Origin: Candidatus Saccharimonadota bacterium
GTDB lineage: Bacteria > Patescibacteriota > Patescibacteriia > 2-12-FULL-60-25
DNA length: 32,000 nt
Reading direction: 5' to 3'
NCBI GenBank assembly: GCA_023898425.1
Contig: CP060222.1
Location: forward strand, 990,001-1,022,000
In this document: positions 1 to 32,000 of the stretch, one piece after another
Numbering within the stretch: position 1 is the stretch's first letter
How the letters are laid out: every line of letters begins with the position of its first letter
The notes under the pieces: model-generated
Database searches by the model: none
Told to the model about the DNA's origin: nothing
Seen by the model: only the letters and a program-made list of their open reading frames with translations
Program-made: the position numbers and the translations under genes

Positions 1-675
1 GCCACGTGTGTAGGTTGTGAGCGCGCCACTGGGGTCGATGACCTCAACAGAAACGATCTTGTGCGAGATGGAAGAGACGCTTGTTGGCGAACCTCCATGC
101 AAACCGGTAGCGAGACCACCGATGACGGTGATGCCGCCATAGCCCGGAGCATTCATCTCGGTCGAGTAGCCGACAGCATTCGCCGCCACTTGAAGGGCGG
201 AGAAACCGACGCCTGGCTCAACACGCATGGTGGGCACACCTTCAAAGACGGCGAGAGAGCCGATGCCCTGAAGGTATTCTGTCGTGATGACCACTTGTCC
301 GCTATCTGCGCAGAGGATGTCGGTATTGCTGTGTCCGTGACCAACAACCTTGATCCGAAGCCCTTGGCTGACAGACTGACGAACCATGCGTTGCGCTTCT
401 GCGATCGACGTCGGTGCCAGAATGTTGCCACGAGGGCAACGAACCGCCTCCGCGTAGTAGGCTGTGTGAACCGTGCTGTGGTCCACGCAGTCGTTCGTGC
501 TCGTTGCAGCCGTCTCGCCAAGCAAGGGGTTGCAGTAGCCATCTTCGGCTTCACCAGCGACGGTGAGTGCTTGAAGGCTACATGCTCCCTGAGCAGAGGC
601 GATCGGGGTTGAGGTTGCGGCGCTGAGCGTAGTCATCATGACCACGAGCACCGCAAACGTTGGGGGCGTGAGCAT
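1..675 (-). CDS. Secreted FAD-binding oxidase (PCMH-type FAD_binding_4 domain), N-terminal 225 codons; 3' end runs off the left edge
   Basis: Absent from the ORF track because there is no stop in the window. My minus-strand translation from ATG at 675 gives MLTPPTFAVLVVMMTTLSAATSTPIASAQG (signal peptide), then RIKVVGHGHSNTDILC, GITVIGGLATGLHGGSPTS and KIVSVEVIDPSG. The GxGHS and GG..TG.HG motifs are typical of VAO/ALO-type flavoenzymes. The frame stays open to position 1. Track ORFs 61..612(+) and 153..554(-) are shadow frames. Confidence 0.7.
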   Translation of the reverse strand, partial: MLTPPTFAVLVVMMTTLSAATSTPIASAQGACSLQALTVAGEAEDGYCNPLLGETAATSTNDCVDHSTVHTAYYAEAVRCPRGNILAPTSIAEAQRMVRQSVSQGLRIKVVGHGHSNTDILCADSGQVVITTEYLQGIGSLAVFEGVPTMRVEPGVGFSALQVAANAVGYSTEMNAPGYGGITVIGGLATGLHGGSPTSVSSISHKIVSVEVIDPSGALTTYTRG

Positions 676-870
676 CCAAGGATGCCCGGCTTGAAAAGAC
701 CGTTCTCTCACATCTCACTCCTACGTAACAGGTTTTACTTTTTGCTTTGTTCAAAGAAAAAGAAAAAGCTCGGGTATACTATCATGAAAAACATCATGTT
801 GATATATATCGTCTCTCTCTTTTGATGAACGCTTCACAGTTTGAATACGCTGAATTATTCTGTATAAACT

Positions 871-1752
871 ATGACACCAAAAAAAGTTCGCAAAGTCATT
901 ATTCCGGTAGCTGGATTTGGTACGCGATTTTTACCTGCAACAAAGGCAACGCCAAAAGAGATGTTGCCAATTATCGATAAGCCCGTTATTCAATATATTG
1001 TTGAAGAGGCGGTAGCAGCAGGTATTGAGGATGTCATTTTGGTAACGAGCCACATGAAACGCCCCGTTGAAGATCATTTTGATGATAATGAAGAGCTCGA
1101 ACGATGGCTTGAGAAGCAAGGCAAAAAATCACTTCTAGAAGAAATAAAAGGGATTTCTCAACTCGCGAACTTTATTTATGTTCGCCAAAAAGGCCCTTAT
1201 GGCAATGCGACACCGGTAAAAAACGTTGAGCATATTATTGGCGACGAGCCCTTTGCGGTGCTTTTTGGTGACGATGTCTTTGATTGCAAAACACCCCGCT
1301 TAAAGCAGATGTTAGATGTGTATGAACAATACGGCGGTCCTGTGCTTGCATCTATAAAGACGGATAAAGAGGGGACGAAGAAATTTGGCATCATCGAACC
1401 CGGAAAAAAACTCGGTAAACGTGTTTTTGAAGTAAAAGGGATGATTGAAAAGCCTGGCCCAGAAAAGGCGCCATCATTGTTAGCGACCGTTGGTGGCTAT
1501 ATCTTAACGCCAGATATTTTTAAACACCTGGCTAAGCTTAAAAAGAATAAAGTGAATGGCGAATATATTTTGGTGGATGCTATTACTGAGCTTATGAAAG
1601 AGCGGCCTATGTATGCTGTAGAGCTAGACGGTCGTTATCATGACACAGGTTCTAAGCTTGGTTGGCTTGAAGCGAATATTGCTTTTGCCCTCAAGCGGCC
1701 AGATCTAAAAGAAGGTGTAAAGAAAATGCTCAAAAAAGAATTGGGTAAGTAA
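871..1752 (+). CDS. galU: UTP--glucose-1-phosphate uridylyltransferase
   Basis: 293 aa. The N-terminus KVIIPVAGFGTRFLPATKATPKEMLPIIDKPVIQYIVEEA is the canonical GalU nucleotide-binding signature. The full-length ORF is followed by a terminator. Confidence 0.9.
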   Translation: MTPKKVRKVIIPVAGFGTRFLPATKATPKEMLPIIDKPVIQYIVEEAVAAGIEDVILVTSHMKRPVEDHFDDNEELERWLEKQGKKSLLEEIKGISQLANFIYVRQKGPYGNATPVKNVEHIIGDEPFAVLFGDDVFDCKTPRLKQMLDVYEQYGGPVLASIKTDKEGTKKFGIIEPGKKLGKRVFEVKGMIEKPGPEKAPSLLATVGGYILTPDIFKHLAKLKKNKVNGEYILVDAITELMKERPMYAVELDGRYHDTGSKLGWLEANIAFALKRPDLKEGVKKMLKKELGK

Positions 1753-1754
1753 GC

Positions 1755-1778
1755 AAAAAGCGTGTAAACGCTTTTTTT
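1755..1778 (+). terminator. Rho-independent terminator after galU
   Basis: Perfect 9-bp stem aaaaagcgt/acgcttttt with loop gtaa, followed by a T run. Confidence 0.75.
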
Positions 1779-1794
1779 GTTATACTGTTGTCAT

Positions 1795-3198
1795 ATGTCT
1801 TTTTCTTTAAAGAAAGCGGTCGCTCTTTTGGGTGTTCTTGCGATTACTGGTCAAGGTTGTACAAAGGCTTTACCACAAGCAACCGTTAATGCATCAAAAC
1901 CTGTAACCCTCAGAATCTGGGGAGTTGTTGATGACTATAATGTCTATCAGCCGGCGATAGAGTCATGGCGCAAATTGCATCCAAACGTCACGATTGAGTA
2001 TAAGCGTTTTCGTTTAGAAGAGTATGAAAATGAGCTCCTCAATAATTTTGCCGAAGACCGTGGACCAGACATCTTTTTAATCCACAATACTTGGACAGGG
2101 GAGTACTTATCAAAGATTACCCCAATGCCTAAGCAGGTTTCTACGGCCTATCGTGTTACTTCGGGTGGTGTGAGACCGCAACTGACATGGGAGTTACGTG
2201 CTGAGCCTACGGTTTCACTTATTGATATCAAAAATCAATTTGCTGATACGGTTGCTCGTGATCTTGTTCGTACCGTCAACGTTGGTACGACCGACAAACC
2301 GGTAAACGAAGAACGTGCTATGGGTGTACCAGTCGGTATTGATACACTTGCGCTTTACTACAATAAGGATTTGTTAAATGCGGCTAATATCCCAACGCCA
2401 CCTGAGGATTGGGGACAATTTACCGAACAAACGAAGGCGCTCACACAGATAGATACTGACGGTAATCTCACAAGAACAGCCGCTGGTATTGGTACATCCG
2501 CTAATGTTGAGCGAAGTGTGGATATTATCGCTGCACTTATGATGCAAAATGGTACTGTGATGGCGGATGATTTCGGTTACCCTACCTTTGACCGTATTCC
2601 TGCAGGCTTGACTGGGGTAGAGTTTCCGCCGGCATATCGCGCGCTTGAGTTCTATACAGATTTTGCAAATCCAAATAAAGACACCTATACCTGGGATGCT
2701 AAGCAACCAAATTCGTACGAAGCCTTTATCCAAGGGCAAACCGCCTTTTTCTTTGGCTATGCGTATCACGGTGATTTGATCCGTGCACGTGCGCCTCGTT
2801 TAAATCTCGGTATTACAAAACTACCTCAAATAGGCGGTAGACCACCTGTTAATATTGCGAACTATTGGTATTTTGCCGTTGCAAAAAAATCCGCTTCGCA
2901 GGATCTAAGTTGGTCATTACTTACGTATCTGTCTAAAGCAGATCAACAAAAAGCGATGCTCGCTATCGCAAAACGTCCTGCTTCACGAAAGGCTTTGCTT
3001 ACGGAGCAATTAAATGATGAGCGTATTGGTGTATTTGCCTCGCAAGTTCTAACAGCGACAAATTGGTATCGCGGTAAAAATATCACCGCTACAGAAGATG
3101 CCTTGCAGTCGATGATTGATGATATTGTTGCGGGTAGAGCTCCAATCAATCAAGCGGTGCGTCGTGCATCCGATGTGATTTCGCAGACGATTCAATAA
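1795..3198 (+). CDS. Lipoprotein, extracellular solute-binding protein (ABC-type, family 1-like)
   Basis: I prefer ATG at 1795 (MSFSLKKAVALLGVLAITGQGC, signal peptide plus lipobox), because the track start at 1777 is a TTG inside the galU terminator. Length and composition fit sugar-type SBPs. No permease or ATPase gene is adjacent. Confidence 0.65.
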   Translation: MSFSLKKAVALLGVLAITGQGCTKALPQATVNASKPVTLRIWGVVDDYNVYQPAIESWRKLHPNVTIEYKRFRLEEYENELLNNFAEDRGPDIFLIHNTWTGEYLSKITPMPKQVSTAYRVTSGGVRPQLTWELRAEPTVSLIDIKNQFADTVARDLVRTVNVGTTDKPVNEERAMGVPVGIDTLALYYNKDLLNAANIPTPPEDWGQFTEQTKALTQIDTDGNLTRTAAGIGTSANVERSVDIIAALMMQNGTVMADDFGYPTFDRIPAGLTGVEFPPAYRALEFYTDFANPNKDTYTWDAKQPNSYEAFIQGQTAFFFGYAYHGDLIRARAPRLNLGITKLPQIGGRPPVNIANYWYFAVAKKSASQDLSWSLLTYLSKADQQKAMLAIAKRPASRKALLTEQLNDERIGVFASQVLTATNWYRGKNITATEDALQSMIDDIVAGRAPINQAVRRASDVISQTIQ

Positions 3199-3218
3199 CA
3201 TGATACACTGGCGCACAT

Positions 3219-4142
3219 ATGCTACGTGCGCTTTCAAAGACGTTTGCCCTCTCGCTTGCCATATTAGGTTTAGGATTATTTACCAATCCTCAAATAAGTC
3301 TTGCACAGGCTGATCCTGCACCAGCTTCAACAGGTATTGGTGATGGTTGCGGAGAATCTACCAATAGTAGAATGAATAATGCAGAGCGAAGAACAATCGC
3401 TAATCTCGTCACACCCGAGGTTCCTGCATCCGCTTTTTCTTGTCGTGACGTTTCAAGTATCCCCGAAGCACAAAGACAAGCTTCTTGTGTATCAGGCCTA
3501 TGTCCGGGGGCAGCAACAGTCATGTGCTGTAAGCCATCTATAGGCGCTTCTCTTAATGTTACCGGGGGGAGTGATGCAAGCTCGACGGGTCCTAGTACCA
3601 CAGGTCAAACGGGAGGCGTAGGTAGACTCGCGCTCCCATCGTGTGTTTCTGATGGTAATTGTGGACTAGATGGTATGGTTACCATGGCCGTAAATTTTTC
3701 TAACTTTCTTTTTGGTATATCTGGCGCGATCTTTTTGTTGATATTTGTGTACGCGGGGTTTCGACTTATCTTCTTCGCGCCGGACGCTGGCACGGTCAAA
3801 GAAGCAAAGAGCATGCTCGTTAAAGCAACAACGGGTATGGTGATTATTGCGCTTGCAGGTGTTGCAACAACCTACCTCTACAATGGTTTACGTAGCGGTC
3901 AAGTAACCGGAGGTGGAGCGCCTACCACGAGTAGCGCATGTGCAACAAGAGAAGATGGGCAGCCATCGGGATTAACTTGTGTGCAAATCAGTAATGTCCC
4001 TAGAACAACAGATTATGCTGCTTATAGTGCCGCTCTTGAGAGTATGGGTTGTAGACCTTCGCCAAGAGGTCAAAGTCTTTGCACAGGAGCTACCAATTAT
4101 TGCTGCCCAGCAGGCACTCCAGACACCTATGTTGCACGCTAA
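3219..4142 (+). CDS. Secreted Cys-rich protein with central T4SS-pilin-like (VirB2/TrbC-type) two-helix module
   Basis: Signal peptide MLRALSKTFALSLAILGLGLFTNPQISLAQA. The central module is FSNFLFGISGAIFLLIFVYAGFRLIFFAPDAGTVKEAKSMLVKATTGMVIIALAGVATTYL. Cys-rich segments lie on both sides (SCVSGLCPGAATVMCCKPS and SLCTGATNYCCPAG). Confidence 0.6.
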   Translation: MLRALSKTFALSLAILGLGLFTNPQISLAQADPAPASTGIGDGCGESTNSRMNNAERRTIANLVTPEVPASAFSCRDVSSIPEAQRQASCVSGLCPGAATVMCCKPSIGASLNVTGGSDASSTGPSTTGQTGGVGRLALPSCVSDGNCGLDGMVTMAVNFSNFLFGISGAIFLLIFVYAGFRLIFFAPDAGTVKEAKSMLVKATTGMVIIALAGVATTYLYNGLRSGQVTGGGAPTTSSACATREDGQPSGLTCVQISNVPRTTDYAAYSAALESMGCRPSPRGQSLCTGATNYCCPAGTPDTYVAR

Positions 4143-4152
4143 TTTTTACGTT

Positions 4153-5154
4153 ATGAAAAACGCTCTCATTACGCTCGCTTTAACTTTAAGCGTATTTATT
4201 ATTATACCGTTACGTGCTCATGCTGAGAATGTTCCTTTTCTTTGTGCGGGGGATACTATCATCGTTAATGATTTTAATAGAGTTGTACCTGTCATTGGAA
4301 AAACTCAAGCATTAACTGCATGTATGGAATATATTGTTGCAAACAATAAAACAGGCAGCACCTTAGAAGCACGAGAAAAGGATATTCAAACAGGTGAGGC
4401 TCGTGCTGGGGGATTTTCTTATAATGCGAATTTTTGTTGGTGCTCCGTTCCAGGAAACTCAACGAGCTGTGTCCCTAAGGTGCTTTTTGCTGCCAATGAT
4501 AGCGCGGCTTGTGATTCTAGATGTTCTGAGGGTGGCGCTGTGGCAGTCCGTCGGCATTTTGAGCCACAGTATAAAGATTATCGAGGCACAACAAATAGTA
4601 ATAAGTGCGGTAACTATTGCTGGTGCAGCCAGCCAGCAGCTGCAGGAGAAACTGGTACGCGCTGTACACTGCATCGAGATACTCCCAAAAGAATTGGCGC
4701 TCAAGAAGTAAGAGTGCCGCTTACAGAGAGAGATGAATGTAGTGCATTATGTAATTCGATTGCCGGCGGGTCTGCAAAACAGTACCAAATGACCTACAGG
4801 AATTATTCAGGATCCTCTGACTGTTCTGTGGCAGAAGGCTCTGTTCCTGATGGTTCAGATTCAGTAACCCCACGTACAACTACCCCAGCTCCAACCGTTC
4901 GTTTGTTTAACCCGCTTTCAGGCGCTACAACCATCGTTGATATTGTTAATCGTGTGATAAAAATGATGCTAGGCGTGGTAGGGGGCGGCGCATTACTGAT
5001 GTTTGTCTACGGCGGTTTTAGCTGGATGATGGCGGGTGGTGATACGGGTAAATTAAGTACGGCAAAGACCATTTTATTAAACGCTACGTTAGGAATACTA
5101 TTGTTGATTTTCTCTTACGCTATTGTCTCAACCTTCTTTAGTCTATTAACTTAA
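4153..5154 (+). CDS. Secreted Cys-rich protein (two CWCS repeats) with C-terminal T4SS-pilin-like module
   Basis: I prefer ATG at 4153 (MKNALITLALTLSVFIIIPLRAHAEN signal peptide), because the track ORF start at 3979 overlaps the previous gene. C-terminal module: VIKMMLGVVGGGALLMFVYGGFSWMMAGGDTGKLSTAKTILLNATLGILLLIFSYAIVSTF. Confidence 0.65.
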   Translation: MKNALITLALTLSVFIIIPLRAHAENVPFLCAGDTIIVNDFNRVVPVIGKTQALTACMEYIVANNKTGSTLEAREKDIQTGEARAGGFSYNANFCWCSVPGNSTSCVPKVLFAANDSAACDSRCSEGGAVAVRRHFEPQYKDYRGTTNSNKCGNYCWCSQPAAAGETGTRCTLHRDTPKRIGAQEVRVPLTERDECSALCNSIAGGSAKQYQMTYRNYSGSSDCSVAEGSVPDGSDSVTPRTTTPAPTVRLFNPLSGATTIVDIVNRVIKMMLGVVGGGALLMFVYGGFSWMMAGGDTGKLSTAKTILLNATLGILLLIFSYAIVSTFFSLLT

Positions 5155-5167
5155 GCTATAAATTGTT

Positions 5168-5881
5168 ATGTTATTTTTTCAAAAAATAAAAACGTTCTTG
5201 TTGGTAGCAATTACCATGATTGGATTTGGTTCTTTTACTGCCGTGTATGCGTCAGACAATCCATTTACAGAATTTTTTAGCCGAGAAGGATATGATTCTT
5301 GCGCAAATATTGATGATAACCAAAACAATGACTGTGGTGCTGATGATTTTGAAGCGGTACGTGGCGCATTGGTAAGCTCTGGTCTTTGTCCAACAGATCA
5401 AGATTGTACACAAGGGCAATACAGCCTCTTTCAAGTTGAGTTTTCTAACTCTCGTGCCGGTACTGAAGAAGCGCCCTCACCGGGGCCAGATCCTTCACCA
5501 AGCGGAGGGGATGTTCCTACCTTTAGAAGCCCTACAGAATTTGGCTACCAAAGCCCTGTTGGTAACGATACAACGATAAATAGTTTTATAAGTCGCATCA
5601 TTAAGTTTGCTCTCGGAATTGTTGGCGCTGTTTTTTTGGCGATGCTCATCTACTCCGGTATTTTGTGGATGACGGCCGGTTCACAGTTTTCAGGTTCAGG
5701 AGATAAGCCAGGATCTAGTACATCTCAAATCGCTAAAGCAAAAGCCTCTATTAAAAACGCGGTGATTGGTATGGCTATTGTGGCACTCTCTTATGCAATC
5801 GTCACGACCGTATTTAATGTCGGAAATAGCGTTCTCAGGAGTCCTCCAGCAGCAGGCTCGTCGGGCTCGGTTACCCCATAA
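5168..5881 (+). CDS. Secreted protein with Cys-containing N-domain and T4SS-pilin-like module
   Basis: Has a signal peptide/TM segment and a SGLCPTDQDC motif. Module: IIKFALGIVGAVFLAMLIYSGILWMTAG...AKAKASIKNAVIGMAIVALSYAIVTTVF, with a longer inter-helix loop than its paralogues. Confidence 0.6.
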   Translation: MLFFQKIKTFLLVAITMIGFGSFTAVYASDNPFTEFFSREGYDSCANIDDNQNNDCGADDFEAVRGALVSSGLCPTDQDCTQGQYSLFQVEFSNSRAGTEEAPSPGPDPSPSGGDVPTFRSPTEFGYQSPVGNDTTINSFISRIIKFALGIVGAVFLAMLIYSGILWMTAGSQFSGSGDKPGSSTSQIAKAKASIKNAVIGMAIVALSYAIVTTVFNVGNSVLRSPPAAGSSGSVTP

Positions 5882-5945
5882 GGCACTTATTGAGCTTGGT
5901 ATAACAAAAGAGTTGCACGATGTTCTACTGATATTTCGGTGACTA

Positions 5946-5954
5946 TGGTATACT
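5946..5954 (+). promoter_or_regulatory. Extended -10 element (TGgTATACT) upstream of the short-pilin genes
   Basis: tggtatact lies about 65 nt upstream of ATG 6019. A strong RBS aaaggaggtg sits at 6001-6010. This is the only long (137 nt) gap inside the pilin array. Confidence 0.35.
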
Positions 5955-6018
5955 TTTTGTGTCGTCCAAACATTCAGTGGGACGATCTATCTAACATGAG
6001 AAAGGAGGTGAATTACGC

Positions 6019-6417
6019 ATGACCCCTCGTATAAAAAAACTCGCTGCTTTTGCTGCATCGACTGCTCTTGCAGCCGTTCTAGTATTACCAGCTACTACTT
6101 TTGCACAAGGTACTTTAAACGCTAATGATCTTGGCGTCGGAGCTATTAGCAACGATATCAAACTTGGCTCAGGTGACGTCCGTCAAACGGCTGCACGTAT
6201 TATTAACGTTGCTCTTAGTTTTCTCGGTCTTATCTCAGTTGTTATAGTGCTCATTGGTGGCTTTAAGTACATGGTATCAGGAGGCAACGACACGAAAACC
6301 GACGAAGCGAAGAAACTTATCACTTCTGGTATTATCGGTCTTGCTATCATCCTTTCAGCATGGGCGATCACAAGTTTTGTGATTAGCCAGTTACTTACCG
6401 CAACTTCGGATATCTAG
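6019..6417 (+). CDS. T4SS-pilin-like protein (VirB2/TrbC-type), short form
   Basis: 132 aa. Signal peptide ...LPATTFAQG, then IINVALSFLGLISVVIVLIGGFKYMVSGGNDTKTDEAKKLITSGIIGLAIILSAWAITSFV. It has the strongest RBS of the array. Confidence 0.7.
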   Translation: MTPRIKKLAAFAASTALAAVLVLPATTFAQGTLNANDLGVGAISNDIKLGSGDVRQTAARIINVALSFLGLISVVIVLIGGFKYMVSGGNDTKTDEAKKLITSGIIGLAIILSAWAITSFVISQLLTATSDI

Positions 6418-6460
6418 TCCCATTGTATATATAATCCGGCGTACCGCCGGCAATCCTTTC

Positions 6461-6994
6461 ATGAAACGAACTATCAAAACAGTGTTCGCCTTCGTGACGG
6501 CAATCATGCTTGCCATGCCGGCGGTCACGTTTGCTCAACTTACTCCGGCCAACACCGGATTAACAACAGCAGCAGCCGGAACCGGCCTCAGTACCGGTTG
6601 TTCAGGTACAGAGTGTGTCGTTACGATTATTGCGAATGTCATAAATATCGTTCTTGGTTTTCTTGGCGTCGTCCTGTTGCTCATCGTCATGTACGCTGGC
6701 TTCAAGTGGATGACCGCCGATAAAGAAGACGACGTGAAGAACGCGAAGTCGATGATAAAGAATGCTGTTGCTGGCCTAGTGGTCATCACGGTATCCTATG
6801 CATTTGCGGCTTTCGTTATAGAGACACTAGGAACTCTCGGTAATCCAGCTCAAGAAGTGCCAGCTCCTACTCAAGATGATTCTGCTGGTGGGCAACCACG
6901 AGGCTCGGGCAGTGATGCGTCTTCAAATAACGATAACCCTCCAGCTCAGCAAGAAGGGACAGATTCCTTCATTTGGAGACTGTTTGGTGGATAA
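6461..6994 (+). CDS. T4SS-pilin-like protein with disordered acidic/polar C-terminal tail
   Basis: Signal peptide ...AMPAVTFAQL. Module VINIVLGFLGVVLLLIVMYAGFKWMTADKEDDVKNAKSMIKNAVAGLVVITVSYAFAAFV, followed by a low-complexity tail. Confidence 0.65.
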   Translation: MKRTIKTVFAFVTAIMLAMPAVTFAQLTPANTGLTTAAAGTGLSTGCSGTECVVTIIANVINIVLGFLGVVLLLIVMYAGFKWMTADKEDDVKNAKSMIKNAVAGLVVITVSYAFAAFVIETLGTLGNPAQEVPAPTQDDSAGGQPRGSGSDASSNNDNPPAQQEGTDSFIWRLFGG

Positions 6995-7016
6995 TTAACT
7001 CTCACTCTTAACATTT

Positions 7017-7409
7017 ATGAAATATTTCTATTCAAAAGCAGTACTGCTAACTACCTCAGTTGGTACAGCGCTCACTGGTACAGTTGTCCATGCTGCAGGT
7101 AACCCATTTGGTAGTAGTGGTTCCGCTCAACAAGAATTAGGCAAGGTGCAAACAGCATCAGGATTAGGTACCGGTGATTTATCAACAATGATTGGTACTA
7201 TTATCAATGTGGTCCTTGGGTTCATGGGTATCGTTCTTCTCTTCTACATAATCCTTGCAGGTTGGGAATGGATGAGTGCTGGTGGTGAAAAAGATGGCGT
7301 AGAAACAGCGAAGGCTCGTATCAAGAATGCTGTTATTGGTCTTGTTATTATCGTTTCAGCATACGCGATTTCTACCTTTGTTATTGATCAGCTTGTAAAG
7401 TTAACATAA
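7017..7409 (+). CDS. T4SS-pilin-like protein, short form
   Basis: 130 aa with a signal peptide. Module IINVVLGFMGIVLLFYIILAGWEWMSAGGEKDGVETAKARIKNAVIGLVIIVSAYAISTFV. Confidence 0.7.
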   Translation: MKYFYSKAVLLTTSVGTALTGTVVHAAGNPFGSSGSAQQELGKVQTASGLGTGDLSTMIGTIINVVLGFMGIVLLFYIILAGWEWMSAGGEKDGVETAKARIKNAVIGLVIIVSAYAISTFVIDQLVKLT

Positions 7410-7420
7410 TTACCTCAAAG

Positions 7421-7448
7421 AAAAATCACTCAATACTGAGTGATTTTT
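7421..7448. terminator. Bidirectional rho-independent terminator closing the pilin array
   Basis: 12-bp perfect stem aaaaatcactca/tgagtgattttt with loop atac. An A run lies 5' and a T run 3'. Confidence 0.8.
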
Positions 7449-7518
7449 GATAAAAAGCCTGGGACTCAATCTCGAAAGATTTCGAGAGAGTCACCGGACT
7501 TTAGTCAGTTACAGACAG

Positions 7519-8491
7519 TTAAATATCTGTATTCATGCCACCATCAGTAGAGCTGATGGTGAGCTGACTTCGCTGATTGATCAAGTCAGCTACCTGATAC
7601 CTGCGCACTCGACTGCGCGATACAGGCATCAGAGCTCCAAGAGCCCCGCTGGCCGTAGGTAGGTATAGGTACACCCCAATTTCGACCGTCGGGCTATTCC
7701 CCTCCAGCTCCATTACGAAGCTGGTGTCTGTGTGCGCTGGCAAGCGCGCTGCGGACACAATGGCCGCCGCCTTGCATTTGCTGCACGGCCATCTGGGGAC
7801 GCCCATTTCTGAGTAGGAGAGCCTCTCCTTCCGTTGACCGTTATTACCATCCAGTACATGGACGGTCTAACTTCAACAGTAATAGCTACAGGCGATGTCG
7901 CCTGTAGCGTGCCGCCGGAAGCTAAGCTAGGGTCGATGGTGCGACGTGAGCCTGGCGAATACCAGGTCGCATCAAAAATCCCCACCGTACTCGCGAGACG
8001 AGTTGTCTCAAAAGTACTTGGGCAGTACCCAAGCTGAGCATAACTCCATCCCTGAAACATGCCTTGGGGCATGTACGGGGAACAAGGGAGGCGTCGCAGC
8101 CACTGGAGGTGTGCTCGCAGCGGGTGCTGGAGCAGGTGCCGCCGGTGTGGTCTGTGGCGCAGCAGCAGCAGCAGCTGGTGCTGCTGCTTGCTCGGTGGAG
8201 CAGTAGCTCGGCGTCGTGGCGCCCTGCACGTTGCACGTACAGTCCACGAGGCAGGCGCGAGCGCCCGCGACCAAGAAGCGGTTCGCTTCCTGATACTGCT
8301 CAAGGTTTCGAGGAGTGACGCGCGTACGCCCACTCACCGTCGTGCACTGAGGTGCATGACAGGCGGAGAGGAGCCGCTCGATGAAGACGTGTATACGTCT
8401 CCCGAGCGCGAACGAGCGGATCCTCCTGCCCAAAGGCGGTGGAGGAAACGAGAAGGAGCATCGTCATGGTGACGAGAAAGAACTTGTACAT
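7519..8491 (-). pseudogene. Disrupted gene for a secreted Cys-rich protein with Ala/Pro linker (frame changes at least 3 times), or partly non-coding hairpin-rich DNA
   Basis: ATG at 8491 gives signal peptide MYKFFLVTMTMLLLVSSTAFGQ. Protein-like sequence then continues in other frames: ...CHAPQCTTVSGRTRVTPRNLEQYQEANRFLVAGARACLVDCTCNVQGATTPSYCSTEQAAAPAAAAAAPQTTPAAPAPAPAASTPP, then GIFDATWYSPGSRRTIDPSLASGGTLQATSPVAITVEVRPSMYWMVITVNG, then ...FVMELEGNSPTVEIGVYLYLPTASG. No single frame is intact. Confidence 0.35.
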
Positions 8492-8521
8492 TTTTTAACT
8501 TTTTTTTGTATTTTTGGAGTT

Positions 8522-8582
8522 CCCTCTCTAAACTAGAGAGGGACGACCACGTAACAACAAGCAATGCTTGCGTTACGTGGTC
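8522..8582 (-). other. Two adjacent strong hairpins between the two minus-strand secreted-protein genes
   Basis: First: ccctctcta/tagagaggg (9 bp, 8522-8542). Second: gaccacgtaac...gttacgtggtc (11 bp, 8545-8582), extended by inner caagca/tgcttg. No U run follows on the minus strand, so this is not a classical terminator. Confidence 0.45.
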
Positions 8583-8590
8583 AGGGTGAG

Positions 8591-9172
8591 TCACTGCGCA
8601 GCCCTTGCGGCTGCACGTTGTTCGCCACGAGTCACAAGCTCGGCTTCGAGCTCCTCTTCGCTCATGCCAGCTCGCGTTTGCGAAGCCGGAGGCAAGTTTG
8701 GAACCTGTGGTCCGTACAGCACCGCTTGGCGCTGCATGCTGTAGTTGGCGGTCATGCCATTGAAGTATCCGCTGGTGTACAACGGCATGAATTGCCCAAA
8801 GGGCATCATGCCGAATTGTGACCCATTCAGCGCACCGGCGCGGAGTGTGCACGCGTCCATGATTTGGACCTGCGAGTAGCGGCAACCGGTAACACCGGCT
8901 TCGCAAATCGCAAGACCTGCGTCATTGTCAGCTGTGAAGCTGACAACGCATTGGTTGTAGCCTCGGGTTTCAACCGTGGCATATTGCCGTTGGTTAGAGA
9001 CCGTGTGGCAATTCCCAGCCACACAGACCTGTCGCGTGCTGCTGCGTCCGTACGGGCTTCGTACATTGCTGCTAGCGGCGTTGTAGCAGCCCTGCATCGT
9101 GAAGATGAAGAGCGCCGCCAAGGCGACGAAGCCAAAGAACCTAATGAAACCGTTCAACGTTAGCTTTTCCAT
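8591..9172 (-). CDS. Cys-rich lipoprotein, unknown function
   Basis: 193 aa. MEKLTLNGFIRFFGFVALAALFIFTMQGC is a signal peptide plus lipobox. RBS aaaggaga lies upstream. Eight Cys residues and a charged C-terminal tail. Intact frame in GC-rich DNA. Confidence 0.7.
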   Translation of the reverse strand: MEKLTLNGFIRFFGFVALAALFIFTMQGCYNAASSNVRSPYGRSSTRQVCVAGNCHTVSNQRQYATVETRGYNQCVVSFTADNDAGLAICEAGVTGCRYSQVQIMDACTLRAGALNGSQFGMMPFGQFMPLYTSGYFNGMTANYSMQRQAVLYGPQVPNLPPASQTRAGMSEEELEAELVTRGEQRAAARAAQ

Positions 9173-9284
9173 GAGTTCTCCTTTGCTAGGTTTTTTGCTT
9201 AAACTAGCGAAATTTGTCTTTTGTTGTCGAAGGTGTCGACAGGGTGATGAAAAGATACCGTATCTCTCTCACTCCTGACCCTCT

Positions 9285-9313
9285 AATATACCAAAAATAG
9301 TGACTTTTGTCAA
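9285..9313 (-). promoter_or_regulatory. Sigma70-type promoter TTGACA-N17-TATATT for the 9172 lipoprotein gene
   Basis: The minus strand reads ttgacaaaagtcactatttttggtatatt (-35 at 9313-9308, -10 at 9290-9285). Confidence 0.6.
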
Positions 9314-9347
9314 TGAATAACGCAACATTTATTCTGTCTCGTTTTAC

Positions 9348-9376
9348 TTGACAAAACAGTCATTTTATCGTATATT
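9348..9376 (+). promoter_or_regulatory. Sigma70-type promoter TTGACA-N17-TATATT for the LysM/SLT genes
   Basis: ttgacaaaacagtcattttatcgtatatt (-35 at 9348-9353, -10 at 9371-9376), about 95 nt upstream of ATG 9473. Confidence 0.6.
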
Positions 9377-9472
9377 TGCGTGTTCTCGGCAAGCTGCCGG
9401 GGATACCATCGTAACTTCACAACTTAACAAAAAATAGTGAAGTTTTCACGTCAATCAAGCCAAGGAGGCACA

Positions 9473-10390
9473 ATGGCTAAAGGCAAGGGTAAGAATAGTG
9501 GCTTGAGTGAATTCCGCAAGGACACGCTCGAGCTCATGGTCGAGTTTCTCGCCAGAAAATTTGGCGTGAATCTTTTGACCGTGATGCCTGCGTCACTCAA
9601 GGATCAGCTCCTTAGGCTCCTCGGTGGGCCTGATGGAGAGATCACTGAGCAGCAGATCTACTACTTCTCGATGATCCCCAAGTTTTTGTTCAGCGGTACG
9701 CTGAGCGAAGAGGCGGGACAAAGCTTTGTAAAAAGCTTTGGTGAGTCCTTGCGTGCGTATGGTCAAAATCCAAACGCGGATCGTGATGCTCGCCGCATGG
9801 ACATCCAACGCTTCTTGAACGAAGCGATCGTTGCTAGTGAGGCAAAACGGCCCACGAGCATCATCAGCAAAGCGAACCTCTTTGAGAGGATCGCAAACTT
9901 GCCATCGAGCGATAGCGCTTACATGGTACGTATGCTCATCTCACTTCAACAAGGGGGAGCACACAAGCTCAGTATGAACAGTTCTACGACGCCGCCAAAA
10001 AGTTGGTTGTCGAAGAGCAGCATCTGTTTCTTGTCATTCAGTATTTGAAGAATGGCAAGCAGGACATGGCCTACAAGGAGCTTGTCCGTGTCTTGAAAGA
10101 TGCGGCTCTGGTGAATCCTCCTGAGAAGCCAAAGAAGCCGAACTGTATGGAACGGCTTAAAGGCTCGTGCAGAAGAAGAGCTGGATAAGCTCAGCTTGGA
10201 CCATGGTCGAGATATTATCGACTATGTCGTTCAGCCAGGAGATACTATCGATTCAATTGCGAGTCAGTATCAGATTGAAGAGCATACGGTTCGTAACATG
10301 AATCACCTGAAACAGGGTGATCAGCCAGCGGTTGGTGCAACACTTCGTGTCGTACAGGGACCATTTTACGGATCCAATTCGACAAGCTGA
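9473..10390 (+). pseudogene. LysM-domain protein, split over three ORFs by two compensating frame changes
   Basis: RBS aaggagg plus ATG 9473 (MAKGKGKNSG...). The frame changes near the G5 run at 9953-9957 into ...STQAQYEQFYDAAKKLVVEEQHLFLVIQYLKNGKQDMAYKELVRVLKDAALVNPPEKPKKP. It returns to the original frame near 10140 as ...LKARAEEELDKLSLDHGRDIIDYVVQPGDTIDSIASQYQIEEHTVRNMNHLKQGDQPAVGATLRVV, which is a LysM motif. Confidence 0.55.
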
Positions 10391-10453
10391 AAAACTCACG
10401 GCCAGTCTCCTTAGGCGACTCGGCTAAACCACACTTCAACATTGGAGAACATC

Positions 10454-12700
10454 ATGAACGAAAGACTGAAAGCGCGCTTTGAGGACATTAGCCTAGCGGC
10501 TCTATCCTTTCTCGGGATCTTCTTAGGACTCAAAGCCTACATGGCAGAGTTCAAGGTTCTGACGGGGCTTGCAAGTGCCACGGGGAGAATGAGTGTTCGC
10601 ACAGTTGTGCGTTTGCTCAACTACAACGGTGTCGCCATGTTGCGACCCTTGTACACCTTCATCATCCTCACACAGCTTTTTGCTGATGGTTGTGGGTGTA
10701 TTGCCGCTCGTGTGCTTGTCATACGAGTTGATGTCAGCGCTGATCATTGTGCCCAGCACCTTGATGCTGATTTGGCTCGTGTGGCGCAGACTACGGCTCC
10801 GAAACGTTGTGCCTTTAGCTCAAGCGAGCTCAATGCCCTTCTTGATTCGGATGCGATGATTGTGAACTTCGGTCATGGTGATCGATTTTCTGTCGTTGAT
10901 TTGGTGACTTTCCCATTGGCTCTTATCGGTCAGGGATTGCTCCTTATCGTGATCGCCTTCTTAACGGGAGCGATTTACGGTACATCGGTGGCATTTATCT
11001 GGTCGGTCATGGCCGTCGGCATCATCACGTACGTTTTTGGCGTGTCGTTGTTGAGGCTCACCGTTGGCACTATCGGCGTATTTGTCGTAGCGCCCAGCAA
11101 GTGGGTTGAAACAGCGTCTGGTAGAATCGCGCGTGCGATTCTTGATCCGGTCCTGCCGGGGATCACGGCAGCCAATGTCGGGGATCTCTTGCCGGGTAGC
11201 TTGGTGGATAAGCTCAAAATGCTTTTCACCAGGTTGGACGACGGGATGAAACTCATGGACCAGTTTGCTGCTCCGATCATTATGATCTTGGCAGCAACTC
11301 TGAATCTGCCGGTCGCAGGATTGTGTATTGCTGGCCTGTTGATCTTTGGGATCTACCAAAATACCAAGCTACGTAAAGGCGGAACGTTTGCTGCAGAAGC
11401 AAAGAAGAGCATCAACGAAGGAGAGCGTTTTGTCTACGCCCTCTCGGTATTCTTCTATGTGTTGCACATCATCGGGCTCTTTGTCTTTGGTTTGCATACG
11501 CGACCAAGCGTAGGCATCCTTGGTGGGTCGCTCATGAACGTGTTGCAATTCGCGACAAGCGGATTGCTCATCAGCGCCGCTTCGGTTTTTGTCCTGATAA
11601 AGGTCAAGAATTGGGGCTTTGCTGCGCACAAGGGGCTTGAGCTTACGCTTCCGCAAATCGCGGGGGTCATTGCTCTCGTTCTATTGTTCGCGGTATCTGG
11701 CATTGGTGTCGCTAACGCGACCGGTATGGAGATCCGTCCTGTGGCTTCATATTTTGACAGGTATGAACATCCTCCAGGAGAGGCGCTTCATTGTCTCAAT
11801 GGGATCAAGGATCATGGAGAAAGCTCTACGGACCATGGTCCAGGCTGTGGGCCCGCTCGACAAGGGGGTGACGAAGCCTCTCGTCGGATTGCGGCAGATT
11901 TGCCGGTCGAGTTTGCTCCGGTTCCTGGCGGCACGATCTTTCAAAGAGCGTGGTGCTGGGCATTTAAGAGCTCAGATTCTTGTGTTGGAGCAGCGGTGGA
12001 GAGTCCTCGTCAACAGCGGGGATTTCATCCAGCGCCTTCATCCGCACCTGAGCAAGCACCCGCTCCAATACAACGGACTCCTTCGGGGCCAATGTACGCG
12101 TCGCTTGATGCGAATGTTGCTTCGGGTGGGCTTCCGCCGTCACCGTACAACGAGATCATCGTGAGAGCGAGTGAGCGCCATGGCGTTGACAAGCTCTTGA
12201 TCTGGACGGTAGCAAAGCATGAGTCCGGCTTTGATCCCAACATTGTTGGGGGGAGTGGAGAAGTCGGTCTCATGCAGCTTATGCCTGGTACGGCACGCGG
12301 GCTAGGTGTTCATGATCGTCATGATCCTGAACAAAACATCATGGGTGGTACGCTCTATCTCCGGAATAATCTGGATGCGTGCCATCAAGACGTTCGTTGT
12401 GCTTTGGCTCGCTATAATGGCGGACGTAATGGAATGCATTCACCACATGCTCAACGATACGCTCGTCGTGTCATGAGAAAGTATCAAGCACTCCGTACAG
12501 GTACGGCTCGTGATTATGAGCCGGCACCATCTCGACGTCATCGCGCTCCGCGAATCGAGTCTTCGGATTCGGTTCTCGTCGAGCGTGAGACCACGCGTGA
12601 TTCGTCGCGTGTGACGATGGCTCGTCTTGACGACAGCGTCTGTGATGAGTTCTCCCAGTTCTTTCTCGAGCGTATGCGATCGCAAGGTCGCTGTCGCTAA
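10454..12700 (+). CDS. Polytopic membrane protein with C-terminal soluble-lytic-transglycosylase (SLT, GH23) domain
   Basis: I prefer ATG at 10454 (RBS ggagaa); the track start 10442 is a TTG. About 430 aa of multiple hydrophobic helices are followed by a Pro/Ser linker. The SLT signature is LLIWTVAKHESGFDPNIVGGSGEVGLMQLMPGTARGLG...LARYNGG. Confidence 0.8.
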   Translation: MNERLKARFEDISLAALSFLGIFLGLKAYMAEFKVLTGLASATGRMSVRTVVRLLNYNGVAMLRPLYTFIILTQLFADGCGCIAARVLVIRVDVSADHCAQHLDADLARVAQTTAPKRCAFSSSELNALLDSDAMIVNFGHGDRFSVVDLVTFPLALIGQGLLLIVIAFLTGAIYGTSVAFIWSVMAVGIITYVFGVSLLRLTVGTIGVFVVAPSKWVETASGRIARAILDPVLPGITAANVGDLLPGSLVDKLKMLFTRLDDGMKLMDQFAAPIIMILAATLNLPVAGLCIAGLLIFGIYQNTKLRKGGTFAAEAKKSINEGERFVYALSVFFYVLHIIGLFVFGLHTRPSVGILGGSLMNVLQFATSGLLISAASVFVLIKVKNWGFAAHKGLELTLPQIAGVIALVLLFAVSGIGVANATGMEIRPVASYFDRYEHPPGEALHCLNGIKDHGESSTDHGPGCGPARQGGDEASRRIAADLPVEFAPVPGGTIFQRAWCWAFKSSDSCVGAAVESPRQQRGFHPAPSSAPEQAPAPIQRTPSGPMYASLDANVASGGLPPSPYNEIIVRASERHGVDKLLIWTVAKHESGFDPNIVGGSGEVGLMQLMPGTARGLGVHDRHDPEQNIMGGTLYLRNNLDACHQDVRCALARYNGGRNGMHSPHAQRYARRVMRKYQALRTGTARDYEPAPSRRHRAPRIESSDSVLVERETTRDSSRVTMARLDDSVCDEFSQFFLERMRSQGRCR

Positions 12701-12725
12701 CATCCCCTAAGGGATAACTGAAATG

Positions 12726-12753
12726 AGCCCCCGATAGCTATCGGGGGCTTTTT
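12726..12753 (+). terminator. Rho-independent terminator at the right end of the GC-rich island
   Basis: agcccccgata/tatcgggggct 11-bp stem followed by ttttt. Confidence 0.8.
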
Positions 12754-12772
12754 CATTTGGTGTTTTTAGGTC

Positions 12773-14340
12773 ATGATGATCACGATTCGTATGCAAAAGA
12801 TTTTTTCTCTCTTTCAAAAAACGTGGATGCGCTGGCTTTTGTTTTTATCGGTTCTTTTGGCTTGGTTCATTGGTTTTCAGCCATGGGGCAGCTTTTCTGA
12901 TCCCGATGCGTTTTACCATTCAACCATGGCGGCGATCATGTTGAAGCAAGGATTGATTCAAGATTTTTATTGGTTGGATCTGACTTCTTTTGCACACCCA
13001 TTTTTTAATCAGCACTTTCTCTTTCATATAGCATTGGTTCCTTTTGTCGCAGTTTTTGGTGCATTGTTAGGTGGTCAAATTGCAGCCGTCTGTTTTGCGA
13101 TACTTTTTTGTCTCGTCTTTGCTTGGTGCTTAAAAAAACTACAATCACCAGCACCGCTCTTTTGGACCTTGGTCATGGCGACCATGCCTGCGATGACGGC
13201 GCGTCTCTCATATGGTAAGGCCTCACCTTTTGCTGTTGGGTTATTTATTTTGGGTGTTACGGCATTGATTTCTCGTTCGAGATGGCTTGGATTTTTTAGC
13301 ATGATGTTGTTTGTTTTATCGCATGCGGGTTGGCCATTGCTAATCTTGGCGCAAGGCGCACTTCTTGTGGGTCACGCTTTGTATTTATGTGCTGTTGATT
13401 CGGTGCCTTTTTGGCGAGTGTTTTGCGACAAAGAATGGCTTAGTGAGGTCGCGCTCTTTTTTACAACGCTATTAGGGGCGATTGTTGGTATTGCGTTACA
13501 TCCGTACCGGGCTGAGCTCTTTGTCTTTTTAAAGGTGCAGCTTTTTCAGATTGGTATCGCGACGCCTTATGATCGCGTGATTATGGGTAATGAATGGTAT
13601 GGTATTTCTCCGCTTACGGCTATTGCTTGGTATTATGTATTACTAGTGTGTTTCGGGTTTTTGCTTTTGGTCTTCTTGTTGCTAGAAGGGCTGCTAACCG
13701 TCAGGCGATGCGCTATGTGATTATGCTAGCGGTCCCTACGATATTTCTATTAGCACTTAATTTAAAGAGTGCACGTTTTGTAGAATACTCTGCACCTTTA
13801 CTTGTTTTATTGATGGCGCAACTCTTTCATCTTATCGATGTGAAAAAAACATGGCGTGAACTACAAAAGACCATGCGACCACGGTATGCCTATACTTTTG
13901 CTATCACGCTCGTAAGTATTTTCGGGTATCAATCCGTAGATCTTTTCTGGACATCTCACTCGCAAAACAAGTCTTTTCATTATTATGCTGGTGCAATGAG
14001 TGTTATTAAAAACGAGCTACAACCGGGTGATCGACTATTTCATTCGGATTGGTCACATATGCCAATACTGTGGGCAGAGAATCAAGACATTCGTTATGTC
14101 GCGGGTTTAGATCCAACATTTTTACTTACAAAAAATCCTGAACTTTCTGATCGGTATACTGAGCTTACCCTTGGTCGTGCGACGAGCACTGCTTATGAAG
14201 TCATCGCTATTGAGACGCAATCAAAAGCCGTCTTTGTTGATCGAGCACGCGGTACCGCTTTTGAATCCGCCCTTAAAGCCGACCAACGATTTGAGCTTTT
14301 GTATGAGGATGATCGTGCCGCCGTCTATCGTGTTCACTAA
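12773..14340 (+). pseudogene. Polytopic membrane protein, putative GT-C-type glycosyltransferase, read in two overlapping frames
   Basis: Track ORFs 12773..13720 and 13594..14340 overlap in different frames. The hydrophobic helix ...AWYYVLLVCFGFLLLVFLLL continues naturally as ARRAANRQAMRYVIMLAVPTIFLL, implying one frame change near 13680. The first-loop motif DPDAFYH resembles the acidic loop of GT-C enzymes; that family assignment is only an inference. Confidence 0.5.
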
Positions 14341-14438
14341 TGAAAAAAAGTTATCCACTGCTCACGTTTGACGTTCTTCCGTAATCCCCGTAAGAAATAG
14401 ACATGAACCGAGTACCTTCCGTTCTATACAGCTAACCG

Positions 14439-14496
14439 TTCTCGCGAATTGTCATCTGACTCTCGCGAGAAACTTCTCAACGGTTTGTCGCGAGAG
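14439..14496 (+). other. Three TCGCGA-core palindromes, nested in an aaccgtt/aacggtt stem
   Basis: ttctcgcgaa (14439-48), tctcgcgaga (14461-70, a perfect 10-bp palindrome) and gtcgcgagag (14487-96). The outer 7-bp pairing is 14434-40 with 14479-85. Confidence 0.4.
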
Positions 14497-14520
14497 CCAG
14501 AGGATAATATCCTCGAAAAA

Positions 14521-14556
14521 ATCTCCGGTCCCATGCTTGCCGGAGATTTTTTATTT
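14521..14556. terminator. Bidirectional terminator between convergent genes
   Basis: atctccgg/ccggagat 8-bp stem, with an A run 5' and a long T run 3'. Confidence 0.7.
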
Positions 14557-14571
14557 ACTTTTTTGTTAGCT

Positions 14572-14694
14572 TGTCGCCCGTCACCCCGAGCAACCGGAGC
14601 ACTAGCGCAGGGCGTCGAGGGGTCACGTAGCCCCTGAGCGACCTCTCCACTCCCTCGTCAGACTCGGTCGGTCGAGGTGACGATAGGAAAGACA
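14572..14694. other. GC-rich multi-stem structured element (possible small RNA or 3'UTR structure)
   Basis: The closing stem is cgtcacc (14579-85) with ggtgacg (14676-82). An inner hairpin gtcg-agggg/cccct-cgac lies at 14613-41. The element is markedly GC-rich against AT-rich flanks, and the 62-aa track ORF here is not convincing. Confidence 0.35.
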
Positions 14695-14710
14695 CAGGGG
14701 AGGTTAAAGT

Positions 14711-14917
14711 TCAGTCTTTCAGTAATTCTTCAAGTGTTGGTTCGCCCCAGAGGTTAAATTCTCGAAGGCTATTATCGATAAGATCTTCAGCTTCGTCGAT
14801 GTCCATCATTTCGTCGATGATGAGCTTATTAATCATTTCAGCGCGGCATTCTGCCTTCGGTCTTACGTCGCCGTCTTCTTTAAAGCACATGGCTTTAAGC
14901 TGTTCTTTGGTCATCAT
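14711..14917 (-). CDS. Small acidic hypothetical protein (68 aa)
   Basis: Intact ORF MMTKEQLKAMCFKEDGDVRPKAECRAEMINKLIIDEMMDIDEAEDLIDNSLREF.... I recognise no family. Confidence 0.4.
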   Translation of the reverse strand: MMTKEQLKAMCFKEDGDVRPKAECRAEMINKLIIDEMMDIDEAEDLIDNSLREFNLWGEPTLEELLKD

Positions 14918-14983
14918 ATATCGGTAGGGTAGTCGCGAAGTACCAAGATAGGCAAGTCGGCTGGTTGGTGATAGGGTTTTGGT

Positions 14984-16159
14984 ATGAAGAATGCTCTTCG
15001 GTATCTCTTATTGGCATTACCTATTATATTGCCGACGTATCTCCTTCGATTTAAGATCGGTCCTTTGCCGACAACCGTTTTAGAAATTGTTGTTTTAGTG
15101 ATTATTGGGTTGTTTACCGTTACATACAAAGGCCAAGGATATAAAGATGCGTGGACAGCACTAAAAACATTTCGACTTCCGCTTATAGCTTTTACGTTTT
15201 TTTCATTGGCTGCGGTTTTTTGGTCGCCGGTACTGGTGCAGGGGTTAGGATTATGGCGGGCTTATGTTTTAGAGCCGATGCTCTTGCTAATGGTTTTTGT
15301 TGTAAGCATTGGTCGTGATGTACGCCGTGAAGAGATAGAACGATCTTTATACGTGAGCGTTTTGCTCCTTGCGATGTGGGGAGTTGTTGAATATCTTTTT
15401 GGGGTAGGTATCCCAAGTCCTTGGAATGTAGCGATAAGTGAAGGTCGTCGAGCGACGGGGCCATTTCCTTATCCAAATGCCTTAGCCTTAGCAGTGGTAC
15501 CAATTGGTGCGTATGGGTTATCACGTTTTATCTCATCACGTGATCGTTTAGGGTTTATCACTTTTGTGATGGCGCTTATCGCTTCGTTTGTTGCACGAAG
15601 TGATGGGGGATTCATTGCGCTCGCGGCTGTGCTTTGGTTGGCGCTCGTTTCAATCAAGCGCCTTCGTTGGCCTGTAATTGTTGTGACTATTATAGGATTG
15701 GCTGTTGGTTTTGGTGTCTCAGAGATTCGTGAACCTGTTCTAAAAGAACTACGTTTAGAAAACTGGTCTGGGTATGTACGTAAAAAAATGTGGCAGGACA
15801 CAACAGTTCTGCTCAAGGATCACCCGATAAAAGGCGCAGGTATGGCGGGATATCCTACGGTGTTTAAGCCGTATCAAACCACAACGGGTATTGAAGTCTT
15901 TCAGTATCCACACAATATCATCCTAAATTTTTGGGTAGAGACAGGTCTCGCTGGGCTCTTGGCTTTTTTCTGGATTGTTTTTGCTTGGCTCAAAAAGAAA
16001 GAGGCAATGCTATTGCCTCTTGTCGCGCTACTCATTCATGGTCTGGTAGATGTGCCGTATTTTAAGAATGACTTAGCGATTGTCTTTTTTCTTTTGCTAG
16101 CACTTTGTGCAATTACGCAAAGTGCTTCTTCGCGTACGTCTCAAGGGCAAGTAAAATAG
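14984..16159 (+). CDS. O-antigen ligase / polymerase family (Wzy_C-like) membrane protein
   Basis: 391 aa and polytopic. FQYPHNIILNFWVETGLAGLLAFFWIVF matches the H-N-x-x-L...E-x-G signature of the Wzy_C family. Confidence 0.65.
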   Translation: MKNALRYLLLALPIILPTYLLRFKIGPLPTTVLEIVVLVIIGLFTVTYKGQGYKDAWTALKTFRLPLIAFTFFSLAAVFWSPVLVQGLGLWRAYVLEPMLLLMVFVVSIGRDVRREEIERSLYVSVLLLAMWGVVEYLFGVGIPSPWNVAISEGRRATGPFPYPNALALAVVPIGAYGLSRFISSRDRLGFITFVMALIASFVARSDGGFIALAAVLWLALVSIKRLRWPVIVVTIIGLAVGFGVSEIREPVLKELRLENWSGYVRKKMWQDTTVLLKDHPIKGAGMAGYPTVFKPYQTTTGIEVFQYPHNIILNFWVETGLAGLLAFFWIVFAWLKKKEAMLLPLVALLIHGLVDVPYFKNDLAIVFFLLLALCAITQSASSRTSQGQVK

Positions 16160-16433
16160 GAAGAATTTCTTCGCCTTTATCTGTAAGTTGATAGCAAACG
16201 GAATTCTTATCGATGGTTTCTGTTTGGCGTTCAATCAAATCTAGCTTTTCCATCTTTTTTAAACGAGAGGTAAGTGTGACAGGGTTTACATTATTTAATT
16301 TGCGTTGCAATGCACAAAAACGTTGGCCACCATCTGAGAGATTACGAATAATGAGGAGCGTCCAAGCGTCTCCTAAGAGCTTGAATCCTTCTTGAAAACA
16401 TTTTGGAGGTTGAAAAGGGTTTGCTTGACGCAT
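16113..16433 (-). CDS. HxlR-family winged-helix transcriptional regulator
   Basis: 106 aa: ...GFKLLGDAWTLLIIRNLSDGGQRFCALQRKLNNVNPVTLTSRLKKMEKLDLIERQ.... It is divergent from a nitroreductase gene. Confidence 0.8.
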   Translation of the reverse strand: MRQANPFQPPKCFQEGFKLLGDAWTLLIIRNLSDGGQRFCALQRKLNNVNPVTLTSRLKKMEKLDLIERQTETIDKNSVCYQLTDKGEEILPILLALETYAKKHFA

Positions 16434-16466
16434 AAAGAAAAAGAAGTTACTATAGATTTTATAGCG

Positions 16467-16479
16467 ATCAACCGTTGAT
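16467..16479. promoter_or_regulatory. 6-1-6 palindrome atcaac-c-gttgat in the hxlR/nitroreductase divergent intergenic region (candidate operator)
   Basis: A perfect inverted hexamer pair centred in the 81-bp divergent promoter region. Confidence 0.35.
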
Positions 16480-16514
16480 AGCTTTTTACTCCGAAAAGTT
16501 TACCCTATTTCCGT

Positions 16515-17153
16515 ATGAAAGACCAGATTGTAAAGGCGATGAATTGGCGATATGCCGTTAAAGCGTATGACAAAGACAAAAAAGTAAGTAAAGAAGATCT
16601 CGAAACCATTTTAGAAGTAGGGCGCTTAGCTCCAAGTTCATTTGGGATTGAAGCTTGGAAGTTTCTTGTGATAGAGAATCCAGAACTACGTGAAAAGATT
16701 AAGGGCGCTGCTTATGGCCAAACGCAAGTCACAGATGCGAGTTATCTTATTGTTGTTACGCAACGTACGGATATTCGAGAGAACATTGCACGTGAGCTTG
16801 TTGAGCGTACGGCAAAAGCAACGGGTAAATCGCCTGAAGATCTCGCAGAGTTTAACAAGATGATTTCGGGATCTATCCAATCCCGTACGGATGATCAATT
16901 GCTCGCATGGGCACGATCACAGACGTATATCGCCTTAGGCGCGATGGTAGAAGCGGCAGCTTTACTTGGTGTAGATGCTTCTTCTATGGAAGGATTTAAT
17001 CCTGCAGAGGTTGATAAAATTCTTGGTTTAAAAGAAAAGAATCTCGCTTCAGTCACGCTTTTTGAAGTTGGTTATCGAAGTAACGAGGATGGTTATGCTA
17101 CACGCGCAAAAGTACGTAGACCGTTTTCAGAGGTGGTTGAATTTATCAAATAA
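16515..17153 (+). CDS. NAD(P)H nitroreductase family protein
   Basis: 212 aa. RYAVKAYDKDKKVSKEDLETILEVGRLAPSSFGIEAWKFLVIENPELREKI is typical of the NfsB-like nitroreductase fold. Confidence 0.75.
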   Translation: MKDQIVKAMNWRYAVKAYDKDKKVSKEDLETILEVGRLAPSSFGIEAWKFLVIENPELREKIKGAAYGQTQVTDASYLIVVTQRTDIRENIARELVERTAKATGKSPEDLAEFNKMISGSIQSRTDDQLLAWARSQTYIALGAMVEAAALLGVDASSMEGFNPAEVDKILGLKEKNLASVTLFEVGYRSNEDGYATRAKVRRPFSEVVEFIK

Positions 17154-17171
17154 GTTTTCGCTCGTATGAGA

Positions 17172-17195
17172 AAACCCGCACGAGAGTGCGGGTTT
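17172..17195. terminator. Bidirectional terminator between the nitroreductase and NUDIX genes
   Basis: aaacccgcac/gtgcgggttt 10-bp stem with loop gaga. Confidence 0.75.
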
Positions 17196-17207
17196 AGCAT
17201 TATTGAG

Positions 17208-17702
17208 CTATTTACGAAGAGCGAAGGCATTCGTTAAGGCGGTACGCCAATCTGCCGTTAAGGCAAAGCCACGATCAAGCGCTTTTTCGATAGGAATCCA
17301 AAATGGTTTGCAATTGGTTTCGCGCTCATCTGTCGTGAGATTTATATCGCTCACCTCTCCGCTTTCATAGCGGCAGAGATAAAACAAACAAAGGCAGTGA
17401 TGAAATTTATCTTTGTAATACCAGAGACTCGTATCACAGTGACAAATAACGTCAGGAGAAACATGCGTATTCGTTTCTTCGAATACTTCGCGTTTGAGAG
17501 CATCAAGATGTTTCTCGCCGAGATCAATGGCGCCACCAGGCAAGGTTAGACCGTATGTGGTATCTAAGACGAGTATGTCGTTCTCACGCAATGTGATGGC
17601 GTAGATAGACGGTCGATGTTTGAGCTGATCGGGTGCACAGGCATGTTTTTCGCCATGCATATCCGTACAATAAACAAGGGGTTTTGTTTCATCATTACGC
17701 AT
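17208..17702 (-). CDS. NUDIX hydrolase
   Basis: Nudix box LPGGAIDLGEKHLDALKREVFEETNTHV. Confidence 0.8.
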   Translation of the reverse strand: MRNDETKPLVYCTDMHGEKHACAPDQLKHRPSIYAITLRENDILVLDTTYGLTLPGGAIDLGEKHLDALKREVFEETNTHVSPDVICHCDTSLWYYKDKFHHCLCLFYLCRYESGEVSDINLTTDERETNCKPFWIPIEKALDRGFALTADWRTALTNAFALRK

Positions 17703-17824
17703 GGCTCTACCTCCAAAAGTACTAACAGAAGTTCAACATGGATAGGGTGATAAGGTCAATATTTTTACGGCTTTCATTGACCAAAGCGTCTTTGATCGCT
17801 ACTATCTGGCCACACTCAAACCAT

Positions 17825-17916
17825 GGAGAGGTGGCAGAGTGGTCGAATGCAACGGACTTGAAATCCGTCGTACGGCTTTAACCGTACCGAGGGTTCGAAT
17901 CCCTCCTTCTCCGCCA
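17825..17916 (+). tRNA. tRNA-Ser (anticodon UGA), CCA encoded
   Basis: Acceptor ggagagg/cttctcc; anticodon stem-loop acgga-cttgaaa-tccgt; long variable arm cgtacggctttaaccgtaccg; T arm gaggg-ttcgaat-ccctc. It ends in gcca. Confidence 0.9.
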
Positions 17917-18049
17917 GCAAAAAAACACTCGATTAACGAGTGTTTTTTTGATTTAGCCACCTTTGGTTTTGACTAGTCACGAGTTATAAATAGTGAATTC
18001 GTGTATGATGAAAAAAGATACTTACTAAGGTATAGAGGAAAAACAAAAA
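17911..18049 (+). repeat. Direct repeat copy 1 (attL-like): last 6 nt of the tRNA, its terminator and the tspO upstream region
   Basis: ccgccagcaaaaaaacactcgattaacgagtgttttttt...ggaaaaacaaaaa. It differs from copy 2 only in A7 versus A6 and gcca versus tccta. Confidence 0.85.
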
Positions 18050-18071
18050 TCCCGAATCCTTTCGGGATTTT
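18046..18071. terminator. Terminator downstream of the recombinase gene
   Basis: aaaatcccgaa/ttcgggatttt 11-bp perfect stem with loop tcct. Confidence 0.7.
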
Positions 18072-18116
18072 CTTGTTATTAACATTTTTCGGCTTGGTTG
18101 GCTTCTTTTATGAAGT

Positions 18117-19392
18117 TTATGGCAAGTTCGAACCGATTATTGCTCTTCCGCCCAAAAGACGAGATTTTTTCTTCCAAATCCTTTTGGCGAGAATAAGCTT
18201 TTTGCTTTTGGTCGCATATTCTGCTTGCGACAAACTGCCTTCCAAATGTAAATCAAGCAAGCGATCAAGTTTTGCCTCAATCTCTACAAGCTCATCTCGC
18301 AATTTTTGGGCGAAAGAGCTTTCCGCTTGGGCAGTTTTCATTTTTTCACTTTCAAAATAATTGATTGACGCATTAGCCCAAGCGGAAGACAAAGAAACTT
18401 TTTGATTTCCTCTTTTATTTGAGAAGTGATGATTTCTTCACGAACATATTTTTTGGTACAAGGATTTTTCCGTTTGGTGCAACGCAAATAGTTATGACCT
18501 TTTTGCGTTTCGGTGGTGATAAAACAACCACATTCGCCACAACGGAAAAATCCTCTATACACAAAAGGTTTTCAATTTCGGCGTTTTCGGTTTGGATTTT
18601 TTCATCATCACTTCTTGGCATAAATCAAAAGTTTCTTTGTGATAATCGGTTCGTGCTTTCCGTCATACATTTCGCCATTGTATTCAATCACGCCATAATA
18701 AATCGGGTTTTTGAGCATGTACTGATAATTTGAGACGGAAAGCATTTTGCCTTTCTTGTTTCAAGTCTAAGAGAATTGATAATCTTTCGGATTTGAGCGA
18801 GCGGGTATTCGCCAGTGGCATACATTTCAAAAGCCCGCTTGATATATTTTGCTTTTTCTTTATCAACCGCAATACAGCGGGCGTTTTTATCGTTTATATA
18901 GCCCAATGGTGCCCAAGCGAGGCCAAATGCCATTTCGCAATTTCTGGCGAATACCCCTCTTTATGTTTTCCGAAAGATTATCCACATAGTATTTTGATTG
19001 CCCAAAAGCGATGGACAACATAAATTTTCCTTGCGGTGTCGGATCAAACCAAAAGTCGGGAATTTTAGCGCGGATATTTTACCAGTATCAACAAGATAAA
19101 TTATTCGTCCGCCGTCTATGGAATTGCGAGCAAGGCGGTCGGGGTGCCACGCTAAAATTCCCTCGGCTTCATTTTCCTCTATGCGCGAGATCATTTCGTT
19201 AAAAATCTCTCTGCCCGGCTCTTTGGCGGTCTTACTTTCCACAAATTCACGGACGATATTCAAGCCCTCTTTTCTGGCGTATTTCGAAATTCAAAAGTTG
19301 CGCCTCAATACTGCGGAATTTGACGCTCTGGTTCGTCCGTGGATTTTCTTGTATATAGGAAAAACTTTTTGGTTTAAATTTATGTTGTCCAT
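18117..19392 (-). pseudogene. Large serine recombinase, fragmented over at least five frame segments
   Basis: Starts at ATG 19392 (MDNINLNQKVF). The catalytic motif YTRKSTDEPERQ, then SIEAQLL and GLNIVREFVESKTAKEPGREIFNEMISRIEENEAEGILAWHPDRLARN, lie in different frames. The recombinase domain (APLGYINDKNARCIAVDKEKAKYIKRAFEMYATGEY), zinc ribbon (FRCGECGCFITTETQKGHNYLRCTKRK) and coiled-coil tail are each on a separate track ORF. Confidence 0.75.
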
Positions 19393-19607
19393 ATTGTTTT
19401 GAAATTAGCTTTTGGGCAATCAAAGAAAAATGCGTTCAACCTTTCGCTGAAAGCGTGGAAAAATTAGTTCTGAAAACTTCGTTTTCTCTGTTGTCGCACA
19501 GGAACTTCCACATTGCCGACCGCACTTTGTTTTTGGATTTCAAAAATGCCTTCAAAATGCGGAAAAAACCCCATGCCGAGGCGCTTCCGATTCCGATTTC
19601 AAGTTTT

Positions 19608-19813
19608 GGCGGTGTGTATTGGACGAAGTTCGAATGTATTTCGGACAAAATCCGCAGGATTTTGACGAATGACCTTTGCGCCTCGGCGCGCTCGACAAGC
19701 TCGCGCGGGGCAAAACCCAAAAATTTCCTATCATTTTTATTTGCGGCTCCCCCACACACCCCCGCCGAAAATGGATTGGTAAGGAAATTTTTGGTTTTGC
19801 TGCCGCCGCTTCA
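19608..19813 (+). repeat. Inverted repeat, left copy (about 206 bp)
   Basis: tggcggtgtgtattggacgaagttcgaatgtatttcggacaaaatccgcaggattttgacgaatgacc...gctgccgccgcttca. This is the reverse complement of 23990-24198, with a few substitutions and short indels. Confidence 0.8.
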
Positions 19814-19861
19814 TAAAATCATTGTTTTTGCACACTTGTATTATAACTTAACATTGAGTCA

Positions 19862-19891
19862 AAACACAAGAGAATGATATAATAACCGTGT
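19862..19891 (+). promoter_or_regulatory. Promoter TTGAGT-N18-TATAAT upstream of the HTH controller gene
   Basis: ttgagt at 19862-67 and tataat at 19886-91, 20 nt upstream of ATG 19911. Confidence 0.45.
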
Positions 19892-19910
19892 TGATAAGTT
19901 TTCATACAAT

Positions 19911-20117
19911 ATGGCGAAATCCACAGCACAAAAATTTGGCGAGAACATGAAGAAAATACGGCTCGAGAAAGGTATGTCGCAAGGCGATATTTGCCGTGAG
20001 TTAGGGTTAGATCGGGCGTATATTAGTAATGTTGAGAATGGTAAGCAAAATCTAACAATTAGCACGATGGAAAAGGTCGCCAAAGTGCTTGGTGTGAGCG
20101 TAGATCAACTTTTTTAA
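19911..20117 (+). CDS. XRE-family HTH protein, likely R-M controller (C) protein
   Basis: 68 aa: IRLEKGMSQGDICRELGLDRAYISNVENGKQNLTISTMEKVAKVLGVS. It lies immediately upstream of the methyltransferase. Confidence 0.75.
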   Translation: MAKSTAQKFGENMKKIRLEKGMSQGDICRELGLDRAYISNVENGKQNLTISTMEKVAKVLGVSVDQLF

Positions 20118-20126
20118 AATAATTTT

Positions 20127-21118
20127 ATGGCAAAGAATACTCAAAGCAAATTTATGATCGTATCGCTTTTTGCCGGATGTGGCGGTCTGGACCTTGGCTT
20201 TGTTGGAGGTTTTGAATCAAACGGAAAAAAATATCAAAACATCCATTTGTAATTGATTGGGCCAACGACATAGACGAACCAGCGTGTAAAACTTTTAAAA
20301 ATTATTTCAAACACGATATTGTTTGCGGAAGCATCGTTGATATTTTGAACAATAAGCATGATTCCATGTTTGATGCGCCGCTACCCAAAAAAGCTGATAT
20401 TGTTCTCGGCGGTTTTCCATGCCAAGAGTTTAGTCATGCGGGAAAACGAAGAGGTTTCAATAGTGAAAAAGGACTTCTGTATCGCAGCATGGCCGAGGTC
20501 ATTCGCAGAACGAAACCAGTATTATTCGTGGCTGAAAATGTAAAAGGTCTTCTTACGATAGATAACGGCACAGCAATCGACATTATCAAAGATGATTTTG
20601 CGGGGCTAGGATATCACGTAAATCATAAATTGCTTCTTGCGGCGGACTATGGCGTCCCTCAAATGCGCGAACGAGTAATTATTATCGGGACTCGCAAGAA
20701 TGTGCTGCCTAGATTTGAGGATAGTGACTATCCAAAACCAACCCATAAGGGCAAGCAGCATGTTTCAGTCAAAGAAGCATTTGGCGATTTGGAAAATATA
20801 AAAGAAGGTGATTTTCCGAATCATCACTGGTCAAAAGCAAGGAAAAACAAAGGACAAGGAAATGGAGTAATTGACCCTAAAAACCAGGACCCACAATGCG
20901 AACCGAACACCATGGCAATATCGAATACCATTGGAATGGCAAACGACGACTTTCAGCTCGAGAGGCCGCAAGAATCCAATCTTTCCAGATGATATGGTAT
21001 TTTGCCATCTACATCGCAAGCATACAAACAAATTGGCAATGCCGTTCCTCCTGTTTTGGCGTGGCACATTGCGAAATCAATTCGATCATTTCTCGATAAG
21101 AACTTGAAACAAGTATGA
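20127..21118 (+). pseudogene. DNA (cytosine-5) methyltransferase, frameshifted about four times
   Basis: Motif I LFAGCGGLDLGF, IV GGFPCQEFS, VI FVAENVKGL, VIII QMRERVIIIG, IX RRLSAREAARIQSF, X YKQIGNAVPPVLAWHI. These are spread over several frames. The first shift is in the A7 run at 20225-20231. Confidence 0.8.
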
Positions 21119-22100
21119 TCTACGCCAAAAAGAAAAATCCGAGTGAAGAAATTTTTTGAAAATTCTTGAAGTTTCAAAGAATAAACTTGTTTCTAAGTTG
21201 AGGACTGAAAAACCGCTTCCAAATTCAAGTGATTTTGAAGTTTTGGTTTGTGAAGTAATGATAGAGGTGGCAAAAGGCACCGAGTTTGAAGGGACTATAC
21301 GGCAAACTGGAATCGCGGCATTCCCCGACATTGTGGCAAACGGCTATTTTGGTGTGGAAGTTAAAATGACAATAAAGGACCACTGGCATTCAACGGGCAA
21401 TAGTGTTTTTAGAATCACTCATGAAGCAGATGTTCAGAGAATTTACATTATGTTTGGGAAAATGGGAGGCGAACCAGACGTGAAATATCGGCTATATCAG
21501 GAATGTTTACCAGAAGTTAGCGTAACTCACTCTCCTCGCTATCGCATAGACATGAATTTGCCGGAAGGTGAATCCATTTTTGATAAGATCGGCGTTTCCT
21601 ATGATGAGTTAAGAACGAGTGAAGATACTATTAAACAAATAAAATCATACTATCGAGGCCAACTAAAAGAAGGCGAAGGTCTGTGGTGGATTGATGAGGA
21701 ATCGAAGCACCATCACCAGTGATTAAGCAGTTTCGAACACTGGATCCCACTGACAAAGAAAAGTTTAAGGTTGATTGTATGATTTTCTTTCCAGAATTAT
21801 TTAAGAATCGGGCAAACTACGATCGAGCCGCCACATATCTTGTTACTGAATTCGGGGCAGTGTCAGCAAGCCTGAGAGATGAATTTAGCGCGGGAGGACG
21901 ACGGGAAGTCTTGATAGCACGTGAGGAGGAGAAACGTTTCGCAAGTGCTTTCCCAGCTACGCGAAAGTTACGCCCCAGGAATAGCTAGCCGAATCAATGA
22001 GATAGACGAAGATTTATTGAAATTCTATTGGCAAGTTCCTTCCATTGAGGCAAATAGAATCGAGCAATGGAAAGAACTTGTGGATAGGGACGCATGCTAG
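21115..22100 (+). pseudogene. Type II restriction endonuclease (PD-ExK), frameshifted
   Basis: ATG 21115 overlaps the methyltransferase stop (ATGA). The first shift is in the T6 run at 21152-57. The nuclease motif is FPDIVANGYFGVEVKM. The reading continues across ORFs 21156..21722 and 21719..21988 and a fourth frame, to TAG at 22098-22100. Confidence 0.55.
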
Positions 22101-22144
22101 TGGTCTTGGTGCCGAATCTCCCTCAGAAGTTTTTCAATCTGGCT

Positions 22145-22590
22145 ATGAAGAAGCGAACTCGCAATAAACTAAGCCGTGATTTTTCAAAGGAAAGAGATTT
22201 AGACAAACTAACTATCCGAGAAAGATCACGACGAATGTCGCTCATACGCTCAAGATCAACAAAATTTGAGCAAGATTTTATTGCCACTCTCAAAAAAACA
22301 AATTCGCAAAACTTTTTACTACTAATGACAAGGGTGTTTTAGGTAAGCCCGATATTGCTTTTAAGAAGCACAAAGTTTGCGTTTTTTCTCGATAGTAACT
22401 TCTGGCATGGCTGGCAATATCCACGTTGGAAGCATTTACTCAAAAATGATTTCTGGCGTGAAAAAATTGAGCGTAACAGAAAACGAGACAAAAGGTGACA
22501 CGAAAACTTTATGCTGAAGGTTGGACCGTGTTGCGTTTTTGGGAACATCAGCTTAAGAAAGATCAAACTGTTTGCGTGCAAAAAGAATAG
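22145..22590 (+). pseudogene. vsr: Very-short-patch repair endonuclease (Vsr), frameshifted
   Basis: RSRRMSLIRSRSTKFEQDFI..., then GKPDIAFKKHKVCVFLDSNFWHGWQYPRW...WREKIERNRKRDKR, then VTRKLYAEGWTVLRFWEHQL. These lie in three frames; one shift is at the T6 run at 22382-87. Confidence 0.75.
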
Positions 22591-22639
22591 TGGACACGCT
22601 TAAATAACGGCAAGGCTTGCCCTATAATAAAGCAATATC

Positions 22640-23287
22640 ATGAAACTTACCGAGCTTAAGAAAATTGAATTACCCAGAGAGAAAATGGAGAAGTACGGTG
22701 CAAAGCGCCTCAAAACTTTTGAGTTGCTAGCGATTGTGCTTGGCTCGGGAATCAAAGGATGTAATGTACTTGAACTTGCGCGAAAAAATAGAAAAACTTA
22801 TAGCTCTAAAATCGGTAAATAACGTCACGATTGATGATTTACGAAAAATTCGTGGACTTGGAAAAACAAAGGCAATTCAAATACTTTCCGTTATTTCCCT
22901 TGTGGATCGCCTTGGGAGCGAGCGTAGTGCTGAATTGTTATCAGGAAAAGATATATGGAATTTATGTGCGGACTTTCGTTCATCGAAAAAGAACACATGG
23001 TGGCGTTTTACCTCGACACTCAACAAAAATTGATCGAAAGGCGTGTTATCTCAGTAGGAACCCTTGACGCTTCACTTTTACACCCACGAGAAGTCTTTGA
23101 GCCTGCTTTGCAATTAGCAGCGGCAGGGGTTATTCTAGCGCATAATCACCCTTCGGGAAATCTCGAGCCTTCAGATGAGGATATCGCAGTCACAAAAAGA
23201 ATAGCTGACGCCGGAGATCTGCTTGGGATTAATCTTGTTGATCATATCATTGTTTCGGATAAAGAATTTCGAGTCATGAATCTGTAA
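22640..23287 (+). pseudogene. radC: RadC-like JAB-domain protein, frameshifted
   Basis: N-terminal LPREKMEKYGAKRLKTFELLAIVLGSGIKGCNVLELA, middle LRKIRGLGKTKAIQILSVISL, C-terminal ILAHNHPSGNLEPSDEDIAVTKRI. These lie on three track ORFs in different frames. Confidence 0.8.
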
Positions 23288-23467
23288 GGAATTGGCGAAA
23301 CAGGGTTGAAAAAAATAATAAAATAATTTAGAATACCAATGAAAACGAGGCGTTAAGCCCGTCCCGTGTTCTTGCAAAAGCCAAAATGACTATCTTCATA
23401 TCGCGTCTGGCGAGAAAGGAGGTAGTCGAACCTTTCTCGATATTATTAACTTAATTCGAGATGTTCT

Positions 23468-23686
23468 ATGGCAAATTCAAATTGCAAGAACGATGCGCCT
23501 GGCATGAAAGGCTGCCGTACTCGAAACCAAAATGGATTGTTGCGCGACAAGCGTGATGACACCCATATTGGTACAATCGAGAAACAATATGGCATTGACC
23601 TTGGTGTCAGGTCTGATATGCAACTCGGGACTTATCTTGAGAAGCATAACATCGAATCTCTGAACGATCTTATCACGGGTCGCTAA
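23468..23686 (+). CDS. Small hypothetical protein (72 aa)
   Basis: Intact ORF followed by a terminator. I recognise no family. Confidence 0.4.
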   Translation: MANSNCKNDAPGMKGCRTRNQNGLLRDKRDDTHIGTIEKQYGIDLGVRSDMQLGTYLEKHNIESLNDLITGR

Positions 23687-23696
23687 GGGAAGCGGG

Positions 23697-23730
23697 GACG
23701 AGGCTAACGCCTCGTCTTCATTTTCATTTT
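23697..23730 (+). terminator. Rho-independent terminator
   Basis: gacgaggc/gcctcgtc stem with loop taac, followed by T-rich ttcattttcatttt. Confidence 0.65.
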
Positions 23731-23989
23731 ACCTCAATTTGAATTTTCTTGCTTATTTCTCTGTGCATAAAAACGAAGCCACAGAGAGCGAACACGAAGC
23801 AAGCACCGAGCAGGCATCGCGAACGAATGTGAGCGGCCAATGCGAGGTGCCTGCAAAGTGTGAGAGGACTACCGAACTACCACCAAACGCGGAGACGAGA
23901 GCGCCTCGGGCCGACGCAAGCGACGGAGAAAAGGCGGGCGTAAAACCGGCAAAAGTGCTAAAATACACTTATTAGCCTTTTTGAGAGAG

Positions 23990-24198
23990 TGAAGCGGCGG
24001 CAGCAAAACCAAAAATTTCTTACCAATCCATTTTCGGCGGGGGTGTGGGGAGCCGCAAATAAAAAATGATAGGAAATTTTTGGGTTTTGCCTGCCGCGCG
24101 AAAGCTTGTCAGAGCGGCCGAGGCGAAAAAGGTCATTCGTCAAAATCCTGCGGATTTTGTCCGAAATACATTCGAACTTCGTCCAATACACACCGCCA
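23990..24198 (-). repeat. Inverted repeat, right copy (about 209 bp), whose outer end overlaps the start of attR
   Basis: The reverse complement matches 19608-19813. The outermost ccgcca (24193-98) is also the tRNA 3'-end copy that begins the direct repeat. Confidence 0.8.
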
Positions 24199-24331
24199 GC
24201 AAAAAACACTCGATTAACGAGTGTTTTTTTGATTTATCCTACCTTTGGTTTTGACTAGTCACGAGTTATAAATAGTGAATTCGTGTATGATGAAAAAAGA
24301 TACTTACTAAGGTATAGAGGAAAAACAAAAA
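24193..24331 (+). repeat. Direct repeat copy 2 (attR-like)
   Basis: Same 139-bp sequence as 17911-18049. It ends 2 nt before the tspO ATG at 24334. Confidence 0.85.
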
Positions 24332-24333
24332 AG

Positions 24334-24740
24334 ATGAACACATATAATTGGTACTCGCAACTCGTAAGACCCAGTTGGGCACCACCGTCTTGGGTGTTTG
24401 GACCTGTGTGGACGGTGCTGTATGCGATAATTAGTGTTTCTTTTGGTACAGTTTTTTATAAGGTATTCACTGATAAGATTGCATGGACGGTGGCTTTGCC
24501 ATTTGCCTTAAATCTCGCTTTTAACGCGGCTTTTTACGCCTCTTCAGTTTGGTTTAAAAAACAATCTATTAGCGGCGATTGATATTGTGCTCGTTCTGTT
24601 TACATTGGTTTGGGCTTTTTTATGCCGTATGGACGGTATTACCTGAGCTTCGTTGGGTTGTTTATGTAAATATTCCTTATTTGCTCTGGGTATTATTTGC
24701 GACCGTTTTGCAGTTGACAATCACCTATTTAAATCGATAA
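24334..24740 (+). pseudogene. tspO: TspO/MBR family membrane protein, two frame changes at T runs
   Basis: MNTYNWYSQLVRPSWAPPSWVFGPVWTVLYAII...ALNLAFNAAF, then TPLQFGLKNNLLAAIDIVLVLFTLVWA, then ...AVWTVLPELRWVVYVNIPYLLWVLFATVLQLTITYLNR. The shifts are at T5 (24531-35) and T6 (24616-21). Confidence 0.75.
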
Positions 24741-24836
24741 GTCACGCTTTAGCCACGTTCTTGCTGGGCTTGTTTTTTCTGTATAAATAGCCTATGATCC
24801 TTGGATCTTTAGTCTATAGTATTATTTTTAGGTGTT

Positions 24837-25361
24837 ATGAAGATATTGGATTTTCCTCATGCCTCACAAACATATGAGTATGATTGCGGACCAACGGTAT
24901 TGCAGGGAATCCTGACATACTACGGCGCCGAAGTAAGAAAAGAAAAAATTTTTAAATGGGCGCGTACGAACACGAGACACGGAACTCTTACAAAAGGAAT
25001 GTTGAAGGTTCTTGATCGTTTTTCATTAGAGTATGATTCTCGTCTCATGACAATCGGAGATATTAAGGAATATATAGATAAGGATATTCCTGTTATTTTG
25101 CTTTTGCAGGCATGGAATGAAAAAGATCAGCTTTATACCGACCGTTTTGATGATAGTCATTGGGTTACGGCAATTGGCTACAATGAGGACACAATTCTTT
25201 TTGAAGATCCTTATGCCTTTGCTCGCGTCTATCTCAAGCAGAGCGAGTTAGTAAAACGTTGGCACGGCAGAGAGGGTCGCAAACGTATTTTGCAGCACGG
25301 TATCGCTGTTTACGGAAAAGACCCTGCCTATCAGTCACAAAGAGTGATTCACATGGATTAG
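24837..25361 (+). CDS. Peptidase C39-like (papain-fold cysteine peptidase) domain protein
   Basis: QTYEYDCGPTVLQGILTYYG (Q...C catalytic region) and HWVTAIGYNEDTILFEDP (His/Asp region). Confidence 0.6.
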   Translation: MKILDFPHASQTYEYDCGPTVLQGILTYYGAEVRKEKIFKWARTNTRHGTLTKGMLKVLDRFSLEYDSRLMTIGDIKEYIDKDIPVILLLQAWNEKDQLYTDRFDDSHWVTAIGYNEDTILFEDPYAFARVYLKQSELVKRWHGREGRKRILQHGIAVYGKDPAYQSQRVIHMD

Positions 25362-25413
25362 CGCAAAAGTGCTATGATACAAGCAATATATTTTTAATTT
25401 CTTGTATTAGCCT

Positions 25414-26358
25414 ATGATTTTACTTTGGTCATGTGTCTTTTTTGTCTCGCTGGCTATTTTAGTAAAAGGCGCCGATTGGCTTATTGAAAGTGCCGAAAAA
25501 ATCGGTTTAGCTGCTGGGCTTTCTCCGTTTATCGTGGGCGTTACCATCGTTGGTATGGGGACGTCGTTTCCTGAGCTTATCTCGTCTTTTGCAGCGACGA
25601 TGCGAGGCGTGACAGATGTTGTTGTAGCAAATGCCATTGGTTCTAATATTGCGAATATTCTGCTTGTTCTTGGGCTCTCGGCTGTTATTGGTAAAAAACT
25701 TTCTGTAACAAAAAGCCTGATTGATTTAGATCTGCCTCTATTAGCGATGAGTGCCGTTTTATTATTGGGCGTTGTTTGGGATAAGCAGGTAACGTTTGGT
25801 GAAGCGATTATTCTGCTATGTTCTTATGGTATTTATCTTCTCTATACAACAAATCACACAGATCAAGAGAATGCCGTTAAGAAGGCTTTATCCCGTGCTG
25901 CACGACCAAAAGCTTCATTTAAAGACGTTATTTTACTTATTGTTGGTGTCGCCGCGCTCTCTTTAGGTGCTAAATATCTTGTAGACGCGCTTATTCAACT
26001 ATCGTCATTACTAAATATTGGAACTGGTGTTATTGCGATTACGGCAGTTGCTGTTGGTACCTCTTTGCCAGAATTGCTCGTTTCGGTAAAAGCAGCAATG
26101 CAAAAAAAATCTGAAGTTGCACTCGGTAATATCTTTGGTTCAAATATCTTTAACTCATTTGTTGTTGTGGGGTTACCGGCTCTCTATAAAACGCTCGAAG
26201 TCGACCCTCAAACCTATATGATTGGTTTGCCGGCGATGATGTTGGCAACACTTCTCTTTGTGATCTCTGGTATATCGCAGCAAATTTATCGATGGGAGGG
26301 AGGTCTATACCTCATGCTTTATATCCTCTTTACCGTGAAGCTCTTTAATTGGTTCTAA
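25414..26358 (+). CDS. Ca2+/Na+ antiporter (CaCA family, YrbG-like)
   Basis: Two alpha-repeat signatures, GMGTSFPELISS and GTSLPELLVS, in a polytopic 314-aa protein. Confidence 0.8.
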   Translation: MILLWSCVFFVSLAILVKGADWLIESAEKIGLAAGLSPFIVGVTIVGMGTSFPELISSFAATMRGVTDVVVANAIGSNIANILLVLGLSAVIGKKLSVTKSLIDLDLPLLAMSAVLLLGVVWDKQVTFGEAIILLCSYGIYLLYTTNHTDQENAVKKALSRAARPKASFKDVILLIVGVAALSLGAKYLVDALIQLSSLLNIGTGVIAITAVAVGTSLPELLVSVKAAMQKKSEVALGNIFGSNIFNSFVVVGLPALYKTLEVDPQTYMIGLPAMMLATLLFVISGISQQIYRWEGGLYLMLYILFTVKLFNWF

Positions 26359-26364
26359 TACGCT

Positions 26365-27036
26365 ATGAAATTTACCTTCTCTCCATCGGCAACAAGCGAA
26401 GATAAATCGCTTGCAGTAGAAAAACTCATTACGCATAGTACGCCTAGCTCAGATTTTTATGTCATGGTGATTTTGGCGATCGCGATGGCTACCATCGGTT
26501 TATTGTTAGACAGCGCCTCGATTATTATCGGAAGCATGCTAATCTCGCCCATGCTCTATGTCTTTTTAAGTCTTTCATTGGGCTTTAGTTTATCGGATAA
26601 AAAACTCATCAGAAGGTCTGCGATCTCGATTATTAAGGCAACGGTTGTAGGTATCATTATTTCAGCGTTGATCACCTTATTTGTGAGGGATGTGACAAAT
26701 ACGTCTGAGATCCTTGCTCGTACTAATCCTTCTCTCGCGTATGCAGCGGCGGCTTTTATTGCAGGATTCGCAGCGGCATTTACACTCACCAAACCTACGT
26801 TAAGTGAAACATTGCCTGGTGTTGCTATTGCTGTTTCTATCATCCCTCCGGTTGCTGTTTCTGGTATTGGGCTTGCGACGCTCCAGTGGTCATTATTTCG
26901 CGGATCTATTGTCCTCTTTATCATTAATATGGTATCTGTTTTTACTGGTAGCTTGGTTCTTTTTCTTTTATTGGATATTCATTCAAAAAAAGACGTTGCC
27001 CAACAAACGTTAAAAGAAGAAGATAAAAAGCTTTAG
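26365..27036 (+). CDS. DUF389 family membrane protein
   Basis: IIIGSMLISPMLYVFLSLSLG, ARTNPSLAYAAAAFIAGFAAAF and LPGVAIAVSIIPPVAVSGIGLA match the conserved DUF389 blocks as I remember them. Confidence 0.7.
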   Translation: MKFTFSPSATSEDKSLAVEKLITHSTPSSDFYVMVILAIAMATIGLLLDSASIIIGSMLISPMLYVFLSLSLGFSLSDKKLIRRSAISIIKATVVGIIISALITLFVRDVTNTSEILARTNPSLAYAAAAFIAGFAAAFTLTKPTLSETLPGVAIAVSIIPPVAVSGIGLATLQWSLFRGSIVLFIINMVSVFTGSLVLFLLLDIHSKKDVAQQTLKEEDKKL

Positions 27037-27047
27037 GAGATATTGTC

Positions 27048-27077
27048 AAAAATCACCCTATATTCTAGGGTGATTTT
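27048..27077 (+). terminator. Rho-independent terminator
   Basis: aaaaatcacccta/tagggtgatttt stem with loop tattc. Confidence 0.75.
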
Positions 27078-27108
27078 GATTTGGACTTTCGCAACTGTCG
27101 GAGGAATC

Positions 27109-27882
27109 ATGCGTCCATATATCGGAATTACGGATTTTACTACATCCGAGCAAGTTGATTTGTTGATGCGTTACTTTGAGGATTATCCAAACACGAAGCG
27201 AATGCTTCATGTTGGTGTCATGACAAGCTATAAACAGCTGCACGGATTACCAAGTAAATGGCAAAACGTGTTTCCGAAGCCATCGGAAATCGCGGATATT
27301 TTTCAACGAGACGATGTCTATAATTGTTTGCACTATGCTGACTATGATGGGCATCCAGGTCTACGACAAACGCTCGGCAAAGCCATCATTAGCGGTGGTC
27401 CAAAACTACATTCGTTGCAATTGGATATGATTTGGCCTGATCCAGATGCTATTCGAAGCGCGATCGAAGACACAGGTAATGTCACTGATGTGATCTTGCA
27501 AATCAATAAGTTTGCCATGGGGCAATGCCAGGAGCAGCCACATTTGGTTGCGAGGCGATTGAAAAGTTATCAAGGGATCGTCACGAGGGTTCTGCTTGAT
27601 AAGAGCATGGGCCGTGGCGCTGGGCTTGATGCAAGACTACTAACGACTTACGCTCGTGCTATTGTAGAAACCATTCCTGAGATTGGTCTTGGTGTCGCGG
27701 GAGGACTTGGTCCAAGCACTCTCTATCTCCTGGACCCGCTCATCAAAGCGTTTCCAAATATTAGTATCGACGCACAAAGTCGACTTCGACCGAGTGGTAG
27801 CGCGCTTGCTGAGCCTATCGACTGGGATATGGCTGGACTCTACCTCAAACGTAGCATCGAGTATTTCGCTGCAAATGCCTGA
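27109..27882 (+). CDS. TIM-barrel protein resembling phosphoribosylanthranilate isomerase (TrpF-like)
   Basis: I prefer ATG 27109 (RBS ggagga). Blocks YIGITDF, SLQLDM, VLLDKSMGRGAGLD, GVAGGLGPSTL and ISIDAQSRLR are reminiscent of TrpF blocks. This assignment comes from memory of the family, not from a search. Confidence 0.4.
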   Translation: MRPYIGITDFTTSEQVDLLMRYFEDYPNTKRMLHVGVMTSYKQLHGLPSKWQNVFPKPSEIADIFQRDDVYNCLHYADYDGHPGLRQTLGKAIISGGPKLHSLQLDMIWPDPDAIRSAIEDTGNVTDVILQINKFAMGQCQEQPHLVARRLKSYQGIVTRVLLDKSMGRGAGLDARLLTTYARAIVETIPEIGLGVAGGLGPSTLYLLDPLIKAFPNISIDAQSRLRPSGSALAEPIDWDMAGLYLKRSIEYFAANA

Positions 27883-27886
27883 TGAT

Positions 27887-27925
27887 ACCCCTACTTACGT
27901 AACGGTAAGTGGGGGTTATTTCTTT
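27887..27925 (+). terminator. Probable terminator
   Basis: acccctacttac/gtaagtgggggt stem (one bulge) followed by ttatttcttt. Confidence 0.55.
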
Positions 27926-27957
27926 ACAAAAAACCTAAAATGGAGTATTTATCAGCC

Positions 27958-28959
27958 ATGAAATACCAGGTGCTACTCTTCTATAAGTACGTCACTATTG
28001 CTGATCCGCAGGCTTTTGCTGAGTGGATACGTGAACGTGGCACAACGCTCGGTTTTAAGGGTAGAATTTTGGTTGCTGAAGAAGGGTTAAACGGTATTCT
28101 TGAAGGTGAGATATCTCAAACAGAGATCTTTGCGAAAGAACTTCTTGAGAACCCGTTATTTTCTGACATGAACATTAAGCGTAGCGAAGGCAATGGGGAG
28201 GCATTTCCTCGTTGGTCGGTGAAGGTGCGTCATGAAATCGTTGGTACACAGTTTTCTTATGATGAGGCAGATCCACGTGTTCGCACAGCGCCGCATCTTT
28301 CTCCAGAAAAGTTACGCGAGATGTATGAACGCGACGAAGATTTTATCGTGGTTGATATGCGTAACTCTTTTGAGATCGCCTCAGGTAAATTTAAGAAGAC
28401 GGTAGACCCTGGAATGGTCGCATCACGTGATTTAAAAGAAGCCGTCGTAAAGCTCGAAAAATATAAAGACAAAAAAGTCATCACCGTTTGTACGGGTGGC
28501 GTGCGTTGCGAAAAAATGTCAGCTTATCTTTTAAGTAAAGGCTTTAAGGATGTATATCAGCTAGAGAACGGTATCCATGCCTATATGGAAAAGTATCCGG
28601 GCAAAGATTTTATGGGCGCGCTTTATACCTTTGATGATCGTATCGTAATGGACTTTGGAGGAGATCGCGAAATCATTGGTGAATGTCATCTTTGTAAAGA
28701 AAAAACGGAGCGCTATATCAATTGTGCGAATGATGAATGTCACTTACATATTCTCGTTTGTGAGACTTGTTCGCCCGATCGTAAAAACGCGTATTGCTCA
28801 AAAAAGTGCAAAGCCCATAACGCGGCACTTGCACGTAAGGCAAAGCTCGATGCCTGGTTAGCACCAGCAAAAAAGCAACTTCAACGTTTACGTTATCGTG
28901 CTATCAAGCGTTATCACCGAGCCCTGTGGTTCATTCGTCGTTTGAAAAAATCCGCCTAG
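27958..28959 (+). CDS. trhO: Rhodanese-domain tRNA U34 hydroxylase family protein (UPF0176/TrhO)
   Basis: MKYQVLLFYKYVTIADPQAFAEW..., the rhodanese active site VCTGGVRCEK, and a Cys-rich C-terminal region. Confidence 0.8.
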   Translation: MKYQVLLFYKYVTIADPQAFAEWIRERGTTLGFKGRILVAEEGLNGILEGEISQTEIFAKELLENPLFSDMNIKRSEGNGEAFPRWSVKVRHEIVGTQFSYDEADPRVRTAPHLSPEKLREMYERDEDFIVVDMRNSFEIASGKFKKTVDPGMVASRDLKEAVVKLEKYKDKKVITVCTGGVRCEKMSAYLLSKGFKDVYQLENGIHAYMEKYPGKDFMGALYTFDDRIVMDFGGDREIIGECHLCKEKTERYINCANDECHLHILVCETCSPDRKNAYCSKKCKAHNAALARKAKLDAWLAPAKKQLQRLRYRAIKRYHRALWFIRRLKKSA

Positions 28960-28971
28960 GCGGATTTTTTG
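28945..28971 (+). terminator. Rho-independent terminator overlapping the trhO stop codon
   Basis: aaaaaatccgcc-ta-ggcggatttttt. Confidence 0.75.
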
Positions 28972-28992
28972 TTTGATTGCTATAGTGTGCTC

Positions 28993-30933
28993 ATGAAACA
29001 CGACCAGCATGTCATGCCAGCGCAACATGACCATCGCTCTACAGCAAAAGTAGCAAAACACGAGCTCTGGGTATCCGGATTGATATTTGTCTATGTAATG
29101 ACAGCAATGATATTGCCGATACCACTTTGGTCCGTTATTGTTTTGGGTTGGTATGTTGTCCTAAAAAGCGGCTGGACATTTCATATGCGCGCTATTCAGG
29201 CGATACAAAATAGACGGGCAAACATGGATGTTTTGGTATCGATGGCAACGTTATCAGCGATGATTTGGAGTACGACAGCCTTGTTTGTCCCGCAACCACA
29301 TTTTGTTGAGAGTGCCGCCGCTATTATCTTCTTTGTATTGCTTGGAATCTATTTAGAGGATCGTCAGCGTAGCAATGTTCGAGAAGCTGTAGGGCTTTTA
29401 TTTGCGCAACATCCCGTCTTGGCGCATCGTAAGCAAGATGATGGTAGTTGGTATGATCTTGCTGCGGCAAATTTACGAGTTGGTGATATTTGTTTAGTAA
29501 AAACAAGTGAGACGGTTCCACAAGATGGTGTTGTTATAAGTGGTCATTCGACGGTAGATGAATCAATGTTTACGGGCGAGTCACTACCTTCAGAAAAACA
29601 ACGAGGTGACACGGTATACGGAGGGACTATTAATAGCACCGGTTCATTTGAGATGGAGGTGAGTGCCGAAGCGGGGATGGGTGTTTTTGATCAAATGGTG
29701 CAAATTGTAGAAAAGGCACTGGCGAGCAAAGCCCCAATTGAGAAACTCGCAGATCGTATTAGCGCGGTATTCGTTCCTATTGTCATCGTTTTTGCTACCG
29801 TGACGTTAATTCTTTGGTTGTATGTTTCTAATGATTCTGCGATGGCAGTACGTAATGCCATTGCCGTACTTGTTATTGCTTGTCCATGTGCATTAGGTAT
29901 CGCTACGCCTGCTGCAGTACTTGTTGGTACCGGAGCTGGCGCTAAAAAAGGTATCTTTATTAAAGAAGGGTCTGCGCTCGAAGCGGCAAAAGATATTGAT
30001 CTTGTTCTTTTTGATAAAACAGGAACGTTAACCGAAGGTCATCCATCGGTGACAGATACTTTTGTGATAGATGGCCAATCAGAAAAGCTTGTATTATTGC
30101 TTGCAGCAAGTTTAGAGTCCCGTTCTGAACACCCACTCGGTGGTGCGATCATTGAATCGCAGAAGAACATGAATGAGCCCCTTCTATCAATTGAACAGTA
30201 TGAGGCAATACCAGGGCGTGGTCTCAAAGGTGAATATGAAGGTAAGACGTTGCTTGTAGGTAAAGAATCGTTAATCACGGATACTTCTATTGCTATTGAT
30301 GCTGGTTTCCAGAAAAAGACCGAGCAGGCAAGAGCGCTTGGTAAGACGGTTGTTTTTGTTGCGTATGATGGTGCGCTTATTGGCGCCATTGCGATCGCAG
30401 ACCGTATACGCGAGGATGCAAAGATCGCCGTTGAGCGCTTGCGGGCCATGGATATTGATGTGGCATTAGTGACGGGTGATCATGAGGCTTCTGCTCAAGC
30501 GGTAGCGGCACAGGTCGGTATCACACAAGTATTAGCAGATACATTGCCAACAAAAAAAGCTGAGGTGGTAACAAAACTTATTGAGAAGGGGCATCATGTC
30601 GCTTTTGTAGGGGATGGTGTGAATGATGCACCAGCCCTTGCTTCGGCAAATCTCGGTATTGCAATGGGGAGTGGTACCGATATCGCCAAAGCTGCCGGAC
30701 AAATGGTATTGATGGGAGGTTCACCTTCAAAGGCAGCGGATGCGATAATTCTTTCGCGTTTCACGTTTCAGACGATTAAACAAAATCTCTTCTGGGCTTT
30801 TGGTTATAATGTCGTCGGTCTCGGATTAGCTGCTTTTGGATATGTTCATCCGGCTGTTGCGGGGCTCGCAATGGCGCTTTCGAGCATTAGTGTATTGCTA
30901 AATAGCTTACGAGTGGCGAAGGCGCACCATTGA
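28993..30933 (+). CDS. copA: Cu(+)-type P1B ATPase without an N-terminal HMA domain
   Basis: I prefer ATG 28993 (MKHDQHVMPAQHDHRS, a His-rich N-terminus). Motifs: TGES, CPC (IACPCALGIATP), FDKTGTLT, VTGDH, GDGVNDAPAL, YN and MALSS. Confidence 0.85.
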   Translation: MKHDQHVMPAQHDHRSTAKVAKHELWVSGLIFVYVMTAMILPIPLWSVIVLGWYVVLKSGWTFHMRAIQAIQNRRANMDVLVSMATLSAMIWSTTALFVPQPHFVESAAAIIFFVLLGIYLEDRQRSNVREAVGLLFAQHPVLAHRKQDDGSWYDLAAANLRVGDICLVKTSETVPQDGVVISGHSTVDESMFTGESLPSEKQRGDTVYGGTINSTGSFEMEVSAEAGMGVFDQMVQIVEKALASKAPIEKLADRISAVFVPIVIVFATVTLILWLYVSNDSAMAVRNAIAVLVIACPCALGIATPAAVLVGTGAGAKKGIFIKEGSALEAAKDIDLVLFDKTGTLTEGHPSVTDTFVIDGQSEKLVLLLAASLESRSEHPLGGAIIESQKNMNEPLLSIEQYEAIPGRGLKGEYEGKTLLVGKESLITDTSIAIDAGFQKKTEQARALGKTVVFVAYDGALIGAIAIADRIREDAKIAVERLRAMDIDVALVTGDHEASAQAVAAQVGITQVLADTLPTKKAEVVTKLIEKGHHVAFVGDGVNDAPALASANLGIAMGSGTDIAKAAGQMVLMGGSPSKAADAIILSRFTFQTIKQNLFWAFGYNVVGLGLAAFGYVHPAVAGLAMALSSISVLLNSLRVAKAHH

Positions 30934-30975
30934 AAAAAGAAGAGGTCTGTGTTATGAACGCGCTGGAGGTGTCCA

Positions 30976-31545
30976 ATGGCAGACGTGTCCACTGAATGTT
31001 CAGAGGCGAAGAATGAAGATCGAGAGATCGATTTATCGCATAACCAAAAAAATCTCATATGGATGCTGTTTATCGGATATTACTTAACTGAGATAGCAGT
31101 TTTTGAGCTCTTGGTTTTACTGAGTGTTTTTTCATCCGATTTGCTCTTTCCTCTAAGCGCGCTCAGTGTTGTCGCTATAATTGCTTGGTGGATAATCCCT
31201 GGTCAAAATGGCTTTTTGGGACTATGGGACACGGGTATTGAATGTTGGACTACACTTTTTTGGCAACAGGTTGTTCTTTCAGCGCTTAGCGGGTGGCTAA
31301 GCCTCATTGCTTTGTTCCTTCTTCACCTGCCTTTTTTTGTGATGAATGAAGATGTTAGCATATCAGACACTTTCTTTCGAGAATGGTTGTACTCCAATTT
31401 TCACATCGTGCTAACTCTCGTTCTCCTCTGCGTCCTAAAATACAAAGGTCTGTTCTCAGAAAAAGCGAGCAGAGAATCTTTTGTATATTTTATGTTCATT
31501 TTTGGCTTCAGAACATTCTTCGTTCTAAGCAGAAGTCTCTTTTGA
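30976..31545 (+). CDS. Hypothetical polytopic membrane protein
   Basis: 189 aa with RBS ggaggtg and four or five hydrophobic helices. It lies 42 nt after copA with no terminator between them. Confidence 0.5.
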   Translation: MADVSTECSEAKNEDREIDLSHNQKNLIWMLFIGYYLTEIAVFELLVLLSVFSSDLLFPLSALSVVAIIAWWIIPGQNGFLGLWDTGIECWTTLFWQQVVLSALSGWLSLIALFLLHLPFFVMNEDVSISDTFFREWLYSNFHIVLTLVLLCVLKYKGLFSEKASRESFVYFMFIFGFRTFFVLSRSLF

Positions 31546-31590
31546 CAGACTCTACGCGATGAGGTATTTTCTGGTCTTAAACCAGGAGAT

Positions 31591-32000
31591 ATGTCATCGC
31601 TTTTTCAGATTAGTGAAAAACAGCACCTCGGTGCGTTATTTCTTACAAAACTCGCGTCTTTAGATGAGGGGGTCTATTTGCGTATTAGTGATGCTGCTAA
31701 AGAAATGAAGGCTTCTGAGTCGTATCTCGAAGAAGTGGCAGCCCTATTAAAAAAGGCTGAGCTTGTAAAAGCAAAAACTGGTCCTACCGGGGGATATCAG
31801 TTGGCAAAAATACCCGCAGAAATCACAACGCACGATATGGTGACAGCGCTCGAAGGCGAAGTTTCTCTCGTGCCTTGTCTTTCTCATCAAAAGGGATTGT
31901 GCGGAATGGAAGCAGGCTGCAAGAGTCGTTCGCTCTGGCATGGCTTACAAAAGAACATCGTTTCTTCGCTTCAATCAACGACGCTCGCTGACCTCATCAA
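31591..32000 (+). CDS. Rrf2-family transcriptional regulator (partial, runs off the right edge)
   Basis: Absent from the ORF track. RBS aggaga plus ATG 31591 gives MSSLFQISEKQHLGALFLTKLASLDEGVYLRISDAAKEMKASESYLEEVAALLKKAELVKAKTGPTGGYQLAKIPAEIT...SLVPCLSHQKGLCGMEAGCKSRSLW, a Cys triad typical of the cluster-binding Rrf2 group. Confidence 0.75.
   Translation, partial: MSSLFQISEKQHLGALFLTKLASLDEGVYLRISDAAKEMKASESYLEEVAALLKKAELVKAKTGPTGGYQLAKIPAEITTHDMVTALEGEVSLVPCLSHQKGLCGMEAGCKSRSLWHGLQKNIVSSLQSTTLADLI

Follow-up and report, generated by a model that had tools for sequence, protein, structure and literature searches.

A chromosomal operon of six VirB2/TrbC-superfamily pilin-like proteins beside a solute-binding lipoprotein gene in a Magasanikbacteria-like genome

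Patescibacteria, a group of ultra-small bacteria, have been reported to carry 441 arrays of 2–11 VirB2-like genes in 383 assemblies (PMC12102498). In the cultivated Saccharibacterium Southlakia epibionticum, a six-gene pilin array was found to be essential (PMC12857230) and to sit inside an essential T4SS cluster (PMC10633639, PMC12857230). In the present study, a 32-kb stretch of DNA (the window) from a Magasanikbacteria-like genome was analysed; Magasanikbacteria and Uhrbacteria belong to class ABY1 in the PMC12102498 dataset. A sequence-only reading of the window had called the number of pilin-like copies unusually high. The published arrays did not bear this out, as six tandem copies are ordinary for the phylum, and both copy number and family were already known.

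Family membership and surroundings of the array

Open reading frames in the window placed six consecutive genes, g1 to g6, on the forward strand (Table 1), separated by 10, 13, 137, 43, and 22 nt. The mechanical reading frame of g2 opened at GTG 3979, but ATG 4153 was compatible with a signal peptide; an alternative start at 4129, used in some gene calls, gives 341 aa. The g4 protein matched USN52419.1 (locus tag H6759_05420) at every residue. Breaks inside or just past the array occur in many assemblies of this species.

Table 1. Features of the array and its neighbourhood (window coordinates).
Feature	Position	Strand	Details
galU-like UTP-glucose-1-phosphate uridylyltransferase	871..1752	+	PF00483 E 2.6e-30
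Orphan solute-binding lipoprotein, SBP (SBP_bac_1/8)	1795..3198	+	PF01547, PF13416; lipobox-like LAITGQGC
g1	3219-4142	+	307 aa
g2	4153-5154	+	333 aa
g3	5168-5881	+	237 aa
g4 control region	5944..6018	+	conserved across relatives
Extended -10-like box TGGTATACT	5946-5954	+	part of g4 control region
g4 leader hairpin	5962-5985	+	folds at -10.2 kcal/mol
g4 Shine-Dalgarno AGGAGGT	6003-6009	+	strong predicted ribosome-binding site
g4	6019-6417	+	132 aa
GC-rich stem-loop CCGGCGTACCGCCGG	6436..6450	+	between g4 and g5
g5	6461-6994	+	177 aa
g6	7017-7409	+	130 aa
Secreted Cys- and Ala/Pro-rich protein	7534..8491	-	conserved downstream neighbour; 329-364 aa in relatives
Cys-containing lipoprotein-like protein	8591..9172	-	193 aa; 65% identical to L005 187-aa gene
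Polytopic membrane protein, C-terminal SLT lytic transglycosylase	10442..12700	+	PF01464 E 7.7e-23, aa 573-674
Polytopic membrane protein, frameshifted	12773..14340	+	~518 aa; 60-67% identical to L005 518-aa gene, two frames
Wzy_C (O-antigen ligase / O-oligosaccharyltransferase-type) membrane protein	14984..16159	+	PF04932 E 6.5e-18

The earlier description of six tandem genes with a T4SS pilin module was upheld by the pilin HMM search it had proposed, in which all six proteins exceeded the gathering score of PF18895 T4SS_pilin (26.6 bits), at 31.6, 26.9, 29.9, 37.5, 37.6, and 32.1 bits for g1 to g6 (E-values 5e-6 to 2e-9). None of the six reached the TrbC/VirB2 or NF045849 cut-offs; TrbC scored 17.2 bits against g5 and 17.0 bits against g6, and NF045849 scored 34.2 bits against g4 and 39.7 bits against g6 (cut-off 40). 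A search of the window with an HMM made from the six modules gave no further copies, and these array-only matches, together with those to PF18895, indicated that the shared module is real and not chance hydrophobicity. In a diverse set of 70 relatives, all matched PF18895, 67 matched NCBIfam NF045849 ("Mbov_0395 family pilin-like conjugal transfer protein") and 27 matched TrbC/VirB2 PF04956 (best E 3.9e-10); NF045849 is a Mycoplasma-ICE pilin-like family. Among natural PDB sequences, the only match to the module profile was Agrobacterium VirB2 (8cue), at a non-significant E of 0.81. The six genes form a chromosomal operon encoding differentiated pilin-like proteins of the VirB2/TrbC superfamily (PF18895), whose modules share only 32–49% pairwise identity.

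The SBP stop codon lay 20 nt ahead of the g1 start, making co-transcription of SBP and the array probable. SBP (467 aa in sister MAG gene calls) gave only weak MalE and GanS matches, and Pfam found no ABC permease or ATPase partner for it in the window. It lay directly upstream of the array at all 16 genome loci and, among the 15 metagenome arrays for which 1.5 kb or more of preceding sequence was available, in the same place in 8, with SBP identities down to 34%. The galU-like gene scored just below the TIGR01099 galU cut-off (305.9 against 326.8 bits) and directly preceded SBP at 12 of the 16 genome loci, and likewise in the distant metagenome loci L028, L030, and L072.

The downstream genes of Table 1 are all conserved neighbours of the array. 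Of these, the gene at 7534..8491 was split over at least four frames in the window (tblastn with the orthologues of relatives L005 and L006: -2, -3, -1, -2, -3), and no family match was obtained for the adjoining lipoprotein-like protein. The SLT-domain protein had orthologues in L005, L006, and L039, and its N-terminal 480 aa had no Pfam or PDB-sequence match; Uhrbacteria carry at this position a 548–569-aa gene with no SLT match on record. The product of 12773..14340 is a possible GT-C-type glycosyltransferase, as suggested by a weak Glyco_transf_22 match (E 0.029) and a DPDAFYH motif. The Wzy_C gene, with weak NCBIfam TfpM and RfaL matches, occupied an equivalent place in many related loci. 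The surrounding gene order also retained rpsO and the leucyl-tRNA synthetase gene.

Hairpin topology and exposed domains

A hydropathy scan found two TM-like helices in every array protein. A signal peptide had been assigned to all six, and each did have a small-x-small site ahead of the mature part (AQA, AHA, VYA, TFA, TFA, and VHA from g1 to g6), but a hydrophobic N-terminal segment was flagged only in g1–g5, the g6 N-terminus being less hydrophobic. AlphaFold models placed the hairpin helices at 150–185/191–227 in g1 and 254–293/298–332 in g2. In g1, homologous disulfide-rich domains flank the hairpin, and therefore both should sit on the same, outer face. Hydropathy, the models, and this domain pair supported the two-helix membrane hairpin that had been predicted and a placement of both its ends outside; by this topology, the disulfide-type ectodomains of g1–g3 and the g5 tail are outside the cell. 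Invariant residues of the module alignment (g1 numbering) were G169, G180, A196, K197, and G206, the A-K pair lying in the short charged loop. The W-M-x-A-G-G and S-Y-A-I motifs proposed for the module were present in g2–g6 but not in g1, which has LIFFAPD and AGVA.

Cysteines numbered 14 in g1, 14 in g2, 4 in g3, 2 in g5, and none in g4 or g6, so that the label "Cys-rich", given earlier to three members, fits g1 and g2 and is generous for g3. In g1 (8 Cys N-terminal and 6 C-terminal of the hairpin), a putative signal peptide is followed by a six-Cys domain (aa 41–110), a linker, a C-x5-C loop, the hairpin (aa 137–225), and a second six-Cys domain (aa 238–300). The two domains were homologous (HHalign probability 96.7%, E 3.3e-10), confirming the suggestion that Cys domains stand on both sides of the g1 module. 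Their conserved cysteines were visible in a 35-sequence alignment, and both were modelled with pLDDT of about 85–95; a PDB fold match was sought for g1 and none was found. The g2 protein comprises a putative signal peptide, a 14-Cys ectodomain (aa 24–225) holding two CWC modules, a Thr/Pro linker, and the hairpin (aa 250–333). All 14 cysteines were invariant across nine orthologues, and an internal duplication was detected (HHalign probability 86%, E 5e-6). Its model had a pLDDT of 71, with no fold match in PDB or BFVD, and a search of 1.84 billion representatives with just the ectodomain gave only 5 real clusters, every one a pilin fusion. The g1 and g2 structure searches turned up no adhesin or effector fold. 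In g3, a putative signal peptide is followed by a single four-Cys unit of 72 aa (about aa 31–98, nt 5258–5461) and a Pro/Ser linker; the hairpin comes next (aa 135–217), and its loop carries an 11-aa insertion. Linkers throughout g1–g3 were rich in Ser/Thr/Pro.

Among the short members, g4 and g6 are bare pilins. In g5, a C-x4-C loop precedes the hairpin and a 55-aa acidic/Pro-rich tail follows it; the Uhrbacteria equivalent of this tail holds 4–6 Cys.

Conservation, strain variation, and control of g4

Wherever the array was full length at the 16 genome loci, and also in L005–L009, SBP was followed by three long Cys-rich members and then three short pilins. At the level of sequence, the six positions were shown to be orthologous across Uhrbacteria and Magasanikbacteria-like genomes, pointing to an ancient, differentiated operon. 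Module identity was 71% in g2 against 35% for the ectodomain, and 61% in g1 against 35% for the N domain and 29% for the C domain. Strain-to-strain differences were restricted to exposed segments. A 216-bp in-frame tandem duplication lengthened g3 to 309 aa in the sister assemblies L001, L003, and L010–L014; the window and sister strain L002 carry one copy of the four-Cys unit. In L002, the g5 tail was replaced (148 aa) next to an identical hairpin, and g6 differed at many positions before an almost unchanged hairpin. These alignments showed a slowly evolving hairpin and predicted exposed parts that evolve fast and differ between strains. Conservation of the loop and helix faces is more than a mere anchor would need.

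Bare forms of 120–150 aa made up the majority of array members seen. The module stood at the N-terminus of protein pairs, one member of about 900 aa and the other of 2,000–2,850 aa, at 36 of the 80 metagenome loci, and the examples scanned bore Ig-like Big_5, fn3, and TIG domains. Proteins with ectodomains of 100–270 aa or extensions of 2,000–2,850 aa are hard to accommodate as major subunits of a tightly packed VirB2 helix, a point against the fibre reading given below.

A promoter-like box, a leader hairpin, and a strong predicted ribosome-binding site of its own showed g4 to be under putatively separate control. Six loci, ranging from Magasanikbacteria-like genomes to Uhrbacteria, shared the box unchanged, and in L008 and L009 a single compensatory change had turned a C-G pair of the hairpin into U-A. 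Over the 25 nt ahead of the g4 ATG, L005 and L006 matched the window exactly and L008 almost exactly; of the six starts, only that of g4 had an SD-like sequence upstream. Together with its leader, g4 was the only part of the array alignable as DNA (82–84%) with L005 and L006. These signals suggest that g4 is a candidate major subunit. A GC-rich palindrome similar to the g4–g5 stem-loop occupied the same place in L005, L006, L008, and L009; as the stem-loop lacks a T-run, it was rejected as a classical terminator.

Possible function and comparison with known systems

As had been claimed, the window held no VirB4, VirD4, or VirB6 gene by Pfam search, and none was matched in the 10 kb past either end; window ORFs of at least 500 aa comprised only the SLT-domain membrane protein and a P-type ATPase. 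A Walker-A/Walker-B motif screen, with Pfam checks of candidates, found no VirB4-like ATPase within 10 kb of about 110 related loci. The case for a T4SS connection therefore draws on homology of the family and on published work in a different class. The Magasanikbacteria assemblies covered in part of Table S1 of PMC12102498 are scored VirB4-positive.

The best explanation of the locus as a whole, which we regard as somewhat probable, is a pilin-like operon whose VirB2-type fibre or stub presents variable domains. The proteins would be Sec-inserted and processed by signal peptidase I, and would remain in the membrane with both termini outside. Bare subunits, g4 and probably g6, would form the bulk of the fibre or stub, and a VirB4-type machine with its genes elsewhere would assemble it, a model already put forward for the essential S. 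epibionticum array. Lower-abundance subunits g1–g3 (and g5), on the fibre or at its base, would present variable, disulfide-stabilised domains to a partner cell or ligands. SBP and the envelope genes nearby (those for the lytic transglycosylase, the possible GT-C-type protein, and the Wzy_C protein) would probably serve the same surface structure, with possible roles in wall passage, glycosylation, or ligand capture. The "pilin-anchored display" offered by the sequence-only reading is plausible but unproven; the fast ectodomains, the strain differences in exposed segments, and the giant Big_5/fn3/TIG fusions are consistent with it.

The hairpin might instead only tether surface proteins to a monoderm membrane, with no fibre and no T4SS, a possibility that we consider unlikely. 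In its favour, the module heads giant proteins at many metagenome loci, and no VirB4-like gene was found near any related locus. Conservation also ties the array to a lipoprotein SBP and to envelope genes, not to secretion genes; co-conservation with unrelated enzymes was among the marks of ordinary membrane anchors named by the sequence-only reading, and the array does pair with SBP and a galU-like gene. However, g4 and g6, and for the most part g5, lack anything to tether, bare forms dominate the arrays, and the hairpin, loop included, is the best-conserved part. Homology to conjugation pilin-like proteins in three libraries and the location of the S. epibionticum array in an essential T4SS cluster also argue against an anchor alone.

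It is improbable, in our view, that the proteins form a T4SS-independent envelope complex coupled to SBP, capturing or importing sugars or glycans from a host, or serving as substrate of the glycosylation-type genes. The close spacing of SBP and g1, a pairing kept to 34–40% SBP identity at every genome locus and about half of the metagenome arrays, and the galU-like gene upstream at most loci favour such a complex, as do the missing permease and ATPase, the possible GT-C-type and Wzy_C genes conserved downstream, and the Ser/Thr/Pro-rich linkers. Synteny is partly general, however, extending to rpsO and the leucyl-tRNA synthetase gene, SBP is missing from about half of the more distant arrays, and its MalE and GanS matches are weak; we know of no precedent for solute import by two-helix pilin-like proteins. 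Least probable, and very doubtful, is a cassette of interchangeable paralogues serving antigenic or host-range variation, a role put forward for the VirB2 paralogues in Bartonella and Anaplasma and suggested for Patescibacteria arrays (PMC12102498). Near-identical strains do differ in exposed segments and g3 repeat number, and the assembly breaks at the array would suit it. Against interchange stand six distinct orthologues, each with its own architecture, kept from Magasanikbacteria-like genomes to Uhrbacteria, the low identity between paralogue modules, and six intact, closely spaced genes, beside which the HMM found neither silent nor partial copies in the window.

In the literature searched, we found no description of the Uhrbacteria/Magasanikbacteria-like operon conserved position by position (galU-like, SBP, three long, three short), of the lack of VirB4-like genes within 10 kb in some 110 related loci, of the same six-Cys domain on both sides of a hairpin as in g1, of fast-evolving, strain-variable outer domains that match no known fold, of a promoter-like box, leader hairpin, and strong RBS belonging to g4, or of the module heading giant Ig-like-domain proteins. 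What is less ordinary here is that three members carry fast-evolving, disulfide-rich outer domains without a recognised fold, and that the array stands beside a solute-binding protein gene and not a secretion machine.

Composition of the array and its place among pilins

Six adjacent pilin-like genes, designated g1 to g6, were found on the plus strand, as the sequence-only reading had proposed, and all six were confirmed by independent assemblies. The intergenic gaps from g1 to g6 were 10, 13, 137, 43, and 22 nt. The mechanical ORF of g2 began at 3979, and the ATG at 4153 was the signal-peptide-compatible start. Identity among the six copies was 18–29% over the full length and 32–49% within the module, the two-helix membrane hairpin common to all of them. 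A six-module HMM found no further match in the 32-kb window beyond g1–g6, and a tandem-repeat search of the window found none. The proteins contained 14, 14, 4, 0, 2, and 0 cysteines, respectively; three members had been described earlier as cysteine-rich, which is true of g1 and g2, whereas g3 is only mildly so.

Coordinates of the array genes, the g4 control region, and neighboring features (window positions)
Feature	Position	Strand	Description
galU-like gene	871-1752	+	nucleotidyltransferase
SBP gene	1795-3198	+	solute-binding lipoprotein
g1	3219-4142	+	307 aa
g2	4153-5154	+	333 aa
g3	5168-5881	+	237 aa
TGGTATACT	5946-5954		extended -10-like box in gap before g4
Leader hairpin before g4	5962-5985	+	conserved, one compensatory change
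AGGAGGT before g4	6003-6009	+	SD-like
g4	6019-6417	+	132 aa
GC-rich stem-loop after g4	6436-6450	+	similar one at same place in relatives
g5	6461-6994	+	177 aa
g6	7017-7409	+	130 aa
Secreted Cys/Pro-rich protein gene	7534-8491	-	frameshifted, at least four frame changes
Local GC peak	8001-9000		57.8% vs ~45% around
Array neighbor	9437-10161	+	frameshifted, one frame change
Membrane protein gene	12773-14340	+	frameshifted, one frame change; weak GT-C-type match
Wzy_C protein gene	14984-16159		weakly similar to TfpM and RfaL
tRNA-Ser(tga)	17825-17916		adjoins integrative element
Integrative element, with adjoining tRNA-Ser	17825-24331		degraded
Direct repeat, 107 nt	17943-18049, 24225-24331		93% identical, bounds 6.28 kb of lower-GC DNA
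Serine-recombinase-like gene	18117-19263	-	three frames
Inner inverted repeats, ~200 nt	19607-19813, 23990-24198
C5 DNA methylase	20345-20992		truncated
RadC/JAB-like ORF	22955-23287
C39-like peptidase gene	24837-25361		174 aa, stand-alone

The assignment to a pilin family and the proposed topology of a signal followed by a two-helix hairpin both held up. All six proteins exceeded the gathering cut-off of PF18895 (T4SS_pilin; 26.6 bits, whole-protein HMM score), with 31.6, 26.9, 29.9, 37.5, 37.6, and 32.1 bits for g1 to g6, g2 barely passing it. A hydropathy scan gave two TM-like helices in every protein and an N-terminal hydrophobic segment in g1–g5, the segment of g6 being weaker, and a small-x-small cleavage-type site was present in all six. 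The AlphaFold models of g1 and g2 showed the hairpin, and the PF18895 layout of a secretion signal and two helices with a short loop was found. Five positions, including an A-K pair in the loop, were invariant across the six modules. The class III signal of type IV pilins (G/FxxxE) was absent from all six N-termini, and both hydrophobic helices were far from the N-terminus in all six, unlike the single N-terminal helix of type IV pilins.

The best PF04956 (TrbC/VirB2) scores in the window, 17.2 bits (g5) and 17.0 bits (g6), were below the cut-off of 27.9 bits. Among 70 diverse small proteins drawn from related loci, PF18895 matched all 70, and PF04956 matched 27 at E ≤ 0.01 (best E 3.9e-10). 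NF045849, the ‘Mbov_0395 family pilin-like conjugal transfer protein’ of Mycoplasma ICEs, matched 67 of these relatives at E ≤ 1e-3, and a pLS20 conjugation membrane protein family matched two. Against the curated NF045849 cut-off of 40 bits, g6 (39.7 bits) and g4 (34.2 bits) fell below, and g1 had no match. A profile of the 70 relatives searched against PDB sequences gave Agrobacterium VirB2 (8cue) as the sole natural match, with a non-significant E of 0.81 (12.8 bits). The ‘Pizza’ designer proteins returned by the same search (E ~1e-7) were discarded, since their score was an artefact of adding up six short matches. The module is assigned by sequence to a conjugation pilin-like superfamily on its PF18895, PF04956, NF045849, and pLS20 matches, and on the same comparisons the six window proteins are classed as PF18895 members and not as canonical TrbC/VirB2.

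Outer domains, giant relatives, and the g4 control region

In the g1 family (35-sequence alignment), the hairpin was preceded by a conserved six-cysteine domain and, directly against its first helix, a C-x5-C loop; a further six-cysteine domain came after the hairpin. The two domains were homologous (HHalign probability 96.7%, E 3.3e-10) and both were modelled confidently (pLDDT ~85–95), in agreement with the earlier remark that g1 has cysteine-rich domains on both sides of its module. Disulfide-type copies flanking a two-helix hairpin imply an outside location for both termini, which fits the VirB2 topology. In g2, 14 cysteines were invariant in nine orthologues and a CWC-containing module was duplicated internally (HHalign probability 86%); the model was mixed alpha/beta (pLDDT 71). 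The g3 ectodomain was a 72-aa four-cysteine unit. Homology to the g1 six-cysteine domain was rejected for this unit and for the cysteine-bearing g5-type tails of relatives (HHalign probability ≤ 5%). A known fold for the g1 and g2 ectodomains was also rejected: Foldseek searches with both models against PDB, and with g2 against BFVD as well, returned nothing at E ≤ 0.001, the top matches being generic helical hairpins and all PDB matches having E > 1. When the g2 ectodomain alone was compared with 1.84 billion representatives, six matches were obtained, comprising five real clusters, all pilin-module fusions, and a lone non-pilin protein (P0071, 1,225 aa) that was a repeat-summing artefact.

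Across orthologues, g2 identity was 71% in the hairpin module and 35% in the ectodomain, and g1 identity was 61% in the module, 35% in the N domain, and 29% in the C domain. Near-identical strains shared ~98.6% DNA identity in the region that leads up to the array and covers most of it, with differences clustered in exposed segments. In the sister strain L002, the g5 tail was replaced and the part of g6 before the hairpin differed at many positions; the g5 and g6 hairpins were identical or nearly so to those of the window. The g3 repeat unit was present once in the window and in L002 and twice (giving 309 aa) in seven or more further contigs, and many assemblies of the same species ended within or just past the array. 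This is what one would expect if a module for assembly or anchoring is constrained and the domains that it exposes at the surface are under selection, and the quick evolution and strain variation of the outer domains make them natural candidates for host recognition.

The gap before g4 contained an extended -10-like box, TGGTATACT, which was identified from cross-locus alignment and was invariant in six loci, from Magasanikbacteria-like genomes to Uhrbacteria. Among the six array positions, an SD-like sequence was found upstream only at position 4, and g4 with its leader was the sole part of the array still alignable with relatives as DNA (82–84%). In a generic promoter/terminator scan, which was uninformative, shuffled sequences gave more promoter-like sites than the real one. 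From the sequence signals around g4 we infer that g4 is expressed separately and probably in excess, as for a major subunit.

A metagenome scan with the module (three-sequence alignment as query) yielded 80 loci. In 36 of them, paired giant proteins of ~900 aa and ~2,000–2,850 aa carried the module immediately behind their signal peptide (L025, L031, L032, L036, L043, L045, L051, L060, L068, L069, L074, L084, L090, L091, L095, L096, and others). In the examples scanned (L068, L043, L033), the module exceeded the PF18895 cut-off and was followed by Big_5, fn3, or TIG domains. No description of giant pilin-module/Ig-like pairs was found in the searchable literature. The module is thus in wide use at the base of large proteins of the cell surface. 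Proteins of this kind cannot act as the main subunits of a compact VirB2 helix.

Operon conservation and genomic surroundings

Gene order was compared on contigs with orthologues at 40–60% protein identity. The common order starts with the rpsO and leucyl-tRNA synthetase genes, followed by the galU-like nucleotidyltransferase gene, the gene for a solute-binding lipoprotein (SBP), three long pilins, and three short pilins. After the pilins come an opposite-strand secreted Cys/Pro-rich protein, genes without family matches, a polytopic membrane protein, and finally a membrane protein of ~500–520 aa, possibly a GT-C-type glycosyltransferase by weak similarity. A Wzy_C gene came next in Magasanikbacteria-like loci and in several of those from Uhrbacteria. 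The polytopic protein had a C-terminal SLT domain in Magasanikbacteria-like loci, and no SLT match was recorded for its Uhrbacteria counterpart.

A g1-family scan of one genome per species gave 16 loci, in all of which the SBP gene was immediately 5′ of the array; the full-length arrays among them had three long and three short pilins throughout. The first-position protein usually had eight cysteines before the hairpin and six after it, and positions 4 and 6 were generally cysteine-free. For metagenome arrays with enough upstream sequence, the SBP gene was immediately 5′ in 8 of 15, with SBP identity down to 34%, and the galU-like gene often preceded it. In the window, the SBP stop codon was 20 nt before the g1 start, and no ABC permease or ATPase was found in the window.

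The sequence-only reading had reported no VirB4, VirD4, or VirB6 gene within the 32 kb, and this was borne out; the 10 kb flanking the window on each side lacked such genes too, the stretch past its end holding housekeeping genes only. A Walker-A/Walker-B motif screen, with Pfam on candidates, found no VirB4-like ATPase within 10 kb of ~110 related loci, its candidates being only DnaA, EngA, and PilB-type proteins. The SLT-domain membrane protein 3 kb downstream of the array could have a VirB1-like wall-opening role. A VirB6-like identity for its polytopic N-terminal part was rejected, as neither Pfam (E up to 5) nor PDB sequences gave a match to this part. PMC12102498 places T4SSs in most classes, and the accessible passages of its table score the Magasanikbacteria assemblies as VirB4-positive. 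A VirB4/T4SS elsewhere in this genome would be expected as a prior and is not a result of this analysis. Among related loci, L037 and L056 had six-gene arrays of bare small pilins ~4.5 kb from dnaA, a placement that agrees with a published remark that T4SS parts lie near the origin in some Patescibacteria, and in L086 an array lay ~5 kb from a PilB/T2SSE-type ATPase gene.

Three array neighbors were frameshifted relative to intact orthologues; either they are true pseudogenes or the source assembly contains indel errors from long reads. A local GC peak, with ORFs on both strands, overlapped the part of the frameshifted gene for the secreted protein that encodes an Ala/Pro-rich linker. The Wzy_C protein, weakly similar to the pilin O-oligosaccharyltransferase TfpM and to RfaL, and the membrane protein with the GT-C-type match were both conserved downstream of the array, as was the galU-like gene upstream. 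These neighbors, together with Ser/Thr/Pro-rich linkers in g1–g3, raise the possibility that the pilin-like proteins may be O-glycosylated. Farther downstream, a tRNA-Ser gene adjoined a degraded integrative element, within which a serine-recombinase-like gene (read from translations), a C5 DNA methylase, a RadC/JAB-like ORF, and inner inverted repeats were located. Beyond it, the C39-like peptidase gene had no fused or adjacent ABC transporter and was followed by Na/Ca exchanger and DUF389 genes.

Public labels for the same species were inconsistent (Magasanikbacteria, Nomurabacteria, or just ‘bacterium’). The species is carried in activated-sludge and digester samples (e.g., JGI 3300009779 and 3300010350). 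Identical proteins occurred in MAGs labelled Candidatus Magasanikbacteria (KC582_02505) and on a record labelled Candidatus Nomurabacteria (H6759_05420, H6759_05430; proteins USN52419.1 and USN52421.1), relatives were labelled Uhrbacteria or Patescibacteria group, and several clearly Patescibacteria-type loci sat in MAGs titled ‘uncultured Gammaproteobacteria’. These inconsistencies concern the records behind the related loci L101, L102, L105, L107, L108, and L112 and the proteins P0029 and P0073.

Interpretation and comparison with known systems

We consider it somewhat probable that this is a VirB2-like array of a kind known from Patescibacteria, in a conserved six-subunit form, in which a T4SS-type scaffold carries exposed variable domains. 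The bare subunits, g4 foremost, would be the scaffold from which a T4SS-type fibre or stub is made, and g1–g3 (and g5) would expose variable disulfide-rich domains toward a partner cell or ligand, with the SBP and the wall and envelope genes co-located with the array. The sequence-only reading had suggested a display system for cysteine-rich domains; in a general sense this was supported, as the module heads giant surface proteins, but the same observation strengthened the rival view that the hairpin may serve simply as a membrane anchor. Such an anchor without polymerisation is rather unlikely in our estimate, with a real chance of being correct. An SBP-coupled envelope complex independent of a T4SS seems very unlikely. 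A recently amplified variation cassette is scarcely credible, as each array position is an old orthologue with its own architecture, which is evidence against it.

A further reading, which we regard as plainly unlikely, takes the PF18895 hairpin as a general Patescibacteria ‘display base’ and the ABY1 galU-SBP-six-pilin operon as giving rise to a VirB4-free hetero-oligomeric surface structure. Three bare subunits may serve as its scaffold and three may carry orphan, fast-evolving disulfide domains, which may bind host-cell surface ligands and pass captured sugars or glycans to the SBP; the same base may bear the giant Ig-like-domain adhesin pairs of other lineages. In the searchable literature we found no account of the linkage to the SBP, the fusion to ectodomains (in g1 with one domain type both before and after the hairpin), the ectodomain folds without known counterpart, or the conserved g4 control region.

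Patescibacteria account for a large share of bacterial diversity and apparently lead an attached life on other cells. The means by which they cling to these hosts and exploit them are largely unexplained, and VirB2-like arrays are essential in the sole Patescibacteria species in which genetics has been possible so far. The locus adds testable features: a fixed six-subunit composition kept across Uhrbacteria and Magasanikbacteria-like genomes, a lasting SBP partnership in place of a secretion ATPase, g4 as a candidate for the major subunit, preceded by a conserved promoter-like box and leader of its own, and small, confidently modelled, disulfide-rich outer domains in g1–g3. If the module also anchors giant Ig-like-domain proteins, the ‘T4SS pilin’ annotation may be too narrow, and many PF18895 proteins in freshwater metagenomes would need re-reading.

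Canonical conjugative pilins are small products of T4SS operons that polymerise together with phospholipid; cyclisation or acetylation occurs in some of them. VirB2 (T-pilus), TrbC (RP4), and TraA (F) resemble the window proteins in having a signal peptide, two hydrophobic helices, a short basic loop, and outside termini, and in a weak, repeated similarity (TrbC for g5, g6, and 27 of the 70 relatives; a non-significant match to VirB2 in 8cue). However, the window proteins are under the PF04956 cut-off, and three bear large extra domains. The Mbov_0395 family is the best-matching curated NCBIfam family and belongs to wall-less or monoderm bacteria with a Gram-positive-type T4SS, but it is a single gene in the conjugation module of a mobile element, and the window genes have no ICE context. 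Modular type IV pilins, such as Streptococcus sanguinis PilB and PilC, combine a conserved module with a grafted globular domain as minor filament subunits. The principle of a conserved polymerisation or anchor module fused to a functional domain is the same, whereas the pilin superfamily is unrelated, the signal is of class III, and the assembly machine is a different one.

The closest published arrays are those of Patescibacteria. Quinonero-Coronel et al. (2025, PMC12102498) report 441 VirB2-like arrays of 2–11 genes, in tandem or with one non-pilin gene between them, in 383 Patescibacteria assemblies, with copy-copy identity averaging 25% (maximum 54%), and class Magasanikbacteria and Uhrbacteria as ABY1. 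These arrays resemble g1–g6 in being tandem, chromosomal PF18895/PF04956-type genes of low copy-copy identity in Patescibacteria. They differ in that their genes are called simply small pilins, no mention of ectodomain-bearing pilins being found in the sections accessible, whereas half of the members here bear ectodomains. A location near virB4, common in that survey (pilin near virB4 in 1,135 of 1,948 assemblies) and not defining, is not shared by this array, which, like its relatives, is away from virB4 and coupled to an SBP.

Southlakia epibionticum ML1, also a monoderm Patescibacterium, has six divergent, structurally similar VirB2-like pilins in its T4SS locus SEML1_0006-0019 (PMC10633639, PMC12857230), and the array is essential by Tn-seq (Wang et al. 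2023, PMC10633639). Both that study and a 2025 review (PMC12857230) stress that a pilus was not expected in a monoderm; one is proposed and has yet to be seen. That species belongs to Saccharimonadia and has its array inside the T4SS locus, whereas the array here is from ABY1, has no T4SS gene near it, and is known from genes alone. Six tandem copies had at first been taken as unusual; given the published arrays and S. epibionticum, copy number and family were already known. Tandem divergent VirB2 copies also occur in the Bartonella Trw and Anaplasma arrays, thought to diversify surface interactions (as cited in PMC12102498). Those arrays consist of similar small copies in T4SS loci of diderm pathogens, whereas in the present array the architecture differs from position to position and is conserved at each.

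Follow-up and report, generated by a model that had tools for sequence, protein, structure and literature searches.

Is the GC-rich block at 7450-12760 of the window (the whole stretch of 32,000 nucleotides analysed here) a foreign segment, as a sequence-only reading had proposed from its composition, or does it belong to the lineage that carries it? The block adjoins, as that reading had correctly seen, an array of VirB2-type pilin genes, and it holds four genes, two on the minus strand (encoding proteins of 322 and 193 aa) and two on the plus strand (encoding a 316-aa LysM and a 748-aa SLT protein). Our data make it likely that the block is a native, vertically inherited and fast-evolving cell-envelope module of one small clade of ultrasmall bacteria, Magasanikbacteria and their relatives.

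A sharply bounded block

The abrupt change of composition is confirmed by computed GC, GC3 and tetranucleotide distance. The block has a GC content of 0.528, against 0.431 across the remaining window, and a GC3 of 0.59, against 0.37 elsewhere; a GC content above 0.452 is not reached by any 5.3-kb segment outside the block when the 32-kb window is scanned. In the sliding profile, GC is 0.53-0.60 at 7500-9250 and 0.48-0.56 at 9500-12750, the flanks lying at 0.40-0.45, and a dip to 0.45 at 9000-9750 corresponds to the intergenic control region. GC3 values of the four block genes (0.55-0.66) and of the 20 other genes of the window (0.30-0.46) do not overlap (Mann-Whitney, p = 0.0011), and tetranucleotide distance is elevated at 7001-13000. 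The neighbouring array and the two borders are as follows.

3219-7409, plus strand: six tandem VirB2-type pilin genes (PF18895 T4SS_pilin, all six at or above the gathering score)
7421-7448, no strand: left border, an A-run, a 12-bp hairpin and a T-run; bidirectional terminator-like, 3' of the last pilin gene
12725-12750, no strand: right border, a G+C-rich hairpin with an 11-bp stem, then a T-run; terminator-like on both strands

Folding energies and z-scores bear out the terminators proposed at the borders. The left hairpin folds at -13.6 kcal/mol on the plus strand and -16.2 kcal/mol on the minus strand (z about -4.9), and the right one, which is kept in relatives as seen from palindromic BLAST matches, at -24 kcal/mol (z = -4.9). 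Searches for an integrase, a tRNA or flanking direct repeats belonging to the block found none, in agreement with the earlier remark on integrase and repeats.

Indels and assembly integrity

In the raw window the 322-aa and LysM genes are each fragmented over three or four frames. Three genes appear broken because of single-base indels in the window: four in the 322-aa gene (7745, 7826, 8081 and 8365), those at about 9949-9953, 10159 and 10363 in the LysM gene, and a compensating pair in the SLT gene (10677 and 10813) that garbles about 45 residues. The genes are unbroken in five independent short-read contigs (L001-L005) that are 99.3-99.7% identical to the window, from which it differs by about 16 single-base indels per 7.4 kb, and these indels are probably long-read sequencing errors. 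So error-prone a sequence could favour the view that a GC-rich contaminant was joined chimerically into an AT-rich genome. However, the short-read Logan contig L001 crosses both borders at 99.3% identity, and the same junctions recur in over 15 additional contigs, which come from different samples and sources (Logan, ENA, JGI, NCBI). Since independent short-read assemblies (L001-L005) span both borders, a chimera is excluded, and we give an assembly artefact virtually no credence.

Two divergent arms

Between the two arms of the block lies an AT-rich region, in which two near-consensus promoters point in opposite directions.

7519-8491, minus strand: gene of the 322-aa secreted protein (signal peptide; GC3 0.59)
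8591-9172, minus strand: gene of the 193-aa Cys-rich lipoprotein (signal peptide, invariant QGC lipobox-like cysteine; GC3 0.66)
9285-9313, minus strand: leftward sigma-70-type promoter, TTGACA-17-TATATT with upstream TG (11/12 consensus matches)
9348-9376, plus strand: rightward sigma-70-type promoter, TTGACA-17-TATATT (11/12 consensus matches)
9382-9443, plus strand: conserved 5' leader of the LysM-SLT operon (hairpins 9382-9404 and 9414-9443)
9473-10427, plus strand: gene of the 316-aa LysM protein (C-terminal LysM domain)
10454-12700, plus strand: gene of the 748-aa polytopic SLT protein (SLT 80.7 bits, cut-off 21.3)

The promoter pair that had been proposed to drive both arms is thus present, and so is the gene content that had been read from the sequence: gene and domain analysis recovered two secreted Cys-rich proteins, a LysM protein and a membrane-anchored lytic transglycosylase. 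The TTGACA box of the leftward promoter is invariant across seven lineages, with a similar arrangement in the more distant contig L025, and the rightward promoter is invariant or nearly so in seven lineages, its TTGACA-17-TATATT being found in L025 too. Mean column identity of the intergenic alignment is 70%, above that of the adjacent coding DNA. For the leader, which matches no Rfam family, RNAalifold predicts 15 pairs, in which mostly one-sided changes retain pairing and two pairs are compensatory.

In the left arm, the 322-aa protein has an Ala/Pro linker between its Cys-rich N-terminal part and a C-terminal domain predicted to be a beta-sandwich. Its gene is unbroken in L001 (6159-7127) and in L008, its homologues (P0010-P0015) come from this clade only, and its AF2 model (pLDDT 58.8) has no Foldseek match at E <= 1e-3. 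The 193-aa ORF is unbroken in the window, and the identical protein is encoded on five independent contigs. Four cysteines (C29, C75, C90 and C108) are invariant in seven aligned orthologues of this lipoprotein, for which searches of Pfam, PHROG and NCBIfam gave zero matches.

In the right arm, the LysM domain scores 39.4 bits (cut-off 20.9) in the window fragment 10196-10390 and 36.9 bits in the intact gene of L001 (4225-5175). The protein has no signal peptide, its N-terminal region of about 245 aa has no assigned fold, and its sole homologue beyond its own allele is allele B (P0003, 71% identity). The 748-aa protein starts with a polytopic membrane domain (residues 1-425, about 9-11 hydrophobic helices in the hydrophobicity profile), which forms just six clusters in 1.84 billion representative proteins. 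Behind it lies a juxtamembrane Cys-rich motif (CLNG..D.DE..TD.GP.C), which a Pro-rich linker separates from the lytic-transglycosylase (SLT) domain at about residues 560-680; the C-terminus has a conserved Cys motif of its own (…GRCR). SLT-bearing members of the clade share invariant catalytic motifs, namely E-S, GLMQLMP and YNGG. The SLT domain is absent from the version in L025, and wall cutting is therefore not universal to the module. Three of the four block proteins have no recognisable domain beyond LysM and SLT. AF2 models were poor (pLDDT 56.7 and 58.8), with confidence limited to the SLT domain in the 748-aa protein, and give no reliable structure for the membrane domain and the exported proteins.

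The same locus in relatives

The pilin array upstream of the block is conserved in all relatives; downstream of the block lies the conserved gene of a 520-aa membrane protein (mem520). Gene order is unchanged in contigs L006-L015 ('Candidatus Magasanikbacteria' GCA_020429645.1 and others), and synteny is complete (ALO, GalU, SBP, six pilins, block, mem520, o68, Wzy) in the more distant contigs L016, L017, L019, L022, L023 and L024. Two 'Uhrbacteria' contigs (L025 and L026), with a mem520 that is 39% identical, have a block of 5.5-6.0 kb at the same locus, with a GC content of 0.637 and 0.555, respectively, against 0.475-0.525 in their flanks; L025, examined in detail, has the divergent layout and the promoters of the window. 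Block GC3 in the relatives is 0.60-0.82 against 0.43-0.63 in the flanks, with an offset of +0.18 to +0.23 in each, and per-gene GC3 correlates with that of the window (r = 0.85-0.97). Orthologous GC-rich blocks thus occupy the same locus in every block-bearing relative (L016-L026), the very result that the sequence-only reading had named as pointing to native genes, and one which speaks against the island proposed on compositional grounds. The GC-rich sequence at 1-675, also suspected of being acquired, is the beginning of an oxidase gene that is conserved and GC-rich among its orthologues.

In 11 deeper Patescibacteria the last pilin gene and mem520 are separated by only 40-784 bp and the block is missing, which suggests that it was gained once, long ago, as a clade-specific insertion. 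The insertion, between the last VirB2-type pilin gene and mem520, would have occurred in the ancestor that this Magasanikbacteria lineage shares with the two 'Uhrbacteria' genomes nearest to it, and would have been inherited there since. Homologues of the four block proteins are confined to this small clade. Closeness in the flanks tracks closeness in the block, L024 and L019 sharing 90% identity in mem520 and 72-83% in the block genes.

Divergent alleles and the GC excess

Evolution of the module is several times as fast as that of its flanks: identity to relatives is 22-61% for the block proteins, against 89-91% for GalU, 83-86% for SBP and 91-93% for o68. Pilins 1-3 are fast-evolving too, yet not GC-rich, so that composition is not explained by fast evolution alone. 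Between strains, deep divergence is seen in the following segment.

9100-11900, no strand: deep allelic divergence (control region, LysM gene, membrane half of the SLT gene)

Here identity is 61-87% in strains whose flanks are 97-100% identical (identity profile and protein alignments), falling from 100% to 61% and recovering, all within 3 kb. Between alleles, dS is about 1.5 and declines to 0 along the SLT gene, and dN/dS is 0.1-0.2 (0.02-0.3 along the SLT gene). In L006 two genes, that of the 322-aa protein and pil6, have a third allele, and in P0005 the membrane domain is 36% identical and the C-terminus near-identical. Deeply diverged alleles are thus moved among near-identical strains by homologous recombination. 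The low dN/dS, the invariant SLT motifs and a control region more conserved than coding DNA suggest a module that is functional and not decaying. Because synonymous sites have become saturated many times over since the insertion, the present GC excess should not be a leftover donor signature; it appears to be a heritable property of the locus, for which the best available explanation would be that a recombination hot spot lies here and is subject to GC-biased gene conversion or to selection.

Origin of the block

A recent import of GC-rich foreign DNA, into this strain or this species, would have left the block with the composition of its donor. The abrupt jump in GC and GC3 at gene borders, the raised tetranucleotide distance and the lack of homologues beyond a small clade agree with such an event, but we hold it to be very improbable, as locus and GC offset are the same in every relative, even where mem520 identity is down to 39%, relatives closer in flanking genes (L024 and L019) are also closer in the block, and integrase, tRNA and flanking repeat are all absent. 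The window does contain a genuine recent island (17917-24792), with a tRNA-Ser, integrase fragments and 140-nt direct repeats, which is missing from a sister strain and behaves very differently. An ancient transfer from a GC-rich donor, phage or other bacterium, into the ancestor of the clade, with a GC excess that is incompletely ameliorated, would fit the absence of the block from the 11 deeper relatives, whose flanking genes are the same. It is also in line with the phage affinities of the SLT domain, whose nearest solved relative is a phage tape-measure protein (9b45 gp41, E = 9e-18) and whose top PHROG match is a 'lytic tail protein'; these phage-protein matches are, however, restricted to that domain. 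Block proteins have diverged to 20-35% identity, and two alleles within a single species already differ by a dS of about 1.5; third positions must therefore have been replaced repeatedly and would be expected to show the composition of the host. The GC3 offset is nearly constant (+0.18 to +0.23) over lineages whose background GC3 spans 0.37-0.58. We thus find an ancient transfer with retained donor composition unlikely, though less so than a recent one, and favour a native module whose composition is a property of the locus.

Possible role of the module

Held by the polytopic domain, the SLT domain and the eight-Cys C-terminal region would be exposed on the outside of the membrane, where the SLT domain, its catalytic motifs being intact in the clade, would cut peptidoglycan locally. 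Binding or organising the wall at the cutting site would fall to the LysM protein and both exported proteins. The most likely role of the module would be to make way through the wall for a surface structure, or for a site of cell contact, that is connected with the adjacent pilins, and one might speculate that this wall belongs either to the cell itself or, such bacteria being epibionts, to their bacterial host.

A link of the block to a secretion apparatus, which the sequence-only reading had taken for the envelope-spanning part of a T4SS-like machine, is plausible. A more specific proposal, compatible with a native module, is that the genes are dedicated parts of a pilin-associated type IV secretion or pilus machine, in which the SLT protein would stand in for VirB1, opening the wall for pilus assembly, and the two minus-strand genes would supply envelope components. 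The six-gene pilin array always adjoins the block in the clade, the SLT catalytic motifs are unbroken, and Patescibacteria with LysM-bearing VirB1 homologues and VirB2 arrays are known (PMC12102498). Nevertheless, the pilins are the only T4SS-type genes of the 32-kb window, which has no VirB4, VirB6, VirB3 or VirD4, and the polytopic domain shows no VirB6/TrbL similarity in Pfam even at E <= 5. The SLT domain is lost from the L025 version, and the 11 deeper relatives retain the array in the absence of the block, so that the pilins do not need it. This proposal is therefore a tentative one, which we think possible.

Comparison with known systems

Like the SLT proteins of transport systems (VirB1 in type IV secretion, IagB in type III secretion, PrgK/TraG in Gram-positive conjugation), the block protein has a family-1 SLT domain with catalytic Glu-Ser, GLMQ and YNGG, and its gene lies beside surface-filament genes, here VirB2-type pilins; as in some patescibacterial VirB1 homologues (PMC12102498), a LysM wall-binding domain accompanies SLT. 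Unlike them, its SLT domain is fused behind a polytopic domain of ~425 aa known from six protein clusters only, the LysM domain is on a separate protein that has no signal peptide, and the block is not clustered with VirB4, VirB6 and VirD4. NCBIfam matches to the IagB and Mlt families are far under cut-offs. Phage virion-associated lysins (tape-measure or tail proteins such as PDB 9b45 gp41; phrog_2013, 'lytic tail protein') have an SLT domain about 40-50% identical over about 115-130 residues, but nothing outside SLT matches, the block is chromosomal and syntenic across the clade, and no phage genes were found near it.

VirB2 arrays of 2-11 genes are reported to be common in Patescibacteria, and peptidoglycan hydrolases beside virB4 to be essential to epibiotic growth in one Saccharibacterium (PMC12102498). 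The array here resembles those VirB2-like arrays, essential in Southlakia epibionticum, in its six tandem, highly divergent PF18895 genes, and is conserved across ABY1-type Patescibacteria in the locus GalU-SBP-pilins-mem520-Wzy. In contrast, no GC-rich SLT/LysM module attached to an array is described in PMC12102498, and the module is an add-on of one sub-clade only.

With classical genomic islands and integrative elements the block shares a sharp compositional contrast and lineage-specific genes with no assigned function; it differs in having no integrase, att repeats or tRNA, in not being patchy among relatives, and in a composition inherited together with the locus. Another parallel may be recombination-associated GC enrichment, the GC content of genes being reported as positively linked to intragenic recombination across bacteria (Lassalle et al. 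2015, PMC4450053); in the block, high GC3 coincides with clear signs of homologous recombination, namely mosaic alleles in strains that are otherwise nearly identical. What has been published is a statistical trend over whole genomes, whereas the block would represent a sharply bounded +0.2 GC3 step held over deep divergence.

A conserved GC-rich block of predicted cell-wall genes

The four-gene block at 7450-12760 is a predicted wall-cutting module, anchored in the membrane, in a version that is new and narrowly distributed; its population genetics are unusual and its compositional offset is heritable. Its GC content is 0.528, as against 0.431 in the remaining window, and no 5.3-kb window outside it exceeds 0.452. 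In a sliding profile the flanks lie at about 0.40-0.45, and the block at 0.53-0.60 over 7500-9250, with a dip to 0.45 at 9000-9750 and values of 0.48-0.56 up to 12750. Third codon positions follow suit (GC3 0.59 in the block, 0.37 elsewhere): the four genes of the block range from 0.55 to 0.66 and the 20 other genes of the window from 0.30 to 0.46, two disjoint ranges (Mann-Whitney test, p = 0.0011). Tetranucleotide distance is also raised over the block. The compositional step seen by the sequence-only reading is thus confirmed, as are the hairpins that it read as strong terminators at both borders, the two divergent promoter-consensus sites in an AT-rich centre and the adjoining pilin array.

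Features of the block and its immediate neighbours
1-675, minus strand: N-terminus of an 801-aa secreted FAD_binding_4/ALO-type oxidase (ALO oxidase), 64% identical to its orthologue at the related locus L019
3219-7409: six tandem PF18895 (T4SS_pilin) genes, 26.7-37.6 bits against a cut-off of 26.6
7421-7448: left border hairpin, terminator-like, fold -13.6 kcal/mol, z ~ -4.9
7519-8491, minus strand: 322-aa secreted protein; four breaks in the window, intact in contigs L001-L005
8591-9172, minus strand: 193-aa lipoprotein; intact
9313-9285, minus strand: leftward promoter, TTGACA-17-TATATT, 11/12 consensus positions
9348-9376, plus strand: rightward promoter, TTGACA-17-TATATT, 11/12 consensus positions
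9382-9443: 5' leader of the LysM-SLT operon, conserved; two hairpins (9382-9404, 9414-9443), a few compensatory changes
9473-10427, plus strand: 316-aa LysM protein; three breaks in the window, intact in L001-L005
10454-12700, plus strand: 748-aa SLT protein; compensating indels at 10677/10813 garble 45 residues in the window
12725-12750: right border hairpin, terminator-like, fold -24 kcal/mol, z ~ -4.9
12773-14340: 521-aa membrane protein (mem520), outside the block; one break, at 13657, in the window, intact in L001-L005

Judged by sequence and folding, the block carries promoter-consensus sites and terminator-like hairpins. The control region between its two arms (9173-9472) has a mean column identity of 70% across lineages, exceeding that of the flanking coding DNA, and its -35 boxes are invariant. 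On the leftward side there is an inverted repeat, TGTCGAAGGTGTCGACA. The leader matched no Rfam family, nothing credible appeared within 9100-9520 at E <= 10, and in the whole window Rfam gave no structured RNA accounting for the GC-rich stretch, the sole match at gathering score being the tRNA-Ser.

The breaks are probably errors of a long-read assembly; the window derives from a 1.03-Mb contig. Compared with five near-identical, independent short-read contigs (L001-L005, 99.3-99.7% identity), the window shows about 16 indel events per 7.4 kb (7416-13657), nearly all of them single-base and mostly in homopolymer runs; all five are concordant against the window at these positions, indels are the only differences in L004 and L005, and the lipoprotein is coded identically on all five. 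A cluster of pseudogenes was rejected: one gene has four independent frameshifts but hardly any substitutions, none of these frameshifts recurs in the five other assemblies, and most fall in homopolymers, a pattern that points to read errors. Further short ORFs of the window may also be artefacts of such indels, with errors probably throughout. Frameshift errors of this kind would make real genes look like pseudogenes.

The same locus in relatives

A 90%-identical relative of the 748-aa protein (P0002) is annotated in a 'Candidatus Magasanikbacteria' genome, and gene order is the same in all ten of its contexts. When 1.84 billion representative proteins were searched exhaustively by HMMER with the membrane domain, only six clusters of 736-780 aa emerged, P0002 and P0005-P0009 (the latter at 31-36% identity), all at the same type of locus. 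On every contig of the six clusters the order is ALO oxidase, GalU, a solute-binding protein (SBP), six pilins, the two minus-strand and the two plus-strand genes, followed by mem520, a 68-aa protein (o68), Wzy, HxlR, nitroreductase and NUDIX. The GC3 offset of block minus flanks is +0.18 to +0.23 in the relatives (including L017, L019 and L023), over a background GC3 that itself varies from 0.37 to 0.58 across these lineages, and per-gene GC3 in relatives correlates with that of the window (r = 0.85-0.97). In every lineage the fifth pilin gene (6461-6994) exceeds the rest of the array in GC3, with 0.46 in the window and 0.58-0.60 in relatives, which is another sign of inherited per-gene composition.

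Scanning GTDB species genomes with an alignment of mem520 gave 26 loci. The genes of the block are found in a further clade member (L024), and two 'Uhrbacteria' loci with mem520 39% identical hold a block of 5.5-6.0 kb at the same spot (L025, 4500-10000; L026, 3973-9971), with GC of 0.637 and 0.555 between flanks of 0.475-0.525. L025, the one looked at in detail, has the same layout, divergent TTGACA-17-TATATT promoters and a recognisable C-terminal Cys motif in its polytopic protein, which has 708 aa, a large insertion and no SLT domain, and gives a weak, sub-threshold match to the holin family PF07332 (21.6 bits, cut-off 28.4). In 11 more distant Patescibacteria (mem520 26-37% identical) the pilins are kept, the gap from the last pilin to mem520 is just 40-784 bp, and the block is absent. 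The block is present at the same site in all contigs of the species and clade and missing only where mem520 identity is 37% or less. On the simplest history, an ancient clade-specific insertion, the ancestor shared by all lineages with the block gained it once.

These data bear on the proposal, made from composition, that the block is a horizontally acquired island. Of the features of an island, it has the atypical composition, and neither patchiness, with empty sites in sister strains, nor a mobility signature nor a donor-only composition. In line with the sequence-only reading, it lacks an integrase or recombinase (by Pfam, PHROG and NCBIfam) and meaningful flanking direct repeats, the flanks containing only short chance repeats; the sole tRNA of the window, at 17825-17916, lies outside it. 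Best-hit taxonomy of the four proteins was uninformative, word-indexed searches returning only the same species or clade. A chimeric assembly is ruled out, since L001 and further independent contigs cross both borders. Orthologous GC-rich blocks conserved at one locus, with the same GC3 offset, are the very result that the proposal had named as telling against it, and the island reading is not supported in the sense meant there. The other stretch suspected of being acquired, the GC-rich 1-675, is the N-terminus of the ALO oxidase, which is GC-rich in every lineage (GC about 0.58; GC3 0.74 in relatives) and so constitutes a second conserved GC-rich gene rather than an island.

A genuine integrative island is nevertheless present in the window at 17917-24792, a segment absent from the sister contig L007. 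Its cargo also includes an HHH protein.

Features of the integrative island
17825-17916: tRNA-Ser(TGA), directly before the island start
17911-18049 and 24193-24331: direct repeat of ~140 nt, spacing 6282, framing the island
18338-18562, 18688-18933 and 18961-19263, minus strand: three ORFs, integrase fragments, successive parts of the phrog_95 family
20345-20992: C5 DNA methyltransferase fragment, cargo
22955-23287: RadC, cargo
24283-24582: fragment of the TspO/MBR family, 99 aa, matching positions 16-90 of a 145-position profile, at the right edge and overlapping the second repeat copy

This island thus has the tRNA, repeats, integrase and strain-level absence, none of which the GC-rich block has, and yet its GC is an unremarkable 0.37-0.43. 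Composition-based island callers would mislabel the block. Composition is no proof of transfer, and what looks like an 'island' by composition can be a trait that a locus has inherited vertically.

Divergence, alleles and the origin of the GC excess

The proteins of the block are far more divergent between lineages than several of their neighbours.

Amino acid identity between the window and L017, L019, L022 and L023
GalU: 89-91%
SBP: 83-86%
o68: 91-93%
mem520: 60-63%
four block proteins: 22-61%

The flanking set of GalU, SBP, pilins, a 520-aa protein, the 68-aa protein and a Wzy_C ligase-like protein (871-7409 and 12773-16159) is conserved in many Patescibacteria and may represent a pilin-plus-glycosylation locus; the 520-aa polytopic protein has an invariant DPDAFYH motif and no Pfam match.

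Within the species, strains with flanks 97-100% identical differ by 13-39% of their DNA over 9100-11900, a segment that takes in the LysM gene, the control region before it and the membrane-domain half of the SLT gene. Two alleles occur: their LysM proteins are 71% identical and their SLT proteins 89%, with a gradient from N- to C-terminus. Samples containing them include SRR23493592, SRR14234115 and JGI 3300010349. In the LysM gene dS is around 1.5; along the SLT gene it declines, reaching 0 by codon 480, and dN/dS between the alleles is 0.02-0.33. This pattern indicates old functional alleles spread via homologous recombination, and neither recent positive selection nor decay. In L006 (3026-4822) the 322-aa gene (59% identical) and the sixth pilin gene are each present as a third allele, and P0005 is a mosaic, with a membrane domain 36% identical and a near-identical C-terminus. 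The selection regime of the block and its recombination mosaic are thereby established. An additional lipoprotein-like paralogue fragment lies at 3167-3544 of L006. A diversity-generating retroelement was discarded as the source of the variation: the divergence extends over about 2.8 kb, synonymous sites are saturated, dN/dS is low and no reverse transcriptase occurs among the scanned ORFs.

It is unlikely that the GC excess is the signature of a donor, given saturated third positions and an offset that stays the same from lineage to lineage; these two observations also make improbable an ancient transfer whose composition has not ameliorated. Fast evolution alone is no explanation either, since pilins 1-3 evolve at the same pace with no enrichment in GC. 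The block stands out as a hot spot of recombination, and in bacteria a higher GC content tends to go with signs of recombination in a gene (PMC4450053). We therefore prefer, as a candidate cause, GC-biased gene conversion or a selection of the same effect. If the GC excess does stem from recombination, this would be a locus at which bacterial GC-biased gene conversion is naturally open to test.

Proteins of the block and their possible role

The gene set, motifs and synteny of the block are well established, and the four genes are those described earlier: two secreted Cys-rich proteins on the minus strand and, on the plus strand, a LysM protein and a predicted membrane-anchored lytic transglycosylase. 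By its score and catalytic motifs, the 748-aa protein carries a predicted family-1 lytic transglycosylase domain (SLT, PF01464; 80.7 bits, cut-off 21.3, at residues 573-674 of the window ORF; 80.5 bits in the intact protein). Seven family members show no variation at the motif residues E590, S591, G605-L606-M607-Q608 and Y654-N655-G657, and the catalytic Glu aligns with that of 9b45 gp41. Hydrophobic helices extend to about residue 425 and none lies beyond (a quick segmentation, in which the helix count is approximate and the topology unreliable); they are followed by a conserved Cys motif, then a Pro-rich linker, the SLT domain and a conserved '…GRCR/P' end, all eight cysteines falling within the C-terminal 323 residues. 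An AF2 model from a seven-sequence alignment (pLDDT 56.7) is confident in the SLT domain only, and the best NCBIfam matches (BB0259, MltF, MltC, IagB) are all far under cut-offs. The polytopic domain fused to a lytic transglycosylase is a new, very narrowly distributed protein family, with three partner proteins.

Among the partners, the 316-aa protein has a LysM domain above the curated cut-off (39.4 bits against 20.9 on 10196-10390; 36.9 bits at residues 250-292 of the intact protein); its residues 1-245 matched nothing, and no N-terminal hydrophobic segment or signal peptide is visible on inspection of the sequence. The 193-aa lipoprotein has an invariant QGC cysteine and three more invariant cysteines. 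In the 322-aa protein a signal peptide and a Cys-rich part precede an Ala/Pro linker, and the C-terminal domain is predicted to be a beta-sandwich; its AF2 model is of low confidence (pLDDT 58.8), and Foldseek against PDB found only generic beta-sandwiches (E > 1e-3). Neither these two proteins nor the membrane domain had a credible match (E <= 0.05) in Pfam (searched to E = 5), PHROGs or NCBIfam.

With the polytopic domain as its anchor, the SLT domain would lie on the outer side of the membrane and open peptidoglycan locally, and the LysM protein and the two exported proteins would act at the same site of the wall. Since the block always adjoins a VirB2-type array, it may act together with this surface structure or where the cell touches a host cell. 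Pilin arrays are common in Patescibacteria, and in one cultivated relative such an array is reported to be essential for epibiotic growth, as are, in one species, hydrolases adjoining virB4 (PMC12102498). A part in an envelope-spanning apparatus of the conjugation/T4SS-like or cell-contact kind, as proposed by the sequence-only reading, is plausible. Several observations speak against a strict T4SS reading: Pfam detects only VirB2-type pilins in the ORFs of the window, and no VirB4, VirB3, TrbL/VirB6 or VirD4/T4CP, the deeper relatives hold pilins without the block, and the SLT domain is lost in L025. A prophage lysis cassette can be dismissed, given the clade-wide synteny, the conserved promoters of the block itself and the failure to find phage genes nearby.

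Deep allelic diversity in otherwise identical strains makes the block a candidate for the surface part under the strongest selection for conflict or specificity. One might speculate further that it is a host-interaction or self-recognition cassette of epibiotic bacteria, in which membrane-anchored wall cutter, LysM protein and exported partners are ancient balanced alleles, recombining between strains and setting partner or host specificity, and the +0.2 step in GC3, with its sharp bounds and its persistence through deep divergence, is the local mark, unusually clean, of GC-biased gene conversion at a bacterial recombination hot spot; as a whole, we consider this rather improbable.

Compared with known systems, the SLT domain is nearest to that of a phage tape-measure protein (9b45 gp41, E = 9e-18) and of phage 'lytic tail proteins', whereas the rest of the 748-aa protein has no phage match, tblastn against 50,697 phage records hitting the SLT domain alone. 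Against what would be expected of a specialised VirB1-type transglycosylase of T4SS, the 748-aa protein lies in no T4SS gene cluster within the window; patescibacterial VirB1 homologues, some of them with LysM, lie mostly away from virB4 (PMC12102498).
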